Part shown: positions 1 through 64,000 of the stretch, one piece after another
Layout: the number at the start of each line of letters is the position of its first letter
How positions within the stretch are numbered: the stretch's first letter is position 1
Origin: an uncultured Lentisphaeria bacterium
GTDB taxonomy: Bacteria > Fidelibacterota > UBA8477 > JABMPR01
Length of the DNA: 64,000 bases
Reading direction: 5' to 3'
Assembly: GCA_964469505.1 (NCBI GenBank)
Contig: CAYXZO010000002.1
Coordinates: 15,923-79,922, forward strand
Made by a program: the position numbers and the translations under genes
The notes under the pieces: generated by a model
Seen by the model: only the letters and a program-made list of their open reading frames with translations
Database searches by the model: none
Told to the model about the DNA's origin: nothing

Positions 1-211
1 ATCTCGATCCCCGGTGCGGGCATCCGACCAGGCCAGCAATAGATATCCCGGTTCGGCAACTGCCACCGCTCGCTGCCATTCGATATGCACTCCCTGCCGC
101 ACCGGCACTCCGTTATGGGGCCAAACCAACGTTTCTCCAGCGTACAGCGCACTCATCCAGAGTGCCAAAATGAATATGATTCCTGTCAAAACCTTATCAC
201 TTCTCATCCAA

Positions 212-3200
212 TCAAATCCCTTCCAGTATCTGTTCCACCAGGAGCACCGCGTCCAGAATATCCAGGCGGTCATCTCCATTAAGGTCTGCTACGCTAAATT
301 GTTCCGGTTCAGGCGATTCTTCCAAAAGAATAAACTCTAACAAAAGCGTTACATCCGTAACGTTGATCCGATAGTCGAGGTTTACATCCCCTACCGGATG
401 GACTCCCTCCACTACCTGTAGTTGAATGGTGAAACTGGTATCCGGCACATTAACCGCGTTGGTCAACAATTTCAGGGGCATTGAGTAAGTACCGGTGGCC
501 AAACCGTCGGAATTCAGCGTAAAAGTGAAATAAGCCGTACTATCAGGGGGGATCAAGCCCGTCCATTGTCCCGCCCGGAACCATCGATATGGCCGCTGAA
601 TCCTGACGGCAGTTTGATCGTTGATCATGCTGGCACCGTTGTATACCACTGCAAACCCCCGGTCTCGAGTGGCGTTTTGCATACCTACCGTGGCACTGGT
701 TCGGGGTTCATCCAGGTGCTGATACTGGAACAAGATATTTCCATCGGCGGTCAACAAAACCTGGAAAGTATAGTGCTGAGAGGTTCCCCATTTAGGCATG
801 TTGATGAAAGAAACCACCGCCGAATCTTCCTGGTTGGTCCAGAAATAGATCGAACCCTGTGTGCCACTGTCCAGATTAAGATCATCCCACCAGGGGGCAA
901 TCATGGCAGGGGGCGCCAGAGGGTATGGCAAAGGTTGATTCCGCCAGGGCGCGTCTCTGGTCAAGAATTCTACAAAGCCGTTGCTACAGATATTCAATCG
1001 GCTGAACAAACTATCATAAAAGGGGAACGGGAATCCCAATTCAAAAGGCCCGATAGCAATATCATCGGGATCACCCGGGTAGCTCACGTAGTTGGCAGGC
1101 TCGGCAATGTCTATCCACTGGTAAACCGGTCCGCCCGGCTCCCAGCTTCCCTTCCAGGTATAGCCATAGGTGTCACCCTGTTCCGCGGGACGACGATGCA
1201 CGAATAATATTTCGTCGGGAGCTTCTTTGGTCCGCTGCTCAGGTAGCGGTCCCGGATCTAGCCGGGGAGCGTCCAAATCTGCCCTCTGGATAACGTACAC
1301 CAGGGGAGTCTGGCCTCCGTTGTGCAGCAACAGGGAATCCCGCGTTTCAGACCAGGGGTTAAGCTGATAAGTGAAAGAAGCCCCGGGCCACTCCAATCGA
1401 GGTGGCGCAGCCCGCACCCCTCTGCCAGTGGTGAATTTTATCGCTTTTCCGGCTCTTAGAGGCGACATGGCAGGCGATAGAATATGATTATAACTCAGTT
1501 GCACTCCCCGCCGACGCTGGGGCCCTTGAATTCCAATGGTAGCAAAATTCTGCCAGCTATCCGTGTCGGCGATACGGCGGTACTGAAAAAGAAAAGGAGT
1601 GTCGCCGGTAGGTGTTTCTTCATCCAGCAGAAACACAACCTGGAAGCTTAGAGTGTCCAGGGAAGCGGCGTTGTGAAGGCGTGACCACTCCACCACAAAG
1701 CGACTACTATCGGAACTTAGGTAAGCAAAAACTGCATCACCAGGCGCCCGCAAATCATCCCAAAAAGGAGCAATTAAAGCCGGGGGAGCCAGCAAAGATG
1801 GCAGACGCCGGTTGTGAAAGTCCACCCGCCCACCCTGACTGCCCATAGCCAGCCAGCCGTTGGAACAAATGGTGATTTCATGGTACGTCTGACCATAAAA
1901 CGTGATGGGAATCGGTATGGAATAGGCCGTTGCAGCATCCGCGCCCTCCTGGATATCAACTATGGGTAAAGGCACACCATGGCCCCCCAAGGCCGGATCT
2001 ACTTCCAGCCAGTGATACGCGGGACGTTCCGAATAACCCCAGTCATCATCATCGAAAGCCCGGTAGCCGTACTCATCGGGGGGCAAAGGAGCAAAGGGCA
2101 TCAACTGACCGCCCCGAATCTCCATGGGAAACACAAATTCATTGTTGCCCACAGCTGCAGTCAGAGATAGGGGCTCTTGGGGAAACAAACGGGTGCGGAT
2201 CGCAAAGGAAAGGGACGCCAACTCAATGTTGCTCCCTGGGGGGAGAGCTGGCACGGCCAGCGTTTCAGGCGTGCTCAACAAAGAATCGGTTTGGAAGCTC
2301 AGGAAGGTGGCCGGCAGAGTGTCGCCCCCAGTATTGTAAAGCTCGAATCGCAGCTTTAAAGAATCGCCTGGCTCAAAAGACCATTCCACGATTTGCGGGT
2401 GGGATAGTTCAGCCCGGGGGGCTTGAATCCCCAGGGGCAAATACCAGTTATAATCCAAACTCCCGGCTACGGCTCTCACAGCAATGGCGGTCGTGGTACC
2501 GTGGGGGATATCGGCGGCACAGCTCACCCGGGTAGCTTGTGGTAGTATTAGCAGTTGCCCCGGATTCAAGAAGGGAAAATTCAAAGTCACCGGATCAAAC
2601 TGTAAAAAGGTCGCTGAAGAAGAAAACTCGAGCTGCAAATCGTGCAGTGGAACCGAACCCACCTGGAGTCGCAGGTTGAGAAATTCCGCGTGCCCGGCCC
2701 GTAATGGTCGTGCCAGAAAAATGCTGTCCGCTTGTAACCAGTTGCTGGCATTCAGGACCGGCAAATCGATCTCGTACGGCAATAGGTTGTCACCGGTTAC
2801 AGTGAGGTGGACGCTGGATTCGGAATCTGGCCGGAACGCGACATAAGCCCAGCCGGAAGCATCGGTATAGGCTCCCTGGGCATTAGTGTCATTGTATAGA
2901 AAGACAAATGCCTTGGCCACCGGATTGCCCGTGGTGTCAGTAACCCGGATCGCCAGATTGCGTGTTCCGGGGGGTATGGGAGATTCGACTTCAACCTGCA
3001 GCCGACGGGGAGCCGCGGTCCATAAACTAAGTCCGGGATCCCCCAGAATGTTGTAGATGTGGAAATAAAACTCCGGTGTTTGACCGAAAGGGGCAAAAGC
3101 GTTGTCGTGAAACTCCCGCCAGAGTTCCAATTTCCCGGCCCAGGTGGCCGGTCCCAATACGTGGAGCCCTCCGTCTAGAATACCACCATAAAGCCCCATG

Positions 3201-4687
3201 TCGATAATGTTGTTGAACATGGTATGGGTATAGAGCTCACTGGGACCAAAAAAGGCCACGGCACCACGTGGTACTCCCGAAGTTCCCAGCCGTAACCAGG
3301 CTTCACCGAAACAGGGATCACCGGGAGCGGCATAATTTCCCCCACCGCAGACAATACTGGTAACCACAGGCAAACGCCAGCCGTTGTTCAAGGAGCTATA
3401 CAAATCCTCCGTACCATAATAAGGCCCGGACCAGCCGCCGTAGGAACCAAACCCCCGGTAATTGACGAAATTGACCCCGTTGTTTATGGCGGTATTTATG
3501 AGTGCAGTAGCCTGTTGGTAGGGATAATAGACCGTATCCACCTGGGTGAAGCCGTGCTGCAACAGCTCCTGCCGAACCCAATTTTTAACCTGTTGGATGC
3601 TGGGGGCATAGGAAGCGTTCCCCACCATCAGTGCTCGCCGGTACCAGGTCGAATCACTTACCCAGGGAGTGCTTTCATAATGCACGATTTTGTTGATGAC
3701 CGTGAGCAACTGAGCATAAGAATCCACTGAGAGCCGGCCGACATACATTTCGGGGAACACGTCATCGCCCTCTAACAGGGTATAAGGCAAGTCGGTGACT
3801 TGAGGATCACCCTCGGGGTTGTTGATGTAAAACCCCGGAATACCACGGTCTTCATCACCAATGAGCAATAAATACAACGGGCGCGGTTCGTGGGTAGTCC
3901 AGTAACTCTGAATAAAGTTCTTTATGCTGTTTCTACCGGATCCAGTCTCGGCAGTTGTGACCACGGTTACCTGGTGACCTTTGCGCCGTTTCCAGTCCAC
4001 CAATTCCTGCAAATAGGGTTCAAAACCGGGAGGAGTAATAATCAGATAAGGGGGTAATGTAGTTGAGAGAGAGTCCTCAAGCTCTGGTGTCAAGGTCCAC
4101 TGCGGACTACCTGTCACCAGGTGACTGGGAGTTATGGAAAACCGTAAATGTTTCTTCACGATCACCCGCTGGCGCTGATAATCCACCACCGCTATGGGTA
4201 AATCAATCACCAGGTAATACTTGCCCAACCAGGTGATTACTTGTGTCCGCGGCCGGCTTGAGGCCCGCCCTCTCAACCGCAGCCACTGAAATCGGTTTTC
4301 AGGGCGTTCGGATTGGCCATCAAAGCCAGCGGAGATTCCGGTTCTCAATTGCGGCCGATGCAATACTACCGAATCACCGGATCCCTCTTCCCAAACCACC
4401 TGAGGCGCTCGAGAATTGCGACAGGGGACGAAAAGCGTCAGTTGTGGTAACATAGGTCCGTCGGGTAGCTGCGTAAATGAGAACGGGCCCCCACCAGGAC
4501 CCGGCTCAAGGGAGAGCAGCGCGTGCCACACCAGGGTATCAGTCGTCCGATTAAAAGTAACTTCCACTTTCAGCGTATCATGGCGCGTTTTGAGTGATAG
4601 TGAAGGTTTAGGGATATTTTGTGGTAGGGCGGGAGGGGCCAGCAGTGCCGCCCCGATTAAGATCATTCCCCAGAGCGGGCCCCGCAT
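212..4687 (-). CDS. Secreted multidomain peptidase C25 family protein (gingipain/PorU-like catalytic domain) with a C-terminal dockerin-like repeat pair
   Basis: 1491-aa ORF with an N-terminal signal peptide (MRGPLWGMILIGAALLAPPALP). The central region carries C25 hallmarks: an NYRGFGS His segment and a VTSIVCGGGNYA Cys segment. An internal duplicated domain carries ICSNGW/F...FWDDL motifs. The C-terminus, DVNLDYRINVTDVTLLLEFIL...ADLNGDDRLDILDAVLLVEQIL, matches the dockerin type I consensus (DxNxDGxxNxxD...L). A 7-nt gap to the upstream gene suggests translational coupling. Confidence 0.75.
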   Translation of the reverse strand: MRGPLWGMILIGAALLAPPALPQNIPKPSLSLKTRHDTLKVEVTFNRTTDTLVWHALLSLEPGPGGGPFSFTQLPDGPMLPQLTLFVPCRNSRAPQVVWEEGSGDSVVLHRPQLRTGISAGFDGQSERPENRFQWLRLRGRASSRPRTQVITWLGKYYLVIDLPIAVVDYQRQRVIVKKHLRFSITPSHLVTGSPQWTLTPELEDSLSTTLPPYLIITPPGFEPYLQELVDWKRRKGHQVTVVTTAETGSGRNSIKNFIQSYWTTHEPRPLYLLLIGDEDRGIPGFYINNPEGDPQVTDLPYTLLEGDDVFPEMYVGRLSVDSYAQLLTVINKIVHYESTPWVSDSTWYRRALMVGNASYAPSIQQVKNWVRQELLQHGFTQVDTVYYPYQQATALINTAINNGVNFVNYRGFGSYGGWSGPYYGTEDLYSSLNNGWRLPVVTSIVCGGGNYAAPGDPCFGEAWLRLGTSGVPRGAVAFFGPSELYTHTMFNNIIDMGLYGGILDGGLHVLGPATWAGKLELWREFHDNAFAPFGQTPEFYFHIYNILGDPGLSLWTAAPRRLQVEVESPIPPGTRNLAIRVTDTTGNPVAKAFVFLYNDTNAQGAYTDASGWAYVAFRPDSESSVHLTVTGDNLLPYEIDLPVLNASNWLQADSIFLARPLRAGHAEFLNLRLQVGSVPLHDLQLEFSSSATFLQFDPVTLNFPFLNPGQLLILPQATRVSCAADIPHGTTTAIAVRAVAGSLDYNWYLPLGIQAPRAELSHPQIVEWSFEPGDSLKLRFELYNTGGDTLPATFLSFQTDSLLSTPETLAVPALPPGSNIELASLSFAIRTRLFPQEPLSLTAAVGNNEFVFPMEIRGGQLMPFAPLPPDEYGYRAFDDDDWGYSERPAYHWLEVDPALGGHGVPLPIVDIQEGADAATAYSIPIPITFYGQTYHEITICSNGWLAMGSQGGRVDFHNRRLPSLLAPPALIAPFWDDLRAPGDAVFAYLSSDSSRFVVEWSRLHNAASLDTLSFQVVFLLDEETPTGDTPFLFQYRRIADTDSWQNFATIGIQGPQRRRGVQLSYNHILSPAMSPLRAGKAIKFTTGRGVRAAPPRLEWPGASFTYQLNPWSETRDSLLLHNGGQTPLVYVIQRADLDAPRLDPGPLPEQRTKEAPDEILFVHRRPAEQGDTYGYTWKGSWEPGGPVYQWIDIAEPANYVSYPGDPDDIAIGPFELGFPFPFYDSLFSRLNICSNGFVEFLTRDAPWRNQPLPYPLAPPAMIAPWWDDLNLDSGTQGSIYFWTNQEDSAVVSFINMPKWGTSQHYTFQVLLTADGNILFQYQHLDEPRTSATVGMQNATRDRGFAVVYNGASMINDQTAVRIQRPYRWFRAGQWTGLIPPDSTAYFTFTLNSDGLATGTYSMPLKLLTNAVNVPDTSFTIQLQVVEGVHPVGDVNLDYRINVTDVTLLLEFILLEESPEPEQFSVADLNGDDRLDILDAVLLVEQILEGI

Positions 4688-4694
4688 GGGGAGA

Positions 4695-5789
4695 TCAGCG
4701 CTCCAGTAGCTGATAAATCTTCACGCCGCGCCGGGTGGCGGCAAAGTAGCGATCACCGGAAACCACCCCCCGGTAGATATAACCCGTTTCCAGATATCCA
4801 TCCAATCGGGGCTGAGCCGGGTCCGAAATATCCACTATGTACAATGAATTTTCTCCACAAGCCACCAGGGCAAATTGTTGCCATACTGCAATGTGTTTGG
4901 CCCACCCCCGTAAAGCTATGTTGCTGAGCCAGGTTAATTGATCTCCACTCACCGAGTAAACTTCCACCCCGGCCCAATTGTCGGCCACCAGTAGGAACTC
5001 ACCCGCAAACTCGGCTTCCAGAGCTTCTCCCGGAGTATCCGCCTGAGCCAATAACTCCAGGCTATCGGTATGAACACGGTATAATGCAATGCCCAGTTCG
5101 CCCATGGTAACCGCCAGCAGCGAATCCTTGAGAGCTAATCCAACTATGTGCCCTTGAACCAATTTAACCCCTTGAGGCTGCCAATAGTTGACTTGAAAGA
5201 CCGGTTCATATTTCAGGTCCAGCTGGATCTTCTTCAACCCGTCACCCCAGTCTCCATCGGCGACAAACACCGTCAGGCTACCTAGCGTGTCACCGCTGAT
5301 TACCGCCAGGTCTTTGCAATTGGCGTCAGAAAACTGGAGGGGATCCAGAGAATAGACCCACGGATCGGAATAGTAAGTCGAGTCAATAGTCGTCAAAGAA
5401 TTATTAAGGAACCGGTAATGCACCGTTTTGCGGTCCGCTACCATCAGTAATCTTTGGCTGGGAACAGTTAAGATGTACTGGGCCACATCACCGGTTAGCG
5501 GATCTTGGTAAGTTTCTTGATAGCTGCCCCCATTTCTGGACCAGATCTCAACTCCCGCCAGTGAGGCTGCCACATAAACTTGCTCTCCCACCACAGATAC
5601 GTCTCTGGCAAAGCCAACCGTGGAGAGACTATCTTCCAGAACCAGCAGCAAATTACCACTAGTACTCAAGCGACCGGGATTCAAGCAGCTATTCAGCAAC
5701 AGAACCAACAGCAGCAGTAATACATGCTTCCAATCAACATAAATCCATCTGATTTTATCTACGGGTGAGTAATCTTTTTTGTTCATCAT
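4695..5789 (-). CDS. LVIVD-repeat β-propeller protein, probably membrane-anchored or secreted
   Basis: Repeated hydrophobic β-strand motifs of the LVIVD type (YVAASLAG, LLMVADRK, VFVADGDWG, LLAVTMGE, FLLVADNWAG, LYIVDISD). An N-terminal hydrophobic segment (LLLLLVLLLNSC) is present. The likely start is ATG at 5789 (the ATGATG in the minus sequence), which overlaps the stop of the upstream gene in an ATGA arrangement. Confidence 0.6.
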   Translation of the reverse strand: MMNKKDYSPVDKIRWIYVDWKHVLLLLLVLLLNSCLNPGRLSTSGNLLLVLEDSLSTVGFARDVSVVGEQVYVAASLAGVEIWSRNGGSYQETYQDPLTGDVAQYILTVPSQRLLMVADRKTVHYRFLNNSLTTIDSTYYSDPWVYSLDPLQFSDANCKDLAVISGDTLGSLTVFVADGDWGDGLKKIQLDLKYEPVFQVNYWQPQGVKLVQGHIVGLALKDSLLAVTMGELGIALYRVHTDSLELLAQADTPGEALEAEFAGEFLLVADNWAGVEVYSVSGDQLTWLSNIALRGWAKHIAVWQQFALVACGENSLYIVDISDPAQPRLDGYLETGYIYRGVVSGDRYFAATRRGVKIYQLLER

Positions 5790-6853
5790 AGATACATATC
5801 CCAGATAAAGTTGTACTCCAAGCGAAGCCCTCCCCACCAGCGCGTGAAGGACTTAAGTTCTTCAGCTAAAGGGTAGGCCGAGAAAACCCGCCTTTGCCGC
5901 CGGCCCCAATAAGGTTCGAGACTCAAATTAGGCCCTAGGCTCCAACGGGTAAAAATCTCCAATCGCCATTCCTGCTGATAACGCCCCGCATGAATGGGAT
6001 CCACCGCGTTATCACTGCGGTAGCGACGTTCCTGCCAATATCCATTTATCGTCAACGGCCACACTACCCTGGGGGGCCTCAACGTAAAACTGAAATTGGT
6101 CTTAAGATACCAGTAACTGCGATCAATGTCGTCCAGATGATTAGCATTAAATGTTCTACCCAGGTGAGAAACCAAGCGCCACCGGCAGCTTCTCAGCTTG
6201 CCGTTAAACCCGGTGAATACTTCCGCACTCTGTAAATTGAAGCGACTAAAAACGGCATTATATACCTCCCGACCGACTTCAACCCCCCATTGTGACTCTA
6301 CGCGTCGCTCAAACGGGAAACGCAGTTCGATGCTTCCCGTTTCGCGATTATAGTAGCATTCCTCCCTGGCCCCGGTGGGCAACAAGGGGAATTGAGCCAA
6401 ATAACCTCTGGTAAAAAGGTCGGGCAACTGGTCGTAGCGCACCACTAATCGCCGGTGACGCCCAAACCATTGATCCAGGCGCACCGTAAACGTATGGTAA
6501 TTTCGCTGGGGAATTTGTTGAAAAAAATGCTGCACAGCGCTTACTCGCAGCCGGGTAGTGTGTCCCCGCCATAACCTCAGTCGATATGTCAAACTCAATG
6601 TCAGTTGTTGTTCCCAGCTGTCGCGATAGGTGACTCCCGGCAGGTAATCTGGTTCGTACCGCAGCCGTGCTTCCTCCGCAGGGGCCAAATTCAGTGGGTT
6701 GTGATGAAACGCCGAAGCCAGGCCAAAGGAAAACTCCAGGGGAGCCATGAATTTGCTCACAACCGAAGTCGCCCCCGACAGGTCCTGGCCAGGCCCTAAA
6801 CCTAAGCCAAGACTCAGGCAAAAGATCGCCCATTTATTTTTGTTTTTTGCCAC
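5786..6853 (-). CDS. Putative outer-membrane β-barrel protein (hypothetical)
   Basis: Signal-like N-terminus (KNKNKWAIFCLSLGLGLG). Alternating amphipathic strands run throughout, and the C-terminus ends in LEYNFIWDMYL, a terminal aromatic/hydrophobic pattern typical of OM barrels. The probable GTG start at 6853 has GGAG about 13 nt upstream; the longer ORF to 6886 is also possible. Confidence 0.5.
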   Translation of the reverse strand: MAKNKNKWAIFCLSLGLGLGPGQDLSGATSVVSKFMAPLEFSFGLASAFHHNPLNLAPAEEARLRYEPDYLPGVTYRDSWEQQLTLSLTYRLRLWRGHTTRLRVSAVQHFFQQIPQRNYHTFTVRLDQWFGRHRRLVVRYDQLPDLFTRGYLAQFPLLPTGAREECYYNRETGSIELRFPFERRVESQWGVEVGREVYNAVFSRFNLQSAEVFTGFNGKLRSCRWRLVSHLGRTFNANHLDDIDRSYWYLKTNFSFTLRPPRVVWPLTINGYWQERRYRSDNAVDPIHAGRYQQEWRLEIFTRWSLGPNLSLEPYWGRRQRRVFSAYPLAEELKSFTRWWGGLRLEYNFIWDMYL

Positions 6854-7727
6854 GGGACGAAGTCGTCTCCTCGAAAAAGCGCACAAAAACCTGCCGGTTG
6901 GAGTCCAGCAGAGAGATTTTTAAACGATGGGAACCGGATTTCAGTTGAAGGCGGCAGGTGCGCCATTTCCCGGGGACCAATTCTTCGTGTCCTTCCACCG
7001 TAGCTGTGTCGGAACTGGTGGTAGAGTAATGGTAAGTCCCCACCAATCGTCCATTGTCCCTTATCTGCAGGCGATAATCCTGAGCTCCATTCATCCAGTA
7101 TTCTAGCGCTAGGCGACTGAGCAATTCGATGGTTTTAGGGCCTTCCACTTCCAACAAAAGCGGTTTTTCGGGAGTGACTTTGAAATACGGCAGTCTCTTC
7201 TGACCAATAAGTATGTAGGCCGTATCAGCTGGCGCTAAAATCTGCGCTTTGAGTCGGCGCCGAGACTTTTTCCCTTGGCTGTGTTTGACAAGTCGGAACA
7301 ATAAGGGACCTGGGCTCTCTTTACGTCGCACTCGGATGGTATGTACTCCATCTCCAACCTGAAAGTAGTCCAGGGAAGCTCTGGTGTACCGATGATTGGG
7401 ATGCTGAGAGGATCGAATCCCTGAAAGTCGGGTCTGATGTTTGATCTGACGGGGGGGTGATTGATCAACAGTCACTTCAAAACTGTAAGACACCTCTGAA
7501 TCGCCTTTGCGGGACAATGCCACCGCCCGTGAGTACAGCTTCAGGGTAGCTGGTCCGTGAACTTGATAAACCAGCTCCTTGTTTTTCGTAAAATGGTAAA
7601 TCCGGCGCTTGCCTTGGATGAGCAGTATTTCCCGGGACTGGCGGGGTTCCTGAGGTTTAATCACCTGACCCCATAGAATCAGGGGAGCCAGAACCCATAA
7701 AAGCACCGCCTTATAAGTAGCCATCAA
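6834..7727 (-). CDS. Secreted basic (Lys/Arg-rich) hypothetical protein
   Basis: Signal peptide MMATYKAVLLWVLAPLILWGQ. Very high K/R content (KKSRRRLKAQ, RVRRKESPG, SSRGKKQK). It overlaps both neighbouring genes, which suggests operon coupling. Confidence 0.55.
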   Translation of the reverse strand: MMATYKAVLLWVLAPLILWGQVIKPQEPRQSREILLIQGKRRIYHFTKNKELVYQVHGPATLKLYSRAVALSRKGDSEVSYSFEVTVDQSPPRQIKHQTRLSGIRSSQHPNHRYTRASLDYFQVGDGVHTIRVRRKESPGPLLFRLVKHSQGKKSRRRLKAQILAPADTAYILIGQKRLPYFKVTPEKPLLLEVEGPKTIELLSRLALEYWMNGAQDYRLQIRDNGRLVGTYHYSTTSSDTATVEGHEELVPGKWRTCRLQLKSGSHRLKISLLDSNRQVFVRFFEETTSSRGKKQK

Positions 7728-8829
7728 TTTCCTCCGGCCGGTATGAAAGTCGGATGTGATAACGGCTGTAGAGAGCCACGCCCACTACCATGGTTAGGAT
7801 AAAAGCTAAACCAAGGCTCACCGCCGTCAGGTTATAACGCTCCTCAGCAAAAAGGGGGCCTACACCCGGTGGGGGCGAAGGCACCGCGGCATAGGGGTAG
7901 TTGAACTGCTTAAACAGTCTCTTAATGTTCAGCAAATGGATTACTGGAATTCCCCTGCTTCCCAGACGGTGAATCAATCCGCGTCCAGGTAATTCCTGGA
8001 GATCCCGCACTGTCAGCAATCCCGGTTTTAATAGACGGGCCGGTTGAGCACCTCCCAGAGCGGCAGCCCCCCCACCCACATTTACGTATGCCCGATAATT
8101 TTTAAGCGGGGTAAAAGATTCCAGTAATGCCAATCGCTTACGAATTATTTCATTCAAGGACTTGGCTTCTAAAAGAGGGACCTGGTTGCGCTTTGCCGCT
8201 TGTCTCAACAAACGGCGGCCTTTAGGACTTAGACGGCGGCCAATATCACCCCCACCCCCCAGGGTCGCCGCCCGGCTATGATAATCCACTACTCCACTGT
8301 CACGAAGAACCCGCTCCATATCCAGCCAGGTAAAATTCTCGTCATTAGCTCCCCACTGGGAAGCTCCCAGGGAGGTTACGATAATGGGCACCAGATCCAT
8401 TTCATAAGCCGCGCAATAAACCGCTAGGTTAGCTCCCGGCATGGAGCCGGTTAAAGTGACCACAATCGTGTCTCCAGCTTTTACCCCCGTTCGAAGGAGG
8501 AGATCCACCACCATCGCCGCCATGTTGGGGTCCAGCACGGAGATTTTCGCGTCTAAATCCCCCTGATCAGTGGTAATAAGGCTGTACTGGTGCCCAATTA
8601 GTCCTGTCTCATTGGGATCGTTGACCGGATCTACCATTACCGCCTGCTGCAAATGGTAATTCTTCAGGACCTCCAAAGCCCGGGCCATGCGCTTGACGGC
8701 CCTTATTTTTACTTCATAGCCAGGAGCTTTGCGTTCCACCCGTAAAGCACTAGTTCCATAAAAAACAATGGCGGTAACGATGGCCATGACCACCAGGACC
8801 TCGGTGCGCTGGAGGGCGGGTCTATACAA
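7711..8829 (-). CDS. Poly-γ-glutamate system accessory membrane protein (PgsW-like, TIGR04332-type), found with pgsBC where PgsA/CapA is absent
   Basis: 372-aa ORF lying immediately after pgsC, which it overlaps by 8 nt. It has an N-terminal TM helix (VLVVMAIVTAIVFY) and a C-terminal TM helix (VSLGLAFILTMVVGVALY). It carries none of the metallophosphatase motifs of PgsA/CapA. The family assignment is by size, topology and context only. Confidence 0.4.
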   Translation of the reverse strand: MYRPALQRTEVLVVMAIVTAIVFYGTSALRVERKAPGYEVKIRAVKRMARALEVLKNYHLQQAVMVDPVNDPNETGLIGHQYSLITTDQGDLDAKISVLDPNMAAMVVDLLLRTGVKAGDTIVVTLTGSMPGANLAVYCAAYEMDLVPIIVTSLGASQWGANDENFTWLDMERVLRDSGVVDYHSRAATLGGGGDIGRRLSPKGRRLLRQAAKRNQVPLLEAKSLNEIIRKRLALLESFTPLKNYRAYVNVGGGAAALGGAQPARLLKPGLLTVRDLQELPGRGLIHRLGSRGIPVIHLLNIKRLFKQFNYPYAAVPSPPPGVGPLFAEERYNLTAVSLGLAFILTMVVGVALYSRYHIRLSYRPEEIDGYL

Positions 8830-9271
8830 AAATCTTTCCTCCCTCCACTAACATCAGCACCATCTGGACGATAGCGGCGGCAATAAACAACATGCTCAAG
8901 GTACGCAATACGCCCTGGCGATCCATCCAGCTGGCAATTAAACCGGGGATTATATACCCGATGGAAGTTAGGTCTACTCCTGCCAGTGCTGGCATTTGTC
9001 CTAAATAGTTCCGGAAAACAAATCCGAAGATGAAACCCAGCAGCAGCGCTAACACCAGTCGCCGGCGCCCATAAATCAAAAGCCATCGGGCCAGAGACTT
9101 TATCACCAAATAGACTAGTAAAGCAGCCAGAAAAGTGGCCACTACTCGTGACGGGTAATGGAGATTGAGGGCAATATACCCCGGCACAACTATACCCCCG
9201 GCCGCTACTCCGTATCCCTCAGCAAAGGCCAGGGAGAGCACAATCCCTAATCCGACCGCCAGTTCAATCAT
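8822..9271 (-). CDS. pgsC: Poly-γ-glutamate biosynthesis protein PgsC/CapC
   Basis: 149-aa polytopic membrane protein. It aligns by eye along its whole length with Bacillus CapC: LSLAFAEGYGVAAGGIVVPGYIAL matches LSLIFAEKTGIVPAGLVVPGYLGL, and IGYIIPGLIASWMDRQG matches IGIIVPGLIANTIQKQG. Confidence 0.9.
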   Translation of the reverse strand: MIELAVGLGIVLSLAFAEGYGVAAGGIVVPGYIALNLHYPSRVVATFLAALLVYLVIKSLARWLLIYGRRRLVLALLLGFIFGFVFRNYLGQMPALAGVDLTSIGYIIPGLIASWMDRQGVLRTLSMLFIAAAIVQMVLMLVEGGKIFV

Positions 9272-10449
9272 GCTGCCTGGTGCTGCTCCAACTTTTCCAA
9301 TAAGGCAAAACCACGCCCCACGATATTTCCCATCCCAAACACTAACGTGTGGGGCGGGAGCTGACGGAGGGTTTTCACCACTTCCTCAGGCTGTGATTCC
9401 TCCGGGAAAAGATACAGGTTGGCGCCGAATTGCTTTTCCAATTCTTTCCTTAATTTCGCGGAGGCTTCTCCAATGTAAATCAATCGCTGCGGACGAATGG
9501 CGTCGGTTACCAGCTCCAGTAATTGCCTGGTGCGGGAGCGTCTATCAGTGCGCGTGTTGAGTAAAACCGCGATATGGTGAGGATCGAAATCGGGGCGGGA
9601 AGTAACCAGCTCCCAAATCTGAGCTGTAGATTGGGGATCATTAGCGGCGAAGGCATTCGCGAAGTACAAAGGTTCACCCGTAAGTGAAGTGAATCGCATG
9701 ATGCGTAGGGCACCCGGATCCGGAGCCATCTTCCGCATTCCTTCCAGGGCTTGCTCCGCGTCAACCCCTAAATGGGTACACACGGCCAGCGCCAAAGCCA
9801 CATTGTCCCGATGTTCCAAATAGGTGAAATCTCTTAAAACTTCTTCAGGCAATTCAGCGGGATCGACCAGGTGGAAAGAAGTTCCTCTTTGGTCTGCAAT
9901 GCGGCGGTATAAATCGGCGAAATGCTTTTCGGTAGTAAAAAAATGCCCCCGACGAGGGATGGTATTGGCAAGGCTGCGGGCGATCTGCTCCAGGGTGGGG
10001 CCCATTTCTTCCAGGTGGTCCGGCCGTACATTGGTAATAACCCCATGAGTGGCTCGGATCATTTGATGCTCCGTTATCCACTGGTAAGCAGGTTGAACCG
10101 CCATGCATTCCATGACCACCGCCTGGGGATAGAACCGTCCGAAATACCGCAGGAAACGCGTTTGCTCTCCAATTCCCGCTCCTCCAAGGCGCTGAATGGG
10201 ATGATCCTTTCCCAGGAGGTCAATTATTCGGGGTTGAGAGCCGGTGGTTTTAGCCCAGGTTGCCATACCTCCGGCTCTAAGTCCGGCGGCAATCAGTCTG
10301 GTTACACTTGATTTCCCACGAGTTCCATTCACATGAATTCGATAAGGTATCCGTCTTACGGCCCGATCTAGTTCTACCCGCTCCCAGCCCAGCCAGGTTA
10401 ACATCCCGCCCAGCAATACCCCCAGGCCAACTAACGGATCAGTCATGTT
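9268..10449 (-). CDS. pgsB: Poly-γ-glutamate synthetase PgsB/CapB (Mur-ligase family amide ligase)
   Basis: IHVNGTRGKSSVTRL (ATP-binding P-loop), VMECMAVQPAYQ and VITNVRPDHLEEMGPTLEQIA match B. subtilis PgsB (INGIRGKSTVTRL, VSECMAVNPDYQ, VNVLEDHMDVMGPTLDEIA). The start is ATG at 10449 (MTDPLVGLG...), preceded by GGGAAGGGAG. Confidence 0.9.
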   Translation of the reverse strand, partial: NMTDPLVGLGVLLGGMLTWLGWERVELDRAVRRIPYRIHVNGTRGKSSVTRLIAAGLRAGGMATWAKTTGSQPRIIDLLGKDHPIQRLGGAGIGEQTRFLRYFGRFYPQAVVMECMAVQPAYQWITEHQMIRATHGVITNVRPDHLEEMGPTLEQIARSLANTIPRRGHFFTTEKHFADLYRRIADQRGTSFHLVDPAELPEEVLRDFTYLEHRDNVALALAVCTHLGVDAEQALEGMRKMAPDPGALRIMRFTSLTGEPLYFANAFAANDPQSTAQIWELVTSRPDFDPHHIAVLLNTRTDRRSRTRQLLELVTDAIRPQRLIYIGEASAKLRKELEKQFGANLYLFPEESQPEEVVKTLRQLPPHTLVFGMGNIVGRGFALLEKLEQHQAA

Positions 10450-10562
10450 ATTTGCTCCCTTCCCGGCCTCCAGCGGTTTAGCTGCCGGAAATATACGCAC
10501 CCGAGTCAGGGAATTAAGTCGTAATCAAATGCCCCCTATGAAGTCATTAAAATGTATTAAAT

Positions 10563-10588
10563 AGCGGGGCGCACTTTGGCGCCCCGCT
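10563..10588 (-). terminator. GC-rich hairpin downstream of the cytochrome c gene
   Basis: AGCGGGGCGC-actttg-GCGCCCCGCT is a perfect 10-bp stem. Only an AU-rich tail follows, not a clean U-run. Confidence 0.5.
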
Positions 10589-10613
10589 CACAAAGCATTC
10601 TTGTGGACCGGTT

Positions 10614-11072
10614 TTAGGAGTTGGTTTTTACCGAATCTTGAACGTGAATTGTTCGTACGTAAGCGATTATATCCTGAATATCAGCATCTTTCAGCGAGGG
10701 ATTACCACCCTTGGGAGGCATAGCGATGCCAGTGGTATTGAGGGGATCGCTAGGACCCCTACCTTGTTTAACAAATTCAACCAACTCGGCATCGGTTTTC
10801 TCGCTAACGAACTTGCTGCGGGTGAGGTCTTTACCCAGGTTGGGCAACCCCTTGGCATCCGGGCCATGACATGCAGCACAGGTCTGCAAATAGAGAGATT
10901 TGCCATTAGCCGCATCCGGCGTGTGAGGCGGTGCAGGTTTCTGCGTTTCGGCCGCTTGCGGTTTGGGTGCAGCTTCTTGCTTGTCACCTTTTCCCCCACA
11001 TCCTACCAGTAGGGCCAATCCCAGCACGGCTGTCAATACAGGCGTGACCAATTTGAACTTACGCGACATCTT
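10614..11072 (-). CDS. Class I c-type cytochrome, lipoprotein
   Basis: Haem-binding CAACH motif. The lipobox LLVGC follows the signal peptide MSRKFKLVTPVLTAVLGLALLVGC. Confidence 0.8.
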   Translation of the reverse strand, partial: KMSRKFKLVTPVLTAVLGLALLVGCGGKGDKQEAAPKPQAAETQKPAPPHTPDAANGKSLYLQTCAACHGPDAKGLPNLGKDLTRSKFVSEKTDAELVEFVKQGRGPSDPLNTTGIAMPPKGGNPSLKDADIQDIIAYVRTIHVQDSVKTNS

Positions 11073-11292
11073 ATTCCCTTTCTTATTGATCTTGAAGTTT
11101 ATGTACTTTGAAACATTCCGTTCATCGCGGCCCAAGTATAACTGCGCTAAGTCATTACCACAATCATTTCAGTTCATAAGCCCTAACAACACTAACCTCA
11201 TTTAGTGCTCTAAGAAGCTGAAACGGTTTACCAATCTCCCTTTTTCTTTTTTTTCCGGGAGTTACGTAAATTATACCCAGGCAAGGGAAGTA

Positions 11293-12525
11293 ATGCATAA
11301 CTCCTTTTACGCACAATTTGATGAGGAAACTTACGGTACGCGCCACATCGCACCGGGTGAATACCGTACCCCCTTTGAAATCGATCGCGATCGCGTAATT
11401 CATTCCACCGCCTTTCGCCGGCTTCAGGGGAAAACTCAGGTTTACATCACCGGCCGCGGCGACCAATACCGCACCCGTCTTACCCACTCCATCGAAGTGG
11501 CCCAAATAGGTCGCTCAATGGTGAATTACCTTAACCGAGTACACCTGAAAGGCGGGTTGGAGTTCGCCATTGATGGAGCCCTGGTAGAGGCAGCATGTCT
11601 GGCCCACGATCTGGGTAATCCGCCCATGGGACATAAAGGAGAAGCTCGTCTTAACCAGCTTATGGCCCCCTGGGGAGGGTTTGAGGGTAATGCGCAAAGC
11701 CTACGTATTTTAACCAGGATCATTCGGGGTGAATCACACCGGGGCAAACGGGGTGGGTTGGCACCAACCCGTGCTTTTCTCGATGGGGTTCTAAAATACA
11801 AGGTACTCCGGACAGGTCCCCAGTCAACCCAAACCAAATTTTTATATCCTGACCAGCGGGAAATTCTGGAATGGGTTCACAACGGCCAGGAACTAACGGA
11901 GCGCAGCCTAGAATGTGCCATTATGGATCTGAGTGATGATATAGCCTACTGCACTTCGGATTTGTTCGATGGTTACAAACAAGGGCTGGTAACTCCTACA
12001 ACAGTAGCCGCTTTCTTTGAAAAACAGGGAAGCGCACCTGGGGTGGAATATCTTAGAGAAGCCCTCGAACAAGTCTTTCGCCGGGAAAAATCCTTGGAAA
12101 GAACCGTGGCAGGTTTGGTTGGATTTTTCATCACCTCCTGCTATCTGGAAGAAATTCACAATCCACCCTTGGTCAGTAATCGCTACCGTTACTGCCCTAA
12201 AATGCGGGAAGAAGCACGGGTAGTACTGGAAATGTTACGCAAAATGAATTTCCAGCTGATATATCACTCACCCCTGGTCAGAGAACAAGAACAGGAGGGG
12301 GTTGCGATTCTCGAAGCCGTGTTTAAAGCCTATCAAGAAGTGTACTATGAGCAGCGTCCCTGGCCCTCACTACTACCTCTCCCTCCCTACTTGAAGCAGG
12401 TTTTGGCAACTCCGAAACTGTCGGAACCGGAAGCCATGCGCAGAATTTGCGACCATATCGCCGGGATGACCGACAGTTACGTTCAATACCAATTTGCCGC
12501 TTTCAATCTCAAGCTCACTTCATGA
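11293..12525 (+). CDS. dgt: dGTP triphosphohydrolase-like HD-domain protein
   Basis: HSTAFRRLQGKTQV and RLTHSIEVAQIGRS motifs (HD motif), AHDLGNPPMGH, and the overall Dgt architecture. Confidence 0.85.
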   Translation: MHNSFYAQFDEETYGTRHIAPGEYRTPFEIDRDRVIHSTAFRRLQGKTQVYITGRGDQYRTRLTHSIEVAQIGRSMVNYLNRVHLKGGLEFAIDGALVEAACLAHDLGNPPMGHKGEARLNQLMAPWGGFEGNAQSLRILTRIIRGESHRGKRGGLAPTRAFLDGVLKYKVLRTGPQSTQTKFLYPDQREILEWVHNGQELTERSLECAIMDLSDDIAYCTSDLFDGYKQGLVTPTTVAAFFEKQGSAPGVEYLREALEQVFRREKSLERTVAGLVGFFITSCYLEEIHNPPLVSNRYRYCPKMREEARVVLEMLRKMNFQLIYHSPLVREQEQEGVAILEAVFKAYQEVYYEQRPWPSLLPLPPYLKQVLATPKLSEPEAMRRICDHIAGMTDSYVQYQFAAFNLKLTS

Positions 12526-15440
12526 CCGTTACCATCTCAAGAATCGCTAAAACTCCATTTACCAAGCTTTTCCAGAGCACTGCCATTCTTTGCGCAACAT
12601 TGCTAGGAACCTTGCCTACCTTCGGCAAAGAATTGCCGCTCAGGATTTACGATCCGGAAAAATATCTGGTTCAATCGCAGGTCAAATGCCTGTTGGAAAC
12701 CAGCAATCACCAGATCTGGGTCGGGACGCTGGGGGGAATCAACATTTTCACCGGAGGAAGCAACTACCAATTGACCACCAAAGATGGCCTGCCCAGTGGC
12801 TGGATAAACGCCCTACTTGAGTATCCCGACGGGGTGGTTTGGATCGGCACCAAAGGCGGACTGGCGAAGGTCACTGTTGACCAGCCCCAAGCGGTGCTGC
12901 TCATTCGAGGTAGCACTGCTCTGGAAATCCGCTCGCTGGGAGTATTTCAGGGAAAAGTTCTGGCGGGTACTTTTCAGAAGGGCATCTTTCAGGCAGAACA
13001 AGATAGTCTAGTTCCCTGGTCCCAAGCCGGTAACCTTTCTGGTTATCCTGTCTATGACCTCTGTTCAAATAAAGACACTTTATGGCTGGCTACCTACCAG
13101 GGGATTATTGAATATCATGATACAACGATCACGCGTTTGCTTCCTCAACAGATAGTTCTTTCCCTGGAATATTGGCGTAAAGCTATCTGGGCTGGCACCA
13201 CCGACGGCTTGTTCCGGATAGTCAGCGATAAGGCCCAAAAAGTGAAAGGGGAGATGATTATCCCCGACATGACCTCTGGTTCTGATAAACTGCTGATTAG
13301 CTCTTATTTCAGCGGCTTGCTGACGTTGGAAAATGGTCAATGGCATAACTACGACTCCCATAACGGCCTCCCGGAAACTTTTTATAAAGCCGTATTGATA
13401 GATCACCAGGGAAGCATATGGTTGGGAACCGATGGTATCGGTTTGATCCAGATTCTACCCTACCCCATCGTTAATTATGGGCCTACCTCAGGTTTAAGCA
13501 ACTCAATGGTAAACTACATCTCATTTACCCCGGAAAACTGGGTAGTGGTGAGTACTGATGAAGGCGTTTACATCAGCCATGACAAAGTTGATTTCAAACT
13601 CTTAGAGGAATCTTCTGGTTCCCGGGTATGGGCTTGCGTTCCTTACTATGGCGGCAGATTCCTGATGGGCACCGACGAAGGCACCTTCATCCTGTCAAAG
13701 TCCGGTAAAAAGGAACGAAAGATCTGGCCTTTCGCACTACTTGACGCCCTGACAGATGGTGATACCGTATGGGCCGCTACAGAACGAGGTCCCTGGATGG
13801 AAGTCAATGGAAAATGGCAACCAGTTTCTGGCGTTCCAGTTATTACCGGTGTCTATTGCCACGCCTTAACTCGGGGGCTGCGGGGCATCTGGTTTGCTAC
13901 CGCTGATGGTTTGTTGCTGATTCAGGGGAACGAAATCACCAGATGGAGGGACTCCACCAACCAAGCCCGCAACATGGTTTGGGATGTGGTGGCCGATGGG
14001 CAGGGCTACCTGTGGGTTGGAACCGACGGCGGCCTCATGAGAATAAGAGAGGACCTGCAGGGAGCCAGCTGGTTTACGGAAGCTGGCTCCGGATTTCCCT
14101 CGGATATTATCTATTCGCTGGTGTTGATCGGTCCCCGCGATTTATGGTGTGGGTCAGCCAAAGGGCTTTTACACCTGACCAAATTCCACTGGGAATTGTT
14201 TGATTTCAATGACGGACTACCGCAGAATGAATTCAACAGTAACGCTTTGGCTTATCACGACTCAAAACTATGGGCGGGTGGCATAAAAGGTCTCACCTGT
14301 ATTTCCAACCTGGCTGCGCTCAATCACCCGATTCCCCGCTGTTACCCCACCCGTTTTTATGAGAACGAAGAATCGGTGAGAACCTGGGCCTCCGAATATC
14401 CGTCCGATCCGCCTACTTTAAAAGTGGACCTGGGAACCGACGATTTCCTATGTCCCCGCCCGGTTTTCCGCTGGCGACTAAACCCGCAGGAATCCCAATG
14501 GATAGAACTTAAGAATGCTCACCAACTACAACTCTCAGCTCTCTCTCCCGGCCATTACCAGCCCCAGGTTCAGGCTGGAGATGGTCGTCGCTGGGGACCT
14601 ATCACTAATTTACCAGCTTTTGCCGTAGCACCGCCCTTGTGGCAACGTGGCTGGTTCCAAACCTTATTAGCCTTAATAGTAGCACTTTTGACCCTAGAAA
14701 TCTCCGCAGCCCTAACAGAAAACAGGCGACGACAAGAATTATTACGTCGGCAAAGTGAGCAGATTCAATTAGCCCGAATCTTTAATCAAGGCCTACTTCC
14801 CCTTGAAGAGAAATCTATCCCCGGGTTAAAAGTCTCCGTCGTAACTCATCCGCGGGAAGAATTCAGTGGCGATTTTTATGTACTGTTAAACCTCGGGAAT
14901 GACCGCTTTGCCCTTGTATTGGGGGACGTTGCCGGCCATGGGCTTGAGACGAGTTACCTCAATACCTTTGTAAAAATTGACCTGCAAGAAGTAAGGGACA
15001 AACGACATTCCTTGGATGAATGGTTGTCCCACTTGAATCGCAAATTATATCTGGTGCAAAAGCAGGGGCTAAACATCGCCCTGACCATTTTGGAGTATGA
15101 AACTTATACCAAGAAAAGTCGCATCTTTCTGGCTGGTAACCCAGCCCCCTGGTTATTGAACGCAAATGAAGAATTACAAACGCTGGATATTTCGGGCCAC
15201 CCTCCCCTGGGAGTTTTCCCGGAATTGCAACCCCATTGGACCCCTTTGCCGGAAGGGTGGCAAGCACTGCTCCTATTTACTGATGGATTTGAATTTCATC
15301 CATACGGCTCAGCTTTGTCCCAGCACATCCAGCATTTGCAGGCAGGAAATCTTGAAAAGCTGATAGCTCTAGAATCCACCACGGTCAATCCATCAGAACG
15401 GGACGACTGGACGGTAGTGCTCCTTTGCCATCTCAGCTAA
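12522..15440 (+). CDS. Membrane regulator with a periplasmic two-component-regulator-propeller/Y_Y_Y domain, one TM helix, and a cytoplasmic SpoIIE/PP2C-type phosphatase domain
   Basis: Repeated WxGTxxGL propeller blades. A TM helix WFQTLLALIVALLTLEISAAL is followed by a PP2C/SpoIIE signature (GDFYVLLNLGNDRFALVLGDVAGHGLETS). The start is ATG at 12522, in an ATGA overlap with the dgt stop. Confidence 0.8.
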   Translation: MTVTISRIAKTPFTKLFQSTAILCATLLGTLPTFGKELPLRIYDPEKYLVQSQVKCLLETSNHQIWVGTLGGINIFTGGSNYQLTTKDGLPSGWINALLEYPDGVVWIGTKGGLAKVTVDQPQAVLLIRGSTALEIRSLGVFQGKVLAGTFQKGIFQAEQDSLVPWSQAGNLSGYPVYDLCSNKDTLWLATYQGIIEYHDTTITRLLPQQIVLSLEYWRKAIWAGTTDGLFRIVSDKAQKVKGEMIIPDMTSGSDKLLISSYFSGLLTLENGQWHNYDSHNGLPETFYKAVLIDHQGSIWLGTDGIGLIQILPYPIVNYGPTSGLSNSMVNYISFTPENWVVVSTDEGVYISHDKVDFKLLEESSGSRVWACVPYYGGRFLMGTDEGTFILSKSGKKERKIWPFALLDALTDGDTVWAATERGPWMEVNGKWQPVSGVPVITGVYCHALTRGLRGIWFATADGLLLIQGNEITRWRDSTNQARNMVWDVVADGQGYLWVGTDGGLMRIREDLQGASWFTEAGSGFPSDIIYSLVLIGPRDLWCGSAKGLLHLTKFHWELFDFNDGLPQNEFNSNALAYHDSKLWAGGIKGLTCISNLAALNHPIPRCYPTRFYENEESVRTWASEYPSDPPTLKVDLGTDDFLCPRPVFRWRLNPQESQWIELKNAHQLQLSALSPGHYQPQVQAGDGRRWGPITNLPAFAVAPPLWQRGWFQTLLALIVALLTLEISAALTENRRRQELLRRQSEQIQLARIFNQGLLPLEEKSIPGLKVSVVTHPREEFSGDFYVLLNLGNDRFALVLGDVAGHGLETSYLNTFVKIDLQEVRDKRHSLDEWLSHLNRKLYLVQKQGLNIALTILEYETYTKKSRIFLAGNPAPWLLNANEELQTLDISGHPPLGVFPELQPHWTPLPEGWQALLLFTDGFEFHPYGSALSQHIQHLQAGNLEKLIALESTTVNPSERDDWTVVLLCHLS

Positions 15441-15522
15441 TTCTTCGGCCGCAACAGTTGTCTCCCATCATAATCCGTTTAATTTTGCCATCCATGTCGG
15501 TTTGTAACAAAGGAGTTTTAAA

Positions 15523-16278
15523 ATGAAAATCGTGGTCACTGCCAAACAGGTTCCTGACACGGAAACAAAGGTGGTCATTGATTCCACCGGGAAACGGCTG
15601 GACCCCGCGGGGGTAAAAATGATTCTTAATCCATATGATGAATTCGCTGTGGAAGAAGCCCTCCGCATTAAAGAAAAAACTGGCGAAGGTGAAGTAATTG
15701 TCCTGGGCATCGGCAATGCCGATTCAGCCTCGGCCCTACGCTCAGCCCTGGCCATGGGGGCCGACAGGGGGATTCTTCTGGAACTGGACGATTTCGCCAT
15801 GCGGGACAGTTACCAACTGGCCAATTTACTGGCGGCCGAAATTCGCGAGCTGGCGCCGGACTTAGTTCTGGCCGGCAAAATAGCCATTGATGATTACGGT
15901 CACCAGGTCCCAGCCATGGTAGCCGCTCTACTAGATTGGCCTTTGATTACTCTGGCGCGGCAAATCACTTTAGAGGAGAACCAAGTAGTTGTAGAAAGAG
16001 ACATTGAAGGCGGTCGTGAAACACTGAAAGCTGCCCTGCCCTGTGTCATTACCGCTGAAAAAGGGCTGAATGAACCGCGCTATCCTTCACTACGCGGTAT
16101 AATGCAGGCCAAACGTAAACCGTTGGATACTAGGGCCGTTTCTATTGAAGGCGAAAGTATTCAGATTCTTGAAATGACCTATCCCCAACAGAAACCACCC
16201 GGGCGAATCGTGGGAGAAGGTCCGGATGCTGTACCGGAATTAGTTCGCATGTTACACCAAGAAGCTAAAGTGATATAA
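15523..16278 (+). CDS. etfB: Electron transfer flavoprotein β subunit
   Basis: N-terminus MKIVVTAKQVPDTETKVVIDS... is the EtfB signature. RBS AAAGGAG upstream. Confidence 0.9.
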   Translation: MKIVVTAKQVPDTETKVVIDSTGKRLDPAGVKMILNPYDEFAVEEALRIKEKTGEGEVIVLGIGNADSASALRSALAMGADRGILLELDDFAMRDSYQLANLLAAEIRELAPDLVLAGKIAIDDYGHQVPAMVAALLDWPLITLARQITLEENQVVVERDIEGGRETLKAALPCVITAEKGLNEPRYPSLRGIMQAKRKPLDTRAVSIEGESIQILEMTYPQQKPPGRIVGEGPDAVPELVRMLHQEAKVI

Positions 16279-16288
16279 GGGGGTAGTC

Positions 16289-17260
16289 ATGGCTAAAATC
16301 GTAGTATTCGCTGAGCAGCGGGAGCAAAAGCTGAAAAAATTCGCTCTGGAAGCGGTTTCCACTGGATATCGCCTTGCCCAGGCCAAAGGTGAAAATCCGG
16401 CCATAGTTTACGTGGGAGAATTAAGCGACGAAAATCGGGCCCAGTTAGCCGCCGCCGGTGCAGGTGAAATCTGGGTTCCTGAGAATGCCCAACTGGCCGC
16501 CTACAGCCCCGATGGATATGCTGCTTTAATACAAGCCGCCCTGGACCAGCTCCAACCGGAGGTTATTCTTTTCTCAGCTTCCGCCATGGGAAAGGAGCTG
16601 GCCCCCCTGGTCGCCGCTAAATATCAAACCGCCGTTCTAAGTGACGTGACCGCTGTTGATTGGGAAGGAGACCAGCTCACGGTAACACGCCCGGTCTATG
16701 CCGGTAAGGCTTTCCTGAAAATCGCTGCTGTCAAGATGCCAGCGATAGTTACCCTGCGTCCCAATGTCTTTCCCTTCGAAGAGCACAACGCTGCTGGGGA
16801 AGTGCGCTCTTTCACTGCTCCGTCTATTGATCCCAAAGCGGTAGTGATAAAAACCGAAATGAAAGCCTCTACCCGACCGGAATTGACGGAAGCTTCCATC
16901 ATTGTTTCCGGCGGACGGGGCATGGGCGGACCTGAGAACTACACCGTTATTGAAGCCCTGGCGGATACTCTGGGGGCAGCTGTAGGAGCTTCCCGGGCCG
17001 CTGTGGATGCCGGCTGGCGCCCCCACTCCGACCAAGTTGGGCAAACGGGTAAAACGGTCTCGCCCGATCTGTACATCGCCTGTGGTATATCCGGCGCCAT
17101 TCAACATCTGGCTGGTATGTCCTCCTCGAAAGTCATCGTGGCCATCAACACCGATCCCGATGCTCCTATTTTCCAGGTGGCGGATTACGGCATCGTGGGC
17201 GATCTGTTCGAAGTGGTTCCCGCACTAGACGCTGAGATAAAAAAGCTAAAAGAAGCTTGA
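16289..17260 (+). CDS. etfA: Electron transfer flavoprotein α subunit
   Basis: C-terminal FAD-binding region (PDLYIACGISGAIQHLAGM) and its position directly after etfB. Confidence 0.9.
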   Translation: MAKIVVFAEQREQKLKKFALEAVSTGYRLAQAKGENPAIVYVGELSDENRAQLAAAGAGEIWVPENAQLAAYSPDGYAALIQAALDQLQPEVILFSASAMGKELAPLVAAKYQTAVLSDVTAVDWEGDQLTVTRPVYAGKAFLKIAAVKMPAIVTLRPNVFPFEEHNAAGEVRSFTAPSIDPKAVVIKTEMKASTRPELTEASIIVSGGRGMGGPENYTVIEALADTLGAAVGASRAAVDAGWRPHSDQVGQTGKTVSPDLYIACGISGAIQHLAGMSSSKVIVAINTDPDAPIFQVADYGIVGDLFEVVPALDAEIKKLKEA

Positions 17261-17330
17261 CGCTTACAGTTACAGGAGACAAGGGTGGACAGCAGTCCAC
17301 CCTTTTTTGCATTAAAGGAAAAGCTTACTG

Positions 17331-18023
17331 ATGGAAATTAACCAGTTACCCGCCCCGGCCGGGATGTTATTCGACCTGGATGGAACCTTGGTGGACACCG
17401 GGGACGATATAACCCATCACCTCAATAAGGCCCTCGCCGATTTCGCCCTACCGGCTCTAACCAGAGCGGAGATACTGCAACATGTGGGATTCGGCGCCCC
17501 ATACCTGGTGGAGCACACTTTAGAGAAGCTGCAAGTGCCTGCGGGGGAACGTGAAAAACTTGTCCCTCGAGTTTTAAATTTGTTTCGTTCCCGCTACGAA
17601 AAAGAGCCGGTGGTAAAGGCGCGATTGTATCCCGGAACTCGCGAGCTATTGACCTTTTTAAGGAATCACCAGATTGCCCTGGGAGTGGTTTCCAACAAGC
17701 CGCGCCCCCAAGTCCGGAAAGTGATTTCACACTTTAAACTTGAGGAATATTTCAAGTTCGCTTGGGGCCGGGAAGACGTTTCCCATCCCAAACCGGATCC
17801 ACGGGCGGTGGCGGAAGCCGCCGATCGCCTCCTAGTCAGCGGTACCATTTGGTTTGTGGGTGACAGCCAGGCTGATCTGGAGGCCGCTCTGGGAGCCGGA
17901 GCAGTGGCCGTAGGAGTCTTGCATGGCTTTTTCACCAAAGACATACTGTCGCCTCTAAAACCGCATCTATTGGTGAATGACTTTATAGAGCTCCTCCACA
18001 TTCTTAAGAAAAAACTGCTATGA
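17331..18023 (+). CDS. HAD-superfamily hydrolase (phosphoglycolate phosphatase-like)
   Basis: Motif I LFDLDGTLVDT, motif II VVSNKP, motif III/IV VGDSQADLEAA. Confidence 0.8.
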   Translation: MEINQLPAPAGMLFDLDGTLVDTGDDITHHLNKALADFALPALTRAEILQHVGFGAPYLVEHTLEKLQVPAGEREKLVPRVLNLFRSRYEKEPVVKARLYPGTRELLTFLRNHQIALGVVSNKPRPQVRKVISHFKLEEYFKFAWGREDVSHPKPDPRAVAEAADRLLVSGTIWFVGDSQADLEAALGAGAVAVGVLHGFFTKDILSPLKPHLLVNDFIELLHILKKKLL

Positions 18024-18348
18024 AAAGCTGTAGTGGCACCTTTGATTGGATTAACGTCATAAAAATTCCTCAGATACCTGAGGTTCATTAATCGGGATCT
18101 GGCCTTCTTGGTTACAGCTTCCATGGGCAACCGGGCCCCTCGAAACGAGAAAGAACGCTAAACGCCGACATGGGCGCCTTTTTCTTAAGGAAATAAAAAA
18201 GCAGGCAAACCCTTTAATGCTGAGTTCACCCGTCGGCGGGGGCTAGCCACAGATCTCGATTGTCTTAATAGCATTACCCAACCAGAAAACCAGAAAGAGC
18301 CTTTTCAAGCAATATTAAAAGGCGGAATAAACCCTAGTCGTTATGTAT

Positions 18349-18378
18349 TAAATAAAAAGCCCGGCGGTTGCCGGGCTT
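18349..18378 (-). terminator. Rho-independent terminator of the 18401-19474 gene
   Basis: On the minus strand, GCCCGGCAACCGCCGGGCT is followed by TTTTTATTT. An 8-bp GC stem closes a tetraloop. Confidence 0.75.
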
Positions 18379-18400
18379 AACGTAAGAATCAGCTTCTTGC

Positions 18401-19474
18401 TTACCTTAAGCTTAAACCAATTCCCGCAGTATAAGCGGTACTGGTGGGCGATTTAGTAACCCCCACGCTGATGTAGGTAAGGGGAACAATGCGAAACCAG
18501 ACCCCGGCCCCCATATCCGTGCCGCTGGGTCCATCAAGGGATAATTTAACGGGCACTTCAACATCGCCCCGTTGATAAGTATAGTCCAGATCGAAGCTGC
18601 TGGTTTCAAAACCGGCGTTGGCATAAACTCCGAAGGCAATTACCAGCAAGTTAATGGACTTACCAACCTGCACACCATAGCTGGTGCTCTTCGCCGTGAG
18701 CACATCTCCAATACCGATTTTTTGGTAATTGCCGTAGAGGTTGATCGTGAAAGGAAACATGGGAATTGGGATGTACTGATCCAGGCTCATCCGGACTCCT
18801 AACCCCAAAAGGTCCACCTTACCCAGTTTATCTCCGATCTTGGGCAGATTCAATTTCGGCAAGAAACGAGCCGTCACTTCCATGCCTCCGGGGAGACCTA
18901 CTGAAACCTGGGGCACTCCAAACGGGACGCTGGCTAACCCCAAGCCCTTCAGCGTGAAATCGGGGATTTCCGCTGCCGCGTTGGCAATGGCGGCCCGAAA
19001 ATTCTCCCCTGGAAGCCCGCGGGCATTGAGACTGTCTACCAGCACGTCGGTGATATGAGAGGGATTGGCAGCCATGGTCCTGCTTTCATCACTGGCAATG
19101 GTGGGCATTTCCGTATTAGATCCATAGTAAATGTCACTGTAGGACAACATGATGGTATCATTGGTGCCCGTGATGGGGTTCAGGGCGAAGGCCATCTGCT
19201 GGTCTCCCAAATTGAAATTGAAAGTTTTAACCGAATCCGGAATCATGACCAGGGATAGCTTTACGCCCACATCAAATCCCAGGAAGTGGTGCAAATTGCC
19301 TCGATGGAACCAGTTGGTATTCAGATTAGTACCTAAAGCGTCGCCAACGGGCTGGACATAACTTGTAGCATTATCCTTCAACAGACGCCTAAGGCTTTCT
19401 TTTAAATCTTGCCCATAGCTCACACTAAGGCCTAATGCTAAGAATACAATTAGACCTTTCCTGATTTTTAACAT
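18401..19474 (-). CDS. Secreted/outer-membrane hypothetical protein
   Basis: Signal peptide MLKIRKGLIVFLALGLSVSYGQ; Gly/β-strand rich. The true ATG is at 19474, preceded by AGGAGG (the ORF track started it at the GTG inside the RBS). A strong terminator lies downstream. Confidence 0.55.
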   Translation of the reverse strand: MLKIRKGLIVFLALGLSVSYGQDLKESLRRLLKDNATSYVQPVGDALGTNLNTNWFHRGNLHHFLGFDVGVKLSLVMIPDSVKTFNFNLGDQQMAFALNPITGTNDTIMLSYSDIYYGSNTEMPTIASDESRTMAANPSHITDVLVDSLNARGLPGENFRAAIANAAAEIPDFTLKGLGLASVPFGVPQVSVGLPGGMEVTARFLPKLNLPKIGDKLGKVDLLGLGVRMSLDQYIPIPMFPFTINLYGNYQKIGIGDVLTAKSTSYGVQVGKSINLLVIAFGVYANAGFETSSFDLDYTYQRGDVEVPVKLSLDGPSGTDMGAGVWFRIVPLTYISVGVTKSPTSTAYTAGIGLSLR

Positions 19475-19698
19475 GCTAATCACCTCCTATTGGATTTACG
19501 CTGTTTGCTCGGCGCATATTAATCTTAGCTTACAATTCGCCATTCCCAATGGCCAGTAAAAAAGGTTAATCCAAGTGAGCAAATGATATATACCACATTT
19601 GGCTTATTTTAGATCGTCTGAAACCTTGAAATGCTCCGGCATTGAAAAACGGTTCAAGAAAAAATCAGCAGAGTCGGATGCTTTGACTTAGTAGGAGG

Positions 19699-20376
19699 TC
19701 AGGAGTCGGAATCGGCTGCCGGCCGTGGTTGATGGCGAATCAGTTCTCCCTCCACCAGAAAAACGATATCCTCGGCAATATTAGTAGCTAGGTCGGCGAT
19801 ACGTTCCAGATAGCGCGAAACCGACAGTAGGTGCAGCCCCCGCTCCATCGTCGCGGGCTCAGCGGCCATTCGGGCTTGGAGGACCTTGAACATCTGTCGA
19901 TTCATATCATCCACTGCATCGTCTCTTTCGAGCACTTCCCGGGCCAGCTGAACATCTTGTTCAATCAGGGCGTTCAAGGCCATCCGGGCCATTTCCCGCA
20001 CGGCATCGGCCATCTCGGTCACATCTACTTCCAGGGTCAAAGGTTCATGGGTGGCCAAGTAAGCGGTGCGCTCGGCGATATTGACCGCCAGATCCCCCAT
20101 GCGTTCCAAATCGTTGTTTACTTTCAACGCGGTAATGATGAACCGCAGATCATTGGCCACGGGTTGATGCAAAGCCAGAATTTTCAGGCATTCCTCTTCC
20201 ACTTCCACTTCCCGCTGATCGATTATTGCGTCCCCTTCCATTACTAACCGGGCCAGCTCCGGCCGCCGTTCCTTTAGGGCGCGCAACGAACGATTTATAG
20301 CTTCTTCCACTAATGCCCCCACCCCCAACAATGCTTGCTTCAATTTGTTCAGATCACGGGTTAAATGAATGGGCAT
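19699..20376 (-). CDS. phoU: Phosphate signalling complex protein PhoU
   Basis: Two PhoU repeats; ERIGDHATNIAE-like motifs (ERIADLATNIAE, ERMGDLAVNIAE). Confidence 0.9.
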   Translation of the reverse strand: MPIHLTRDLNKLKQALLGVGALVEEAINRSLRALKERRPELARLVMEGDAIIDQREVEVEEECLKILALHQPVANDLRFIITALKVNNDLERMGDLAVNIAERTAYLATHEPLTLEVDVTEMADAVREMARMALNALIEQDVQLAREVLERDDAVDDMNRQMFKVLQARMAAEPATMERGLHLLSVSRYLERIADLATNIAEDIVFLVEGELIRHQPRPAADSDS

Positions 20377-20393
20377 TTAGGGCTCCTTTCTAT

Positions 20394-21173
20394 TTAGCCG
20401 AATCTACCTGTCAGGTAAGCTTCGGTCTGAGGTTCTTTGGGACGGGTAAAAAGCTCTTCAGTGGGACCGAACTCCACTAAGCGCCCCAGATAGAAGAAAG
20501 CAGTGTAATCCGATACCCGGGCGGCTTGTTGCATGTTGTGGGTTACGAAAACCACCGTGTAGTTGGTCTTTAAATTATCCACCAGCTCTTCGATTTTGCC
20601 AGTGGCCACCGGGTCCAGCGCCGAACACGGTTCGTCCATCAACAAAACCTCCGGTTCCACCGCCAGGGCCCGGGCGATGCATAACCGTTGCTGTTGACCG
20701 CCCGAGAGGGCCGTTCCGGGCTTTTTTAATTTATCCTTAACTTCGTCCCATAGAGCAGCGTCTCGCAGCGCCTGTTCCACCCGTCCCTCCAGCTCGCTCC
20801 GATTCAGCTTTTTGTACAGGCGCAACCCATAGGCAATGTTTTCAAAAATGCTCATTGGAAAAGGCGTAGGCTGCTGGAAAATCATACCAATCCGATGGCG
20901 GAGTTCCTGGGCCGAGACTGAAGGGTCCAAGATATTCTGGCCGTCCATGATGATTTCCCCTTCAGCCCGATGCCCTTTGTACAGCTCAAACATCCGATTA
21001 TAGGTTCTGATGTGAGTGGATTTACCACACCCCGAAGGTCCAATGAATGCCGTGACTTTGTTGCGGGCGATGTCCAGAGTATTGTCGAACAACACTTGCT
21101 GCGGACCGTAGAAAAAATTTAGATGCCGGACGGCGATTTTGCGTTCTTCAGGTGGCAAAAGGTATTCGCTCAT
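20394..21173 (-). CDS. pstB: Phosphate ABC transporter ATP-binding protein
   Basis: Walker [13 protein letters not shown] signature LSGGQQQRL, Walker B LLMDEP. It ends in the PstB-typical TGRFG. Confidence 0.95.
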
Positions 21174-22009
21174 ACTTTCCTCCGCTTGACGAAAAAGCGG
21201 GTAAACAAGGTGATCCCCAAAACGCCGGTGGTGATGAGCAAAGCTGCACCCCAGGCCTGGGTGTGCCAGTCATCATAGGGCGACATGGCATAATTGAATA
21301 GAGTAACTGTAAGATTGGCCGTGGGTTCATCCAATCCCCGGGGCCAAAAAGGACTGTTGAGGGCGGTGAACAGCAAGGGAGCCGTTTCACCCGCCACCCG
21401 GGCTATGGCCAACATAATACCAGTCAAAAGACCTCCCGCCGCGGCGGGACGAACCACTTTCCACATTACATGCCAGTAAGGTGCCCCCAGCGCCAGGGCC
21501 GCTTCGCGCAGGGTGGTGGGTACCAACCGGAGCATTTCCTCGGTAGTGCGGGTGACTACCGGCAGCATAATAAGAGCCAGTGACACGCTCCCAGCCCAAC
21601 CGGAAAAATGACCCCGGGGACGCACCAGGATCAGATAAACAAATACTCCAATTACAATTGAAGGCGCTGAAACCAAAAGATCAGAGACGAAACGTACTAC
21701 CGCTGCCGGACGACTTTCCTTACCAAACTCAGCCAGGTATGCCCCGGCCCACAATCCCAGGGGAACGGCCATCACCGTGGCTGCCATGGTCATCAGCAAT
21801 GTCCCCAGGATGGCGTTGGCTAGACCACCACCCGGCATTCCTGGCGGTGCCGGTAGCTGAGTAAAAAAATCTTTGTTCCAGGCCGCCAAACCGCGGGCCG
21901 TAATTTCATAAAGAATCCAGAGCAACATCACCAGGCCCAGCAGAGCGGCAATAGCTGAACAAGCCAATACGATTCTACTTTTCCAACGGCGCATAAGGGT
22001 GCGGGTCAT
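21170..22009 (-). CDS. pstA: Phosphate ABC transporter permease PstA
   Basis: Polytopic permease with the EAA-like loop ([12 protein letters not shown]). Its position overlaps pstB and pstC. Confidence 0.9.
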
Positions 22010-22956
22010 ACCTCACCACTCTTTTCCATACTACGTTTCAGCCACCATTGGGCTAATCCCAGAATAAGCGTCGCCAGCAGGAAAAGCACCAAGCCCAATT
22101 CGATCAACGCCGACAAGTATAAATCGCCATCGGCTTCGGTGAACTCATTGGCCAGCGTGGAGGCGATACTATTCCCGGGAGCAAACAGGGACCAGGAAAG
22201 ATGGTAGGTATTGCCGATGACGAAAGTAACGGCCATGGTCTCACCCAGGGCCCGCCCTAACCCCAACAAAATGGCTCCTACAATACCCTTGCGACCGTAG
22301 GGAATTATGATGGACCTGATGACCTCCCAGGTTGTGCTCCCGAGGCCATAGGCCGCTTCTTTTAATCGTTGAGGTACCAGTAAAAACACATCCCGAATCA
22401 CCGAGGAAATAAATGGCAAAATCATCAATGCCAATACCAATCCCGCCGGCAAGATTCCCACTCCCAGAGGCGGACCGGAGAAAAGAGGTAGCCATCCCAA
22501 GTATTTAGCCAGCGGCGGTTCCAGAATTTCAGCCACTAGGGGAGCAAACACAAATAAGCCCCACATACCGTAAACAATACTGGGGATGGCTGCTAGAAGC
22601 TCTATGGCCGTGCCTAACGGAAAGCGGAGCCAATCGGGAGCTATTTCGGTGAGAAACATGGCAATACCCAGGCTCAAGGGAACTGCCACCAACAGGGCGA
22701 TAATGGTCGTAAGACAAGTTCCCAGCAGTGGGATCAAGGCTCCGAACTTGTCGGTGACCGGATTCCATTCCGCGGAGAGAAAGAACTTTATACCGAATTG
22801 CTTTATAGACGGCCAGGAAGCCACCGTCAGCACTACTAGCAGGGCGGCGAAAAACAAGACCACTAACTGGGCGGAAATTTCCGATACTCCCTGAAAGAGC
22901 CTATCGCCCCAGCTTTGGACGCGGGAATTTGATTTTCTAAACCAACGCAGATTCAT
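22006..22956 (-). CDS. pstC: Phosphate ABC transporter permease PstC
   Basis: Polytopic permease with EAAYGLGSTTWE loop. It lies upstream of pstA. Confidence 0.9.
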   Translation of the reverse strand: MNLRWFRKSNSRVQSWGDRLFQGVSEISAQLVVLFFAALLVVLTVASWPSIKQFGIKFFLSAEWNPVTDKFGALIPLLGTCLTTIIALLVAVPLSLGIAMFLTEIAPDWLRFPLGTAIELLAAIPSIVYGMWGLFVFAPLVAEILEPPLAKYLGWLPLFSGPPLGVGILPAGLVLALMILPFISSVIRDVFLLVPQRLKEAAYGLGSTTWEVIRSIIIPYGRKGIVGAILLGLGRALGETMAVTFVIGNTYHLSWSLFAPGNSIASTLANEFTEADGDLYLSALIELGLVLFLLATLILGLAQWWLKRSMEKSGEV

Positions 22957-23048
22957 GGCTCGACGGGAGAAAATACCTGGCTCTGCATCAGGCGCCTAGC
23001 CTTAACCAGCATTTTCTCTCACCCCCTACCAATTCAGGTCGTTGCCTT

Positions 23049-24086
23049 TTACTTAAAGTCCCACTGAAAGGTCAGGTTACCGATCACGTCATTCCGGCTA
23101 GCATTATTCTGATTATTACCGTTAAGGTAGACATAGACATTCGGCATTACGTGTACCGCAGGAATGGGACGGTAATCCAGGGCTCCAATCACCAGGGAAG
23201 TTTCAGTGTCGCCCGTATCAGTGTCTGGATCATAACGGTCATAACGCAACACCACAGTGGTGGCACTTGTGAGGCCGTACCGTATAAAACCGGAAACGGC
23301 ATTCATATGCGTACCATTGATCCCAACCACGGAGCTTCCTTGGGTGAACGAATAGTAATCCAATCCCATTATCAGACCAGCCAGTTTGTATCCTACGAAG
23401 GTCTTATAAGTAAAATTTTTAGCCCCTGCTCCTTTAGGCTCATAATCCACATAACCTTCTACCAGCAAGCTGCCAAGATCATAAGCCGCTGACAAATACA
23501 CTTTTTTGTATTGGTCATTTTCAGGAGCAGAGTAGTGTGTTCCGTTTGCAATAACTGCCCGATACGACAGTCTTCCATTCAGGAAGACACCTTTGAATCC
23601 AAACCCAACATCAGCGGAACTGGAGCTGTTGGATACTCCGGTTACCCTTTTGAAGTTATCCCAAACAGTTTTCGCCAACCCCCGGTACCCCCACCAATGT
23701 TCAGAAATGCTCCACGTGGGAGTACCAACTATTCCGATGTATGCTGTTGTGTGTGGCCACAAATTTTCCCATCTCAGATATGCCGCCTTAACGAAAGGTC
23801 GCAGTTTGTCATCGGCCTTGCGGTCCACATCGGTGCGGAAGCGGACTGCAAAATCGTCAGTCATTTGTCTGTCTATGGTCATATAGAACCTGGTAAAGGC
23901 GAAGCTGTTGAAATTACCTTCAGTGCGGGGGCCATCGGTGGTGAGGTTGTAGGAATAATTAAAATAGGCTCTACCACTGATCTGGTAATTTGATTGTGGA
24001 TTGGCAGCACTAAAGACTAATTGATATCCAATCAATATTCCCCCCAATACAAATACCAACCAGCGATTCATTCTTATCCCTTTCAT
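23049..24086 (-). CDS. Outer-membrane porin, probably a phosphate-selective OprO/OprP-like porin embedded in the pst operon
   Basis: Signal peptide; β-barrel pattern with a C-terminal ...LTFQWDFK ending in an aromatic residue. It lies between pstS and pstC. Confidence 0.6.
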   Translation of the reverse strand: MKGIRMNRWLVFVLGGILIGYQLVFSAANPQSNYQISGRAYFNYSYNLTTDGPRTEGNFNSFAFTRFYMTIDRQMTDDFAVRFRTDVDRKADDKLRPFVKAAYLRWENLWPHTTAYIGIVGTPTWSISEHWWGYRGLAKTVWDNFKRVTGVSNSSSSADVGFGFKGVFLNGRLSYRAVIANGTHYSAPENDQYKKVYLSAAYDLGSLLVEGYVDYEPKGAGAKNFTYKTFVGYKLAGLIMGLDYYSFTQGSSVVGINGTHMNAVSGFIRYGLTSATTVVLRYDRYDPDTDTGDTETSLVIGALDYRPIPAVHVMPNVYVYLNGNNQNNASRNDVIGNLTFQWDFK

Positions 24087-24238
24087 GACTTCGGTTCAGT
24101 TACTTCCCTAACAGCCCAGCCCCCATCCAAGTCATCTTTCCTCTAATCTCAATCACTCCACAAGAATATCGCATGTGATCAGTTGGTCGTGTCCTCTACA
24201 AACTCATAAGTCTCCAGTATGGGAGGAAAATCATTGGT

Positions 24239-25273
24239 CTATTTCCAAATCGGTTCTCCACTGGTTGAACGCAATGTTTTACGCCAGCTTTGTTCCACCA
24301 GTTGAATCACTTTCCTCGGCAAAGGCACGTAATCCAGCTCTAGAGCCGCTTGGCCCCCATTCATGAAACACCAGTGGAAAAACTCCAGGACCGCCTTAGC
24401 CTTTGCAGGTTTGGCAACCGTCCGCGGCATCAGAATAAAAGTGGCACCGGTGATGGGCCAGGCTTGCTCGCCTGGTTGATTCGTGAGTACCAGATAGAAA
24501 TCCCGGGCTCGGTCCCAGCGAGCGTGGGCAGCCGCAACCTGAAAGGTGGTCGAGGAGGGATTAACAAACTTTCCAGCCAAATTTTTCAGCTGAACATAAC
24601 TCATGTGGCTCTGGACTGCGTAAGCATACTCCACATACCCCAGGGCACCGGGGATTTTTCTGACGAAGGCTGCCACACCCTCGTTACCTTTACCCCCCAA
24701 ACCTGCCGGCCAGGCGACAGCCTTACCGTACCCCACTTTACTTGCCCACTCTGAGCTGACTTGGGCAAGGTAATGGGTAAAAATCCAGGTGGTACCGCTC
24801 CCGTCGGCGCGGTGAATCACCGTTATTTTTTGATCTGGAAGTTCTACCCCAGGGTTGAGCTGCCTTATTATCGGATCATCCCATCGGGTGATCTTGCCCA
24901 GAAAGATATCAGATAATACTTCCGGCGTTAGACGAAGTTTGCCCGGAGCAATTCCTTGAATATTCACAACTGGGACCACTCCCCCCAGAACCATGGGCCA
25001 TTGTGTTAAACCGTACTCCTTCAATTTTTCCGGCTTCAGGGGGGCATCGGAAGCTCCAAAGTCCACCGTGCGTGATTTGATCTGCTTAACTCCTCCACCG
25101 GAGCCGATAGATTGATAGTTGATCCGAATACCTGTCTCCCGATAGTACTGATAAGCCCACCGTGAATATATTGGATATGGGAAAGTGGCTCCGGCACCGG
25201 TCAGGCTGTTCACCTGACCCCAAACTCCGGTCAACATACCGGCCAGCCACAAACTGACGATAACCCTAATCAT
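24239..25273 (-). CDS. pstS: Phosphate-binding periplasmic protein PstS
   Basis: SGAGATFPYPIYSRWA and SGTT motifs of the PstS family; signal peptide. Confidence 0.9.
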   Translation of the reverse strand: MIRVIVSLWLAGMLTGVWGQVNSLTGAGATFPYPIYSRWAYQYYRETGIRINYQSIGSGGGVKQIKSRTVDFGASDAPLKPEKLKEYGLTQWPMVLGGVVPVVNIQGIAPGKLRLTPEVLSDIFLGKITRWDDPIIRQLNPGVELPDQKITVIHRADGSGTTWIFTHYLAQVSSEWASKVGYGKAVAWPAGLGGKGNEGVAAFVRKIPGALGYVEYAYAVQSHMSYVQLKNLAGKFVNPSSTTFQVAAAHARWDRARDFYLVLTNQPGEQAWPITGATFILMPRTVAKPAKAKAVLEFFHWCFMNGGQAALELDYVPLPRKVIQLVEQSWRKTLRSTSGEPIWK

Positions 25274-25363
25274 GATTTCCCCTTATTTGTGGTTATCTGT
25301 AAAGAAATTAACGTGCATGTCAGGCTATAAATGCTTTTCACATCATAAAGTTTAATCCGCAAA

Positions 25364-25402
25364 TGTTAAGACAGTGTTAAAAGGCTGTTAAGTTTCAGTT
25401 AA
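25364..25402 (-). promoter_or_regulatory. Pho box: four direct hexamer repeats (TTAACA on the pstS coding strand) phased every 11 bp
   Basis: On the plus strand, TGTTAA starts at 25364, 25375 and 25386, and AGTTAA at 25397. The spacing is exactly 11 bp, the positions lie 90-130 bp upstream of the pstS start, and the motif matches the PhoP/PhoB-type TT(A/T/C)ACA direct-repeat consensus. Confidence 0.6.
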
Positions 25403-25454
25403 TCTATCAGCTACACTACGAATTCAGTAAGAATGCTTATTGAAATGATCTGAG

Positions 25455-27218
25455 CTAGGAGGCAGAATCCTCATTAATAGCCAGGGGTACCATCACCCGA
25501 AAAGTGCTGCCGTGGCCCGGCGTGCTTTCGACTTCCACTCTACCACCGCTACTTTCCACGATATGTTTCACAATTGCCAGCCCCAATCCGGTACCCCCCA
25601 GTTCCCGAGAGCGAGCCGGATCAACCCGGTAAAAGCGCTCGAAAATGCGTTCCTGATGCCGGGGCTCAATCCCAATGCCGGTGTCCTTCACCTCCAAAAC
25701 GGCTTCTTTTCCTTTCCGGAAAGCGGCAAGGGTGATCCTCCCAGGAGCGGGAGTGTATTTTATAGCATTGTCCACCAGGTTAAATCCAACTTCCTCCAGG
25801 GCATCATCTTCCAACAACACCGGCAAAGGCTTGGAGGGAATTTCCAGGATTATTTCCAACCCACGATCTTCAGCTTGGGGTTTCAACGCTCGGTACACAT
25901 TCTTAAGAATCAGGCCCAAATCACTGGCAACTGTTTGGATATCCGGTCTTGCTTCCCAGCGCGCCAAAGTCAGCAGATCCCGGACCAGGCGTGTCATCCG
26001 CTCAATTTGCTTATGGAGACGGCTTAAGAATTCACGTTGTTGCTCAACCGTTAAATCGGAGGTCTCCAGCAGCGTTTCCACTATGCCCTGCATGGCAGTG
26101 ATGGGGGTTTTCAGCTCGTGGGAAACGTTGGCCACAAAGTCCCGCCGAATGGTCTCCAGCTGGATCTGATGGGTTTTATCATCCAGAACCAGCAATATGC
26201 CCTCCAGCTTTCCGGGAGCTTTTTGGAGCGGGCGGACTAAAACACTAAGAACTTTTTCTCCGGCTTCCGTTTCCAGTCGCAACTCCCGAGCCAGGGTCTG
26301 TTTTTCCTCCAGCCCTTTTCGCACCAATTCCTGGAGCTCAGCAAAGCGCAGTATTTCAAAATACGAGCGGGGAGCAGAGAAAGGCCAATTGCAGTTGAGA
26401 AACTCAGCCGCCGGCTTGTTCATCATGACGACAGATCCATGGGAATCGATCAACAGCACCCCCTCTTGCAGGGCGTCCAACATTGCCGGCAATTTCCGTC
26501 GCTCGGCTGCCAACTGTCGCAGACGTTTTTCATGGCGCCGACGCAATTGGTTGAAGGCTGCCGCTATCCAACCGAATTCATCTTCTCGTAACGTCGCTAA
26601 GGGAGCATCAGGGGCTGGAATCAGTTGCCGCACTTTCTGAGCCAGATTTTGTAAGGGCAGATTAACCAGCCAAGCCAACAGTGCCGCCAACCCAATGCCT
26701 ACCCCCAGACTCAAAGGCCACCCAAACGCCCACAGGCGCCGGCGCAAGCTGCTGAACCCCGGTGGTAATTGGGCCGGAATCTCAAGGAGTATCCAGCCCT
26801 GACCATGATTCAGTTCTTGTCGCAAGCGATAAACCGGCCGTTGCCACCAGGGACTGAATTGGGCTTTACGCGAAGTTATTACGGTGGGAATTCGGGACGG
26901 GGGCTGGTCAGGGGGATTTAGCAAATTCGCTGGGGCTTTCCAGAAAAGAACCTGCCCTACTGAATCGGAAACCACAACCAGCACCCCGTTTTGAGCTGCA
27001 ATTCCGGATATGTGTCGGCGCCAGCTTGCGTCCATACCCGGCACTCCCAATGAATCCAGCTCGTTTATTCGCTGTAAAGTTCGTTTGAGCCGTAGTTGGA
27101 GCTGTTCCCGTCCGGTATGAGCAATCTGTCTGTCCAGCAGCCAGATCAACAGCCCCACGCTGACAATTGTCGGAATCGCCGTAGCCAGCCACAATTTCCA
27201 GAAAAAGTGCCGTTTCAT
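25455..27218 (-). CDS. phoR: Phosphate regulon sensor histidine kinase PhoR
   Basis: Two TM segments, a PAS domain, the HisKA H-box (VSHELKTPITAM) and HATPase G-boxes (GTGLGLAIVK). The gene overlaps phoB. Confidence 0.85.
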   Translation of the reverse strand: MKRHFFWKLWLATAIPTIVSVGLLIWLLDRQIAHTGREQLQLRLKRTLQRINELDSLGVPGMDASWRRHISGIAAQNGVLVVVSDSVGQVLFWKAPANLLNPPDQPPSRIPTVITSRKAQFSPWWQRPVYRLRQELNHGQGWILLEIPAQLPPGFSSLRRRLWAFGWPLSLGVGIGLAALLAWLVNLPLQNLAQKVRQLIPAPDAPLATLREDEFGWIAAAFNQLRRRHEKRLRQLAAERRKLPAMLDALQEGVLLIDSHGSVVMMNKPAAEFLNCNWPFSAPRSYFEILRFAELQELVRKGLEEKQTLARELRLETEAGEKVLSVLVRPLQKAPGKLEGILLVLDDKTHQIQLETIRRDFVANVSHELKTPITAMQGIVETLLETSDLTVEQQREFLSRLHKQIERMTRLVRDLLTLARWEARPDIQTVASDLGLILKNVYRALKPQAEDRGLEIILEIPSKPLPVLLEDDALEEVGFNLVDNAIKYTPAPGRITLAAFRKGKEAVLEVKDTGIGIEPRHQERIFERFYRVDPARSRELGGTGLGLAIVKHIVESSGGRVEVESTPGHGSTFRVMVPLAINEDSAS

Positions 27219-27931
27219 GATTCGCCTTTAAAACGATATCCCACGCCACGGATCGTTTCCAGTAAAACCGCAGCCGGCCCCAGTTTCTTACGCAAAGCTC
27301 TGATGTGGACGTCCACCGTACGGGGAGCCACAATTACCCCCGGTTCCAGTAGGCGCTGCAATAACTGCTTGCGGGTAAACACCCGCCCGGGTGCGGAAGC
27401 TATTACGTACAACAGCCGGAATTGGGTAGCCGTTAAGTCCACTTTCTGGGCCCCTACCAAGACTTCCATACGCAGAGGGTCGATTCGCAGGAATATGGAT
27501 TGTGGTCCGTGAGCAAAAGTGAATTGTAGTGTATTATCAGGGATATTGGTTTGGATTGGCCCTCGGCGCAGAACTGCTCGCACCCGGGCTACCAATTCCT
27601 TGGCACTGAATGGTTTGATGAGATAATCGTCGGCCCCGGCCTCCAGTCCCAGCACCACGTCGTCTTCCTCACCTTTGGCAGTTACCATGATTATTCTGAT
27701 ATCCCGTGTGCGCGGGTCTTGACGCAAGCGGCGACAAATCTCCAGGCCATCCAGCCCGGGGAGCATGATATCCAACAACACCAGCTCTGGGAGTAGGGTT
27801 TGAATACCCTTTAACCCCACTTCCCCATCACCGGCCGATTGCACTTTGAACCCTTCCCTGCTAAGACGGAACGTCATTACCTCCCGGATATCCGGTTCAT
27901 CTTCCAGGATAAAAATCCGGGGAGTATCCAT
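27215..27931 (-). CDS. phoB: Phosphate regulon response regulator PhoB (OmpR family)
   Basis: Receiver domain (DEPDIRE...LLDIMLPGLDG) and an OmpR-type winged helix (VDVHIRALRKKL). Confidence 0.85.
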   Translation of the reverse strand: MDTPRIFILEDEPDIREVMTFRLSREGFKVQSAGDGEVGLKGIQTLLPELVLLDIMLPGLDGLEICRRLRQDPRTRDIRIIMVTAKGEEDDVVLGLEAGADDYLIKPFSAKELVARVRAVLRRGPIQTNIPDNTLQFTFAHGPQSIFLRIDPLRMEVLVGAQKVDLTATQFRLLYVIASAPGRVFTRKQLLQRLLEPGVIVAPRTVDVHIRALRKKLGPAAVLLETIRGVGYRFKGES

Positions 27932-28014
27932 CTTTTACTCGGTTCTTACAATTTTGAAAAAGTTCGCTGAGGAGGTGAATGGGGAAAATAATTAGAGATG
28001 GTCACCAGCATTGG

Positions 28015-28296
28015 TCAGTCCGACAAGGTCGGCGGTCGTTTCCAGGGAAATTCATATTCCAGAATATCGGCACAGCGGATAAAGTCATTGGCATCCATGG
28101 CAGCCAAGAGCCGCTCCAATAAGGTCTGAATCTCCTGCAGAGATTGTAATTGCAGCACCTCTTCCAACTGCCCGGCTCTGATGGTCTCTTGCAGCGCCTC
28201 GGCAAATAGCCGCACTTTATCAAAACCTTCCTCGAAACGACCGGTGCGATATGCTACGGCTATTTCGCGGGCCAAGTCGCGTACGTCCTCACTCAT
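28015..28296 (-). CDS. Small α-helical hypothetical protein
   Basis: 93-aa ORF 4 nt downstream of the DUF115 gene. No recognisable motif. Confidence 0.4.
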   Translation of the reverse strand: MSEDVRDLAREIAVAYRTGRFEEGFDKVRLFAEALQETIRAGQLEEVLQLQSLQEIQTLLERLLAAMDANDFIRCADILEYEFPWKRPPTLSD

Positions 28297-28299
28297 GGG

Positions 28300-29643
28300 T
28301 TATTCCTTCGATATGATTGCATTGATATACTCTTCGACCCCCATCACTTGGCACCCTTTGATCAAGGCCCCATTGGGAGAAAGATTTACGGCTTTTAACT
28401 CCGGATGGGCAGCTAAAAAAGCTTCAGTAGCTCGCAAATGCTCCACGAAATCAGGACGGGTAGTAAGTCGGCGGCCATCATTGGCTTCAACCTCCAACAG
28501 GTTCAGTTTTCCCGAACCGAGGAGATTGCCCGCTGCCGATTGGGACGCGTGGGTTCGGTCGCCCGGGAAACCTAGATCGACTCCCACCAGTGCCAGATTT
28601 GGAACCTCCAGTCGTATCGCCAATTCCAGGGCAGGATGAAGCACAGAACTCTCCGTAGGCAGGACCGCCTCAGCTTTAAATTCAGGCACTCGCATTTCAT
28701 CCCCAGGCTGATACGCCAGGTAGAGTCTTCTCGGCCAACGGCGTAACAGATCCGGGTGCACCGCCGGATAAGCAACTAGAGCTGTTGCGGGAGGTAACTG
28801 GGCTAAATACTCCGAGGGGAAGTAAGACAAAACCTTCTCAGCAGGGTCCAAACTCAACACTACGTCAGGCTTTAACCCCTGCTGTAAGACGGGTACGAGA
28901 GCAGCGTCCAGTACAATGGAGAAGTAGTGCTCCTGCCAGCCGGTCAAGAGCGGTAAAACAAGGTCTAAGGAGGGGCCGGCACCGAAAATAACTGCGGGGC
29001 GACGAAGGGGCTTAAGGTCGCGGATAAAATCAGCCACTGTGGCGCGGTCCCGATAAAGCTCAGAATGGGCCTGAATCCGGTGGGTTATTTGTTGCTGCAT
29101 CTCAGCCCAGCGGCTATTGAGCCATGCCTGGCGTAGTTGCAGGAAGATCCGGTCCCGCAAAGGGAAATACTCGGCTTCGGCCAATAATACCTCGGCCGGA
29201 ACAATTGTGAACGGCGGCCGGGGTTTCTCATGCTCTGGAACCGCTAGCTCAAGTCGCTCATCACCAAGAATCTCCAGGGGTAATTGTTCCAGGATCGCCC
29301 GCAATAGGGGCAAGTTCAATAAATAGACTTTGATCTTCCGTATGCCGGGACGTTGCAATAAAACGCGGGGCAAGTGCCCACATCCCAAGCCATAAACCAC
29401 CGCTTCGGGGGCCGAATCGGGAATCAACTTGGCCTGGAGCCAAGCTTCTCGAGAAGGATCAAAGCGGCTATGAATCAAAATTTTAGAAGTTTCGGCATAA
29501 GCTTCACCATTGGATGCAGCCCGAACGAACACCTGAGCCGGCTCCGTTTCCTGTATTTGCTCTCCCAACGAGGGGAAACGTTTATTTAATATTTCCAGAT
29601 TGAAATTCCAGGGGCTACCCCATTCACTGGAAATATAAGGCAT
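28300..29643 (-). CDS. Motility-accessory-factor (Maf)/DUF115 (MptE-like) family protein, a putative nonulosonic-acid glycosyltransferase-like enzyme
   Basis: An N-terminal Rossmann-like VVYGLGCGHL segment is followed by the central GxGPSL motif (VIFGAGPSLD) typical of DUF115/Maf proteins. Size is 447 aa. Confidence 0.5.
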   Translation of the reverse strand: MPYISSEWGSPWNFNLEILNKRFPSLGEQIQETEPAQVFVRAASNGEAYAETSKILIHSRFDPSREAWLQAKLIPDSAPEAVVYGLGCGHLPRVLLQRPGIRKIKVYLLNLPLLRAILEQLPLEILGDERLELAVPEHEKPRPPFTIVPAEVLLAEAEYFPLRDRIFLQLRQAWLNSRWAEMQQQITHRIQAHSELYRDRATVADFIRDLKPLRRPAVIFGAGPSLDLVLPLLTGWQEHYFSIVLDAALVPVLQQGLKPDVVLSLDPAEKVLSYFPSEYLAQLPPATALVAYPAVHPDLLRRWPRRLYLAYQPGDEMRVPEFKAEAVLPTESSVLHPALELAIRLEVPNLALVGVDLGFPGDRTHASQSAAGNLLGSGKLNLLEVEANDGRRLTTRPDFVEHLRATEAFLAAHPELKAVNLSPNGALIKGCQVMGVEEYINAIISKE

Positions 29644-30103
29644 AAACTAATGTCTCAATTTCACCTGTATTTGCAAGGTCTCTCAGTCACTTTCTCAAGG
29701 CAGGAGCTCGATTCTCCATAGAAAATATTTTTTGAGCCTTTTCCATTATCTCCTTGCAAATCCCCCCGGGCCCGGTCACATTAGGCCCGCATGCTAAGCT
29801 CCGGACCTACCATTTTATGACTGCCTAATTTTTTACCCATCATTCCATACTGAAGCCCATCAATGCTTAATTCTTCTCCACTCCGTTTTTCTCCCTCAGC
29901 AGATATTAATAACATCAATTTTGAGGGGCCGAATAATGGCTTTAGTCAGCATAGAACCAAGGACGTTGTCAGAGGGTTTTATCCCTTGATAGTCTTAGCT
30001 AGCAATTTTCAATGCCCTTATAGGGTCTCTCGTGCAACGACAGGTGTGCTAGTCGCGCGTGGGAGTTGGTACTAAAATAGCACACGCAGCAAGGAGTTCT
30101 TAA

Positions 30104-30376
30104 ATGAACATTTACGTTGGGAACCTGCCCTTCAGCCTCAATGAAGATGAGCTGAAAAACCTATTCGCCCAGTACGGTGAAGTGGTCAGCGCTAAAGTAA
30201 TGACCGATAAGTTCACCGGACGTTCCCGGGGATTCGGGTTCGTCGAAATGAGCAACCAGGAGGCGGGACAAAGCGCAATCCAGGCCCTTAACGGCATGGA
30301 GGTCAAAGGCCGGGCCCTACGGGTCGATGTAGCCCGGGAACGGCAGCAGCGTTCCTACGGCTCTAAAGCCTACTAA
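30104..30376 (+). CDS. RRM-type RNA-binding protein (RNP-1/RNP-2)
   Basis: RNP-2 IYVGNL and RNP-1 RGFGFVEM; 90 aa; AGGAG RBS. Confidence 0.9.
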   Translation: MNIYVGNLPFSLNEDELKNLFAQYGEVVSAKVMTDKFTGRSRGFGFVEMSNQEAGQSAIQALNGMEVKGRALRVDVARERQQRSYGSKAY

Positions 30377-30385
30377 GTCCAGTAA

Positions 30386-30420
30386 GGGGCCGCTCACAAC
30401 ATGAGCGGCCCCATTTACTA
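30386..30420 (+). terminator. Intrinsic terminator downstream of the RRM gene
   Basis: GGGGCCGCTCA-caaca-TGAGCGGCCCC is an 11-bp stem. It is followed by ATTTACTAT, a weak U-tract. Confidence 0.6.
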
Positions 30421-30633
30421 TCGCCGGTAGCTCACTCAAGCTGCCTTAAATCCCTCTTCTAAACTTTTTCTGCCACTCCTGTTACTCGCAGGGTTAAATC
30501 TGGTTTAACCTGACCGACGAATTGGGCAGGTTAAAAGACAATCTTTTTTTATCACCATTAGATATCTTTAGAACCGAAAATGTTTTATGTAGCTAGGCAA
30601 ATAATTCCAGTAACTAAGGAGTAGAGCCAAAGT

Positions 30634-31041
30634 ATGCCTCCCATAACCCGTCGCTTCATAAAAGTGGCCTTTATTTATTTTCTGGTCGCCCTGACTCTAA
30701 AAGGCATTCAAAGCTTTACCCATGGCCAGTTCCTTTGCCTGGGGGCTGTGGTTTATTACCACCTGCTGCTGGTGGGTTGGATCACCCAACTGATTTTCGG
30801 AATCGTCTACTGGATGTTTCCTAAAGCCAGCGTCTCCCATCCCCGGGGACCAGAGGCTGTCTGGGAGGCGATTTTTTGGCTGATTAATATCGGCTTACTA
30901 CTGCGGATAATCGGAGAACCGTGGCAGCAGTGCAATCCGGGCTGGCTTAGTGCTCTCCTGCTAATGATTTCCAGCCTAACCCAGTGGGCTTCAGGAATGC
31001 TGTTTGTAGGGATTAACTGGCGCCGGGTAAGAGGCAAATGA
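30634..31041 (+). CDS. 4-TM integral membrane protein, paralogue A of a tandem pair
   Basis: Hydrophobic helices; motif HLLLVGWITQLIFGIVYWMFPK. It overlaps the next gene in an ATGA arrangement. Confidence 0.6.
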   Translation: MPPITRRFIKVAFIYFLVALTLKGIQSFTHGQFLCLGAVVYYHLLLVGWITQLIFGIVYWMFPKASVSHPRGPEAVWEAIFWLINIGLLLRIIGEPWQQCNPGWLSALLLMISSLTQWASGMLFVGINWRRVRGK

Positions 31042-31463
31042 ACATACCCCCCCTCAGCCGCTGGATGATAAAATCGGCCTTTGTTTCACTGGTTTTGGGC
31101 TTCACCCTCGGCGCTTTGGTGCTGAGCGTCAAGGGTTGGCCCTGGTGGCCTACTGCCTGGCGGTTACGGACAGTTCATATCGAACTTATGCTTTACGGCT
31201 GGCTGATACAGTTCATCATGGGAGTGGGATATTGGATTTTCCCTCGCTTTAAAGGTGAACGGGGGCGTCCTATTCTGGCCTGGAGTTCTTATGTATCACT
31301 GAACGTGGGCGTAATTCTGGTTCTGGGCACCCCTTTTACCACTGACTCTCACACATCTGAGCGACTATTGGCATACGCCCACGTACTTTTTGTGATCGCG
31401 GTAGCCAGCTTCATTCTGCACGCCTGGCCGCGTATCAAACCTTTTCGGCAACCTGGTACGTAG
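31038..31463 (+). CDS. 4-TM integral membrane protein, paralogue B of a tandem pair
   Basis: Motif HIELMLYGWLIQFIMGVGYWIFPRF is shared with paralogue A. Confidence 0.6.
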   Translation: MNIPPLSRWMIKSAFVSLVLGFTLGALVLSVKGWPWWPTAWRLRTVHIELMLYGWLIQFIMGVGYWIFPRFKGERGRPILAWSSYVSLNVGVILVLGTPFTTDSHTSERLLAYAHVLFVIAVASFILHAWPRIKPFRQPGT

Positions 31464-31554
31464 CTAAAAAAAGAACAACAAGGACCGGCCGGGACAATAT
31501 CCCGCTCAGTATATCCTTACGCTATTGCGGTATGTTGGCGATAAATAGAAATCC

Positions 31555-31594
31555 TTACCGCGGGTGAGACCAGTTATGGCTCCACCCGCGGTAA
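31555..31594. terminator. Stem-loop between convergent genes, possibly a bidirectional terminator
   Basis: TTACCGCGGGTG...CACCCGCGGTAA is a 12-bp stem with a 16-nt loop. The U-tracts are poor. Confidence 0.4.
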
Positions 31595-31605
31595 GTACAG
31601 GGAAG

Positions 31606-32124
31606 CTACTCGCCTAACTGATCAAACTCAGCTTTAAGCAAGTCGTAGGTTTCCAGTAACCCTTGGACTAAAACCTTGGCGTGACCGGTTATGGGCATGA
31701 AATTAGTGTCACCGGCCCAGCGGGGCACCAGATGGAAATGGATATGATCTTCAATGCCGGCCCCGGCTATCTCCCCCTGATTCAACCCCACGTTGAAACC
31801 CTGCGGCGACATCGTCCGACGGAGAATTTTCATACTGGTCTGCATCAGTTGCATCATTTCGGTCAGGGTTTCCGGCGGAACTTCTTCTAGGCTGGCCGTG
31901 TGTTGATAGGGCGCAATCATTAGATGACCGTTGTTGTACGGGTAAAGATTCATGAACACTGCACTTAAGCGTCCGCGGTAGAGCAGTAGATTCTCCCGAT
32001 CCTTCCGTTCCGCAGGCTTATCACAAAAAATGCAGCCTTCATCGGCACCCTGCTGTTTGGCCCGAATGTATTCCATCCGCCACGGAGCCCATAGGCGTTC
32101 CAGGGTTTTGCCGTCAGAGGCCAC
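31606..32124 (-). CDS. HIT-family nucleotide hydrolase/transferase
   Basis: Histidine triad HIHFHLVPRW and an N-terminal CIFC zinc-like motif. Confidence 0.8.
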   Translation of the reverse strand: MASDGKTLERLWAPWRMEYIRAKQQGADEGCIFCDKPAERKDRENLLLYRGRLSAVFMNLYPYNNGHLMIAPYQHTASLEEVPPETLTEMMQLMQTSMKILRRTMSPQGFNVGLNQGEIAGAGIEDHIHFHLVPRWAGDTNFMPITGHAKVLVQGLLETYDLLKAEFDQLGE

Positions 32125-32131
32125 GGACCGC

Positions 32132-34201
32132 TTAGTCCTTCTCTTTCTCCGCTTGGGCGGCGGCGATTACCTTGGCCTCCTCATCATGGGGCATCTGTTC
32201 GTAATGGGAGAATTTCTGCCGGTGCGAGGCTCTACCCTGGGTTAGTGAACGTAAGGCGGAGGAGTATTTATACAGATTCGCCTGGGGGACTTTAGCTCGG
32301 ATTATTTGGAAACGTCCCTGAGCTTCCATCCCTTCAATACGTCCCCGGCGGGCCGTCAGGTCACCCATAACATCTCCCATGAACTCTTCAGGCACCTTGA
32401 TCTCAACCTCATAGATGGGTTCCAACAGGCAGGGTTTGGCCGCTTTACAAGCTTCCAGAAAAGCTCCACGCCCCGCAATCTGGAAGGCGATGTCTTTGGA
32501 ATCCACCGGGTGTTGTTTACCGTCGTAAAACACGGCCTTTACATCCACGATGGGATAACCGGCTAAAACGCCTTCTTTGGCAGCAGCTTGGACTCCTTTC
32601 TCCACGGAGGGCACAAACACCCGGTCCACGTTCTGACCCACCAGGGTTTGCTCGAACTGCAGGCCGGAACCGCGGGGTAAAGGCTCCACCGTCATCCAAA
32701 CTTCCGCAAATTGCCCGGCTCCGCCAGTCTGTTTTTTATGGCGGAACTTGGAATCACCCTTGGTCTGAATAGTTTCCCGATAGGGAATCTTGGGTTCCAC
32801 CATCTCCACATCGACCTTAAAGCGTTCTTTGAGCCGTTCGAAGGCAATCAGAAGCTGTAATTCGCCCTGACCGCTGATAATGGTCTGATGGAGATCTGGA
32901 TCCACCTCGTAGAAAAAGGTGGGGTCTTCCTCGTGAATTAGATTCAAGCCGGTGGTGATCTTGTCTTCCTCACCCTTCACCTTGGAAACAATTGCTGCCT
33001 GAATGTTGGGTGGAGGAAATTCGATAGGTTTAAGGATCACTGGATTTTTAGGATCAGAGAGGGTGTCACCGGTATGGGTATCCTTCAGTTTTACCGTAGC
33101 TCCGATATCACCGGCGTTAATGGCGTGAATTTCATTGCGGTCGTGGCCACTGACACTGTAAACATGGCCGATTCGCTCAGTGATATTGCGCCCTTTATTA
33201 ACCAGATCCATGCCCGAAGAAACCTTACCCGCATAGGTGCGGAAAAAACTCAGTTCGCCCACATGGGCTTCGCTGGTGGTCTTAAAAACAAAAGCCACGG
33301 TGGGGGCATCTTCACCGGTGGGAATGGGATTGCCCTCGCTATCGGTTAGGCCCGGCATATCCGCCGGAGAGGGGAAGTATTTGGCGATGATCTCCATGAG
33401 GCGCCGCACCCCCACCAGTACCGGAGCTGCACCTGCAAAAACGGGAAAGATGTCCTTGCGGGCAATGGCAGTCCGTAGGCCGGTCCTCAAATCCTCCGCC
33501 GAAAGCTCCCCATCCTCGAAATATTTCTCCATCAGGGTTTCGTCAGACTCCGCCACCTGTTCTTGTAACTCGGTATACCAATGTTCAACTTCATCGGCTA
33601 GGTTGGCGGGAACTTCCTCCTCAGTATAGGTGCCCTTTTGGGTGTCAAACACCAACAACTTCCGCCGCAAAACATCCACCAGTTTGTGAAAACCGATTCC
33701 CTCCTCCACAGGGATCTGTAAAGCAGTTACATGATTTCCGAACTGATCCCGAAGTTGCTGAAAACTTTTCTTGAAGTCGCAGTGCTCCTTGTCCAACTGG
33801 TTGATGAAAAAAGCCCGAGGAATGTCGTGCCCCGCGGAAAAGTCCCACATTACCTCGGTGCCCATTTCAGGACCGTGCAATCCGTTCACCACCAGCAATC
33901 CCACATCGGCCACCCGCAATCCGCTCAGGGCTTCTCCCACGAAATCGGCATACCCGGGAGTATCAATCAGATTGATTTTCACCCCCTCAAATTCCATCTG
34001 GAGCACAGCGGCACTGATGGAATGCTGGCGCTCAATCTCTTTGCGCCGGTAATCGGAATGGGTGGTTCCCTCAGCAATGGTGCCTAGACGATTTGTGCCC
34101 CCAGCGGTGTAAAACATTGCCTCAGACAGCATGGTCTTACCGCTGGAGGCATGTCCCACTAAGGCAATATTCCGGATATCGGTCTGATGATACTCCTTCA
34201 T
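32132..34201 (-). CDS. fusA: Elongation factor G family GTPase
   Basis: G1 VGHASSGKT, G3 DTPGYADF, and EF-G domains IV and V. The gene stands alone, not in the str operon, so it may be an EF-G paralogue. Confidence 0.85.
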   Translation of the reverse strand: MKEYHQTDIRNIALVGHASSGKTMLSEAMFYTAGGTNRLGTIAEGTTHSDYRRKEIERQHSISAAVLQMEFEGVKINLIDTPGYADFVGEALSGLRVADVGLLVVNGLHGPEMGTEVMWDFSAGHDIPRAFFINQLDKEHCDFKKSFQQLRDQFGNHVTALQIPVEEGIGFHKLVDVLRRKLLVFDTQKGTYTEEEVPANLADEVEHWYTELQEQVAESDETLMEKYFEDGELSAEDLRTGLRTAIARKDIFPVFAGAAPVLVGVRRLMEIIAKYFPSPADMPGLTDSEGNPIPTGEDAPTVAFVFKTTSEAHVGELSFFRTYAGKVSSGMDLVNKGRNITERIGHVYSVSGHDRNEIHAINAGDIGATVKLKDTHTGDTLSDPKNPVILKPIEFPPPNIQAAIVSKVKGEEDKITTGLNLIHEEDPTFFYEVDPDLHQTIISGQGELQLLIAFERLKERFKVDVEMVEPKIPYRETIQTKGDSKFRHKKQTGGAGQFAEVWMTVEPLPRGSGLQFEQTLVGQNVDRVFVPSVEKGVQAAAKEGVLAGYPIVDVKAVFYDGKQHPVDSKDIAFQIAGRGAFLEACKAAKPCLLEPIYEVEIKVPEEFMGDVMGDLTARRGRIEGMEAQGRFQIIRAKVPQANLYKYSSALRSLTQGRASHRQKFSHYEQMPHDEEAKVIAAAQAEKEKD

Positions 34202-34412
34202 TGAAAATTCTCCTTAGTTTCTAACGTATTTGGTGGCTGATTGATGATTAAGAATATGAGGTTGAAAACTGTGTTGCCTGTGCCCATCAAAGTCCCGAAA
34301 TATACATGGCGACCCCCATGTGGTCAGCAAATTTTACACCCTTTTGGAACGTGAATCTTTAGCTTTTGAAAAGCTGAAACTGATTTCCAGCGGATAGCTT
34401 CAACAAATGAAA

Positions 34413-34903
34413 CTATTTGATATCCACCAGGGGAGTCCCCTTCTCCACTGTTTGACCTTCTTGAACGTGAATCGCGGCAATGATGCCATCGCAGGGGGCT
34501 TTTATTTCGTTCTCCATTTTCATGGCTTCCATAATGAGCAACGGCTCTCCCTGCTGAATTTTATCCCCAACCTGATGTTTGAGCTTGATTATCAAGCCTG
34601 GAATCTGGGCTACCACTTTGCCGGTCTGTTTATTCTTCAGGCGATCCCACCCCAATTCTTTCAACATCAACTGGAGATCATCTTCCACTTTTAGCTGAAA
34701 AACCTTACCGGTGGTTGTAAAAGAATTCTGACCTTCCCGGGTCAGCAGCAGGGAGTGCCCTCCTAGACGCAAACTGAAGACGTTCGGGGATAATACAGCC
34801 ACATCCACTTCCAATTCCCGGTCACCATTAACCATTATCCAGTGATCATTTACCTGCTTCAGCTCCAGCTCAGTTTGAAAAGAGCCGTTGGTTATTTTGA
34901 ATC

Positions 34904-34907
<4 letters not shown>
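34413..34907 (-). CDS. accB: Biotin carboxyl carrier protein (biotinyl domain)
   Basis: A C-terminal EAMKMENEI biotinylation motif sits inside a hybrid-barrel domain. The likely TTG start at 34907 is preceded by GGAAAGGAGA and overlaps the accC stop; the ORF track's GTG start at 34940 would overlap accC by 37 nt. Confidence 0.75.
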
Positions 34908-38466
<3,559 letters not shown>

Positions 38467-38468
38467 CT

Positions 38469-38497
38469 AAAATAAAAAACGCCCCGCGAGGGGGCGC
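38469..38497 (-). terminator. Rho-independent terminator downstream of the small Lys-rich gene
   Basis: On the minus strand, a CGCCCC-cucgc-GGGGCG hairpin is followed by TTTTTTATTTT. Confidence 0.7.
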
Positions 38498-38512
38498 CGT
38501 CTAACGTCTCGT

Positions 38513-38710
38513 TCAGGAATTCAAAAGTTCGGGCAATTTCTCCTTGACGTATTCAGCGTAATCCTTGCTTTCGGGAACCGACAACATACCTTCTTTAAAA
38601 CGAATTCCAGTACCATCTTTTTTCATAATCGGCAGGATATACTTAACCATCTTTTTGTGGGTTTTTATCTTGCCCTTAACCTTGTCTCCGAACGCTTGTG
38701 CTTTGGCCAT
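38513..38710 (-). CDS. Small Lys-rich hypothetical protein (65 aa)
   Basis: Compact ORF with its own terminator. The sequence MAKAQAFGDKVKGKIKTHKK... is basic; no motif recognised. Confidence 0.45.
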   Translation of the reverse strand: MAKAQAFGDKVKGKIKTHKKMVKYILPIMKKDGTGIRFKEGMLSVPESKDYAEYVKEKLPELLNS

Positions 38711-38773
38711 GCCTTAACCTCCTTCGTAAGCGGCGCGTAAGGTAATCGCCACCCCCGCTACCGCCAAGTAAAT

Positions 38774-39307
38774 TTACTTTGCTTGGGGAGCTAGAGCTTG
38801 AATATCTCTCTCGAACACCTCAAGGCTTTGGTAACCCACATATTTACGACGGATCTTGAAATCGGGATCGATGACGAACGTGGTGGGAATACCTGTGATT
38901 CCGCCATAGGCCTGAACCACCCGGCCATCAGCGTAAGCAATGGGATAGTTGATACCGTACTTCCTAGCAAAGGGTTCCACAGCCGCAGGACCGTTCTGAT
39001 CAACCGATACGCCGATGATTTGCAACCGATCGCCATACTTCTCTTGCAGCTTAATAAAACCGGGAATTTCAGCCCGACAAGGGGGACACCAAGTCGCCCA
39101 GAAATCCAGAATTATCACTTTCCCTTTATAATCAGATAAGCGCACGGTAGTTTTTCCAATCCCGGGGAGAGTAAAATCTGGAGCTTTACTCTGGGAACCA
39201 TCAGTACTGGTCCCAAACAAAAATGCACCAAAACCGATAAGCAATACCACAAAGCCAATAAAGAAGTACTGATTACGTTTCATTTTATTTCCTTTCTTTG
39301 ACATCAT
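38774..39307 (-). CDS. TlpA/ResA-like thiol-disulfide oxidoreductase (thioredoxin fold), membrane-anchored
   Basis: WCPPC active site inside a thioredoxin fold (DFWATWCPPCRAEIP). N-terminal TM anchor. The start may be the internal ATG at 39283. Confidence 0.85.
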   Translation of the reverse strand: MMSKKGNKMKRNQYFFIGFVVLLIGFGAFLFGTSTDGSQSKAPDFTLPGIGKTTVRLSDYKGKVIILDFWATWCPPCRAEIPGFIKLQEKYGDRLQIIGVSVDQNGPAAVEPFARKYGINYPIAYADGRVVQAYGGITGIPTTFVIDPDFKIRRKYVGYQSLEVFERDIQALAPQAK

Positions 39308-39448
39308 TTCTTTGACGAAAATGGGATCACCGTGTTACGTCACCAAGTAAAAAATTATTATCCGTCGGATTCCCGACGTTATTTGACCGTGCATACTAAA
39401 CTTATATATCTTAAAATTCTTGCTAGAACTGGCGACTGAAAGTGGGGT

Positions 39449-39476
39449 TTCAAGTTCCCTTGGACTTGGGTATAAT
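39449..39476 (+). promoter_or_regulatory. Candidate σ70-type promoter for the 39640-44048 cluster
   Basis: TTCAAG, a 16-nt spacer, then a perfect TATAAT at 39471-39476. This implies a 5′ leader of about 160 nt. Confidence 0.35.
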
Positions 39477-39639
39477 TGTCTTGTTCAGCTGATAATTCTG
39501 GCAGAAACTAGTGATTGGGAATTGTATCAGGTAGGTAATGAGATGAACCTGGGACCAAAAAGGAGGGAGGATGGGACTAATTGGCTATCCAATGCAACTT
39601 ACGATAAAGTTTATTTTTAAGAGAATTTAGCAGGGACTT

Positions 39640-41304
39640 ATGAAGATCAGACTAATCATTCTACTCTTATGCTTAGGAATCGTCCAGGCTTTGGGCGGGG
39701 AAGGCAAGTACACTCGTAAATCCATAACCTTCATCAACACTGTGTACCTGGCCGGTCCACAAGCTCGCAAACTGACTCCAGAACAGACCGAATACTTACT
39801 CCAGACCATCAAGCAACGTTTGAGTTTACCACGCTTCGACGAGAATCCATTACCACCGGACAGTAAATTGATGTACGACTTCATCCAGCAGGCCAACAAC
39901 CGAGATTCCCTCGCACTAGATGATATTGCCGAGCTACTGAATACGACCTTCGTACCCAAAATTGCTGCCATTATAGACGAATATGCTGAGAAACGCGCTT
40001 CCGAATTAGTCGATGAGACTTCCAGGGCTGCTTTCATTGCAACCAAGGCCAAGGAGTTGGGCATAACGGCTGAGAATCTGGAGCAGATCTACAATTCGGC
40101 TTATATCTACTTACCGTACCTCAACGGCGTCAAACGCTACATATCCTACAATAGTAGTAATGAAAAAAAGTCTACCGTCAACTATTCACTGGAAGGCGGG
40201 ATTATATGGTTCAAAATCGACTTCGAAAACAATCGCACCAGAGTCAGATCAATCATAAAATCTAAAACAACCAGTATGGGTATGGCCCTGACGGAAAAAC
40301 ACTTTCTGAGTGAGGGGCAATATGTGGGTGCCGAGACTTTTGCCTACCGTAGTGCTGTTCGAAATTTTGCTCGTAATCTGGAAATAATTACCCGTTCATA
40401 TCCCGCCTTTACCCTCTCCATACCCATCGCTGAAGTAGAGGGTGCCACAGTACGCTTCTCGCTGGGAAGCAAAGAAGGATTGCATGTGGATGATAAATTC
40501 ATCGTCGGCGAGCTAATGGAGGACGACACCGGGGGAGTCACCTTCGAATCACAAGGTTTCATTCGAGTTACTCAGGTGGCAAATAACAAAACTGACCGTG
40601 AAGCCCTTTCAGTAGGACAAGGTGTCATTGTACAAGATTGGGCGCCCGGTATGCTCCTTAACGAACACCCACGTTTGCCGTTAGAACTCTACTTTATAGC
40701 GGGCTCATTCCCCTACCGATTGACCCAACCTGACTACGCTTCAAACATTCCTGTAACTAACTTATCCTCATCGGTGGAGCTAGGAATAGGTGTATCTTAT
40801 GATCTAGGACGTTGGTTAAGCATTCCTCAATTATTGACATTGCTTGAATTCCAGGTTGGTTCCGCTTCTGCCACTATCGAAAACTGGTACGCCAGCGATA
40901 CGCGGGACACGTTCATTTTCGGGTTCGGTGTGGGCCTGAGCAAACGCACGCAATTCCGCCGATTTGCAGCCGTTGGGCAGGTCTTGCTGGGGGGACGCTC
41001 AATTACCATCAATGATGTTCCGGCTATCAGTGACAGTGATACTCTCAACATAATAGCATCCGCTTTCGTACTGGGGCTTGGTCTTGATTATGCCCTGGAT
41101 ATTGACTGGACTGTCGGCCTTCATTACCGCCTGACATTTGGATCCAACGATGTGTGGACTGTCACAAATTCAGAAGGCTCAGCAGACTATGACGGGCCCG
41201 AATTGAAAATTAGTGGGGGGGCCTGGCTTTTGGAAATAAGCTGGAATCCACCTACCCTTGGTATCGACCCCCTAGATGCAATTCGAGGATTAGCTGGAAT
41301 CTAA
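39640..41304 (+). CDS. Secreted hypothetical protein; the C-terminal half may be a β-barrel
   Basis: Signal peptide MKIRLIILLLCLGIVQALG. The C-terminal 250 aa are Gly/aromatic-rich with alternating hydrophobic strands (GIGVSYDLG, FIFGFGVGLS, LGLGLDYALD). Confidence 0.55.
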   Translation: MKIRLIILLLCLGIVQALGGEGKYTRKSITFINTVYLAGPQARKLTPEQTEYLLQTIKQRLSLPRFDENPLPPDSKLMYDFIQQANNRDSLALDDIAELLNTTFVPKIAAIIDEYAEKRASELVDETSRAAFIATKAKELGITAENLEQIYNSAYIYLPYLNGVKRYISYNSSNEKKSTVNYSLEGGIIWFKIDFENNRTRVRSIIKSKTTSMGMALTEKHFLSEGQYVGAETFAYRSAVRNFARNLEIITRSYPAFTLSIPIAEVEGATVRFSLGSKEGLHVDDKFIVGELMEDDTGGVTFESQGFIRVTQVANNKTDREALSVGQGVIVQDWAPGMLLNEHPRLPLELYFIAGSFPYRLTQPDYASNIPVTNLSSSVELGIGVSYDLGRWLSIPQLLTLLEFQVGSASATIENWYASDTRDTFIFGFGVGLSKRTQFRRFAAVGQVLLGGRSITINDVPAISDSDTLNIIASAFVLGLGLDYALDIDWTVGLHYRLTFGSNDVWTVTNSEGSADYDGPELKISGGAWLLEISWNPPTLGIDPLDAIRGLAGI

Positions 41305-41362
41305 ACTCTCTTCTCGTAGAATAATGAAGTATTCAACAAATAAAAATAGAGGATGTGATGAT

Positions 41363-42658
41363 ATGAAATCGTGGCAAATAAAGCGTTCCTTTCTGGTGGC
41401 CGTTTTAGCCTTGCAATGCATGGGCTTCGGCCAAGGTACCAATCAACCCCGCTCCCGGGAGGCAGTCTTAGTAGAAAGCACCGGACCGGCAGAAGTACTG
41501 GTGTTAGCTACTGGTATCGGGACCGCTAAGCCCAACTGGCTTGGTAGAGTGGACCAAAAGAAACTCACGGCTTCCGCTGAGCTAGATGCTCGCCGGGCCG
41601 CCGTTTGGTTTGTTCTCCTCGGCGGCAGCGACCCCATGCTCACCACCTCTCAAGAGAAAGAAGCTTTCGAAAAGATCGCTGAAGAGTTTTTCCGGGCCGA
41701 TAATATCCAACGCTATATCGCCTGGGAGGCCTCAGATTTCGAACAACGTCGCAAAATTGAAGGCGGTAAAAAGCTGCGGATCAAAAAAGCTTTTAAGATC
41801 AACAAGCGCATCATTCGGGAAGACCTGGTAAAACAGGGTGTGCTCAAGGCCCGAGAGGAAATAACCGATACCCTGGGTTTGCCTTTTTTGATGGTCATAC
41901 CCGAGGCTCCTAAAGGTAAGGCCCCCTTGGACCTCCTCAGCACGGATCCTAATCTGAAAAAAGCGGCGGAAGTTATTGAAAGCTACCTTACAGCTCGCCG
42001 GTATGATGTGGTAGTTCCCGAACAGGGAGCGGAGTTAGAAGAACTAACCTTAGCCGTGCAGGAACTGAAAGGCGAACCGGAAGACCCAGCGTATTTGCTG
42101 GCCTTAAGCATAGGTGCAGACATCTATTTGACTTACAATGTCCAAATATCCAGCCGCCGGATTGGTTCACGCACAGTTAAAAAAGCGGTGGTGGGGGTTC
42201 GGGCCTTCGAATCAACCACTGCCCGTTTATTGGGTACTGAGACGGGCTACTCCGTAGAACGGCCAACCATGGATGCCGTGGTCATCGAAGAAGCCGTAAA
42301 CGACGCCGTGGATAAAGTTTTAGCGCGCATCAATGCTTATTGGAAGGACGATCTACAGCAGGGTATCCGCTACAAACTAGTTATCCAAATATCCCAGGAA
42401 TTCGATCAAGACGAAGCGGAAGATATCATCTTTCAGCTGGAAGACCTACTGGGGGAAATTTCCAATAAAACTAAAGAAATAGCCCTCACGGATTATACCC
42501 TGGATATACTGGCCTGGTGTGCACCAGAAAAATATTCAAAGGCCACTTCCTTATACCGTGACTTGAAACGAGCGGTAAGACGGAAAATATCTGGGGTGCG
42601 TTTGGTACGCACCAGTTTGAATAAAAAACTATTATTACTCAAAATGACTCCGGCTTGA
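41363..42658 (+). CDS. Secreted hypothetical protein with LPP20/CsgG-like segments
   Basis: Signal peptide MKSWQIKRSFLVAVLALQCMGFG. The ATG at 41363 is preferred over the 41324 start. The segment VLVLATGIGTAKPN...ELDARRAAV resembles the LPP20 lipoprotein core. Confidence 0.5.
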   Translation: MKSWQIKRSFLVAVLALQCMGFGQGTNQPRSREAVLVESTGPAEVLVLATGIGTAKPNWLGRVDQKKLTASAELDARRAAVWFVLLGGSDPMLTTSQEKEAFEKIAEEFFRADNIQRYIAWEASDFEQRRKIEGGKKLRIKKAFKINKRIIREDLVKQGVLKAREEITDTLGLPFLMVIPEAPKGKAPLDLLSTDPNLKKAAEVIESYLTARRYDVVVPEQGAELEELTLAVQELKGEPEDPAYLLALSIGADIYLTYNVQISSRRIGSRTVKKAVVGVRAFESTTARLLGTETGYSVERPTMDAVVIEEAVNDAVDKVLARINAYWKDDLQQGIRYKLVIQISQEFDQDEAEDIIFQLEDLLGEISNKTKEIALTDYTLDILAWCAPEKYSKATSLYRDLKRAVRRKISGVRLVRTSLNKKLLLLKMTPA

Positions 42659-42668
42659 GGGTAGAAAG

Positions 42669-44048
42669 ATGAAACTCCGCTATTGGTTACCATATCTCTT
42701 ACTAGCGGGAGTGGTGGTCAGCTCCTGTGGTTCGGCGCCGGCGCCGAAAAGTGGTCAAAAGGCTCAGTGGTACCTTACGGGCAAACATCCCTCATATCCC
42801 ACTACGCTTTACTGGCTGGGAGTTGGGAGCGGTAGCAGCCTCTCTGCTGCCAAGGAAGACGCCATCGCTGACCTGGCCCGCCAGCTTAAGGTCAACATCA
42901 AAAGCGTCTCGCAACAAATGGTTCAGAGTTTCACCGTCGACGATCGGGAGTATTTCCGGGATGAACTCACCAAACGGACCCAGGCTCTGGTGGATCAAAC
43001 CATTGAAGGAGTGGAAGTGGCCGAGACGGAACATAAGGGTGATGAATTTTACGTGCTGGTGGTTTTGAATAAAAACCGTTATCTGAATAATCTCCGCAAT
43101 AAACTGGATGTCCAATACGACCACATTTCCAAACTTATGGAGCAAACCTCCCAGCTATTGAGTCAGGGACGACTAGTACCAGCAGTTAACAATCTGTTGG
43201 AAGCAGCAGAGCAGATTCCCGATCTATCTGCTCAACTGGCTTTTTACAATGCTCTATCTCCTATGCCTTACCTGGTTGAAGAGCAATATTCCGGCCCAGC
43301 CATCGTAGCCAAAGCCCGGGAACTCCTGGCCCAACTGCATTTGCGCGTGGAGGAAGGTGATCGACAAACGGCAGCTCCGGGTGCTATTCTGCCCAAACCT
43401 GTCGTCATTCAAGCCTATCTGGAACAAAAAGGCCGCGTCCTTCCCGTAGCCCAGTTGCCTCTAAAGGCTACCTATGAAAACGGAAAAACAGCTGGGAAAG
43501 CCGTCACAGGCGACGATGGTCGAGCCGTGTTTCATTTTACCGCAGTTCCCGGAATTGCAATCACCCGAGGTCAAATTCGCATTCGATTGAATCTCCTTCG
43601 CCTACCGGAAATTTTCGCTTCAACGGTGGAAAATCTGGAGCAGATCATAACCTACGAATTACAGAGACCTTCCCAGCCCCTGGCGGTGGAAGTCAAGGAT
43701 GCCGATGGCCTAGCTTTACCCAAACTCATGGTAGCAGTTAAAAGAGCTCTGACCAATGCCGGTTACACCGTAGCGCCTAATGCTCGATACCGCTTAACGG
43801 GTCAGGTGCGACTACAGGAACCGCGTCAACTGACCCTGGGGGGTCGCAAACGATATCAAGTGCAAGCTGTTATGGAATTACAGCTGGTGGGACCAGACGG
43901 AAGCCAATTAGGGTCGTTGGAAATTCGCCAGTCCGGCGTGGCCGGCGAGGTGGCTAAAGCCAAAGCAAAAGCCCTGGACAGTTTGGGACACTCCATCCCC
44001 AAGCGGAGATTAGTGCGCATGCTGGATGCGGGGCTTGGTTCTCCTTAG
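42669..44048 (+). CDS. Lipoprotein with an N-terminal LPP20-like domain and a long extension
   Basis: Lipobox VVSSC. LYWLGVGSGSSLSAAKEDAIADLARQLKVNIKSVS matches the LPP20 family core (xxxGxGxxxxxAkxxAxxxLaxqixvxvxs). Confidence 0.55.
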   Translation: MKLRYWLPYLLLAGVVVSSCGSAPAPKSGQKAQWYLTGKHPSYPTTLYWLGVGSGSSLSAAKEDAIADLARQLKVNIKSVSQQMVQSFTVDDREYFRDELTKRTQALVDQTIEGVEVAETEHKGDEFYVLVVLNKNRYLNNLRNKLDVQYDHISKLMEQTSQLLSQGRLVPAVNNLLEAAEQIPDLSAQLAFYNALSPMPYLVEEQYSGPAIVAKARELLAQLHLRVEEGDRQTAAPGAILPKPVVIQAYLEQKGRVLPVAQLPLKATYENGKTAGKAVTGDDGRAVFHFTAVPGIAITRGQIRIRLNLLRLPEIFASTVENLEQIITYELQRPSQPLAVEVKDADGLALPKLMVAVKRALTNAGYTVAPNARYRLTGQVRLQEPRQLTLGGRKRYQVQAVMELQLVGPDGSQLGSLEIRQSGVAGEVAKAKAKALDSLGHSIPKRRLVRMLDAGLGSP

Positions 44049-44148
44049 CCAGCGCTTCCAAGATGATCTTTTCAGGTCAGAGTGAGCTTATATCCGAAGC
44101 ACTTAAAATACCCCTGGCTCACCTAACTTTTTCCTGATTACAAACTGG

Positions 44149-45903
44149 ATGACTTGCTATACTTGCCGCGTGAACGGGAAGCTAATTACCGGCCAGATTA
44201 AATGTATTCTCCCTGGGGTACTTATACTCCTTCTTGTCTACTGTAGCAAACCCGAACCGTATGCGCCGGTGGCGGCTAAAGTGGGAGATCGTACCATTAC
44301 CACCATTGCCTTCCAGCGGGCCTATCTACCGGTCATCATGTATTCGGACAAATTCGACAGCCCCCAAACCAGGCGCGAGGTCCTTAACACTCTCATAGGC
44401 GATAAAATATTGGCACAGGAAGCGGAGCGTTGCCGTTTGGACACCTTCCGTGCGGTGCAGCGGCTTAAACGCCTGGCAGAGCAGAAAGCCCTGGCCCGGA
44501 AACTGTACCAGGAGTGGGTGGCTGATCAGGTGGGCCCAGTAACCGAAAAGGAACTACGGGAGGCATTCAGGCGGAGCAATGTCAAATTGCGGGTGCGTCA
44601 TCTCTTCGCCCGCACCAAACATGAAGCCGATTCCCTATTTCAATTATTGACTACAGGTCAGGCTACTTTCCAGGAATTGGCCCGTAATGTGTTCCGGGAT
44701 TCGGTATTGCGCTACAACGGCGGCGAATTGGGCTGGATCAGCTTCGGTGATCTGGATGAAACGCTGGAAGATACCTTGTATCACCTACCCCCCGGCCGAA
44801 TTTCTCATCCCACTAAAAGCATATATGGCTGGCACATTCTCCAGGTTGATGATGCCCAGAGACAGTTGATCGTCACCGAAGACGCTTTTCAGCAGGCCCG
44901 TAAGAACCTGCGTTATCGTATCCTGGAAAGGCGGGAATACGCGTTGGGGCGCAAGATAATCAACGATTTTATGAAGGCGCAACGGATACAATTCAACCGT
45001 CCTCTGGCCCGAAAAGTCTGGGCTGCCGTGCTCCAGCGTTTGCCGCGCCGCAAACAACCACTGAAACTTGGCTCACCGGAACTTACTCCCGGTGCTCTCA
45101 CCGACCTGCGTCAGGAACTACAGCCCCACTTGCGGGACACCCTGGTTACATTCAAGGACGGTGCTTGGACCGTAGCCCATTTCCTGAATCATCTGCCGGA
45201 AATGAAACCGCGCTGGTTATACCGTAATCTTTACGTGGGAACAGCCTATTTGATACGCGATGCAGCTTTAGCAAAGGAAGGCTACCGCCTGGGTTATGAT
45301 ACTGATCCGGCCGTTAAAGAAGAAGTTCAGGATCGCCTGGATCATTTTCTGGCACAACTTTACGTGGCTGCAGTGGCTGATACCCTCCGGTTCAACGAGG
45401 AGCTGGCCCGTCAGTATTATGAACGCGAAAAGTTCAAACGTTACCGGGGGCCGGACAGTTTGCGAATTGAAAGAATCTTTTTCAGCGACAGTGCCCAGGC
45501 CGTTCGGTTCTGTAACCTGGTCCGGCTGGGGCGCAAACCAGAAACCGAGGGCTTGAAACCTATAAAAGTAGAGGTTACGCCGTGGTTGGTGACTCCCAGC
45601 GGAAATGACTCTCTGGATTACCAGCGTGCCTTGCGCTCTAAAATAGACGTTCCTCTGGGGCCCTATAATTCTCCCACCGGTTGGAAAGTGATTTTTCTCC
45701 GTGTGAGAAAGCGTTGGAGTCGGCCTTTCGCCGAGGTTCGATCTAAAGTTTTTCAAGCCATGGAGCAGAATCGCCACCCTGTAGTACGGGGGATTTTGCT
45801 TGAGCGCTTGCGTCCCAAGTACCATCCGGAGATTACTATGGAAAATGTTAACGCCCTTTTCGCACCGGATTCGAATATAACAGAATTGCAAGGAGCCCAG
45901 TGA
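44149..45903 (+). CDS. SurA/PpiD-like periplasmic chaperone with a parvulin-type PPIase domain
   Basis: Parvulin domain VRHLFARTKHEADSLFQLL...GGELGWISFGDLDETLED...GWHILQVDD with flanking SurA-like chaperone regions. Signal or lipobox-like N-terminus. The start is uncertain. Confidence 0.7.
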   Translation: MTCYTCRVNGKLITGQIKCILPGVLILLLVYCSKPEPYAPVAAKVGDRTITTIAFQRAYLPVIMYSDKFDSPQTRREVLNTLIGDKILAQEAERCRLDTFRAVQRLKRLAEQKALARKLYQEWVADQVGPVTEKELREAFRRSNVKLRVRHLFARTKHEADSLFQLLTTGQATFQELARNVFRDSVLRYNGGELGWISFGDLDETLEDTLYHLPPGRISHPTKSIYGWHILQVDDAQRQLIVTEDAFQQARKNLRYRILERREYALGRKIINDFMKAQRIQFNRPLARKVWAAVLQRLPRRKQPLKLGSPELTPGALTDLRQELQPHLRDTLVTFKDGAWTVAHFLNHLPEMKPRWLYRNLYVGTAYLIRDAALAKEGYRLGYDTDPAVKEEVQDRLDHFLAQLYVAAVADTLRFNEELARQYYEREKFKRYRGPDSLRIERIFFSDSAQAVRFCNLVRLGRKPETEGLKPIKVEVTPWLVTPSGNDSLDYQRALRSKIDVPLGPYNSPTGWKVIFLRVRKRWSRPFAEVRSKVFQAMEQNRHPVVRGILLERLRPKYHPEITMENVNALFAPDSNITELQGAQ

Positions 45904-45904
45904 A

Positions 45905-47005
45905 ATGGCTTTAAGTTGTGGTATCGTTGGATTGCCGAACGTGGGAAAATCCACCCTGTTTAACGCATTGACTGCTGCTGAAATTCCTGCAGAAAATTAT
46001 CCGTTCTGCACCATTGAGCCCAACGTGGGGGTGGTCCCGGTCCCAGATGAACGGTTGGAGCGTTTAGCCGAAATCTACCACCCGGAGAAAGTGACCCCTG
46101 CCACGGTGCGTTTCGTGGATATTGCCGGTCTGGTGCGGGGGGCTAACAAGGGGGAAGGCTTGGGGAATCAGTTTTTAGCTCAAATCCGAGAAGTAACCCT
46201 AATTATTGAAACTGTCCGCTGTTTTGAGGACAAGAATGTAGCCCATGTGGAAGGTACGGTGAATCCCCGGCGGGATATGGAAACCATTACCGCCGAACTG
46301 GTTATTAAAGACCTCGACTCGGTGCAGAAACAGTTGGCTCCCTTGCAGAAACGTTATCGGTCCGGAGATCGCCAATTGGCCCGCAAAGTGGCCTTGTTGG
46401 AAAAGTTGATTCCGCACCTGGAAGAATTAAAACCAGCTCGAACCCTGCCGTTGCCTCCGGAGGAGCACGCTTTACTTAAAGAATTTTTCCTGCTCTCGGC
46501 TAAACCCATTCTCTATGTGGCCAATGTAGATGAAGAGGAAATTCAATCACCCGAACGAGGACCATTAGCTCGGGAAGTTTTCGAGTATGCCGCGGAAACA
46601 GGCGACGAGGCCTTGCGTTTATGTGCCCGTCTGGAAGCGGAAATGGCTCTACTACCGCGCGAAGAGCAGCTTGAGTTTTGCAAAGAATACAATTTGCCGG
46701 AACCCGGCCTTGATAAGCTGATTCACCGAGCTTACCATCTGCTGGGCTTACAATCATTCTATACAGGAGGGCCAAAGGAAGTTCGAGCCTGGTCTATCCG
46801 CCGGGGGACCACAGCCTGGGAAGCTGCCGGTGAGATCCACACCGATTTCCAGCGCGGCTTCATCAAAGCCGAGATTTACAAATACGATGACCTAATACGT
46901 TATGGAAGCGAAAAAGCTCTCCGAGAAAAAGGACTGGTTGCTCTGGAAGGGCGCGATTACGTTTTGCAGGAGGATGATGTGGTCTATTTTCATTTCAACG
47001 TGTAA
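45905..47005 (+). CDS. ychF: Ribosome-binding ATPase YchF (Obg family)
   Basis: G1 GIVGLPNVGKSTLFNALT, G3 DIAGLV, and the characteristic C-terminal TGS domain. Confidence 0.95.
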   Translation: MALSCGIVGLPNVGKSTLFNALTAAEIPAENYPFCTIEPNVGVVPVPDERLERLAEIYHPEKVTPATVRFVDIAGLVRGANKGEGLGNQFLAQIREVTLIIETVRCFEDKNVAHVEGTVNPRRDMETITAELVIKDLDSVQKQLAPLQKRYRSGDRQLARKVALLEKLIPHLEELKPARTLPLPPEEHALLKEFFLLSAKPILYVANVDEEEIQSPERGPLAREVFEYAAETGDEALRLCARLEAEMALLPREEQLEFCKEYNLPEPGLDKLIHRAYHLLGLQSFYTGGPKEVRAWSIRRGTTAWEAAGEIHTDFQRGFIKAEIYKYDDLIRYGSEKALREKGLVALEGRDYVLQEDDVVYFHFNV

Positions 47006-47036
47006 TCGGGAAAAATCAACGCTTCCACAAGCCCCC

Positions 47037-47402
47037 ATGATCTCCATTTTGAAGAAAAAAGGTATGGCGGTGGCAGCTCTAATGGGCATACCATTATTAG
47101 CAATCCTAGTTTTTAATAGCTGCTCGGAACCTGAACTTTACCAAGGACTTTACATCCAGGGTTTTGAAAAAACCTCTTTCAGAATGTGCGGAAGTGACGA
47201 GAGTTGGTGGGTGATTCCCGACAATGAGTTGGCTAATGCTTACCAAAGTTTGGGTGTAGCACCCTATACTGAAGTTTATGTCGAATTAAAAGGTGAGCGC
47301 AGTAACAAGGGTAGTTATGGTCATTTAGGGGCCTACCCCTATCAGCTTACAGTAAGGGAATTGGTCAAAATAGATACAATAGCTCCCTTCCCCTGTCGCT
47401 GA
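47037..47402 (+). CDS. Small lipoprotein, hypothetical
   Basis: The ATG at 47037 follows the ychF stop. Lipobox LVFNSC. The longer ORF from 46902 would overlap ychF. Confidence 0.5.
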   Translation: MISILKKKGMAVAALMGIPLLAILVFNSCSEPELYQGLYIQGFEKTSFRMCGSDESWWVIPDNELANAYQSLGVAPYTEVYVELKGERSNKGSYGHLGAYPYQLTVRELVKIDTIAPFPCR

Positions 47403-47407
47403 GTATT

Positions 47408-49276
47408 TTACGTTGAATCAATTTCACCAGGCCAGTGGCCGGAAGGAACGGTGCTACTTACCGGATGGCGTGGTAGAGTGAAAATAAAAGTTGCACCTTC
47501 CCCGGGAGAACTTCTGGCGGTGATAGTGCCTCCGTGACGTTCAATGATGCGTTTGACAATACTTAATCCCACCCCTGAACCAGGATAGTCGGCGGCGGCA
47601 TGCAAACGCTGAAAAGGTACGAAAAGTTTATCGGCATAATTCATATCAAACCCGCAGCCGTTGTCTTTCACCCAGAACTGAAATCCATCCTCGTTTTCAA
47701 CCACTCCGATCTCAATTACTGCCGGTTGTCGATCCTGAGTGTACTTGACAGCATTGCTGAGCAGATTACGCCAAACCTCCAACAACATCGAGTAATCGCC
47801 AGCCAAGCGGGGCAGTTCGGCAATACGCCAATTTACAAGGCGGCCACGAAGCTGCGGTTCTAATTCTTCCCTCGCGATACCTACCAATTCTTGCATGTCC
47901 AATTCGGTTATCTCAAGGGTTTTGTGCCCCAGTCTGGAAAGCTTTAGTAGCGCTCTAATTAAATTCATTGTACTTTTGGCAGCGAGTCGAATCCGATTTA
48001 TATAGTCTTGAGCTTCGGCTGAAAGCTTATCTGCATATTCTTCTTCAATAATACTGGCGAAACCTTCAATAGCTCTTAACGGTGCTTGTAGATCATGGGA
48101 TACTGAGTAGGTAAACGCTTCCAATTCTGCATTTCGTTCTTGAACAGACCTTTCAAGCTGAATGCTGTAGGCACTCAAGGCTTCATGTGCTTTACGCTGC
48201 TCGGTTATATCTTCGACGCTTACAAAAAAAACTTTGTGATCGTCAAGGGGGCGAAATCGCCAGCGCAACCAGCGCCTTCCTACCAAAGTGTCATGTGGAA
48301 AAACGTACGAGCTGATCTCCGTTTCCGGAGAGGATTGTAATTGATGCACTAGTTCATTGAAACACTGGGAATCCATCCCAAATTCTTCAACTGTAAGTCC
48401 AATGACCTCCTCAGGATCTCTGAGGAAAACGCGTTTTGAAGCCGGACTAACAGCAACAAAGCGATGATCAAGACCTACGACTCCCAGAACATTGGGGCTG
48501 AGTCGATAAAGGTTTCGCTCGCGCTCAGCAAGTTGCTGTACCCGCTTGCGTAGATCTATCACGTATGCTGCAATAACCATCGGAATCGCCCAGATGTGCA
48601 GATTATGTCGGATAGGGTTAAAAACATGTTTATGGACCTCGTGTTGCAACAAAGATATGACCATAAGGGCCTCGTCCATAAAAAGGAACATAAAGGCGGA
48701 CACGATAAGCCAGGAAATATATCTACCCCGTTTGCGGCAAATCAGGCAAGAAACCAATATTGTGCCGGTTATGATAGTGGCTATTGATCTGAAAAGGAGA
48801 TCTCCCCAAAAAACTCCGAAAGTGGCATCAGGATGACCTGCAAGATAGAGGGGCCAGGCTACTCCTGTCGCTATCCAGAGTACCGCATCGACTGCTAAGC
48901 CCACCAGAATAAAGCGGTTAACAAAATAAGCCTTCCCTTGCACAAGATTCAGAAAAGCCGCTCCCAGTAACACTTCCGAACCCAGAACCAAAGCATGCTC
49001 TACAGGAGGAAAAATTGGATGGGTATATTCCAACGGTATCCATCCTCTATAAGCGGTATAGTGGGAGAAAAGCATAATAGCCTCCCGCGCTATACCAACT
49101 ACCGCGCTGAGAAGTACCAAGCCATCCTTTCGATTGCGGTACGATCTCCATTCAGCTGCACTAACCCAGGCTAGAACCAGCCAAAAAAATAAGGCCAGAA
49201 TGAACCTAGTGATCTCCTCCTGAGGCTTATCGACCCCGCCCCCGATTTCGGATAGTATTTCTAGTAGAGGGTTCAT
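47408..49276 (-). CDS. Membrane sensor histidine kinase (polytopic N-terminal sensor, PAS, HisKA, HATPase)
   Basis: 6-7 N-terminal TM helices, a PAS domain, the H-box FTYSVSHDLQAPLRAI, and N/G boxes (NAVKYT, GSGVGLSIVK). No response-regulator gene is adjacent. Confidence 0.85.
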   Translation of the reverse strand: MNPLLEILSEIGGGVDKPQEEITRFILALFFWLVLAWVSAAEWRSYRNRKDGLVLLSAVVGIAREAIMLFSHYTAYRGWIPLEYTHPIFPPVEHALVLGSEVLLGAAFLNLVQGKAYFVNRFILVGLAVDAVLWIATGVAWPLYLAGHPDATFGVFWGDLLFRSIATIITGTILVSCLICRKRGRYISWLIVSAFMFLFMDEALMVISLLQHEVHKHVFNPIRHNLHIWAIPMVIAAYVIDLRKRVQQLAERERNLYRLSPNVLGVVGLDHRFVAVSPASKRVFLRDPEEVIGLTVEEFGMDSQCFNELVHQLQSSPETEISSYVFPHDTLVGRRWLRWRFRPLDDHKVFFVSVEDITEQRKAHEALSAYSIQLERSVQERNAELEAFTYSVSHDLQAPLRAIEGFASIIEEEYADKLSAEAQDYINRIRLAAKSTMNLIRALLKLSRLGHKTLEITELDMQELVGIAREELEPQLRGRLVNWRIAELPRLAGDYSMLLEVWRNLLSNAVKYTQDRQPAVIEIGVVENEDGFQFWVKDNGCGFDMNYADKLFVPFQRLHAAADYPGSGVGLSIVKRIIERHGGTITARSSPGEGATFIFTLPRHPVSSTVPSGHWPGEIDST

Positions 49277-49429
49277 GCTCTTTAGGGGGTATCTTAATCC
49301 CCACCATCCACTACGATTTTAAAATCGCTCCCAGAAAGAGCAAAATTTATGCCCTCAACGTCTTAATATGACTACGTTTTACAGGGAGGAAAATGTCCCC
49401 GGTTGCGGATACCAACCGGGGACTAAAAT

Positions 49430-50368
<939 letters not shown>

Positions 50369-50561
50369 TTACACCTCCTTTATTGTATGTGTTTTAGTCC
50401 GTATCTGTATAGCCGTCAATTTCTATGCCAACCACTCTCTTCCCTCCCCCAAAGAAGATATGTTTGTAGGTTTTTTATCGGAGAGAAATCCCCGCAAGCC
50501 AATAGCCTCCCTCCCTGCGTCTGCCTTGGCTTTTCTAGAAACCGCTTTAGATTAGCCTTCC

Positions 50562-51740
50562 ATGAAACGTGTCGTATTTGCAGAATGGATTCTACCTATC
50601 ACCCGTCCCGCGATTCATAATGGAGCTCTAATCATCGAAGATGATCAACTGCGGTTTATTGGCCCCCAGAAATCCTACCGCGGCTCGCAACGTATCGTGG
50701 AAGATCTCGGGCATGCTGTGGTTTTCCCAGCCTTGGTAAACACCGTCTACCATCCGGAATTGATCGTCGTCAACGAAGAACATTTGCCTAAAGGTTCTTT
50801 TCTCTCCTGGTGGCGGTTCGCCTGGCAACAGGCCCAAACCCTTTCAGCATCGGAATTAGAATCCCGGGTCCTGAGCGCAGTCAAGGGCTTCTATGACTCT
50901 GGAACGGCGGCTGTGGGGCTCAGAACTGTACATCTCGAGATTGCCGAGTTAATGAAACCGTCCGGGCTGTTTTTAGCTTTGTTCTATCTAATACACGGTT
51001 TCAGGTCCAGTGAAGCGGATTTGATCTGGAAAAAAACTCTCCAGTATTCAGAACAATTCTCTAACGAAACCACTTTGCATCACCACTTTGCCGGGGAATT
51101 GTTGTTTACTGTTTCCCCTCGCTTATTCATGCTACTCTCCAAACAAGAATGGCGTACCGCTTTGCCAATCGCCACCGGCCCGGAGGAAACGCTATTCCTG
51201 GAAAAGCGTCAGGGCCCCTTATATCAATTCCTTTTAAGTCGGGACGACATGGATTACCGCTGGAAGCCTACTACAAACAGTGTCGGTAAATATTACTCCA
51301 CTGCAGGTTATCCCGTATCCCACAATATCCTTTTCCAAACAATTCACATTACTGAGGAAGACCTGGATTGGCTGGCGGAACGGGAGCAAACCTTCTATTT
51401 CGCCCTCTCTCCCCGTTTCAATCGCAAGTGGGAGTTGGGGCTGCCTCCAGCGCGGCGCATTTTAGAGAAAGGCTTCACCCTTTGCCTGGGCACCTTCGCC
51501 GAACACACCGATATGCGCCGTGAGATGCAGTCCGCGGCGGCTGAATACGGTTTTTCTCCTCAAGAAGTCCTGACCATGGCCACCATCAATGGAGCCCGGG
51601 CCTTGGGATTCGACAAGCACCTGGGTTCGTTGGAACCTGGTAAGCAAGCCCGACTCTGTTTGGTAAAAGCCCCTAGCTCCATTGCCGATCCCTACGACAC
51701 CTTAATTTTCTCCAGTGAGAAATTCAAACATCTCAGCTAA
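50562..51740 (+). CDS. Amidohydrolase-superfamily protein (atypical N-terminal metal motif)
   Basis: An N-terminal ...NGALIIEDDQL... β-sandwich typical of the amidohydrolase fold and a C-terminal region ending in a distal aspartate. The first strand reads NTVYHPE where HxH is expected. Confidence 0.5.
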   Translation: MKRVVFAEWILPITRPAIHNGALIIEDDQLRFIGPQKSYRGSQRIVEDLGHAVVFPALVNTVYHPELIVVNEEHLPKGSFLSWWRFAWQQAQTLSASELESRVLSAVKGFYDSGTAAVGLRTVHLEIAELMKPSGLFLALFYLIHGFRSSEADLIWKKTLQYSEQFSNETTLHHHFAGELLFTVSPRLFMLLSKQEWRTALPIATGPEETLFLEKRQGPLYQFLLSRDDMDYRWKPTTNSVGKYYSTAGYPVSHNILFQTIHITEEDLDWLAEREQTFYFALSPRFNRKWELGLPPARRILEKGFTLCLGTFAEHTDMRREMQSAAAEYGFSPQEVLTMATINGARALGFDKHLGSLEPGKQARLCLVKAPSSIADPYDTLIFSSEKFKHLS

Positions 51741-51752
51741 TCTTTAAACCGA

Positions 51753-52730
51753 ATGATTACCCAGTCAGTGCCTGCAACGGTAGCCATTTCAAGCGATAAT
51801 CTGCCCTTCCCTCTGGAAGAACGGTATTACCGCTACAGTCGATATTTGTATAAAACCTTCGGCAAGCGCGTCCAAAAAATTTCCCTCTCCGCTGGTTTTA
51901 CCTGTCCCAATCGTGATGGCAGCAAAGGCACGGGAGGCTGTATTTACTGCAACAATGCCGCTTTTCTGCCACCGGATCTGGACCCGCGTCAAAGTTTATC
52001 AGCTCAAATCCAAACGGCGATGCCCCACCTTCAGCAACGCTATGGGGTAGATTCTTTCATCGGCTATCTCCAGGCCTACACCAACACCTATGCTTCAATC
52101 GATTATCTAAGACAGTGCTATTCTGAAATCATAGCCCACCCCAACATCGTAGCCCTGAACATCGGCACCCGGGCTGATTGTCTATCCGAACCGGTGCTGG
52201 ATTTGCTGGTTGAATTCGCCACTCAGGTGCCGCTGACTGTGGAAATCGGCATCGAATCCATTCACGACCCCACCCTGAAATGGATGAACCGGGGACATGC
52301 ATTTGCTGAAGTGGAACAGGCAGTGGCGGCATTGAAAAACAGGGGCTTGCGAGTCACCGGCCATATCATCCTGGGCTTACCGGTTGAAACCAGGGAACAG
52401 ATGGTAGCCACAGCACTGGCTGCCAACAAGCTGGGACTTAATGGACTAAAAATCCACCACCTGTACATCGTGAAAGGTACCGAGCTGGGGCGTCGTTATC
52501 GTCAGTCTCCTTTTCCCCTGCTCAGTCTCACCGAGTATCTTGAACTGGTGGTTGATATCCTGGAATGTTTGAACCCTACTATTGTGATTGAGCGCCTGCT
52601 GGGCCATACACCGCCGCAATTACTGATAGCCCCCCATTGGGGCGTGGGCGCTCCCTGGTTTCAGCAGCAAGTCCAGAAAGCTTTGGAGCAACGCGATAGC
52701 TGGCAGGGAAAATTTTATAAAAATGACTAA
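51753..52730 (+). CDS. Radical SAM protein, TIGR01212 (YhcC-like) family
   Basis: The CPNRDGSKGTGGCIYC cluster is characteristic of TIGR01212. It follows YxRYSRYLYKTFGKRVQKISL. Confidence 0.8.
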   Translation: MITQSVPATVAISSDNLPFPLEERYYRYSRYLYKTFGKRVQKISLSAGFTCPNRDGSKGTGGCIYCNNAAFLPPDLDPRQSLSAQIQTAMPHLQQRYGVDSFIGYLQAYTNTYASIDYLRQCYSEIIAHPNIVALNIGTRADCLSEPVLDLLVEFATQVPLTVEIGIESIHDPTLKWMNRGHAFAEVEQAVAALKNRGLRVTGHIILGLPVETREQMVATALAANKLGLNGLKIHHLYIVKGTELGRRYRQSPFPLLSLTEYLELVVDILECLNPTIVIERLLGHTPPQLLIAPHWGVGAPWFQQQVQKALEQRDSWQGKFYKND

Positions 52731-52778
52731 AACATTTTCTCATCCATTTGAAAAAACAGATAACGAGGAGGTCAGATA

Positions 52779-53564
52779 ATGCAATACTGGGCGTTGATTT
52801 TAGGTGCATCCAGCGGTTTTGGCGCGGCGGTTTGCCGTCGGCTGGCTCGTGGGGGATACAATATCTTCGGAGTACATTTGGATCGTAAAGCGACCTTACC
52901 CAACGTGGAAAAAATCGTAGCTGATATCGAAGATCAGGGGCGTCAAGCCCGCTTTTTCAACATCAATGCCGCCGATAGTGAAGCCCGTCATAAAGTAGTG
53001 GAGGAAATGGCTCGAACTCTGGAACCTGGCGATCAAGCATTACAAGTGGTCCTACATTCACTGGCTTTTGGCTCCTTGTTGCCTTTGGTTTACGATCCCT
53101 CTAATCCTCGGCGCATTACTCAAAAACAGATGGACATGACCCTGGATGTCATGGCCCATACCCTGGTGTATTGGGTCCAGGAGCTGGTACAGCATGAGCT
53201 GTTGGCTGCCGGAGCACACATATTCAGTATGACCAGCGCCGGGGGGCATCGAGTCTGGCCCAATTACGGAGCGGTTTCAGCAGCTAAAGCCGCCCTGGAA
53301 TCTCATACTCGCCAGTTGGCTTTGGAACTGGCTCCCCTACAAATCGCCGTGAATGCCCTACAAGCAGGGGTAACCGATACTCCGGCTCTGCGGAAAATCC
53401 CCGGCCATGAAGGAATGCTGGAATATGCCCAGAAAATGAATCCCGGCGGGAGATTAACCACACCGGAAGATATTGCGGAAGCTCTATACCACCTGGCTCG
53501 GGGGCCGGTGTGGCTTACGGGAAACGTTATTCGGGTTGACGGCGGCGAAGATATCGTGGGATAA
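52779..53564 (+). CDS. SDR-family oxidoreductase (enoyl-ACP-reductase-like)
   Basis: GASSGFG cofactor motif and the catalytic YxxxK (YGAVSAAKAAL). Confidence 0.6.
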   Translation: MQYWALILGASSGFGAAVCRRLARGGYNIFGVHLDRKATLPNVEKIVADIEDQGRQARFFNINAADSEARHKVVEEMARTLEPGDQALQVVLHSLAFGSLLPLVYDPSNPRRITQKQMDMTLDVMAHTLVYWVQELVQHELLAAGAHIFSMTSAGGHRVWPNYGAVSAAKAALESHTRQLALELAPLQIAVNALQAGVTDTPALRKIPGHEGMLEYAQKMNPGGRLTTPEDIAEALYHLARGPVWLTGNVIRVDGGEDIVG

Positions 53565-54933
53565 GGCGGTAACCGAACTCCCGGATCAACTCCCAGCGGA
53601 AAACGTGGCGCTCCCGGGTGGTTTCATAAGTCACCCAGATTCCCAATAATCCGAACAGGACATCTGGAGTCCACATGGCGGTCACCGGACTGATCACAAG
53701 TCGGTCCGCCAACTCCTCCCCGGCGATCATGAATGCCCAATAAAAGAAGAACATGGCCATGGCTGCTATAATAGCTGCTGAGGATTTACGAGTCATAACC
53801 CCCAGCGGAACCCCCATCAAGGCAAAGACCAGGCAAGCCACAGGCATGGCTAACTTTTTGTGAATTTCCACTCCGTACTTGTTGATCTGTCGCCGGTAGC
53901 TGTGCAACACCTTCTGCTGCACCCGCAATTGATTGACAGCTCGATTCCAAGCCCGCCAGTTAAGTCCTTCCGGTTTAGGTTGGCCTGGAGTAAAAAGGTG
54001 AACGGTGTCCAGCAATGCTGCGAAAGAATGTAGTGTATCCCCTTTGAACAGGGGACTTTTCAGGAAGATATCCTCCATTCGTCGTTGGACTTTTTCAATG
54101 CGCTCCCGGTAACGTTTGATTTTAGCCTGCATCATGGAGATAGACATCTCCCGATCTCCCCGAATGCTGGAGCGATAATGTTTGAGCTGCAAATTACTGA
54201 CCTTGATGGCTAAGCGGGTCGAATCAAAAAATTCCCGTTGGTAATCGCCCAGTTTACCCACCTGCAAAACATGTTTCTCACCATCGTACAGGTGCAGAAT
54301 CACCCAATCGCCTTTAGTAGTCAACCGTCCCCTTCGGGCAAAGATAGACACCTGTTGTTGACGGTCGCCTTTGGAGAAAATCATCACTCCCTCAAAGCCG
54401 GCGGGGGTCACTTTGTCCACCCTAAGGTTATATTCCGGCAAATCTTCTATGAAATACCCAGGTACAATATCCAAATCCGGTCGCTTGCGATAAATATCGG
54501 AGCTTAGGAGGCGGGCTTGGTGGTTTACATCAGGCAGGATGCGATCGTTGAAATAGGCCGTAAAAGCCCCAACTAACAGAGCAAAAATCAAAGCCGGCGC
54601 CATTATGCGCGGTAAGGCCACTCCGCTGGCTCTCAGGGCCGTAACTTCATGATCCGCCGCCAAACGCCCGTAAGCCAGCAAGACCGCCACCAGCACTGAC
54701 ATGGGCAGGGCCAGTGCCAGCATCCACGCCAGGTTGAGGACAATTAATTTGATCACCACCCATAATGGTAGACCTTTTCCCAGAATCCGGTCCATGGAAC
54801 GGATTAGGAAGTTAACTACAAATATCAGGGTTAGAACTACCAAAGAGAGAGTAAAGGGGGGCAACAACTCACCGAACAAATACCGGTCCAGTCGGTGAAG
54901 ACGAAAAAGTCTATTCGGACGCAGCTGCGACAC
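53527..54933 (-). CDS. LptF/LptG-family LPS export permease (YjgP/YjgQ)
   Basis: N-terminal LDRYLFGELLPPF, six TM helices and a central periplasmic β-jellyroll domain. This is typical LptF/G architecture. Confidence 0.8.
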   Translation of the reverse strand: MSQLRPNRLFRLHRLDRYLFGELLPPFTLSLVVLTLIFVVNFLIRSMDRILGKGLPLWVVIKLIVLNLAWMLALALPMSVLVAVLLAYGRLAADHEVTALRASGVALPRIMAPALIFALLVGAFTAYFNDRILPDVNHQARLLSSDIYRKRPDLDIVPGYFIEDLPEYNLRVDKVTPAGFEGVMIFSKGDRQQQVSIFARRGRLTTKGDWVILHLYDGEKHVLQVGKLGDYQREFFDSTRLAIKVSNLQLKHYRSSIRGDREMSISMMQAKIKRYRERIEKVQRRMEDIFLKSPLFKGDTLHSFAALLDTVHLFTPGQPKPEGLNWRAWNRAVNQLRVQQKVLHSYRRQINKYGVEIHKKLAMPVACLVFALMGVPLGVMTRKSSAAIIAAMAMFFFYWAFMIAGEELADRLVISPVTAMWTPDVLFGLLGIWVTYETTRERHVFRWELIREFGYRLIPRYLRRRQPE

Positions 54934-54934
54934 C

Positions 54935-55762
54935 TCAGCCTGCTTTTTCGGTAGCTTTTGGTGCAGGTGTGCTTTTCCGGCGGGGTCCTAACGCCTTTGA
55001 GCCCAGATAATCATACACAGTATCGGGTAGGTGATACAGAATTTTGCCAAAAAGAGCCATGGGCCAGGGGAAGGTGTAGCGTTTTTTCCCCTTTAGAATA
55101 GCAGTGACAATTTTGCGGGCTGCCGGCTCCACATCCATCAGAAAAGGCATGGGATAGCGATTTTCAGCGGTCATGGGGGTACGAATATAGCCGGGGCGAA
55201 TATCCGTCACTTTGATCCCCTTGTAGCTCACCCTAAAGCGCAAAGCCTCCAGATAGGTTCGGAATCCTGCTTTCGTGGCGCTGTAAACTACAGCCCCAGC
55301 TAATCCCCGATAACCGGCAATGCTGGAGATGCCTACCAGATGACCTCGGCCTTGCCGTAACATGCCGCGGGCAAAAAATTCCAGGGTGTAAATGGCGGCC
55401 CTGAAATTTAAATCGACAATCATCAGCGCCTTGTCAGGATTATCATCGCTAGGATATTTCAGGAAGAAATTAGCTCCTGCGTTGGCGATAACCAGGTCTA
55501 GGGGACCCGTTTCAGCTTCAATTCGCGAGAAAACCTCTGCTGTCTGGCCCAGGTTCCGCAGGTCACAAGGGCAAACCAGCCCTTCCCCTCCGCGAGCGGA
55601 TACCATAGCCGCAGTTTCTTCCAACGCTTTCCGGCGACGAGCTATCAAATAAATCCTTACCCCGGGCCGGGCCAGCTCCTGAGCCACATAGCGACCGATT
55701 CCGCTGGAGGCTCCAGTGATTAATATGCGCTGATAAGGAAAAGTCTCTATTTCTCCTACCAT
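54935..55762 (-). CDS. SDR-family oxidoreductase
   Basis: TGASSGIG NAD(P)-binding motif and the catalytic YSATKAG. Confidence 0.8.
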   Translation of the reverse strand: MVGEIETFPYQRILITGASSGIGRYVAQELARPGVRIYLIARRRKALEETAAMVSARGGEGLVCPCDLRNLGQTAEVFSRIEAETGPLDLVIANAGANFFLKYPSDDNPDKALMIVDLNFRAAIYTLEFFARGMLRQGRGHLVGISSIAGYRGLAGAVVYSATKAGFRTYLEALRFRVSYKGIKVTDIRPGYIRTPMTAENRYPMPFLMDVEPAARKIVTAILKGKKRYTFPWPMALFGKILYHLPDTVYDYLGSKALGPRRKSTPAPKATEKAG

Positions 55763-55916
55763 AAGGTTAGCCCCCTAATTCCAAGCTTCTCCTGCCGAAA
55801 TATTCAGTCGCTCTTTAACTACCTTCCACACCCAATATTCAGACATATGATTCAAAAATGGCCGCCACATCGGCGGCAGGAATTTTCATACGCGAATGGC
55901 CGGGCCTAAAAGCACT

Positions 55917-56546
55917 TCACCGGCTTATGTCACCGGATTGTAGCTCGGGGAAGCGGGTCATCAGTTGCTGGAAAATCTTTTCCAGCTGATGTTCCAGATG
56001 AGGTTTATCACCATCGTTATGCACTACATAATCCGCCCGCTGGGCCTTATCCTCCTGGGGTAGTTGCAGATTATCCCTTCTTTTGAAATCTTCCCATCCC
56101 AATCCACTCCGTTGGGACACCCGGGCGTAGCGAATTTCCAGGGGCGCCACCACTACAATCACTGCATCCAGATTTTGCTCCAGCCCAGCTTCGAATATCA
56201 GGGGCGCATCCACTACAAAAAGACGCTCCTGACGGCTTGCGGCCAACTCCCGTCGTTGCTGTAAATTCTCCAACACCGGGGGATGAATCAGACCATTGAG
56301 AATCTGCTGGGAACCGGCATCAGCAAAAGCCACTTTGGCCAAACTAGCGAAATCAACTCGCCCCTCAGTATCGAGAATGCCAGACCCGAACGCTTCCTTC
56401 AAACGTCGCTGGATGTCCAGGCGGGTGCTTAATATTTCCTTGGCCACTTTATCTGCCTCTACTACTACCGCTCCTTTCTTGGCAAACCAGGCTGTTGCAG
56501 TAGACTTACCGGCTCCGATGCTGCCCGTGATACCCAGAGTAACCAT
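55917..56546 (-). CDS. coaE: Dephospho-CoA kinase
   Basis: P-loop GITGSIGAGKST and overall CoaE length. Confidence 0.9.
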   Translation of the reverse strand: MVTLGITGSIGAGKSTATAWFAKKGAVVVEADKVAKEILSTRLDIQRRLKEAFGSGILDTEGRVDFASLAKVAFADAGSQQILNGLIHPPVLENLQQRRELAASRQERLFVVDAPLIFEAGLEQNLDAVIVVVAPLEIRYARVSQRSGLGWEDFKRRDNLQLPQEDKAQRADYVVHNDGDKPHLEHQLEKIFQQLMTRFPELQSGDISR

Positions 56547-56556
56547 GAATATTTAC

Positions 56557-57207
56557 CTAATCCCTCAGTACGGCCTGAATGCGCTGAAAAACCTCACCCA
56601 CCGTTCCGGTACCATCGATGGGCCGCACCAATCCCCGGCTCTCATAATATTCAATGAGGGGTTCGGTCTGATTCTGATACACTTTCAGCCGGTTAAGCAC
56701 CGTCTCTTCCGAGTCGTCGGGCCGTTGATATAACTCCCCCCCATCATAATCACACTTACCAGCTTCTTTGGGTGGATTAAACAGCAGGTTGTAGATGTGT
56801 CCGCATGTACGGCAGGTGCGCCGGGAGGTGAGCCTCTTAATCAACTCTTCCCGGGGAACCTGCAAAACCAAAACGTGATCTATTTGCTGCCCCCGGGCCG
56901 CCAAAAGCTCCTGCAACCCTTCCGCCTGTCTGACCGTCCGGGGGAAACCATCCAGGATATACCCACGGGCTAATTCCGGCTTGTCCAGCTCGGCCGCTAC
57001 CATATCCAGGATTATTTCATCCGGCACCAATTCACCGGCATCCATATAGGCTTGTGCTTTCTGACCCAACGGGGTTTTAAGGCGACGATTCTCCCTGAGA
57101 ATATCTCCAGTGGATAGCTGCACCAGTCCGTAGGTCTCCATGATACGTTTGGCCTGGGTGCCTTTACCGGCCCCAGGTGGTCCCAGAAATATCAGATGCC
57201 ATGCCAT
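56557..57207 (-). CDS. adk: Adenylate kinase
   Basis: GPPGAGKGTQA P-loop and a Cys4 LID domain (CRTCGH...CDYDGG). Confidence 0.95.
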   Translation of the reverse strand: MAWHLIFLGPPGAGKGTQAKRIMETYGLVQLSTGDILRENRRLKTPLGQKAQAYMDAGELVPDEIILDMVAAELDKPELARGYILDGFPRTVRQAEGLQELLAARGQQIDHVLVLQVPREELIKRLTSRRTCRTCGHIYNLLFNPPKEAGKCDYDGGELYQRPDDSEETVLNRLKVYQNQTEPLIEYYESRGLVRPIDGTGTVGEVFQRIQAVLRD

Positions 57208-57224
57208 GACCGATTCCCTTCCTT

Positions 57225-58442
57225 CTAAAGCATAATTCCCGCAATAGTGGCGGTCAGCCAGGAAGCCAGAGCTCCGGCGAACATGGCCTTGACTGCCAGG
57301 CGGGAAAGATCTTTCCGGCGTTCCGGAGCCAGAGCTCCAATACCACCGATTTGAATACCAATGGAGGCGAAGTTAGCAAAACCGCACAAAGCATATGACG
57401 CAATGATAGCTGACTTCGTTTGTAGCGTCCCCAACGTTTCCTGGAGGTGACCATAGGCTATAAGCTCTGTCAAAACCAGCTTTTCTCCCATTAAGCCGCC
57501 AATTTTTAGTATGTCCTGATATGGTACGCCCATTACAAAAGCCAAGGGAGAGAAGATCCAGCCCAGAATCTCTTGCAGGCTGGTATGGGCCAAGCCCAGG
57601 ATGTAATTGATCCCTGCCAATAAGGCCACAATGGCGATGAGCAAGGCAGCCACATTGGCAGCCAGACGCATACCATCGGTGGCCCCCTGGGTGACGGCTT
57701 CCATTACATTATCAGATTGCCGGGGGATATCAATTTTTAGATCTCCCCTGGTAACTGATTCTTCCGTTTCGGGAAAAACAATCTTAGCCATTACCAGGGC
57801 AGCGGGCGCACTCATAACGGAGGCGGCCATTAAATGTCCGGCGATGTTGGGAATATTAGACAGCCACTTCACGTAAACGGCCATTACCCCTCCAGCGATA
57901 GTGGCAAACCCCCCGGTCATTATGGCCATCAACTCGCTCTTGGTCATGTCATGGAGAAAAGGTCTGATTACGAGGGGTGCTTCCGTTTGGCCTACAAAAA
58001 TGTTGGCTGAAGCCGAAAGAGTCTCGGAGCCGCTGGTGCCCATGGTGCGTTGCATAAGACGCGCTACAGCCTTTACTATCACTTGCATGATACCCAAGTG
58101 GTATAGAATTGCCATGAAAGCACTGAAAAAAATTATTGTAGGTAAAACCTGAAATGCGAAAAAGAACCCCAACGACCCCTCATGGCCGGGACCCACCGCC
58201 AGATTACCGAATACGAACCGGGCACCTTCATCGGAGAAAGAAAGAAGTTTGCGAATCACTTTATCGAAAAGTTCGAATAAAGGACGTCCGACAGGAGTTT
58301 TTAAAATAAAGAGGGCAAAAACTATCTGGAGACCTAATCCCCAAATCACTACTCGACGGTCGATGGCCTTGCGATTATTGGACATGGCGTAGGCGATCCC
58401 CAGCAGAGTAACTATTCCCAGAAGTCCTATTAAGCGGTGCAT
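57225..58442 (-). CDS. nupC: Concentrative nucleoside transporter (NupC family)
   Basis: CNT-family polytopic protein with N-terminal RxxVIWGLGLQ. Confidence 0.85.
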   Translation of the reverse strand: MHRLIGLLGIVTLLGIAYAMSNNRKAIDRRVVIWGLGLQIVFALFILKTPVGRPLFELFDKVIRKLLSFSDEGARFVFGNLAVGPGHEGSLGFFFAFQVLPTIIFFSAFMAILYHLGIMQVIVKAVARLMQRTMGTSGSETLSASANIFVGQTEAPLVIRPFLHDMTKSELMAIMTGGFATIAGGVMAVYVKWLSNIPNIAGHLMAASVMSAPAALVMAKIVFPETEESVTRGDLKIDIPRQSDNVMEAVTQGATDGMRLAANVAALLIAIVALLAGINYILGLAHTSLQEILGWIFSPLAFVMGVPYQDILKIGGLMGEKLVLTELIAYGHLQETLGTLQTKSAIIASYALCGFANFASIGIQIGGIGALAPERRKDLSRLAVKAMFAGALASWLTATIAGIML

Positions 58443-58601
58443 TCCATTACTCCTTTTCTGGATTTCAAATAGAATAGCCAGGAGAAATTAGACAAAAGCA
58501 TAAGTCCAGAAGAGTAGAAAACCTTATAACCGGGGTATTTTGCTGAAGCTTTGTGGACACGGGGAATAATTCGTCAGAATCCACAGAAATATCAGGATAA
58601 C

Positions 58602-59000
58602 TCAATCGGCCCCCAGTTCATCGGAGTCAAAAGGAGCCGGCAACAGAGCCAAGCTAGTAGTTTCCTGAACAATGCGACCGGCATCATCCACCAATATGAT
58701 CGGGATATCCCCACATAGCTCATAAATAACCTGACGGCAGGCCCCGCAAGGAGAAGCGCCATTTTCGGTCGCCAGTACCAGTTTTTTTATTTTGGTTGCT
58801 CCCTCAGCCACCGCCCGGAATAGGGCTACGCGCTCGGCACAGCAAGCCAAACCATAGCTGGCATTTTCCACATTGCAGCCAGTAATAATGCGCCCGTCCT
58901 CGCTTTCTAGAGCCGTTCCGACCCGATATTTGGAGTAAGGGGCATAAGCCCGCTTTCGGACTTCCAAAGCAGCAGCGATTAGTTCTTTAAGCTCCATCAT
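58602..59000 (-). CDS. cdd: Cytidine deaminase
   Basis: Zinc ligands CAERxA and PCGACRQ. Size is 132 aa. Confidence 0.9.
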   Translation of the reverse strand: MMELKELIAAALEVRKRAYAPYSKYRVGTALESEDGRIITGCNVENASYGLACCAERVALFRAVAEGATKIKKLVLATENGASPCGACRQVIYELCGDIPIILVDDAGRIVQETTSLALLPAPFDSDELGAD

Positions 59001-59638
59001 GGGCGGCGGCTTAGTTTAAAATTATGGTAGAGATAATACAGCACCAATCCGCAGATGAAGCCTCCGATGTGGGCCATATAGGCTACATTACCTCCAGCAG
59101 CCGACAATTGGTAAAGGAACTGGCTGACAATCCAGGCGCCAATGAACCAACCGGCGGGTATTTCCCAGAAAAAGAAGAAAAACACCCAGGTTAAAACTCG
59201 CGCCCGGGGATAGCGCACAGCATAGGCTCCCAACACACCCGAGATGGCTCCGGAGGCCCCGACCAGTACCCCAGGGGATTGGACTCCGAAAAAAGGATCT
59301 AGATAAACTTCAGTTAATGCTGCCCCAACACCGCACAGGAGATAAAAAACGAGAAAAACCCCATGACCCAGCGAGCCCTCCACATTGTCACCAAAGATGT
59401 AAAGAAACCACAAATTGAAGGCCAGGTGACCGAATCCACCATGAATGAACTGATAAGTGAATAGCTGGATAATTCCCAGGGAAGGCGCGTCAAACCAGGT
59501 TGCTTTCCAGAAACCTAAAACTTCCATGCCTGGCATACTTAACGTGAGCAAGAACATAATCACATTAGTGACGATTAGTCCATAGGTGACCGTAGGATAA
59601 CGCAAGGGTGGATTTGTGTCGTGCAAAGGAATGAACAT
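58997..59638 (-). CDS. Rhomboid-family intramembrane serine protease
   Basis: GASGAISG catalytic serine motif and a downstream histidine helix (AHIGG). Six TM helices. Confidence 0.85.
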   Translation of the reverse strand: MFIPLHDTNPPLRYPTVTYGLIVTNVIMFLLTLSMPGMEVLGFWKATWFDAPSLGIIQLFTYQFIHGGFGHLAFNLWFLYIFGDNVEGSLGHGVFLVFYLLCGVGAALTEVYLDPFFGVQSPGVLVGASGAISGVLGAYAVRYPRARVLTWVFFFFFWEIPAGWFIGAWIVSQFLYQLSAAGGNVAYMAHIGGFICGLVLYYLYHNFKLSRRP

Positions 59639-59648
59639 GGATCAAGTC

Positions 59649-62000
59649 CTATCGGTGCAATCTGAAGCGGTATCTCTTTTTTGCAATATGACCTTGTTGA
59701 TCTACCACCTTTAGGTCAACAATATGCACTCCCGATTTGCTTTCCCAGGGCAAATGATAGGTCAGTTCCTGCCGAAGAGGGTTCCAATTGGGGAATACTA
59801 TTTGTCCGTCCCAGCGCATAATTATGTTCTGTTCAGGTCTAGCGATGGGACCAGCATTATCTCTGATCCGCCACACCACCCTTTGACCGGGCCGATAGAC
59901 TCGTCGTTTGGTTAACAAGCGTATCCTGGGGGGATTATCATCGGCTATTAGGAAATAGCGCCCTGGCTTGTTAACCTCAACAGTGATGTAGCCAGCTTCC
60001 TTAATACTGCCAGGTAACAATCGTAGCCCGTGAGCTTGCCGGTAAATACCCCAATGGCGCTCTTCCTGTCCGGTTGGTATCCGAAAAGCCATTTGGGCCG
60101 TAAAATTCACTCCCTCCTCCAGGGTAAACAATCCCAACCCACTAAAATGAAGGTCATTATAGGAAGCCAGAGCGGTATCCACTTGCAAATGGAAGGAATC
60201 AGATGTCGCTTCAACTCTAAAAGACACGTTGAAACCGCTGACCACGTCCGAATAGCTATCTCCAGGGCCCAGTTTTAACCATGGTCGTTGTGGGAAATGG
60301 AGTTCCTGCCTAGGCCCAAAATGCAATACCGCATCTTTTACGGCTCCCCTTATGTCTCCGCTTACCGGCTCCGTTTGGCTTTGGGTGGGTGTCACCCGTA
60401 TAAGGGGGATAAAAAGATTTTTATAGGGTAACACAAACTGAATTTTAATGGGAAAGGGTACTGGAGCCAGGGATTCTAACTTTAATACCCATCCTCTAGG
60501 ACTTTTCTCCCAATCTGCCTCAAGGTCTGGAAGATTCACCGGCTGGGGAAAGTACAAACCCACCAGGGGTAAACTTTTTAATGGAGCCACAGTTAGCCCT
60601 TGTCTCAGTTCTTCCAGCAAGAACTCCCAGCGGGCATTACTTAGATCGTAAAGGACTTGATGAGGTTTTACGGGATTATGGCGCAGATCGTAAAAAATAG
60701 GACTCGTACCAAGGGAGCTGGAAATGAACCAGACTCGATTGTCTTGAGCTTCTATTTTCCAAACTGGCCAAGTTGTTAAGGTTGTTAAATAAAACGTGAG
60801 ATCGGCGGTATTACCATGGAAGTCTTTAAACTCAGCTCGCAAGCGGTGCAACCCCGGAGATAACTGTAAACGTCCATCCAATCCATCGTGTATAAAGGGC
60901 AAACCAGGAGAATTCTCCGGCAAATACAGGTTCAGTACTGGTTTGCGTTCATCCGCAAGTCCTACTTCGTAAACAACTTCAACCTGATGAGCATAACTGA
61001 GAGGTTCCCGATTAAAGGTAAGCGCAAAAGCCAAGGAATCATCGACAGTCAGACGCAAGTTATATATGGAATACCAATTACTGGTTCCATCTGCTCTATC
61101 AAAGGTGGCCACTGCCAATCCCACTGGACCGGATACATAGGGGATAAAAGCAGAACGATACTTGGCGCCTCTTTTTATCAACGGTAACCGCAACGGCAAC
61201 CAACCTCCATTAAGACGCGAATTATCATCCAAAGGGATGAGGTACAGCCCTTTTATTTCCGGTGGTTTTCGGTCTTGAATTCCGTGGAAGAACTGCAAAG
61301 GATTGAGCACAGCGCCGGTGGAGTCCCGAATTTCGAAATGTAAATGGGGATAGCGAGTGCCGGAAGTTCCCGAATAGGCTAAAACGGCATTCTTTTTCAC
61401 CGGAAAGCGCTCCGGCGGGAAGGTGAGTTCCACCGCGTAGCGCCCGGTTTTTTGTTGTTCCTGAATTATCAGCCGTTCTATTGCCCAGGTAAATCGGTCC
61501 AGATGGGCGTATACGGCTGTCCGACCATCATTCAGCTTGAGATACAACACCTTACCGTAGCCGGTGTACCCCACCCTCACCCGCTGTATATAGCCATTGG
61601 CCACCGCTTGGCAGGGAATATCCAAAGCACCCCAGGTTTTAATATCCACACCGCTGTGAAAATGGCCCACGCGGGGTTCACCAAAAGTGGCGGACAGGAA
61701 ACGATCGGTTCGAATAGGCCAACTATACGTGGAGGAATGGGCTAGTAAGGAACGAAATCCAGTCCCAACCAGGAAGAAGAATATTAAGGCGAGCCATCGG
61801 CTGCCATTGGGAAAAGCAGATGGTAGAGTTAAGTTTGGGACGCAATGTTTATAAAAACTAAAAACCGCTCCTTGCCTGATGGGCCCCTGAAGTTTGGCGC
61901 TCAATTGAAGCAAGTTCATCGTTTGGTGATCTTTTTCCCGCTGGCTACGAAACAAGCCCGCGTGGCTCGCTATGCTCTCCAACGTTTGAAAAACCACCAA
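59649..62000 (-). CDS. Large M23-family (LytM-type) metallopeptidase-domain protein
   Basis: HxxxD (GHFHSGVD) and HLH (YPHLHFEI) M23 zinc motifs near the N-terminus, followed by a long β-rich C-terminal extension. The start is ambiguous (M1 at 62000 or M28 at 61919); a signal-anchor-like helix lies at aa 68-88. Confidence 0.7.
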   Translation of the reverse strand: MVVFQTLESIASHAGLFRSQREKDHQTMNLLQLSAKLQGPIRQGAVFSFYKHCVPNLTLPSAFPNGSRWLALIFFFLVGTGFRSLLAHSSTYSWPIRTDRFLSATFGEPRVGHFHSGVDIKTWGALDIPCQAVANGYIQRVRVGYTGYGKVLYLKLNDGRTAVYAHLDRFTWAIERLIIQEQQKTGRYAVELTFPPERFPVKKNAVLAYSGTSGTRYPHLHFEIRDSTGAVLNPLQFFHGIQDRKPPEIKGLYLIPLDDNSRLNGGWLPLRLPLIKRGAKYRSAFIPYVSGPVGLAVATFDRADGTSNWYSIYNLRLTVDDSLAFALTFNREPLSYAHQVEVVYEVGLADERKPVLNLYLPENSPGLPFIHDGLDGRLQLSPGLHRLRAEFKDFHGNTADLTFYLTTLTTWPVWKIEAQDNRVWFISSSLGTSPIFYDLRHNPVKPHQVLYDLSNARWEFLLEELRQGLTVAPLKSLPLVGLYFPQPVNLPDLEADWEKSPRGWVLKLESLAPVPFPIKIQFVLPYKNLFIPLIRVTPTQSQTEPVSGDIRGAVKDAVLHFGPRQELHFPQRPWLKLGPGDSYSDVVSGFNVSFRVEATSDSFHLQVDTALASYNDLHFSGLGLFTLEEGVNFTAQMAFRIPTGQEERHWGIYRQAHGLRLLPGSIKEAGYITVEVNKPGRYFLIADDNPPRIRLLTKRRVYRPGQRVVWRIRDNAGPIARPEQNIIMRWDGQIVFPNWNPLRQELTYHLPWESKSGVHIVDLKVVDQQGHIAKKRYRFRLHR

Positions 62001-62336
62001 GGGAACCTGGAAATCCGGTTAGTGGTAAATCCCAAAGTAACACAATATGTGGAATGGGATTCTGGGAAAATCTGGCTTATTCCCGGGGACGGGAAACGCA
62101 TGGAATGGAACTCTTTGAGAAACCCCATTGAGAATTTTCGGCCCGATTTGCTCCTGCAGCTGGAACCGGACCCACCTTCTGGTTTGTTGAAACTGGTAAA
62201 GCAGATCCCGACACCGTTGAAAGCTGGGTTGGGAGAAGATCTGGAAATATTTAACATCGCCCACCTATTTAATGGGCTTAGTTTTTATGAAAAATCTATT
62301 CTTAACCTTATTGGGCTGTTGAATCGGAGGTCTTGA
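61845..62336 (+). CDS. Hypothetical ORF (163 aa) antisense to the 5′ end of the M23 gene; doubtful
   Basis: Open frame with no recognisable motif. It overlaps the M23 ORF by 75-155 nt on the opposite strand. Confidence 0.25.
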   Translation: MFIKTKNRSLPDGPLKFGAQLKQVHRLVIFFPLATKQARVARYALQRLKNHQGNLEIRLVVNPKVTQYVEWDSGKIWLIPGDGKRMEWNSLRNPIENFRPDLLLQLEPDPPSGLLKLVKQIPTPLKAGLGEDLEIFNIAHLFNGLSFYEKSILNLIGLLNRRS

Positions 62337-62345
62337 GGAACCGGG

Positions 62346-62741
62346 TTACTGGTTGTTTTTGCGTTGATTAACCGTTTCTTTACAAGCCACGTGATATTTC
62401 GCAATTGGGACCGCCTGCAAGCGCTCGATCTCAATGGGTTTGTGACAAATAGTGCAGATACCGTAAGTGCCGTTTTCAATACGTTCCAGAGCTGCATCGA
62501 TTTCTTTCAAATACTTAGCCTGACGATGAGCGAACAAGCTGGTTTTTTCCCGCTCCTGCATATCAGTACCTAGATCAGCCATGTGGTATGCTGCAGTGGA
62601 AACATCACCGGCGCTACTGGCTATGGTTTCGTTCAGAGCAGCAGTTTGATACTCAAGATCTTCCAGAACTTTTTGGCGTTCGGCCAACAAAATTTCTTTA
62701 AAGCGGGTAAGGACTTCTTCCGGTTGTTTGCTGTGTTCCAT
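62346..62741 (-). CDS. dksA: DksA/TraR-family C4 zinc-finger transcription factor
   Basis: Coiled-coil N-terminal region and C-terminal CTIC...C...C (GTYGICTICHKPI...YHVACKE). Confidence 0.85.
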   Translation of the reverse strand: MEHSKQPEEVLTRFKEILLAERQKVLEDLEYQTAALNETIASSAGDVSTAAYHMADLGTDMQEREKTSLFAHRQAKYLKEIDAALERIENGTYGICTICHKPIEIERLQAVPIAKYHVACKETVNQRKNNQ

Positions 62742-62910
62742 TTTCGTTCCGGTCTCCTTTCAGCAAGGCGCAATATATGGCTTAGTCCTTGAAATACAAG
62801 CATTTTGCCGTGTTAAAAATCATTTGGTGCAACCTAGGGCCCCGCATATATTTCGCCGCTTTGAAGGACTTGACTATAACTGCGTGTTATTTAAATAGAA
62901 AGGGTAAACC

Positions 62911-63228
62911 ATGGAAGCGTTAGTATGTCCTGAATGCGGTGAACCCCTGGACGAAGAGCAATTGGCAAAATCTCTGCTATGTCCCCATTGTAAAACCAAT
63001 CTTAAAGATAAGAAGTATATGGGTTTCCTCGAATATCTCATGGAAGCTGAAATAGTCTCCGATATCGATTTCTTCGACGAATCCATTTTTGGTGACGAAT
63101 ATAACCGTTATGAAGCCTCTGAATTCGATGACAGTGATTTGCCTGAACCTCCTCCAGAAAAACTGACCTGGGATACTGAAGAAGAGGGCGACGAAGATTG
63201 GAACGAAGAGGAGCAACCCCAGTGGTGA
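62911..63228 (+). CDS. Zinc-ribbon protein with a highly acidic C-terminal tail
   Basis: The N-terminus carries two CxxC pairs (CPECG...CPHCK). The C-terminal half is acidic, with several aromatic residues. Confidence 0.5.
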   Translation: MEALVCPECGEPLDEEQLAKSLLCPHCKTNLKDKKYMGFLEYLMEAEIVSDIDFFDESIFGDEYNRYEASEFDDSDLPEPPPEKLTWDTEEEGDEDWNEEEQPQW

Positions 63229-63238
63229 AAGGTGGGCA

Positions 63239-63553
63239 GTGATGGATAATCCTAAACCTCCGCAGCAACAAATCCAGATTCACCTTAAGGAAGATATTGC
63301 AGAAGGTTTATATGCCAACTTAGCTTTGATAACCCATTCCCAAGCGGAATTCGTACTGGATTTTGTCCGGGTAGTGCCCGGTACTCCAAAAGCCAATGTA
63401 CAGGCCAGGATTATCATGACCCCAATGCACACCAAAGCTCTGCTTCGGGCTTTGGAGCAAAATGTGGCTAAATACGAAGCTCAGAATGGGGAAATCCGCT
63501 TATTGGAAGCCCCCCATCTGGCTAATTTTCCCGGCTCCGACTTACCTAACTGA
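63239..63553 (+). CDS. DUF3467-family protein
   Basis: ANLALITHSQAEFVLDF matches the conserved DUF3467 core. Confidence 0.6.
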   Translation: MMDNPKPPQQQIQIHLKEDIAEGLYANLALITHSQAEFVLDFVRVVPGTPKANVQARIIMTPMHTKALLRALEQNVAKYEAQNGEIRLLEAPHLANFPGSDLPN

Positions 63554-63596
63554 ATTAGTTTTCGAATACTTTCCCGGTACTAGACAACCCTTTATT

Positions 63597-63639
63597 GATA
63601 ATACAAACCCGCCGAGAAAAGGGCGGGTTTTGTATTATC
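63597..63639 (+). terminator. Rho-independent terminator
   Basis: GATAATACAAACCCGCC-gagaaaag-GGCGGGTTTTGTATTATC is a long, nearly perfect hairpin with an embedded U-run. Confidence 0.8.
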
Positions 63640-63723
63640 GGTAACAAACTTCATTAGGCCCAACAACGAGCAACACTCAAGTGACGGGTTGGATATTTCT
63701 TACCAAAGGGGATATTGTGCGGC

Positions 63724-64000
63724 ATGTCAAGTAACTCAGGCAAGCCCCCCCGAAACGAACGCATTGAACAGTTTTTAAAACAGCCTTACCGGGCAGTCTG
63801 GACCCTGGCGGTGCCCATTATGATGGGGATGGCGGTGCAGACCATTTACAGTGTAGCCGATATGATTTTTGTAGGCCGCATATCGGCCTCCGCCATCGCC
63901 GCCCTGGCATTCAATATGCCTTTGCTATGGTTTTCCTACGGTATCATTTTCGGTCTGGGAAGCGGAGTCACTGCTGTAATCGCCCGCTTTATCGGAGCCC
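63724..64000 (+). CDS. MATE-family efflux transporter (5′ partial, continues past the window end)
   Basis: The N-terminus WTLAVPIMMGMAVQTIYSVADMIFVGR is the typical MATE first helix. Confidence 0.7.
   Translation, partial: MSSNSGKPPRNERIEQFLKQPYRAVWTLAVPIMMGMAVQTIYSVADMIFVGRISASAIAALAFNMPLLWFSYGIIFGLGSGVTAVIARFIGA

What the first reader, a model, noticed from the sequence alone, without database searches (positions are those of the whole stretch)
212..10500. Candidate diderm-type poly-γ-glutamate synthesis, export and anchoring module
Seven genes lie on one strand with stop/start overlaps or gaps of 8 nt or less. In order they are pgsB, pgsC, the PgsW-like gene, the basic secreted protein, the OM β-barrel, the LVIVD propeller and the 1491-aa C25 peptidase. 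PgsB and PgsC are the cytoplasmic-membrane PGA synthetase core. There is no PgsA/CapA, and no CapD-like γ-glutamyltranspeptidase. The co-transcribed genes instead encode envelope proteins: a Lys/Arg-rich periplasmic protein well suited to bind a polyanion, a β-barrel that could serve as the unknown OM conduit for PGA in diderms, and a C25 peptidase. C25 enzymes include PorU, which acts as a sortase-like transpeptidase. A C25 enzyme could therefore stand in for CapD in anchoring or trimming γ-glutamyl polymer. I am not aware of this architecture being described for PGA systems.
Basis: partly seen in the sequence, partly recalled or inferred. Interest (0 to 1): 0.8.

Follow-up and report, generated by a model that had tools for sequence, protein, structure and literature searches.

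The report
Poly-γ-glutamate gene cluster with outer-membrane module
A poly-γ-glutamate synthase operon from an uncultured marine Marinimicrobia-like bacterium is always joined to three unnamed envelope genes (a basic binding-module protein, a 14-stranded outer-membrane barrel and a propeller lipoprotein), which are the best candidate so far for how a double-membraned bacterium exports this polymer.

Summary
Seven minus-strand genes (pgsB, pgsC, a TIGR04332 protein "W", a basic protein "K", a barrel "O", an LVIVD lipoprotein "L" and a 1491-aa C25 protein) are joined by overlaps of 4-20 nt or a 7-nt gap. The operon continues past the window start.

The synteny is not accidental. K-O-L follows pgsBCW in 56 of 57 species-level genomes, mostly Marinimicrobia plus Ignavibacteria and one Bacteroidia. 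In 49 metagenome loci seeded from O, every locus with enough sequence has pgsBCW-K upstream and L downstream. K and O match no Pfam, NCBIfam or PDB sequence.

AlphaFold models show O as a 14-stranded barrel (pLDDT 92.7), closest to CymA and OmpG, with a mostly cationic lumen. K is two jelly-roll domains of the carbohydrate-binding-module type, basic in all homologs. I read pgsBCW-KOL as a diderm PGA synthesis and export module (confidence 0.62).

The C25 part is only partly supported. C25 genes do flank the cluster across phyla. But they are not PorU (48 bits against a 420 cut-off). All 119 relatives keep the catalytic Cys and lack the canonical His. A conserved, apparently active M14 carboxypeptidase downstream is a better candidate for trimming.

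The parts
9268..10500 (-). pgsB, the poly-gamma-glutamate synthase ligase subunit. The ORF is 410 aa from a GTG; the source-contig gene call is 392 aa, starting at ATG 10446.
   Evidence: TIGR04012, 415 bits (cut-off 222.7); Mur_ligase_M. Gene call.
8822..9271 (-). pgsC (CapC), the membrane subunit of the synthase, 149 aa. Its ATG overlaps the pgsB stop by 4 nt.
   Evidence: TIGR04011, 129 bits (cut-off 96); PF14102, 114 bits.
7711..8829 (-). W, a TIGR04332 'poly-gamma-glutamate system protein', 372 aa. It has N- and C-terminal hydrophobic helices flanking a conserved domain of about 300 aa. It is the likely substitute for PgsA.
   Evidence: TIGR04332, 318 bits (cut-off 100). No Pfam hit and no PDB hit. 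The topology is read from the sequence and is an inference.
6834..7724 (-). K, a secreted basic protein of 296 aa with a signal peptide and two beta-jelly-roll domains of the carbohydrate-binding-module type. It is the proposed periplasmic binder or guide for the polyanion.
5786..6853 (-). O, a 14-stranded outer-membrane beta-barrel of 355 aa with a signal peptide. It is the proposed outer-membrane conduit for PGA.
4695..5789 (-). L, an acidic LVIVD-repeat (beta-propeller) lipoprotein of 364 aa, always encoded directly after O. It is the proposed partner of the barrel.
   Evidence: PF08309, 46 bits. Lipobox Cys in the window and in nearly all homologs. Median pI 4.35. O-L adjacency holds in all loci, including distant ones.
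212..4687 (-). C25-like protein of 1491 aa: signal peptide, C25 domain (about residues 214-555), an Ig-like domain, two NIDO-like domains and a C-terminal dockerin. The catalytic Cys447 is kept; the canonical His is replaced by Phe413.
   Evidence: Same-length relatives (about 1500 aa) in Marinimicrobia at 38-44% identity.
1..207 (-). 5' end of the next operon gene, a 1005-aa protein with a T9SS C-terminal sorting domain. It runs off the window. On the source contig it is followed by an M14 carboxypeptidase and two more C25 genes.
   Evidence: Source-contig locus L090, genes 14481-17498, 17503-19821, 19818-22901 and 23021+. M14 motifs HAEE and NRNY.

Best explanation
pgsB, pgsC, W, K, O and L form one conserved operon core that makes poly-gamma-glutamate (PGA) and moves it out of a double-membraned cell.

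Proposed steps:
1. PgsB/PgsC polymerise glutamate at the inner membrane. This rests on family membership.
2. W is a two-helix membrane protein with a periplasmic domain and takes the place of PgsA. This is inferred.
3. K is a secreted, strongly cationic protein built of two polymer-binding-type jelly-roll domains. It captures or guides the anionic chain in the periplasm. This is inferred.
4. O is a monomeric 14-stranded barrel of the CymA/OmpG type with a net-positive lumen. It is the outer-membrane pore. The fold is shown; the function is inferred.
5. L is an acidic beta-propeller lipoprotein that is an obligate partner of O, acting as a cap, gate or release/retention factor. This is inferred.

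The neighbouring secreted proteins are surface accessory factors: the C25-like proteins, a roughly 1000-aa protein with a T9SS C-terminal domain, and an M14 carboxypeptidase. They carry either a T9SS sorting domain or, like the window's C25 protein, a dockerin. Of these, the M14 enzyme is the most plausible trimmer of PGA. The role of the C25-like proteins is unresolved.
For: Family membership:
- pgsB, pgsC and TIGR04332 all score above the curated cut-offs.

Synteny from the synthase side:
- Of 57 species-level genomes with at least 3.3 kb after W, 56 have K-O-L in the same order.
- These span Marinimicrobia, three Ignavibacteria and a Salinivirgaceae contig.

Synteny from the barrel side:
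- 49 metagenome loci were seeded only with O.
- All that have room carry B-C-W-K upstream and L downstream.
- The O family is tiny: 70 clusters at 50% identity among 1.84 billion representatives.
- So O is essentially never found away from pgsBCW.

Divergent loci:
- L092 has pgsB-pgsC-[W and O in one 734-aa ORF]-L.
- L093 has an extra N-terminal domain fused to O, followed by L.

Structures:
- Its inward-facing residues are net positive in 98% of members.
- K is two jelly-roll domains resembling carbohydrate-binding modules and the BcsB polymer-guiding domains.
- K is basic in all 69 homologs.

Targeting and packing:
- K and O have signal peptides and L has a lipobox.
- Gene junctions overlap or are at most 7 nt apart, and terminator-like sites are not enriched (17 found against 12.8 +/- 4.0 expected).
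Against: - There is no experimental or expression evidence that PGA is made or exported.
- The lumen-charge estimate comes from strand periodicity, not from coordinates, and the window's own protein is only +4.
- The most conserved parts of O are the predicted extracellular loops. That could mean a surface receptor or anchor role rather than a plain pore.
- L is acidic, which does not suggest PGA binding.
- K is missing in at least one divergent locus (L092), so it is not indispensable.
- The location of L (periplasmic or surface face) is unknown.
Confidence: 0.62

Rival explanations
1. K-O-L is an outer-membrane anchoring or retention device rather than a pore. In this reading PGA crosses the outer membrane some other way or stays periplasmic. 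O, with its conserved outer loops, and lipoprotein L would hold the polymer at the cell surface, as the 18-strand barrel Wzi does for K-antigen capsules.
For: - The extracellular loops of O are its most conserved parts (top-residue frequency 0.45, against 0.34 for strands and 0.28 for periplasmic turns).
- O is always paired with a lipoprotein.
- No CapD-type anchoring enzyme is present.
Against: - No other candidate outer-membrane conduit is encoded in any of the roughly 130 loci.
- The fold is closest to open large-pore channels (CymA, OmpG).
- The lumen-facing residues are cationic in 98% of members, which fits passage of a polyanion.
Confidence: 0.15
2. The C25 protein is a PorU-like transpeptidase that replaces CapD. 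It would attach PGA covalently to a surface acceptor or trim it.
For: - C25 genes flank the cluster consistently. One lies within 3.5 kb upstream of pgsB in 49 of 59 genomes. One lies within 6.5 kb downstream of L in 29 of 30. Three of three Ignavibacteria loci have one.
- In the window clade the C25 gene follows L after 7 nt.
- The catalytic Cys is invariant in 119 relatives.
- The proteins carry dockerin or T9SS sorting domains, so they reach the cell surface.
Against: - It is not PorU: 47.8 bits against a 420-bit cut-off.
- The canonical catalytic His is Phe413 here and is F/Y/L/W in all relatives. No invariant His exists anywhere in the domain.
- Close same-length paralogs sit in unrelated neighbourhoods (L008, L009).
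- These genomes carry many C25 genes, which the literature reads as extracellular proteases (PMC8359207).
- No C25 enzyme is known to act on gamma-glutamyl bonds (my own knowledge).
Confidence: 0.13
3. The secreted genes (C25-like, the roughly 1000-aa protein and M14) are an independent nutritional protease set. In this reading they share a neighbourhood or regulon with the PGA genes and have no direct action on PGA. For example, a PGA matrix might simply retain exo-enzymes and their products near the cell.
For: - Marinimicrobia are described as degraders of high-molecular-weight organic matter with extracellular C25 peptidases (PMC8359207).
- C25 paralogs occur elsewhere in the genome.
- The position of the C25 genes varies (upstream or downstream), whereas B-C-W-K-O-L is rigid.
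- The Ignavibacteria loci lack the M14 gene and the roughly 1000-aa gene.
Against: - In the window the genes are joined to L and to each other by 4-7 nt gaps or overlaps.
- The ten-gene order P-BCW-KOL-T-M-P recurs in at least 32 species.
- The C25-pgs link survives between phyla.
Confidence: 0.35
4. The PgsBC-type ligase here does not make free PGA. Instead it polyglutamylates a periplasmic or surface acceptor such as a protein, peptidoglycan or lipid, and K-O-L handles that conjugate.
For: - PgsA is absent, and W, K, O and L are all uncharacterised.
- No product has ever been measured in these phyla; literature searches were negative.
Against: pgsB and pgsC score as equivalogs well above the curated cut-offs. 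TIGR04332 is named by NCBI as a PGA-system protein.
Confidence: 0.08

Closest known systems
Bacillus PgsBCA(E)/CapBCA(E) poly-gamma-glutamate synthetase with CapD or PgdS
   Same: The PgsB ligase and PgsC membrane subunit are equivalog-level matches. As in Bacillus, the operon encodes the synthase first and accessory or processing genes after it. In B. subtilis, pgdS lies downstream of pgsBCAE (my own knowledge).
   Different: - There is no PgsA/CapA, no CapD (a gamma-glutamyltranspeptidase) and no NlpC/P60 PgdS.
- A TIGR04332 protein sits in PgsA's position.
- The host has an outer membrane.
- The operon adds three unnamed envelope proteins (K, O, L) plus secreted proteins with T9SS sorting or dockerin domains.
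Synthase-dependent exopolysaccharide export across the outer membrane (alginate AlgK/AlgE, PNAG PgaA/PgaB, cellulose BcsB/BcsC, Pel PelB/PelC)
   Different: - The polymer is a polyamide, not a polysaccharide.
- The barrel has 14 strands, not 16-18, and has no TPR domain.
- There is no sequence relationship.
CymA (Klebsiella oxytoca) and OmpG, 14-stranded monomeric large-pore channels
   Different: - Sequence identity is 5-8%, so homology is not shown.
- CymA and OmpG are uptake channels for sugars.
- O has no evident N-terminal plug segment, has conserved outer loops, and has an obligate lipoprotein partner.
Gingipains and PorU (peptidase family C25)
   Same: The Pfam C25 domain scores 207 bits. 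The closest solved structures are RgpB and Kgp (E 1e-30). The catalytic Cys is conserved. The proteins are secreted or surface-targeted, with a T9SS C-terminal domain in paralogs.
   Different: - The catalytic His is replaced by a hydrophobic residue throughout this subfamily.
- It fails the PorU models (48 and 34 bits against 420 and 450).
- It has extra NIDO-like and dockerin domains.

Membership tests
PGA synthetase core (PgsB/PgsC) | PgsB: an amide ligase of the Mur-ligase type matching TIGR04012 above its cut-off | tested here: met
   415.3 bits against 222.7; Mur_ligase_M domain.
PGA synthetase core (PgsB/PgsC) | PgsC/CapC membrane subunit adjacent to PgsB | tested here: met
   TIGR04011, 128.9 bits against 96.45; PF14102; 4-nt overlap with pgsB.
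Bacillus-type PgsBCA(E)/CapBCAD system | PgsA/CapA (PGA_cap domain) present | tested here: not met
   No PGA_cap hit on any cluster gene or on the stretches of the window that were annotated. The whole genome was not examined.
Bacillus-type PgsBCA(E)/CapBCAD system | CapD-type gamma-glutamyltranspeptidase, or a PgdS-type hydrolase, for anchoring or release | tested here: not met
   No G_glu_transpept or NlpC/P60 domain in the cluster or the annotated parts of the window.
TIGR04332 PGA-system protein | Score above the curated cut-off, and position next to pgsBC | tested here: met
   317.6 bits against 100. It lies directly after pgsC here, in 80 genome loci, and in every metagenome locus with enough upstream sequence.
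PGA production (phenotype) | Gamma-linked polyglutamate is actually made and reaches the cell surface or the medium | not testable with these tools
   All carriers found are uncultured MAGs or metagenome contigs. No literature was found.
PorU (T9SS sortase) | Match to NF033707 / PorU-related models above their cut-offs | tested here: not met
   47.8 bits against 420, and 34.1 against 450.
Active C25 cysteine peptidase (gingipain-like) | Catalytic Cys (RgpB Cys244) | tested here: met
   Cys447 aligns to Cys244 and is invariant in 119 relatives.
Active C25 cysteine peptidase (gingipain-like) | Catalytic His (RgpB His211, motif N-Y-x-G-H-G) | tested here: not met
   Phe413 in the window. Among relatives the position is F 42, Y 34, L 30, W 5 and never H. 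No invariant His exists in the domain.
Synthase-dependent polymer porins (AlgE/PgaA/BcsC/PelB) | 16-18-stranded barrel, usually with a TPR periplasmic partner or domain | tested here: not met
CymA/OmpG-type 14-stranded monomeric channel (fold class) | 14 antiparallel strands and high structural similarity | tested here: met
Carbohydrate-binding-module-like jelly roll (fold class) for K | Beta-sandwich or jelly-roll domain resembling CBM6/35/36 | tested here: inconclusive

The most novel reading that the evidence does not exclude
K-O-L is a previously unrecognised outer-membrane secretion machine dedicated to a poly-amino-acid. It would consist of a cationic tandem jelly-roll adaptor, a CymA-like 14-strand pore and a propeller lipoprotein. 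The conserved flanking surface proteins (the 'Cys-only' C25-like proteins and the M14 carboxypeptidase) would be its anchoring and trimming enzymes. If so, the globally abundant marine SAR406/Marinimicrobia, and also Ignavibacteria, would be coated in or shed poly-gamma-glutamate.
Probability: 0.15. Interest if true: 0.85.

Novelty: new variant of a known kind. Interest (0 to 1): 0.72.

Why it matters
PGA synthesis is understood only in Gram-positive bacteria. PGA production has been shown in one Gram-negative, Fusobacterium nucleatum (Candela 2009, cited in PMC4928254). As far as I know, how PGA crosses an outer membrane is unknown.

This cluster supplies three concrete, testable candidate proteins that have no family name. 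They are exclusively and reciprocally linked to pgsBC + TIGR04332 across at least two phylum-level lineages.

It also predicts that SAR406/Marinimicrobia, among the most abundant deep-ocean bacteria, make an anionic polyamide envelope or exopolymer. That would bear on particle attachment, metal binding, phage defence and the marine pool of glutamate polymers.

Separately, the large 'C25 peptidase' family routinely counted as extracellular proteases in these phyla lacks the canonical catalytic His. That calls those annotations into question.

Tried and rejected
- **Chance synteny: rejected.**
- **Mobile element or island: no sign.** GC is flat at 0.50-0.55 and the neighbours are housekeeping genes.
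- **Word-indexed search with O alone.** It found only O itself and one relative at 57% identity.
- **First metagenome scan with the two-sequence O alignment.** It found nothing.
- **Last homologous-protein search.** I used a concatenated K+O profile to get both families at once. It returned only P0001, probably because low-complexity words filled the candidate list. That search was wasted.
- **Structure prediction with locus-derived sequences.** I worked around this with hits from the search of protein representatives (for O) and ids from the listing of cluster members (for K).
- **A8 alignment as a metagenome pattern query.** It was too diverse to build a pattern from.
- **afdb50 fold library.** It was unavailable.
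- **Profile searches of O, K, W and L against PDB sequences.** They gave nothing.
- **Sigma-70 promoter and terminator scans.** They were uninformative, with counts at shuffle level, and the consensus may not apply to this phylum.
- **Literature searches.** PgsW, TIGR04332, Marinimicrobia + polyglutamate, and PgsB/PgsC + FCB taxa turned up no description of this architecture.
Full report
**1. What is in the window**

Seven minus-strand ORFs occupy 212-10500.

| Gene | Coordinates | Evidence |
|---|---|---|
| pgsB | 9268-10500 | TIGR04012, 415 bits against a 223 cut-off |
| pgsC | 8822-9271 | TIGR04011, 129 against 96; Pfam CapC |
| W | 7711-8829 | TIGR04332 'poly-gamma-glutamate system protein', 318 against 100 |
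| K | 6834-7724 | no Pfam or NCBIfam hit |
| O | 5786-6853 | no Pfam or NCBIfam hit |
| L | 4695-5789 | LVIVD repeat protein with a lipobox |
| C25 | 212-4687 | Peptidase_C25 207 bits, NIDO-like, C-terminal Dockerin_1 |

Using the gene calls of the source contig, the junctions are overlaps of 4, 8, 14, 20 and 4 nt and one 7-nt gap.

The window is part of a 124.9-kb JGI metagenome contig, which is also present as an 88-kb NCBI MAG contig. On that contig the array continues beyond the window start. It runs: a 1005-aa protein with a T9SS C-terminal domain (4-nt gap), an M14 carboxypeptidase (4-nt gap), a 1027-aa C25 protein, and a 1392-aa C25 protein with a propeptide.

The stretches of the window I had annotated (roughly 10.6-59 kb) are housekeeping: pst-phoU, ligA, fusA, accC, lptFG, ETF and two-component systems. 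They contain no PgsA (PGA_cap) or gamma-glutamyltranspeptidase domain.

**2. Is the synteny real?**

*From the synthase side.* I scanned one genome per GTDB species with a two-sequence W alignment. This returned 80 loci.
- Nearly all are Marinimicrobia (Neomarinimicrobiota/Fidelibacterota).
- Three are Ignavibacteria (L077, L079, L089) and one is a Salinivirgaceae contig (L076).
- I ran iterated HMM searches of the seven window proteins against six-frame ORFs of all loci. K-O-L follows B-C-W, in that order, in 56 of the 57 loci with at least 3.3 kb after W.
- The one exception (L062) has an 850-nt gap where K should be.

*From the barrel side.* A full HMMER scan of 1.84 billion representatives found only 70 clusters related to O, almost all 330-390 aa. 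A metagenome scan seeded only by O returned 49 loci. Every one with enough sequence has B-C-W-K upstream and L downstream.

*Divergent relatives keep the link in altered form.*
- L091 is K-O-L.
- L092 is pgsB-pgsC-[W and O as one 734-aa ORF]-L, with no K.
- L093 and L094 carry O with an extra N-terminal domain of about 170 aa, followed by L. That domain is weakly K-like (hhalign E 0.011).

The closest full relative (L007) shares 52, 60, 54, 38, 34, 41 and 42% identity for B, C, W, K, O, L and C25 respectively. The conservation of order is therefore not due to recent common descent. I conclude that B-C-W-K-O-L is one functional unit.

**3. What K, O and L are**

*O.* The model used a 56-sequence alignment and gave pLDDT 92.7 and pTM 0.86, with 14 transmembrane beta-strands.
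- The polymer porins PelB (14.1) and BcsC (12.0), and PorV (11.5), score lower.
- I assigned inward-facing positions by hydrophobic periodicity. The lumen-facing residues are net positive in 98% of the 56 family members, with a median of +8. The window protein is +4.
- The predicted outer loops carry the motifs NPLNLS, F-x-x-F/D, DRSY, DP-x-H-x-GR and LKSF. They are more conserved than the strands or the periplasmic turns.

*K.* The model used 29 sequences and gave pLDDT 82.4. It has a signal peptide followed by two all-beta jelly-roll domains.
- K is basic in all 69 homologs, with median pI 9.8 and net charge +20.

*L.* It is an acidic lipoprotein (median pI 4.35) with an LVIVD propeller. In most homologs the lipobox Cys is followed by a conserved acidic motif, MEPNTEDLW.

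None of K, O, W or L has a sequence-detectable relative in the PDB.

**4. Most likely mechanism**

- PgsB/PgsC polymerise glutamate at the inner membrane. This rests on family membership. The roles follow PMC4928254, where PgsB and PgsC form the catalytic site and PgsA removes and transports the chain.
- PgsA is absent. W has two hydrophobic helices around a conserved domain, and occupies PgsA's position and probably its role. This is an inference.
- The anionic chain then meets K, a cationic tandem binding-module protein, and leaves through O, a wide 14-strand barrel with a cationic lining. L is the obligate lipoprotein partner of O.
- The logic copies synthase-dependent exopolysaccharide systems: synthase, periplasmic binder, dedicated barrel and lipoprotein. 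The parts are unrelated, the barrel class differs, and the cargo is a polyamide.
- What is shown: gene identity, reciprocal synteny, folds and charge patterns.
- What is inferred: PGA production, protein locations, contacts between the proteins, and the direction of transport.

**5. The C25 question**

The association is real but looser than for K-O-L.
- In the window's clade (L007, L010-L018) a C25 gene of about 1500 aa follows L directly.
- In most Marinimicrobia a 1200-aa C25 gene (propeptide, C25, NIDO, dockerin) sits directly upstream of pgsB, and another sits after an M14 gene.
- The dominant order P-BCW-KOL-T-M-P occurs in 32 loci.
- A C25 gene lies within 3.5 kb upstream of pgsB in 49 of 59 loci, and within 6.5 kb downstream of L in 29 of 30. 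Ignavibacteria have a 1264-aa C25 protein with a T9SS C-terminal domain upstream.

- The protein fails the PorU models: 48 bits against 420.
- HMMER alignment to RgpB puts Phe413 at the catalytic His211 and Cys447 at Cys244.
- In 119 relatives the Cys is invariant. The His position is F, Y, L or W and never H, and no other His is invariant.
- Same-length paralogs occur in unrelated neighbourhoods.

A PorU- or CapD-like transpeptidase role therefore remains speculation. By contrast, the M14 carboxypeptidase keeps the HAEE and NRNY motifs and is found downstream in 28 of 30 loci. M14 enzymes and their structural relatives include gamma-glutamyl-cleaving enzymes (my own knowledge). It is the better candidate for a trimming enzyme.

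**6. Novelty**

I found no paper linking PgsB/PgsC to these phyla, to an outer-membrane component, or to TIGR04332. The literature treats Marinimicrobia C25 proteins as gingipain-like exoproteases (PMC8359207).

The synthase is a known kind. The K-O-L module and its invariant coupling to pgsBC+W appear undescribed. I therefore rate this a new variant of a known kind.

**7. Verdict**

| Item | Rating |
|---|---|
| Observation | confirmed |
| Interpretation | partly supported (module yes; C25-as-CapD not shown) |
| Confidence in the synthesis-and-export reading | 0.62 |
| Interest | 0.72 |

Noticed in passing
window 212-4687 (C25 domain, residues about 214-555); relatives P0012-P0130: The whole subfamily of 'C25 peptidases' in Marinimicrobia and other FCB-group bacteria keeps the catalytic Cys in 100% of 119 members. 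The canonical catalytic His position carries F, Y, L or W, and no invariant His exists in the domain. Counting these proteins as gingipain-like extracellular proteases may be unsafe.
   Followed up: partly
L092:2489-4693 (protein P0198, 734 aa): In a divergent metagenome locus the TIGR04332 protein W and the barrel O are one uninterrupted ORF: W domain, a C-terminal helix, a signal- or lipobox-like segment, then the barrel. K is absent. The order is pgsB-pgsC-[W·O]-LVIVD. This is either a true fusion or the loss of a stop codon.
   Followed up: partly
L093:37-1551 (protein P0165, 504 aa): A barrel homolog carries an extra N-terminal all-beta-looking domain of about 170 aa. It aligns weakly to K's second jelly-roll domain (hhalign E 0.011) and is followed by an LVIVD gene. 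This may be a K-O fusion.
   Followed up: partly
L090:17503-19821 (source contig, just outside the window start); L039:17089-19533: An M14 zinc carboxypeptidase with intact HxxE and NRNY motifs lies downstream of the cluster in 28 of 30 genomes. The L039 copy has Pfam-scored CarboxypepD_reg and T9SS sorting domains.
   Followed up: partly
L039:982-4723: In the majority Marinimicrobia arrangement, type IV pilus / type II secretion genes (a PilB-like ATPase with a c-di-GMP-binding MshEN domain, PilC, and a prepilin peptidase) lie directly upstream of the C25-pgs cluster and point the same way.
   Followed up: no
L homologs in L010-L089 (for example L038, L070, L059): The lipobox Cys of the LVIVD lipoprotein is followed in most homologs by a conserved acidic motif, (M/I)EPN(T/D)E(D/E)LW. 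This is reminiscent of the acidic surface-export signal of Bacteroidota lipoproteins. The window's own copy lacks it (CLNPGRLSTSG).
   Followed up: no
L007:10001-19060; L026, L040 and L043 after L: The C25 gene after L is tandemly duplicated in some relatives (two genes of about 1500 aa at about 42% identity to the window's). In a few loci it is split into several C25-like ORFs.
   Followed up: no
window about 30634-31463 (+): Two adjacent small genes (135 and 141 aa) both hit the COX1 (haem-copper oxidase subunit I) family. This may be a split or degenerate gene.
   Followed up: no
window 39640-44048 (+): A three-gene set encodes an unannotated 554-aa protein, a DUF6175 protein and an LPP20-family lipoprotein. 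It is another unnamed envelope module.
   Followed up: no

Follow-up and report, generated by a model that had tools for sequence, protein, structure and literature searches.

The gingipains RgpB and Kgp of Porphyromonas gingivalis (MEROPS C25; PDB 1cvr, 4ief, 4rbm) share the C25 family with PorU, a T9SS sortase. Among enzymes connected with poly-gamma-glutamate (PGA), CapD is a gamma-glutamyl transpeptidase, which in Bacillus anthracis transfers PGA to a surface acceptor, PgdS is an NlpC/P60 cysteine endopeptidase and the phage enzyme PghP is an M14-like zinc hydrolase. In the Cloacimonadota, PGA operons have been described (10.1101/2025.11.11.687785). Ca. Stygibacter of this phylum carries a dockerin-bearing C25 peptidase as well as a cohesin scaffoldin equipped with a C-terminal sorting domain (CTD) of the T9SS, and its genomes also encode PGA synthesis (Williams et al. 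2021, PMC8542988).

The window, a stretch of 64,000 nucleotides, comes from an uncultured marine bacterium of the Marinimicrobia type. Positions 212-4687 of its reverse strand form a single ORF with an ATG start, encoding a modular protein of ~160 kDa. JGI, NCBI and Logan contigs carry the identical protein. Its domains follow in the order signal peptide, gingipain-type prodomain, C25 fold, Ig-like domain, beta-sandwich spacer, two units of a NIDO-like plus an Ig-like domain, and type-I dockerin.

212-4687, reverse strand: whole ORF, C25-like / NIDO x2 / dockerin protein, 1,491 aa plus stop at 212-214
4622-4687, reverse strand: probable Sec signal peptide, aa 1-22, MRGPLWGMILIGAALLAPPALP, no lipobox Cys (read from the sequence)
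4088-4600, reverse strand: prodomain-like N-terminal region, aa ~30-200, basic (family-profile match to 5mun_A)
3020-4075, reverse strand: C25 (gingipain-fold) domain, aa 205-556 (Pfam, PDB and family-profile alignments)
2753-3010, reverse strand: Ig-like domain C-terminal to the catalytic domain, aa 560-645 (aligned to the RgpB/Kgp C-terminal Ig-like domains)
2108-2740, reverse strand: beta-rich, poorly conserved spacer, aa 650-860 (conservation profile)
1430-2086, reverse strand: NIDO-like repeat A, aa 868-1086 (hhalign against repeat B; AF2)
1268-1405, reverse strand: Ig-like (ASH/PapD/HYDIN-type) sandwich A, aa ~1095-1140 (AF2 and fold search)
596-1183, reverse strand: NIDO-like repeat B, aa 1169-1364 (Pfam NIDO, hhalign, AF2)
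413-580, reverse strand: Ig-like sandwich B, aa 1370-1425 (AF2 model)
215-397, reverse strand: type-I dockerin module, aa 1431-1491, two Ca-binding loop-helix repeats (Pfam, family profile, AF2)

The signal peptide would direct export of the protein. The basic region that follows (pI 10.4) may tentatively be assigned as a gingipain-type prodomain: the family profile matches Kgp chain 5mun_A, the Kgp prodomain, over aa 69-184 (E 1.1e-3), and several homologs have a precomputed PF08126 Propeptide_C25. The Ig-like domain at aa 560-645 gives weak Big_1 and CarboxypepD_reg matches, with Peptidase_C25_C in relatives. The spacer probably comprises two sandwich domains, and CARDB-like matches are found in relatives.

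The C25 domain proposed in an earlier note on this DNA is clearly recognised by Pfam Peptidase_C25 (aa 214-555; 206.8 bits, cut-off 23; E 7.7e-61), and phmmer against the PDB retrieves gingipain R (1cvr, 4ief; E ~1e-30) and Kgp (E ~5e-24). The gingipain catalytic-domain fold is shared, along with structural residues including the GDxD, GR, YE and GDP motifs, the nucleophile Cys, the subsequent Ig-like domain and the N-terminal prodomain. Major differences can be observed in the active site. While the nucleophile position is occupied by Cys447 (nt 3347-3349), set in an invariant CG.G context, Phe413 (nt 3449-3451; NYRG-F-G) stands where gingipains have their catalytic His. In the alignment, His211 of RgpB and the His of Kgp face G-[F/L/Y/W]-G, a column that holds Phe, Leu, Tyr or Trp and not a single His among ~200 homologs. 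Two residues ahead lies the invariant Arg411 (nt 3455-3457), presumably the equivalent of RgpB Thr209 in the S1 wall, as judged from the RgpB structure and the sequence alignment. All 82 sequences compared, drawn from every clade, have Cys447 and Arg411; in this set the domain has no invariant His at any column. The C25 domain is conserved better than any other part of the protein. At the counterparts of RgpB Glu152 and Asp163, the alignment shows substitutions or deletions. The fold assignment of the earlier note stands, but with the catalytic His absent in every homolog examined its label "peptidase" is not safe, and the C25 domain may be no enzyme at all. The protein further differs from gingipains in ~850 extra C-terminal residues with NIDO-like, Ig and dockerin modules, the dockerin replacing the T9SS CTD or haemagglutinin domains.

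The C-terminal part contains an internal duplication, as the earlier note had proposed. In BLASTP, aa 861-1130 and aa 1131-1400 are 28% identical across 243 columns (E 2e-13), and hhalign of the two repeat blocks, as profiles from 40 orthologs, gives 99.8% probability over 192 columns (E 9.5e-28). The motifs are located where they had been placed (ICSNGW at ~aa 941, ICSNGF at ~1234, APFWDDL at 973-979, APWWDDL at 1264-1270), but the unit spans ~200 aa rather than ~100 aa, and after each copy comes an Ig-like sandwich (AF2, pLDDT 89.4). Repeat A is modelled as an all-beta domain with pLDDT mostly >90. Sandwich A matches the ASH/PapD-like 6fvi (probability 0.98) and leads into a low-confidence linker; the L020 ortholog has a weak HYDIN_VesB_CFA65-like_Ig match (17.5 bits against a cut-off of 25.5). 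Pfam NIDO (PF06119), the domain of nidogen, alpha-tectorin and MUC4, matches repeat B at aa 1231-1290 (32.5 bits, cut-off 25) and the L018 ortholog over model positions 77-179 (47.9 bits). The protein and its orthologs jointly cover model positions 3-57 and 77-179, and the characteristic SNG...APFWDD motifs can be recognised. In contrast to these NIDO proteins, the domain is here bacterial, occurs as a tandem duplicate with Ig spacers and is joined to a protease fold. A PDB fold search, for which the whole multi-domain model served as the query, gave no convincing match for the NIDO-like domain.

The decisive context, absent from the earlier account, is membership in a PGA synthase cluster. 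The ORF is the seventh gene of a tight operon, after PgsB-PgsC-TIGR04332 and three conserved unknowns, with all genes on one strand and overlapping or 7 nt apart.

9268-10500, reverse strand: PgsB, ligase subunit of PGA synthase, opening the operon (TIGR04012, 415.3 bits, cut-off 222.7)
8822-9271, reverse strand: PgsC (TIGR04011, 128.9 against 96.45; Caps_synth_CapC)
7711-8829, reverse strand: TIGR04332 "poly-gamma-glutamate system protein" (317.6 bits, cut-off 100)
6834-7727, reverse strand: unkB, exported, very basic (pI 10.3), invariant HPNH motif, two CBM/malectin-like jelly-roll domains
5786-6886, reverse strand: unkC, exported, beta-rich and basic, candidate outer-membrane barrel
4695-5837, reverse strand: LVIVD-repeat beta-propeller, orthologs with a lipoprotein lipobox, e.g. 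LTAC
1-205, reverse strand: start of the next gene (MRSDKVLTG...), cut at the window edge (full-contig sequence)

PgsB, PgsC and TIGR04332 each score well over NCBIfam equivalog/subfamily cut-offs and, by these matches, constitute a bona fide PGA synthase. The basic, tandem CBM-like unkB is as expected of a polyanion binder. On the full contig, the next gene encodes a beta-propeller-repeat protein of 1,005 aa that carries a T9SS sorting domain; genes for a T9SS M14 carboxypeptidase and for two further C25 proteins come after it. CapD, PgdS and PghP, each of which is encoded beside pgsBC or acts on its product, offer a functional analogy only to the Cys-type and M14-type proteins of this locus; the C25 domain, whose activity on PGA is hypothetical, is unrelated to CapD and PgdS in sequence or fold.

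The gene order PgsB-PgsC-TIGR04332-unkB-unkC-LVIVD-C25-propeller-M14 is kept in ~20 Marinimicrobia loci sampled via C25. In ~10 rearranged loci from the same sampling, mostly Cloacimonadota plus MAGs labelled otherwise, C25 lies beside PgsB, usually with the propeller and/or M14 and mostly also with PgsC-TIGR04332. Loci sampled independently via TIGR04332, which include KSB1 and two further Marinimicrobia, have adjacent C25 genes in 4/4 cases. Thus the linkage recurs, rearranged, in Cloacimonadota, KSB1 and others. In an NJ tree, PGA-linked copies are scattered through the Marinimicrobia dockerin clade, and those of Cloacimonadota form a separate clade, indicating that the linkage is old. Each Marinimicrobia genome has ~3 paralogs of identical architecture, several of which lie apart from PGA genes (L001, L009, L011, L014 and others); the family chemistry is therefore not necessarily PGA-specific.

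We tentatively propose, at a probability of about 0.4, that the protein, with its atypical C25 fold, is exported and tethered non-covalently, and acts as an accessory of a PGA envelope system. Gene neighbourhood is what ties it to PGA. It would be exported by Sec and work outside the cytoplasmic membrane, where it may process, remodel or attach PGA or PGA-associated proteins. In its atypical active site, retention of Cys447 and gain of Arg411 would suit a substrate that bears carboxylates, glutamyl residues for example. The acidic character of the NIDO-like and C25 domains (pI 4.2-5.0) speaks against simple electrostatic polyanion binding.

The dockerin-type C-terminus recognised in the earlier note is a type-I module (Pfam Dockerin_1 at aa 1433-1488; 34.0 bits, cut-off 22.9; E 3.3e-8). 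The family profile matches the solved type-I dockerins 2ccl_B, 1ohz_B and 4fl4_A (E 4e-5 to 6e-5), both 12-residue Ca loops, DVNLDYRINVTD and DLNGDDRLDILD, are canonical, and across 40 orthologs the Asp/Asn residues of these loops vary little or not at all. The AF2 model has three helices with pLDDT >90. At the same locus position, relatives from KSB1 and Cloacimonadota, including the PGA-linked Cloacimonadota proteins examined, end in a T9SS CTD (Por_Secre_tail) and have no dockerin; in the Marinimicrobia family, the dockerin stands in its place. The CTD would give the sister proteins covalent surface anchoring, while the Ca-binding dockerin would hold the present protein non-covalently on a partner. 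Both the crossing of the outer membrane by a protein that has no T9SS CTD and the negative cohesin scans described below count against the envelope-accessory reading.

The window contains no cohesin, as had been stated, within the scope of two scans: Pfam Cohesin families gave zero matches at E<=1-5 in the operon neighbours and other unknown or secreted window ORFs (those assigned housekeeping functions by eye were left out), and a type-I cohesin HMM gave none in ORFs >=100 aa of the window and ~90 related loci. Of the two partners suggested earlier, one encoded elsewhere is still the most reasonable, and would be of cohesin type. The data do not support tethering to the upstream LVIVD propeller or outer-membrane protein. 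Genes homologous to the upstream ones occur in PGA loci beside T9SS-tailed C25 proteins that have no dockerin (unkB and LVIVD in L091 of KSB1, unkB and unkC in L092), so their presence does not track the dockerin, and the propeller and outer-membrane protein are not dockerin-specific partners. The fold of unkB is that of tandem CBM/malectin-like jelly rolls rather than of a cohesin.

A canonical dockerin also fits a generic extracellular protein-degrading enzyme that docks onto a cohesin scaffoldin encoded at another place in the genome, forming a cellulosome-like "proteolysome" that feeds the cell peptides; PGA-gene proximity would then be mere co-regulation of surface functions. This precise model was proposed for the dockerin-bearing C25 and S8 peptidases and 3,755-aa cohesin scaffoldin of Ca. 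Stygibacter, likewise of the FCB superphylum and with the same signal peptide, C25 and C-terminal dockerin (PMC8542988). In the passages of that account consulted, the NIDO-like duplication, the missing His and physical pgsBC linkage go unmentioned. Marinimicrobia and Cloacimonadota C25 proteins are also routinely counted as extracellular peptidases (PMC8359207). The strong C25 profile match, the gingipain-like prodomain and Ig domain, the paralogs outside PGA loci and a second dockerin-bearing protein (FG-GAP) adjoining one of them fit as well. We nevertheless regard this explanation as unlikely: all homologs lack the canonical His, neither the window nor the ~90 loci yielded a cohesin or scaffoldin for the Marinimicrobia family, and the pgsBC linkage outlasts gene-order rearrangement in at least 3 phyla, beyond accidental co-regulation.

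Somewhat less likely still is a C25 fold that has given up catalysis and acts, with its NIDO-like and Ig domains, as a binding or structural protein of the envelope (an adhesin or matrix protein). The clan-CD His/Cys dyad has lost its His throughout, the Glu152 and Asp163 positions are altered and no His in the domain is invariant, while the long C-terminal architecture is non-catalytic and NIDO and ASH/Ig domains are known from extracellular-matrix proteins. However, the fully conserved nucleophile with its CG.G context, whose surroundings are conserved across phyla better than the rest of the protein (conservation profile), and the retained prodomain, typical of latent enzymes, argue against this reading.

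A PorU-like sortase or transpeptidase, moving T9SS cargo or PGA through a Cys acyl intermediate to a surface acceptor, is improbable, since the NCBIfam T9SS_sortase match is ~ten-fold under its cut-off (47.8 bits vs 420), PorU2 is similarly weak, the His is missing and the protein differs from PorU in architecture, having no CTD, even though the C25 fold, the superphylum and association with T9SS cargo genes are shared and the conserved genes of the PGA locus include no CapD/GGT or PgdS homolog.

The protein is one among several C25-like fixed components of an FCB-type PGA gene cluster. As a conserved member of a PGA capsule cluster, the gene probably serves the surface polymer and not a cellulosome.

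The 1,491-codon ORF analyzed here is the seventh gene in a minus-strand run whose members overlap or lie 7 nt apart. The run comprises the following features, in the direction of transcription:

7711-10500, minus strand: complete PgsB-PgsC-TIGR04332 cassette in a Marinimicrobia-type organism, without a CapA/PgsA homolog
6834-7727, minus strand: unkB, exported, pI 10.3, with two internal repeats
following unkB, minus strand: unkC, exported and β-rich, possibly an outer-membrane barrel
following unkC, minus strand: LVIVD β-propeller, with a lipobox in its orthologs
212-4687, minus strand: the C25-fold protein, a single ORF

The earlier note had assigned a C25 peptidase domain to the protein, and the assignment holds. 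Residues 214-555 match Pfam Peptidase_C25 (PF01364) with 206.8 bits against a cut-off of 23 (E = 7.7e-61). Among solved structures, gingipain R (E about 1e-30) and Kgp come closest; the RgpB entry in the PDB is matched with E = 1.5e-30 by the single sequence and 2.5e-47 by a profile. In the putative prodomain region, the family profile matches the Kgp chain 5mun_A (E = 1.1e-3), which we take to be the Kgp prodomain, and the Ig region after the C25 domain aligns to both RgpB and Kgp in profile alignments. The Pfam models Propeptide_C25 and Peptidase_C25_C exceed their thresholds in relatives only and stay below them in this protein.

The C-terminal region had been described as containing a duplicated segment of about 100 residues. 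The duplication itself is real: the halves align to each other in BLASTP (28% identity over 243 columns, E = 2e-13), and blocks built from 40 orthologs relate copy A to copy B in hhalign with 99.8% probability (E = 9.5e-28). The size of the unit has to be revised to about 200 residues plus an Ig domain, because an AlphaFold2 model of residues 860-1491 (75 sequences, pLDDT 89.4, pTM 0.74) resolves an all-β NIDO-like domain and an Ig-like sandwich twice in succession, followed by a three-helix dockerin. Copy B matches NIDO (PF06119) at residues 1231-1290 with 32.5 bits against a cut-off of 25, over model positions 3-57 of 186 only; an ortholog from a related locus (L018) reaches 47.9 bits over positions 77-179. 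A Foldseek search of this 632-residue multi-domain model against the PDB gave global TM scores below 0.1, with matches restricted to the Ig/ASH domain and the NIDO-like fold not placed.

Type-I dockerins consist of two repeats of about 22 residues, each with an EF-hand-like Ca loop (D/N at positions 1, 3, 5, 9 and 12) followed by a helix. The proposed dockerin-type C-terminus conforms to this pattern. Residues 1433-1488 match Dockerin_1 (PF00404) over model positions 2-57 of 57 (34.0 bits, cut-off 22.9), and the two 12-residue Ca loops, DVNLDYRINVTD and DLNGDDRLDILD, are both canonical. Solved dockerins are matched by the family profile with E-values of 4e-5 to 4e-3, and the AlphaFold2 model places helices at residues 1443-1453, 1461-1467 and 1477-1490 (pLDDT >90). 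Across 40 orthologs, D1434, D1438, D1445 and D1479 are invariant and N1436, N1442, D1468 and D1472 are at least 90% conserved.

The full length (~1,500 aa, 38-44% identity) and the C25, NIDO and dockerin architecture are common to about 80 database clusters; the named ones belong to Candidatus Marinimicrobia or 'FCB group' MAGs. GTDB genomes can hold several copies, for example three each in BH26, BS150m-G71 and bin.62. The dockerin is kept in all Marinimicrobia members of the family. More distant relatives from Cloacimonadota, KSB1, Zixibacteria and other groups end in a T9SS C-terminal sorting domain (CTD) instead. We found no literature report naming both dockerins and Marinimicrobia.

The statement that the window encodes no cohesin is supported. 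A domain search of the operon neighbors and of the window's remaining secreted or unassigned ORFs found none, and an HMM of the C. thermocellum-type (type-I) cohesin likewise matched no ORF of at least 100 aa, either in the window or in about 90 related loci. The two ~140-aa sandwich repeats of unkB were considered as a cohesin and ruled out by their CBM22/CBM35/malectin-like fold. Over about 1.3 Mb of related loci, a dockerin HMM detected one carrier outside the C25 family, an FG-GAP protein. Three related loci are listed with their dockerin-bearing genes:

L031:8534-10180: 549-aa FG-GAP-repeat protein with a C-terminal dockerin of the same type, directly upstream of a C25/NIDO/dockerin paralog
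L093:1147-8370 and L094:1611-8346, from another Marinimicrobia lineage: T2SS/type-IV-pilus genes, then a shorter (~1,190 aa) dockerin-bearing C25 gene directly upstream of pgsB

In both L093 and L094, T2SS/type-IV-pilus genes (a GspE-like ATPase and a GspF-like platform protein) immediately precede the C25 gene; a prepilin peptidase was called in L093 only. These genes represent a possible outer-membrane export route for dockerin proteins that lack a CTD.

The protein has no match to the T9SS CTD models (Por_Secre_tail, TIGR04183), and two genes downstream pass TIGR04183 with 37.6 and 35.7 bits against 23. Sister C25 proteins of KSB1 and Cloacimonadota carry the CTD, and at the orthologous locus position the C25 proteins of KSB1 and of the related locus L092, some of them with NIDO, end in Por_Secre_tail. 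Compared across loci, the dockerin sits in place of the T9SS anchor. The KSB1 locus with the CTD-ended C25 protein contains homologs of unkB and the LVIVD propeller, and L092 contains homologs of unkB and unkC. Since these homologs occur beside CTD-ended proteins, the presence of the upstream genes is not tied to that of the dockerin, which speaks against the earlier suggestion that this module tethers the protein to the upstream propeller or outer-membrane protein. It is plausible that the partner is encoded elsewhere in the genome, because a cohesin scaffoldin with a T9SS CTD is reported for Cloacimonadota (PMC8542988).

The active site departs from that of the gingipains. Cys447 aligns to the catalytic Cys244 of RgpB and is fully conserved (100%) among 82 sequences that span all clades. 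The column of the catalytic RgpB His211 (Y-T-G-H-G) is occupied by Phe413 (N-Y-R-G-F-G) in alignments to RgpB and Kgp, with single sequence and profile alike; its register is not in doubt because the N-Y, G, G and W neighbors are shared. His is absent from this column in 118 database homologs, which have F, L, Y, W or another residue, as well as in 82 locus-derived sequences from every clade and 6 further PGA-locus copies (PGA, poly-γ-glutamate). The 82 sequences contain no invariant His anywhere in the C25 domain. His488 is invariant in the 40 Marinimicrobia orthologs, but the other clades have K, S, R or Q there; given this variation, and a match to RgpB Trp284 that hinges on gap placement, a firm claim for it as a substitute general base was dropped.

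The counterparts of RgpB Glu152 and Asp163 are changed or deleted in the alignment. The surroundings of Cys447 form the best-conserved stretch of the protein, and Arg411, Thr487 and Asn492-Asn493 are 100% conserved alongside it. Arg411 stands at the position of RgpB Thr209, which presumably lines the S1 pocket, with Asp163 as the pocket floor. Judged from the alignment, the change from an acidic to an Arg-bearing pocket would fit a carboxylate-bearing substrate.

The protein thus shares the profile, the fold and the Cys with C25 peptidases (gingipain-type, clan CD), but not the catalytic His. With this residue replaced, it lacks one defining feature of an active C25 peptidase; the other kept features argue against simple decay. 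A generic protease bound to a scaffold would be in keeping with the C25 match and the dockerin, and is unlikely in view of the replaced His. Somewhat less probable is a catalytically dead binding protein, with the missing His in its favor and the conservation around Cys447 against it. A PorU-like transpeptidase would share the C25 fold and is improbable, with PorU T9SS sortase models far below cut-off (NF033707, 47.8 bits against 420; NF052324, 34.1 against 450).

The genes at the start of the run are identified as PgsB (TIGR04012, 415 bits against 223), PgsC (TIGR04011, 129 against 96) and the 'poly-gamma-glutamate system protein' TIGR04332 (318 against 100). Together they make up a genuine PGA synthase like those described in Gram-negatives (10.1101/2025.11.11.687785). 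PGA synthesis is described in the literature we found for Cloacimonadota, with no mention for Marinimicrobia. Longer contigs with identical genes extend the cluster beyond the window edge by a 1,005-aa β-propeller-repeat protein and an M14 carboxypeptidase, both with a T9SS sorting domain, followed by two more C25 genes. On the window's own contig, past its left edge, these two genes lie at L095:19818-24476 and encode a 1,027-aa C25-like protein with a T9SS CTD and a 1,392-aa C25-like protein with Propeptide_C25 and FlgD_ig. With them, the cluster holds three C25-like proteins with two types of C-terminal ending. In a promoter and terminator scan, counts were not above those of shuffled sequences and did not define the operon boundaries.

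Conservation of the neighbors was assessed by tblastn against 80 GTDB loci that the C25 profile had retrieved. The nine-gene order is the same in about 20 Marinimicrobia loci. About ten further loci, mostly Cloacimonadota and some labeled otherwise, are rearranged with the C25 gene beside PgsB, usually together with the propeller and/or M14; PgsC-TIGR04332 also adjoins C25/PgsB in most of these. As a control for ascertainment, loci were sampled through the TIGR04332 protein instead of C25, and C25 genes were directly adjacent in 4/4 (KSB1, an unnamed taxon and two further Marinimicrobia). A linkage that outlasts rearrangement is the usual sign of a functional tie. The linkage of C25 and PGA genes is thus old and was kept through rearrangement. 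In a neighbor-joining tree of the C25 and Ig region, PGA-linked copies are scattered through the Marinimicrobia dockerin clade, and those of Cloacimonadota form a separate, distant clade. Two Cloacimonadota papers describe PGA genes and dockerin-bearing C25 proteins (10.1101/2025.11.11.687785; PMC8542988), and their accessible portions make no mention of a physical C25-pgsBC linkage.

The remainder of the window contains further features:

12447-15440, plus strand: 997-aa sensor with a Reg_prop β-propeller and SpoIIE phosphatase, divergent from the PGA operon region
19699-27931, minus strand: phosphate-starvation block (PhoU, PstB, PstA, PstC, a 345-aa protein with no Pfam match, PstS and a PhoR/PhoB-like pair), assigned by reading translations
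39640-44048, plus strand: three consecutive exported proteins (weak OMP β-barrel match, DUF6175, LPP20-type lipoprotein) that look like an envelope module
59649-62000, minus strand: 783-aa protein with an M23 peptidase domain at the N-terminus, and a long C-terminal part without assignment

The unkB protein has no Pfam or NCBIfam match, and its profile matches no PDB sequence. Its AlphaFold2 model (pLDDT 91.7) shows jelly rolls of CBM22/CBM35/malectin-like type in tandem, and the sequence has an invariant H-P-N-H motif and conserved His/Cys residues. A word-indexed homolog search returned only unkB itself; relatives emerged only with an exhaustive representative search, which counted 341 family representatives in a library clustered at 50%. 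The protein is a candidate for binding the polyanionic PGA chain in the periplasm.

Taken together, we favor, with a probability of about 0.4, a reading in which the protein is exported, tethered non-covalently and, with its atypical C25 fold, an accessory of the PGA envelope system. Against it, the PGA role rests on gene neighborhood, paralogs occur outside PGA loci, and the NIDO-like and C25 domains are acidic by pI calculation. The same acidity ruled out the NIDO-like domains as electrostatic PGA binders.

A more specific version of the PGA-accessory reading, which we regard as doubtful, would make the His-less C25 fold the missing PGA-handling enzyme of diderm (FCB) producers, a Cys-dependent γ-glutamyl endopeptidase or transpeptidase. 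Its function would be analogous to that of CapD or PgdS, on a gingipain scaffold instead, and the invariant Arg411 would recognize glutamyl carboxylates. In Marinimicrobia the dockerin, as an evolutionary replacement of the T9SS sorting domain, would hold the enzyme at the surface. The modules are individually known, and dockerin-bearing C25 proteins are already reported in a sister phylum. In the literature found, the duplication of the NIDO-like unit in tandem, the loss of the catalytic His across the clade with Cys and Arg kept, the fixed C25 membership of the PGA cluster across phyla and the substitution of dockerin for CTD are undescribed.

Both Marinimicrobia and Cloacimonadota are degraders that abound in oxygen-poor oceans and anaerobic digesters, and hardly any have been cultured. 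Metabolic reconstructions (e.g. PMC8359207) routinely count their numerous 'C25/gingipain' genes as extracellular proteases. Such inferences need revisiting if the catalytic His is missing throughout the clade and the clade has a genetic tie to PGA synthesis; were the protein indeed a PGA enzyme, many 'gingipain-like extracellular peptidases' of Marinimicrobia, Cloacimonadota and KSB1 would not be general proteases. To our knowledge, the export, trimming and anchoring of PGA in two-membrane bacteria are poorly understood. The conserved cluster offers a parts list for diderm PGA handling: a basic tandem-CBM protein, a putative barrel, a propeller lipoprotein, C25-like proteins and an M14 enzyme. 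The exchange of dockerin for CTD at the orthologous position is a clean natural experiment in two ways of fixing proteins to the Gram-negative surface.

Follow-up and report, generated by a model that had tools for sequence, protein, structure and literature searches.

The Pho boxes of the cyanobacterial regulator SphR are PyTTAAPyPy(T/A) repeats at 11-bp intervals that are located upstream of pst/sphX-type genes. More generally, a PHO box is defined by 11-nt units in direct repeat, and the promoter of the Escherichia coli pstS gene carries two of these boxes, with four such units in all and CTGTCAT as the conserved core (PMC4415409). The Bacillus-type PHO box, in the form in which Eder et al. 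(1999) are quoted in PMC11870197, comprises four TT(A/T/C)ACA-like units with an 11-bp periodicity. In the crystallographically determined complex between PhoB and DNA, Arg201 forms a hydrogen bond with a guanine, Thr194 and Val197 are in contact with thymines, and Arg219 reads the bases between the half-sites (PMC3973317).

An array of the same general kind is present in the window, that is, the whole 64-kb stretch of DNA analyzed here, which belongs to a lineage without a close cultured relative. It occupies positions 25364..25402 of the minus strand, within the 181-bp gap (25274-25454) between a phoR-like gene and pstS, beginning 52 bp past the phoR stop codon and lying 91-129 nt upstream of the pstS ATG. 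On the plus strand, TGTTAA starts at 25364, 25375 and 25386 (25364-25369, 25375-25380 and 25386-25391) and AGTTAA at 25397 (25397-25402), with a period of exactly 11 bp; read on the strand that encodes pstS, the units are TTAACT (25402..25397) followed by three copies of TTAACA (25391..25386, 25380..25375 and 25369..25364), and 23 of the 24 core positions are identical across the four units. The initial annotation had described four hexamers 11 bp apart within 25355-25405, about 90-130 bp ahead of the pstS start codon; the starts proved exact, the interval encloses the array, and the measured distance agrees.

Could such an array arise by chance? The three-unit pattern TGTTAA-N5-TGTTAA-N5-TGTTAA, with up to two mismatches allowed, is expected 0.02 times per window and was found twice, in overlapping matches that both fall on the array. 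In a motif-blind search that accepted any hexamer present in four units at periods of 10-12 with a total of at most one mismatch, the array was the sole match in the 64 kb, and 20 Markov-1 simulations yielded none. No further TTAACA-N5-TTAACA pairs with at most one mismatch exist elsewhere in the 64-kb window; pairs with exactly two mismatches number six, one of them inside the array on the opposite strand, and are at the chance level, given that 4.3 pairs with up to two mismatches are expected. None of these two-mismatch pairs in the window lies upstream of phoB, of the porin gene or of the gene at 18401-19483, and the scan of the 64 kb upholds the earlier statement that nothing similar to the array precedes any of the three. 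Because TAA is present in every unit and 11 is not a multiple of 3, stop codons occur in all three frames of both strands, so that the array can only be non-coding; by the same token, the extragenic location of such arrays is in itself uninformative.

How does the array compare with the described types of PHO box? It consists of at least two direct repeats of 11 nt, each combining a conserved core with about four variable bases, as PHO-box units are described in PMC4415409, and these repeats are on the coding strand, occupy the presumed -35 region, keep a set spacing to the putative -10 hexamer and precede a Pho-regulon gene, pstS. The succession of TTAACT and three TTAACA units at 11 bp fits the Bacillus-type PhoP box to the extent that its consensus is quoted in PMC11870197, in line with the earlier reading of TTAACA as a PhoP-type half-site. 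By that quoted consensus, the boxes of Bacillus subtilis PhoP share with the array the TTAACA half-site, the number of four units, the 11-bp phasing and the coding-strand orientation, and the position just upstream of the -10 hexamer of a pst promoter is also the same. The differences from B. subtilis lie in the host, which here is not a Firmicute but an uncultured bacterium of Gram-negative type with an outer-membrane porin encoded in the operon, and in the regulator, whose nearest sequence match among solved structures is E. coli PhoB. Like the array, the E. coli pstS promoter shows four 11-bp direct repeats before pstS and a fixed distance of the proximal unit from the -10 hexamer, but the core in the window is TTAACA rather than TGTCA and contains no guanine, and residue 201 of the regulator is Ala instead of Arg, so that this is not a PHO box of the E. 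coli type. The SphR boxes resemble the array in the TTAA core, the 11-bp phasing, the presence of at least three units and the location upstream of pst/sphX-type genes, but differ from it at position 7, which is A or T in the window and a pyrimidine in the SphR boxes.

The array sits between phoR and pstS, one promoter-spacing before a -10-like hexamer, as would befit the promoter region of the pst operon that it had originally been proposed to mark. Judging from these sequence features, it is very probably the Pho box of the pst operon promoter and a candidate PhoB-binding site. The element itself, a Bacillus-type PHO box in an uncultured lineage of Gram-negative type, is textbook biology; what is added here is a corrected assignment of the -10 hexamer, a 9-nt geometry that extends across phyla, and a match between residue 201 of the regulator and the first base of the half-site. 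For the organism in question, the array marks the putative promoter through which phosphate starvation would act on the main operon for high-affinity phosphate uptake and yields a candidate Pho-regulon motif, namely NTTAACA repeated at 11 bp, followed after 9 nt by TAnnnT.

The genes around the array are all on the minus strand. The presumed array-binding protein, a phoB-like response regulator of the OmpR family with the Pfam domains Response_reg and Trans_reg_C, is encoded at 27215..27931 and is followed by the phoR-like gene (25455..27218), whose product is a sensor kinase with PAS, HisKA and HATPase domains by Pfam. The first gene downstream of the array is pstS (24239..25273), encoding the phosphate-binding protein, which scores above the cut-off of the NCBIfam PstS equivalogs (425 and 392 bits); a Shine-Dalgarno-like AAGGGG (25279..25284) can be read 5 nt before its ATG (25273). 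Next come a porin gene of 345 codons (23049..24086) lodged between pstS and pstC, then pstC (22006-22956), pstA (21170-22009) and pstB (20394-21173), all three assigned by Pfam, and phoU (19699-20376), the product of which is above the respective NCBIfam equivalog cut-off; the four genes from pstC to phoU overlap or are closely spaced, and the names originally given to pstS, pstCAB and phoU can all be retained. The gene at 18401..19483, which starts 215 bp after phoU and matches Pfam DUF6588, is possibly the last of the transcription unit and may encode a Pho-controlled protein; it has no match in NCBIfam and no homologue in 80 listed pstS loci. A terminator scan detected no terminator-like hairpins in the intervals that separate pstS from phoR and from the porin gene, and the first strong terminator after the array, at 18378..18357 on the minus strand, past the DUF6588 gene, is an intrinsic-terminator-like hairpin (AAGCCCGGCAACCGCCGGGCTT; nine pairs, seven of them G-C) with a T-run. 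The transcription unit probably extends from about 25342 to about 18357 and includes the genes from pstS through the DUF6588 gene.

The absence of an array upstream of phoB in the scan of the 64 kb implies that autoregulation of phoB in the manner of E. coli is not evident, and the lack of a PHO box at that position in the window is another difference from the E. coli system. The phoB gene is preceded by an MptE-like gene (28300-29643) and a DUF8042 gene (28015-28296), again on the minus strand, and the regions upstream of these genes and of phoB (27932-28014 and 29644-30000) contain no Pho-box-like repeats; the MptE-like and DUF8042 genes may share a transcript with phoBR. The order MptE-like gene, DUF8042 gene, phoB is common to all same-species contigs that extend that far upstream.

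The position of the -10 hexamer can be approached by comparing 14 promoters of the TAACA type. In nine of these, TAnnnT is found exactly 9 nt past the proximal hexamer, compared to three at most for any other spacer, and TATAAT is matched at 4.0 positions on average with a spacer of 9 nt and at no more than 3.0 with any other spacer. In the window, this spacing gives TTAACA-TTTGCGGAT-TAAACT, with the -10 hexamer at 25354..25349. TAAACT matches the consensus at four of six positions, and a better match, TATGAT (25342..25347, minus strand), which came out of a scan with the sigma-70 consensus, is present 7 bp downstream, 16 nt from the proximal TTAACA; even so, the comparison across promoters makes TAAACT, with its 9-nt spacer, more likely to be the -10 hexamer than TATGAT. 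Among promoters of the proteobacterial type, 17 of 25 have TAnnnT 11 nt past TGTCA, the same spacing as in the E. coli pstS promoter. Taken together, the 9-nt and 11-nt spacings put both types of box in one register, with GTCATA equivalent to NTAACA, such that the hexamer has its first base where TGTCA has its guanine. With TAAACT as the -10 hexamer, transcription would start near 25342 and the array would span about -60 to -22, compared with about -60 to -20 for the core region of the PhoP box in B. subtilis.

The organism is without close relatives in the databases, where PstS and PhoB find their next matches at 66% and 71% identity, respectively, the latter on a 1.8-kb contig, whereas in the five metagenome contigs of the same species (L001-L005) the gap between phoR and pstS is 100% identical and hence uninformative on constraint. 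The nearest homologues are scattered, those of the porin coming from Calditrichaeota and Gemmatimonadetes MAGs, those of PhoB from Acidobacteria, Krumholzibacteria and Planctomycetes, and those of PstS from Desulfobacterota. We therefore examined whether the type of element, rather than the aligned sequence, recurs upstream of pstS elsewhere, and compared the 80 listed pstS loci, which come from many phyla, for phased repeats. A strict search for three phased hexamers with at most one mismatch found few arrays among these loci, and a spacing histogram and a degenerate pattern were accordingly needed. On the coding strand, 14 of 17 TAACA pairs in the 80 loci are spaced at 11, 22 or 33 bp, with one pair found on the opposite strand, and pairs of TGTCA, the classical proteobacterial core, show the same spacing behavior. 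Under a strict 11-bp criterion, [TCG]TAAC[AG] units precede pstS in 12 of the 80 listed loci, which belong to Desulfobacterota, Caldisericaceae, Melioribacter, Oligoflexia, Aquifex and unclassified MAGs; four looser cases are added by L038 (Latescibacterota) and L043 (Armatimonadota), where the units are 22 bp apart, and by L021 and L071, where pairs of units were read by eye.

Phased NTAACA repeats of this kind are found in coding-strand orientation ahead of pstS, or ahead of a porin gene paired with pstS, in 16 further lineages, including two Calditrichaeota that were reached through homologues of the 345-aa porin and are closer to the window in operon structure. One of these (L207, a MAG, GCA_008501795.1) has the order phoB-phoR-[186 bp]-porin-pstS-pstCAB-phoU, and in the other (L211, GCA_024277115.1) phoB-phoR is followed by two unknown genes, a 343-bp gap and a porin gene at the contig end; both gaps contain GTAACA-N5-GTAACA followed, after 9 nt, by TATAAT or TATTAT. 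The arrays in other lineages are analogous to the one in the window and not alignable with it. The initial annotation had named non-conservation upstream of pstS in relatives as an observation that would count against its reading; in the form of equivalent arrays at the strict, looser and Calditrichaeota loci, the opposite was seen.

When the motif itself was taken as the point of departure, with three exact TTAACA units at 11 bp sought in public metagenomes, the matches came mostly from unrelated AT-rich contigs, and most were not beside phosphate genes. Nevertheless, such arrays were found directly upstream of genes for a fusion of a Na/Pi cotransporter with PhoU (L113) and a Porin_O_P protein (L115), and upstream of pstS, pstC and pstB, each with an array of its own (L146, L158). 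The TTAACA motif alone is unspecific, but it accompanies phosphate genes at a rate well beyond that for random genes.

The regulator encoded next to the array has PhoB as its best NCBIfam family, at 230 bits against a cut-off of 296, and the kinase has PnpS and PhoR (351 against 400 and 297 against 334 bits, respectively, again below the cut-offs), so that the identity of both rests on the best hit together with synteny. Among solved structures, the DNA-binding domain of the regulator is closest to that of E. coli PhoB, with an E-value of 1e-17 as against 5e-14 for the runner-up, and the recognition helices, RTVDVHIRALRKKL in the window regulator and RTVDVHIRRLRKAL in E. coli PhoB, are nearly identical, with RTVDVHIR-LRK in both. 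Thr194, Val197 and Arg219 are kept, Arg201 is replaced by Ala, and the half-site lacks a G. In B. subtilis PhoP, the position of Arg201 is occupied by His. The PhoB search listed 120 proteins, counting the one from the window, and in all 118 whose helix could be parsed, position 201 is Ala, Ser or Gly.

At the loci that have a regulator near the array, the amino acid at position 201 can be compared directly with the base that opens the half-site. Arg201 goes with half-sites that begin with G in all six cases (GTAACA in L207, L211 and L017; TGTCA in L023, L051 and L058, with the guanine taken in the common register), and Ala, Gly, Ser, Asn or His at this position goes with T or C as the first base in all eight (the window, L007, L033, L040, L044, L071, L021 and L158), a correlation that was noticed post hoc among 14 loci that are not phylogenetically independent. 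This pattern in the sequences supports, short of proving, the notion that the opening base of the half-site goes with the identity of residue 201. Unlike the recognition helix, the loop with which E. coli PhoB contacts region 4 of sigma-70 (regulator residues about 177-192) is not conserved: the PhoB contact residues Glu177, Trp184, Gly185, Glu191 and Asp192 (PMC3973317) correspond to Lys, Leu, Glu, Ala and Pro here. This divergence from E. coli PhoB implies that the activation contact, and with it the recruitment of the polymerase, may differ.

Several other explanations of the array have to be considered. The proximal TTAACA, which is one mismatch away from TTGACA, could be the -35-like element of an ordinary, largely constitutive sigma-70 promoter with TATGAT, 16 nt further on, as its -10 hexamer, in which case the upstream repeats would only modulate transcription, for instance by acting like an UP element, by bending the DNA or by providing sites for repression or fine-tuning by PhoB. 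The combination TTAACA-16-TATGAT does match the sigma-70 consensus at 10 of 12 positions, but promoter-like matches in the gap region are no more common than in shuffled sequences, and across the 14 comparable promoters a -10-like hexamer recurs at a spacer of 9 nt and is found at 16 nt once, in the window itself. A plain promoter, moreover, leaves unexplained both the four exactly phased copies and their recurrence upstream of pstS, and we consider this explanation unlikely. A related doubt concerns the protein involved, as the usual targets of OmpR-family proteins are direct repeats with a spacing of 10-11 bp and the adjacent regulator falls below the PhoB equivalog cut-off, so that the array might be the operator of another factor, for example, an OmpR-family regulator encoded elsewhere. 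That it sits between phoR and pstS, that the pairing of an array with adjacent phoBR is seen also in L207, L211, L007, L033, L040 and L044, and that residue 201 of the regulator tracks the first base of the adjacent half-sites all speak for the PhoB-like protein and render the involvement of a different regulator very improbable.

Finally, the units are AT-rich, and three exact copies of TTAACA occur in many unrelated metagenome contigs, which might suggest that the array arose by chance in AT-rich intergenic DNA or belongs to a structured RNA or leader, with no role in protein binding. Chance, however, is at odds with the expectation of 0.02 per window and with the failure of all 20 simulations to produce a comparable array of any hexamer, and, with the transcription start where it is placed here, the array would not be transcribed from its own promoter. 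Given that the gap between phoR and pstS has no match in Rfam and that its transcript folds no better than shuffled sequences (z = +1.2), the reading as an RNA element was rejected, and the probability that we would grant to chance and RNA together is minimal.

The reading of the array as the Pho box of the pst operon translates into the following scheme, in which the binding of PhoB, activation as opposed to repression, the start of transcription and the extent of the operon are all inferred. When phosphate is limiting, the PhoB-like regulator, whose gene lies just upstream, would be phosphorylated by PhoR, and two dimers of this regulator would bind head-to-tail, with one monomer per 11-bp unit and the recognition helix entering the major groove at NTAACA. 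The array would thus comprise two head-to-tail sites for PhoB dimers, in likeness to the tandem head-to-tail dimers of E. coli PhoB. Because the proximal unit, in the -35 region, would end 9 nt before the -10 hexamer TAAACT, bound PhoB would be placed to recruit an RNA polymerase of the sigma-70 type. Transcription would then start near 25342, proceed through pstS, the porin gene, pstCAB, phoU and probably the DUF6588 gene, and end at the terminator at 18378..18357.

The porin in this operon deserves separate discussion. The 345-aa protein itself has no match in Pfam, but 13 of the 26 aligned members of its family match Porin_O_P weakly (best E = 5.8e-6) and 4 of the 26 match Porin_4. The AlphaFold model is a barrel of 16 strands (pLDDT 85.8, pTM 0.80) that Foldseek aligns with trimeric porins at a TM score of about 0.7; a profile search of the porin family against the PDB found nothing, and it was the fold search alone that found porins. 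In terms of the predicted structure, the protein is a 16-strand beta-barrel porin and probably a divergent relative of the phosphate-selective porins O/P, so that its designation as a porin in the initial annotation is borne out by the model and by the matches of its relatives. With 27 homologues, it represents a small, undescribed family of porins that is probably a distant relation of Porin_O_P. Three homologues (L209, L210 and L212) are outside pst operons and for this reason cannot be used as promoter relatives. Two of these genes (L209 3031-4035 and L210 5001-6023) are located between tatA and a molybdopterin oxidoreductase gene, in clusters whose upstream part encodes a phosphonate-binding-like protein, a kinase and a sigma-54 regulator. 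This layout resembles, by analogy, that of arsenate-reductase/arsenite-oxidase (Arr/Arx) clusters and suggests a porin with a predicted selectivity for oxyanions.

Contigs of the same species carry two variants of the porin, of 345 and 340 aa (L001 9792-10829 versus L002-L005), whereas PstS, PhoB and PhoR, where complete, and the gap between phoR and pstS are identical in all of them, which would make the porin a strain-variable surface protein. A Zetaproteobacteria MAG (L016) encodes a weak porin homologue, with 30% identity over 136 aa, at 2918-3301, immediately upstream of pstS and on the same strand.

A more general hypothesis would bring these observations together, although we offer it tentatively and would judge it slightly more apt to fail than to hold. 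Under this hypothesis, the Pho boxes of different phyla share a single register and geometry, with a half-site N-T-(A/C)-A-(C/T)-A that ends 9 nt before the -10 hexamer; residue 201 of the regulator sets the first base, with Arg specifying G (TGTCA, GTAACA) and Ala, Gly, Ser, Asn or His specifying T or C (TTAACA, CTAACA); and the Pho-controlled porin belongs to an undescribed family of oxyanion porins that is also represented in Arr/Arx-like clusters for arsenic respiration. The fixed spacing between box and -10 hexamer, together with the residue 201 rule, could improve the prediction of regulons in metagenome-assembled genomes. Should the shared register and the residue 201 rule turn out to be true, Pho regulons would become predictable from the sequence of the regulator alone, uncultured lineages included.

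Two minor features of the compared loci may be added. Upstream of the MptE-like gene, in the window as well as in the same-species contig L001 (2415-3244), two adjacent short ORFs of 141 and 135 aa match the cytochrome oxidase subunit I family and may be a split or degenerate gene; a gene for an RNA-binding protein with an RRM domain adjoins them. In loci of the Calditrichaeota type (L206/L207 8184-10397; L208 7458-9716), the products of pstC and pstA are about 740 and 540 aa long, respectively, and that of pstC has, besides its permease domain, weak Pfam matches to beta-propellers, which is an unusual fusion for an ABC permease for phosphate.

Follow-up and report, generated by a model that had tools for sequence, protein, structure and literature searches.

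A widely conserved, functionally unassigned three-gene envelope cassette with predicted FlgT-like folds and an LPP20-family lipoprotein

Gene layout and conservation of the trio

Four consecutive genes lie on the plus strand between positions 39640 and 45903 of the window, by which we mean the whole 64-kb stretch of DNA that was analysed.

39640..41304, plus strand: P1, open reading frame (ORF) of 554 aa
41363..42658, plus strand: P2, ORF of 431 aa (alternative start at 41324, giving 444 aa)
42669..44048, plus strand: P3, ORF of 459 aa
44149..45903, plus strand: P4, ORF of 584 aa, a parvulin-type peptidyl-prolyl isomerase (PPIase) outside the conserved cassette

A sequence-only reading of this DNA had described the first three as consecutive plus-strand genes of 554, 431 and 459 aa, each with a signal peptide or lipobox, and on both points it was accurate. 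The ORFs are genuine genes, with conserved homologs for each. P1 and P2 are separated by 20 or 59 nt according to the P2 start (public gene calls prefer the 431-aa form), P2 and P3 by 10 nt, and P3 and P4 by 100 nt. Judged by eye and by regular expression, P1 and P2 begin with ordinary signal peptides, and P3 carries the lipoprotein signal VSS-C20; a lipobox-like motif occurs in just 1 of 62 P1 family members and in 7 of 81 P2 family members. The window neighbours of the cassette are housekeeping genes (LigA, AccBC, YchF and MDH, with LptF/G about 10 kb off), and none of P1 to P4 matches a PADLOC anti-phage defence model.

The order P1-P2-P3, built around a gene of the family DUF6175 (P2), recurs with different flanks in FCB-group phyla, including Marinimicrobia, Latescibacterota, Kryptonia, Cloacimonadota and Calditrichota, and the trio is present in the cultured Haliovirga abyssi. 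The main carriers are Marinimicrobia and Cloacimonetes. Even between unrelated flanks the genes keep their order and strand, and most loci space them closely, at about -3 to +30 nt. In the fetched set, 60 of 67 loci have P1 immediately upstream of P2, 64 of 71 have an LPP20-family P3 on its downstream side, and 48 of 62 have both partners; the linkage of the three genes, which the sequence-only reading had put forward for checking, holds across taxa. No other gene family is kept in more than 21 loci. LPP20 paralogs, by comparison, are repeated in many (+2 in 41, +3 in 34). Relatives of P2 are encoded in 222 species genomes across FCB phyla, and one protein (P0166) is a fusion of P2 and P3. The P1-P2-P3 trio is thus a widely conserved envelope cassette, functionally unassigned and unstudied; in the literature, DUF6175 is mentioned in no paper.

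Several lineages add genes of their own. Kryptonia loci contain an extra CsgG-family gene, Calditrichota-type loci an extra SLBB-domain protein, and the Haliovirga gene run includes an SLT lytic transglycosylase. In Calditrichota and LCP-89 variants, the gene directly upstream of P1 encodes a protein that passes the Pfam FlgT_N model (30.4 versus 28.8 bits). This protein matches 9hmf_C, a 171-aa chain deposited as 'Lipoprotein, putative' which we take to be C. jejuni FlgP, with E 1.3e-5, and Vibrio FlgP weakly (E 0.16).

Domain composition and folds of P1, P2 and P3

P1 consists of two parts.

39709..40674, plus strand: P1 residues ~24-345, FlgT-like periplasmic region without a Pfam family (Foldseek alignment to FlgT)
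40675..41301, plus strand: P1 residues ~346-554, 8-stranded OmpW/OmpA-like beta-barrel (DSSP, Foldseek)

In the AlphaFold2 model (pLDDT 82.9, pTM 0.79), DSSP assigns eight long strands to residues 348-535 of the C-terminal half, and Foldseek matches the barrel to OmpW, OprG, OmpA, Ail and NspA with target-normalised TM of 0.56-0.68, a fold that places P1 among the small 8-stranded outer-membrane barrels. Pfam OMP_b-brl matches 8 of 21 P1 family members (best E 4.9e-8) and gives the window P1 20.2 bits, under its cut-off of 28.7. The C-terminal barrel that had been suspected from the sequence is therefore real in the model, but P1 is more than a barrel: the N-terminal part, which is the larger one, forms a further module that is FlgT-like. 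We read the predicted barrel as a membrane anchor. OmpA likewise joins an 8-stranded barrel to a periplasmic domain; in P1 the barrel lies at the C-terminal end, the opposite of the OmpA arrangement, and the periplasmic part is FlgT-like instead of a peptidoglycan-binding OmpA_C. The N-terminal region (~320 residues) has no Pfam match in 21 family members, and its conserved motifs include YxRKSIT, RFDxNP, TKAKELG, NSAYIYLP and GGIIWF. Homologs of P1 number 22 among 5.8 billion proteins, all of them unnamed.

For both P1 and P2, FlgT was the best of 350,542 PDB chains (E 1e-9 to 1e-10) in the Foldseek comparison of predicted structures that had been suggested for these proteins. The top matches of P1 were 8z5n_0 (E 6.9e-10) and 3w1e (E 2e-9), with OmpW and OmpA after them; those of P2 were 3w1e (E 1.7e-9) and 8z5n_0 (E 6.5e-9). 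These matches, from two independent confident models, have a probability of 1.0 over 312-348 aligned columns, and for P1 342-348 columns align to FlgT chains of 352-356 residues, so that the predicted models of both proteins share the multi-domain FlgT fold. Global TM-scores against FlgT are low, 0.2-0.3, because the domain orientations differ. The link lies in the fold only: P1 and P2 have no sequence- or profile-level kinship to FlgT, CsgG or LPP20. No FlgT Pfam model matches either protein at E<=1 or any of 21 P1 and 46 P2 family members at E<=0.1, and searches of the PDB with the P1 and P2 family profiles do not recover 3w1e or 8z5n.

P2, which is better conserved than either P1 or P3, divides into three domains in its predicted model (pLDDT 87.1).

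41459..41833, plus strand: P2 domain 1, residues 33-157, putative SHS2/FlgT_N-like module (model secondary structure)
41885..42361, plus strand: P2 domain 2, residues 175-333, alpha/beta (model; DUF6175 match)
42365..42652, plus strand: P2 domain 3, residues 335-430, beta-alpha-beta-beta-alpha-beta-beta (model, pLDDT ~90)

It has over 538 homologs, with identities of 48-59%, and its relatives form 379 clusters at 50% identity in a search of 1.84 billion representatives. The uncharacterised Pfam family DUF6175 (PF19672), of which P2 is a member, matches residues 174-355 with 37.8 bits against a 23-bit cut-off and is detected in 45 of 46 family members; a shorter DUF6175 form of ~320 aa occurs without domain 1.

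In the predicted model, domain 1 is laid out as a beta-hairpin, a long helix, an insertion and three strands, and into it falls the GxG...A...A motif on which P2 had been called an LPP20-type lipoprotein. That call did not stand: the hhalign probability of P2 against the LPP20 profile is below 20%, an LPP20 match is absent from the 46 family members, and P2 carries no lipobox. An LPP20-type core is nevertheless plausible at the level of fold. An SHS2-like fold is reported to be common to FlgP, Lpp20 and FlgT (PMC12222027), and from this together with the whole-protein FlgT match we infer a putative SHS2/FlgT_N-like assignment for domain 1.

Below FlgT, the Foldseek matches of P2 were CsgG (E 4e-6), then PelC, GNA1162, HpaA and LptE, with the CsgG, PelC and GNA1162 chains falling between E 4e-6 and 1e-4. 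Since the whole model was used without query ranges, the CsgG-class match is placed on domain 2 from secondary structure, and on that basis the domain probably belongs to the CsgG/PelC/GNA1162/LptE class. It also holds a hyper-conserved hairpin, RAFESTTARLLGTETGYS, with invariant columns K274-S297. The strong conservation of P2 and its invariant polar hairpin could reflect ligand binding or catalysis, not a purely structural role.

P3 begins with a domain of the LPP20/FlgP family, continues with a helical hairpin and then an Ig-like domain, and ends in an alpha/beta domain.

42726..42728, plus strand: Cys20 codon of the P3 lipobox (V-S-S-C)
42780..43067, plus strand: P3 LPP20 domain, residues 38-133 (Pfam PF02169, profile positions 4-96 of 97)

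Here the LPP20 core proposed for P3 was confirmed (50.7 bits versus a 25.9-bit cut-off, E 2.6e-13), and all 32 of the P3 family members carry it. FlgP itself is a member of the LPP20 family. The N-domain is homologous to PDB 4kzs, an uncharacterised LPP20-family structure from structural genomics, which is matched by the P3 protein (E 3.7e-8) and by the P3 family profile (E 5.8e-11), and the middle region gives weak bMG3, Big_1 and Invasin_D3 matches. A segment of ~35 residues that links the SHS2 helix to the strand after it aligns to 4kzs; it stands at the position occupied in FlgP by the ring-forming insert (PMC12222027). The mode of export varies within the P3 family. Close relatives with a trio-only cassette also have the Cys plus a linker, and where a small separate LPP20 gene lies downstream (38 loci) P3 has an ordinary signal peptide and the lipobox is not conserved. 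The likeness to CsgG/FlgOPT-type assemblies, with no known system that fits by name, was borne out: in structure P1 and P2 come closest to FlgT, with CsgG and PelC in second place for P2, and P3 falls in the FlgP/LPP20 family.

A candidate scaffold under the outer membrane

The interpretation that we prefer, with confidence that is about evenly balanced, is that the three genes specify a periplasmic scaffold anchored in the outer membrane, probably with the shape of a ring, made of FlgT-like and FlgP-like modules outside the flagellum. P1, P2 and P3 would form a single operon, and their products would associate physically in a complex under the outer membrane whose structural modules are those of the flagellar H-ring and basal disk. 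P1 would sit in the outer membrane by its C-terminal 8-stranded barrel, with the FlgT-like module hanging into the periplasm; P2 would be a soluble periplasmic FlgT-like protein, with a middle domain of the CsgG/PelC/LptE class, that associates with P1; and P3, lipid-anchored in this organism, would supply the membrane-proximal layer of LPP20/FlgP type. The proteins compared here are known as oligomers: FlgT forms a 26-mer (C26) in Vibrio, FlgP assembles as a 58-mer and in concentric rings, and CsgG and PelC are a 9-mer and a 12-mer. By analogy, P1, P2 and P3 would probably assemble into a ring or disk. Its role would be that of an envelope scaffold or collar and not of a pore, since the barrel of P1 is too small for a secretion channel. 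A counterpoint to the scaffold interpretation is the addition of CsgG and SLBB proteins in some loci, which is consistent with an export function.

The closest parallel is the Vibrio H-ring (FlgT, FlgP and FlgO; PDB 3w1e and 8z5n). FlgT is the best structural match of P1 and P2, P3 belongs to the family that includes FlgP, and several SHS2/LPP20-type paralogs are encoded together. The proposed site, at the inner face of the outer membrane, is also alike: the H-ring is held there by lipidated FlgP and FlgO, and the cassette would be tethered in parallel fashion by the P1 barrel together with P3 in its lipidated form or a small LPP20 lipoprotein from a gene of its own. In contrast to the H-ring, the cassette has neither FlgT sequence similarity nor flagellar gene context, and equivalents of FlgO, MotX and MotY were not identified for it. 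P1 adds a fused 8-stranded barrel that FlgT lacks, the C-terminal domain of P2 differs from that of FlgT, and P3, with its Ig-like and C-terminal domains, is about three times larger than FlgP. The Campylobacter/Helicobacter basal disk (FlgP, FlgQ; Lpp20/HP1456) shares the LPP20/SHS2 fold family with P3, whose ~35-residue segment falls at the place of the FlgP insert. Helicobacter FlgP homologs alternate between lipoprotein and ordinary signal peptides, a variation also seen in the P3 family. P3 differs from the basal-disk proteins in being a four-region, 459-aa protein in a non-flagellar context.

A more specific form of the scaffold proposal, which we hold only tentatively and consider somewhat unlikely, is a free-standing ring of H-ring or basal-disk type under the outer membrane, flagellum-free and anchored by the barrel fused to the FlgT-like module. 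If true, such a ring would be a previously unseen envelope organelle of FCB-group bacteria, or else a surviving relative of the scaffold that preceded the flagellum and from which high-torque motors took FlgT and FlgP.

Competing explanations and the neighbouring parvulin

The alternative that survives best, although we find it doubtful, is export of a polymer (amyloid, polysaccharide or other), in which P1 would be the membrane component and P2 with P3 would make up a funnel in the periplasm, comparable to PelC, CsgG or Wza. The fold matches of P2 to CsgG, PelC, GNA1162 and LptE, proteins that gate or feed outer-membrane conduits, speak for it, as do the true CsgG-family gene that joins the cassette in Kryptonia and the SLBB-domain protein of Calditrichota-type loci. 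Those added genes, however, are confined to sub-lineages and absent from the window, and the trio has no conserved companion among substrate, synthase, inner-membrane or energising genes. The OmpW/OmpA-type barrel of P1 is too narrow for such a role; compared with the lipoprotein rings of CsgG, PelC and GNA1162 (DUF799), the membrane part here is predicted to be a monomeric 8-stranded barrel rather than an oligomeric pore. P2 differs from the ring proteins in lacking a lipobox, none of P1 to P3 matches the Pfam CsgG family (PF03783), and curli (CsgA/B/E/F) and Pel genes are absent nearby.

Improbable, in our judgement, is a divergent flagellar motor accessory, an equivalent of the H-ring or basal disk that would surround the LP-rings of flagellated FCB-group bacteria as FlgT and FlgP do. 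The fold of P1 and P2, the family of P3 and the FlgT_N-passing protein within the cassette of some lineages all suit such a role, and a flagellin survey records rare flagellins in Kryptonia, Latescibacteria, Calditrichaeota and Fusobacteria. The same survey, on the other hand, does not list Marinimicrobia or Cloacimonetes, which are the main carriers. Flagellar genes are found neither in the 64-kb window nor adjoining the cassette in ~90 loci, and the FlgH/FlgI and MotX/MotY linkage expected of FlgT is missing from the window and the annotated neighbourhoods; apart from the three genes themselves, LPP20 paralogs are the one kind of neighbour that is broadly conserved. The outer-membrane barrel fused to P1 and the failure of every FlgT Pfam model on P1 and P2 likewise argue against a motor part.

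We consider it quite improbable that the trio regulates the biogenesis of the cell wall or outer membrane, or serves as an adaptor in it, in the manner of LpoB, LptE or TolB, working as monomers or small complexes with no large ring. Such a role would fit the fold class of the P2 matches (LptE/TolB-N/LpoB-type), the housekeeping neighbours in the window and the lytic transglycosylase of Haliovirga. Peptidoglycan synthase, Lpt and Tol genes, however, show no consistent linkage, the best matches cover multiple FlgT domains and not single-domain regulators, and the multiplied LPP20 paralogs suit a repetitive structural assembly better.

Barely credible is the four-part system first proposed for this locus, which would join a barrel and two LPP20 lipoproteins with a SurA-like foldase of their own. 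P4 does follow on the same strand 100 nt downstream with no convincing terminator between, and the P1-P4 arrangement is repeated in other samples of the same organism, but P2 is not a lipoprotein and by sequence falls outside the LPP20 family, the genes after the cassette vary in other loci, and P4 lies 1 nt from ychF (at 45905). That P4 is a parvulin was correct, as it has Rotamase_3 and Rotamase domains (E ~1e-14 to 1e-15, 56.4 bits); SurA_N_3 (23.6 bits versus 27.2) and SurA_N_2 (19.6 versus 28.5) are both below cut-off, and its NCBIfam matches are far under the equivalog cut-offs. A dedicated partner it is not, because phmmer finds a homolog in 0 of 88 related loci. In our preferred interpretation P4 is an ordinary periplasmic foldase that lies next to the cassette by chance.

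A conserved three-gene operon encoding exported proteins

Three adjacent genes, P1, P2 and P3, form a conserved operon encoding exported proteins. The trio and a downstream parvulin gene, P4, are present as the four plus-strand ORFs that an earlier sequence-only reading had located:

39640-41304, plus strand: P1, ORF of 554 aa
41324 or 41363 to 42658, plus strand: P2, ORF of 444 or 431 aa (431 aa in most public gene calls)
42669-44048, plus strand: P3, ORF of 459 aa
44149-45903, plus strand: P4, ORF of 584 aa, parvulin PPIase

Context look-ups with P1 and P2 homologs always returned a protein of approximately 540-640 aa followed by a DUF6175 protein and an LPP20 protein, tightly spaced and amid unrelated flanks. 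HMMs of the three families, run on all ORFs of the fetched loci, showed P1 as the immediate upstream neighbour of P2 in 60 of the 67 loci with room for it, an LPP20-family P3 as the immediate downstream neighbour in 64 of 71, and both genes around P2 in 48 of 62; conserved linkage across taxa, which the sequence-only reading had proposed as a check, is thus borne out. When all neighbours were clustered without bias, no further family occurred in more than 21 loci.

Relatives of P2 occur in at least 222 genomes (scan with one genome per species), the majority from Neomarinimicrobiota and the others from Latescibacterota, Kryptonia, Calditrichota, Zixibacteria, LCP-89, Cloacimonadota, Fidelibacterota and Ignavibacteria. 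The carriers belong mostly to uncultured phyla; the same trio is also present in the cultured Haliovirga abyssi (Fusobacteriota), source of the most distant P1 homolog, which makes the cassette testable. Additional LPP20 genes and an SLT transglycosylase gene precede the trio there. At 5021-8940 of this locus (L089, AP027059.1), on the same strand, lie genes for a 193-aa LPP20 protein, the SLT lytic transglycosylase and a 433-aa protein with weak LPP20 similarity, along with two small ORFs; transposase genes further upstream hint at acquisition by transfer.

The flanks across the 64-kb window are housekeeping genes (EF-G, AccB/AccC, LigA, a TlpA-like redoxin, YchF, malate dehydrogenase, Pst/PhoU, ETF, LptF/G), with no flagellar, curli or Pel genes among them. 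Rfam detected no RNA families in the window, promoter and terminator scans gave counts not above those of shuffled sequence, and no Bacteroidetes-type -7 motif was found near the cassette.

Domain make-up and folds of P1, P2 and P3

Export signals, called by eye and by regular expression, agree with the signal peptide or lipobox previously noted on all three proteins: P1 and P2 carry ordinary signal peptides and P3 a lipobox (V-S-S-C20), which gives it a lipid anchor in this organism. Lipobox-like motifs are rare in the P1 and P2 families (1/62 and 7/81, respectively). None of the three proteins is matched by NCBIfam.

P1 defines a new family, in which a FlgT-like region that has no Pfam model is joined to a barrel. 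Its first ~345 residues match a Pfam family in 0 of 21 relatives, while the C-terminus matches OMP_b-brl in 8 of 21 and falls below the cut-off in the window copy. Only 22 homologs, all nameless, were found among 5.8 billion proteins. An AlphaFold2 model built from the family alignment (pLDDT 82.9, pTM 0.79) has FlgT, a Vibrio H-ring protein, as its best Foldseek match in the PDB (8z5n chain 0, E 6.9e-10; 3w1e, E 2e-9), the alignment spanning 342-348 columns of 352-356. Next come the 8-stranded barrels OmpW, OprG, OmpA, Ail and NspA, in agreement with eight long strands at residues 348-535 of the model; the barrel-like C-terminal half recognized by the sequence-only reading is upheld and provides P1 with an outer-membrane anchor. 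In place of a canonical aromatic C-terminal beta-signal, the P1 family has a shared PPxLPFDP motif and a short helix behind the final barrel strand (41230-41301 in the window).

P2, by far the best conserved of the trio, scores 37.8 bits (cut-off 23) as a member of Pfam DUF6175, a family mentioned by no paper. The earlier description of the trio as devoid of assigned function still applies. P2 has more than 538 homologs at 48-59% identity. Scanning 1.84 billion representatives exhaustively yielded 379 clusters (50% identity), which include a shorter form of ~320 aa that lacks domain 1. Its AlphaFold2 model, also from the family alignment (pLDDT 87.1, pTM 0.68), again finds FlgT as the best PDB match by Foldseek (3w1e, E 1.7e-9; 8z5n_0, E 6.5e-9), followed by CsgG, CT253, PelC, HpaA, GNA1162 and LptE. 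The latter form a class of outer-membrane-associated alpha/beta lipoproteins, several of which build rings. Together with the gene context, these fold matches offer a first structural and contextual handle on DUF6175. Domain 1 of the model has an insertion behind its long helix.

Residues 274-297 of P2 (42182-42253) form a hairpin, K...RAFESTTARLLGTETGYS, nearly invariant between phyla and rich in polar residues (R280, E283, T285, T286, E293, T294, S297), which is unusual in a purely structural protein. Three database proteins appear to be fusions, although assembly or frameshift artefacts are possible: P0166 (829 aa) joins P2 to P3, and P2 domains 2-3 are joined to lamin-tail (LTD-like) repeats in P0158 (762 aa) and to an unrelated N-terminal region in P0267 (515 aa).

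Neither sequence nor profile methods connected P1 or P2 with FlgT, with LPP20 or with one another, and the relationship of the modelled proteins to FlgT is one of fold only. Against PDB sequences, phmmer and profile searches with P1 and P2 returned nothing relevant, the one weak match being BamG to the P1 barrel (E 0.0055). Paralogy within the trio was considered and rejected: all-against-all hhalign of the domains gave at most 20% for P1 against P2 domains and for P2 domain 1 against LPP20, so the FlgT-like similarity of P1 and P2 does not stem from recent duplication.

P3 begins with an LPP20 domain (E 2.6e-13), present in 32 of 32 relatives, and is homologous to the structural-genomics entry 4kzs; its middle gives weak Ig-like matches (bMG3, Big_1, Invasin_D3). 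The sequence-only reading had proposed two LPP20 lipoproteins, which holds for P3, with its LPP20 domain and lipobox, but not for P2, which has neither LPP20 similarity by sequence or profile nor more than an ordinary signal peptide. Overall, its interpretation receives partial support. Its broader FlgOPT/CsgG-like intuition was well founded: FlgT heads the fold matches of both P1 and P2, CsgG and PelC appear among those of P2, and P3 sits in the LPP20/FlgP family.

The lipid anchor seems to shift between LPP20 paralogs, judging from the signal sequences, since the signal type of P3 varies with the presence of a small LPP20 gene. This gene (~184 aa) follows P3 in 41 loci, with a third paralog (~250 aa) next in 34, and in 38 loci that have it the P3 signal peptide is ordinary. 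Among trio-only loci, P3 has a lipobox Cys and linker in the window and its close relatives, and lacks them in more distant loci with longer P3 forms. Helicobacter FlgP homologs display the same kind of signal switching (PMC11756786).

A putative scaffold beneath the outer membrane

In Vibrio cholerae, FlgT, which consists of N, M and C domains, encircles the LP-rings as a 26-mer, and the lipoproteins FlgP and FlgO form outer-membrane-tethered 58-mer rings (bioRxiv 10.64898/2025.12.02.691832); in Campylobacter, FlgP builds the concentric rings of the basal disk. In the published view, FlgP derives from a broad LPP20 family in which a subset forms rings, and this ability goes together with an insert that separates the SHS2 helix from the second strand (PMC12222027). 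P3 has a segment of ~35 residues at this position, as judged by alignment. By analogy, we infer that P1, P2 and P3 would build a scaffold beneath the outer membrane, shaped like a ring or disk and comparable to the H-ring and basal disk, that works independently of a flagellum.

The fold kinds are already known, and P2 and P3 lie within existing Pfam families. What is new is a set of proteins conserved together outside any flagellar locus: one fuses a FlgT-like module to a barrel, another is also FlgT-like (DUF6175), and the third is an enlarged LPP20 protein. The cassette as a whole is undescribed in the searchable literature, as are non-flagellar FlgT-like or FlgP-like systems, alone or combined. 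For the question of how flagellar motors came by their outer-membrane-associated rings (H-ring, basal disk), the cassette represents a candidate non-flagellar system pairing FlgT-like with FlgP-like proteins; a true ring would be a new envelope structure in lineages abundant in marine and sediment habitats, Marinimicrobia among them.

A funnel for polymer export is an unlikely alternative reading of the trio, as a barrel as small as that of P1 points to an anchor more than to a conduit. Somewhat less probable is a divergent flagellar accessory: a flagellin survey does list rare flagellins in Kryptonia, Latescibacteria, Calditrichaeota and Fusobacteria, but Marinimicrobia and Cloacimonetes are missing from it and the cassette has no flagellar neighbours, both of which weaken this idea. 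The literature on Haliovirga and Kryptonia yielded no usable statement about motility. We consider it improbable that the genes encode an envelope-biogenesis adaptor. The four-part system with a dedicated SurA-like foldase envisaged by the sequence-only reading is very improbable, P4 having no homolog in 88 related loci.

P4 is indeed of parvulin type, with Rotamase domains (E ~1e-14 to 1e-15) and SurA_N matches below the cut-off. As a cassette partner it was rejected: phmmer found homologs in 0/88 related loci, and it adjoins the trio in the window organism only. Its stop (45903) lies 1 nt from the ychF start (45905), making coupling to ychF more likely than coupling to the trio; P4 is therefore a neighbour and not a component. 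The end of ychF is overlapped by the gene of a putative lipoprotein (46902-47402), small and weakly matched by NlpE_C.

Cassette variants and neighbouring genes

The variants examined retain at least one SHS2/LPP20-type protein beside P1 and P2. In Kryptonia loci (L006 9639-15239, L037, L047, L048, L059) the cassette is extended by genes for two LPP20 proteins, one small and one of 319 aa, for a CsgG-family protein (297-301 aa), for a protein that combines LPP20 with DUF4384 (~654 aa) and for a caspase (Peptidase_C14) fused to an outer-membrane barrel. A defence system was rejected, as PADLOC matched none, despite these caspase and DUF4384 neighbours.

Calditrichota/LCP-89 loci have no P3 downstream and instead encode a 380-aa protein directly upstream of P1. 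This protein passes Pfam FlgT_N (30.4 against 28.8 bits), and by its N-domain it resembles a 171-aa PDB chain, 9hmf_C ("Lipoprotein, putative"; E 1.3e-5), which may be C. jejuni FlgP; the match to Vibrio FlgP is weak (E 0.16). Its middle is also a weak hhalign lead for the P3 C-terminal domain (46% probability). The conserved block upstream of P1 (L045 24-6121; L056, L066, L073, L049) comprises T9SS-tailed, UPF0164-like, 255-aa unknown, 163-aa SLBB-domain and 380-aa FlgT_N-positive proteins.

Elsewhere in the window, a minus-strand run at 212-8829 encodes a gingipain-like Peptidase_C25 protein of 1491 aa that also has NIDO and dockerin domains. Next to it are an LVIVD-repeat protein (4695-5837) and three ORFs that Pfam leaves unmatched (5786-6886, 6834-7727, 7711-8829); the run may correspond to the other envelope system to which the sequence-only reading alluded. 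A 997-aa protein (12447-15440, plus strand) has both Reg_prop propeller repeats and a SpoIIE phosphatase domain, and a 783-aa protein (59649-62000, minus strand) has Peptidase_M23, near the N-terminus, as its sole domain. A DUF6588 protein is encoded ~20 kb from the cassette (18401-19483, minus strand); in L007 (1-883) a member of this family lies just upstream of the cassette beside a 1386-aa LTD/CARDB protein. This large LTD/CARDB family is encoded divergently upstream of P1 in 21 loci.
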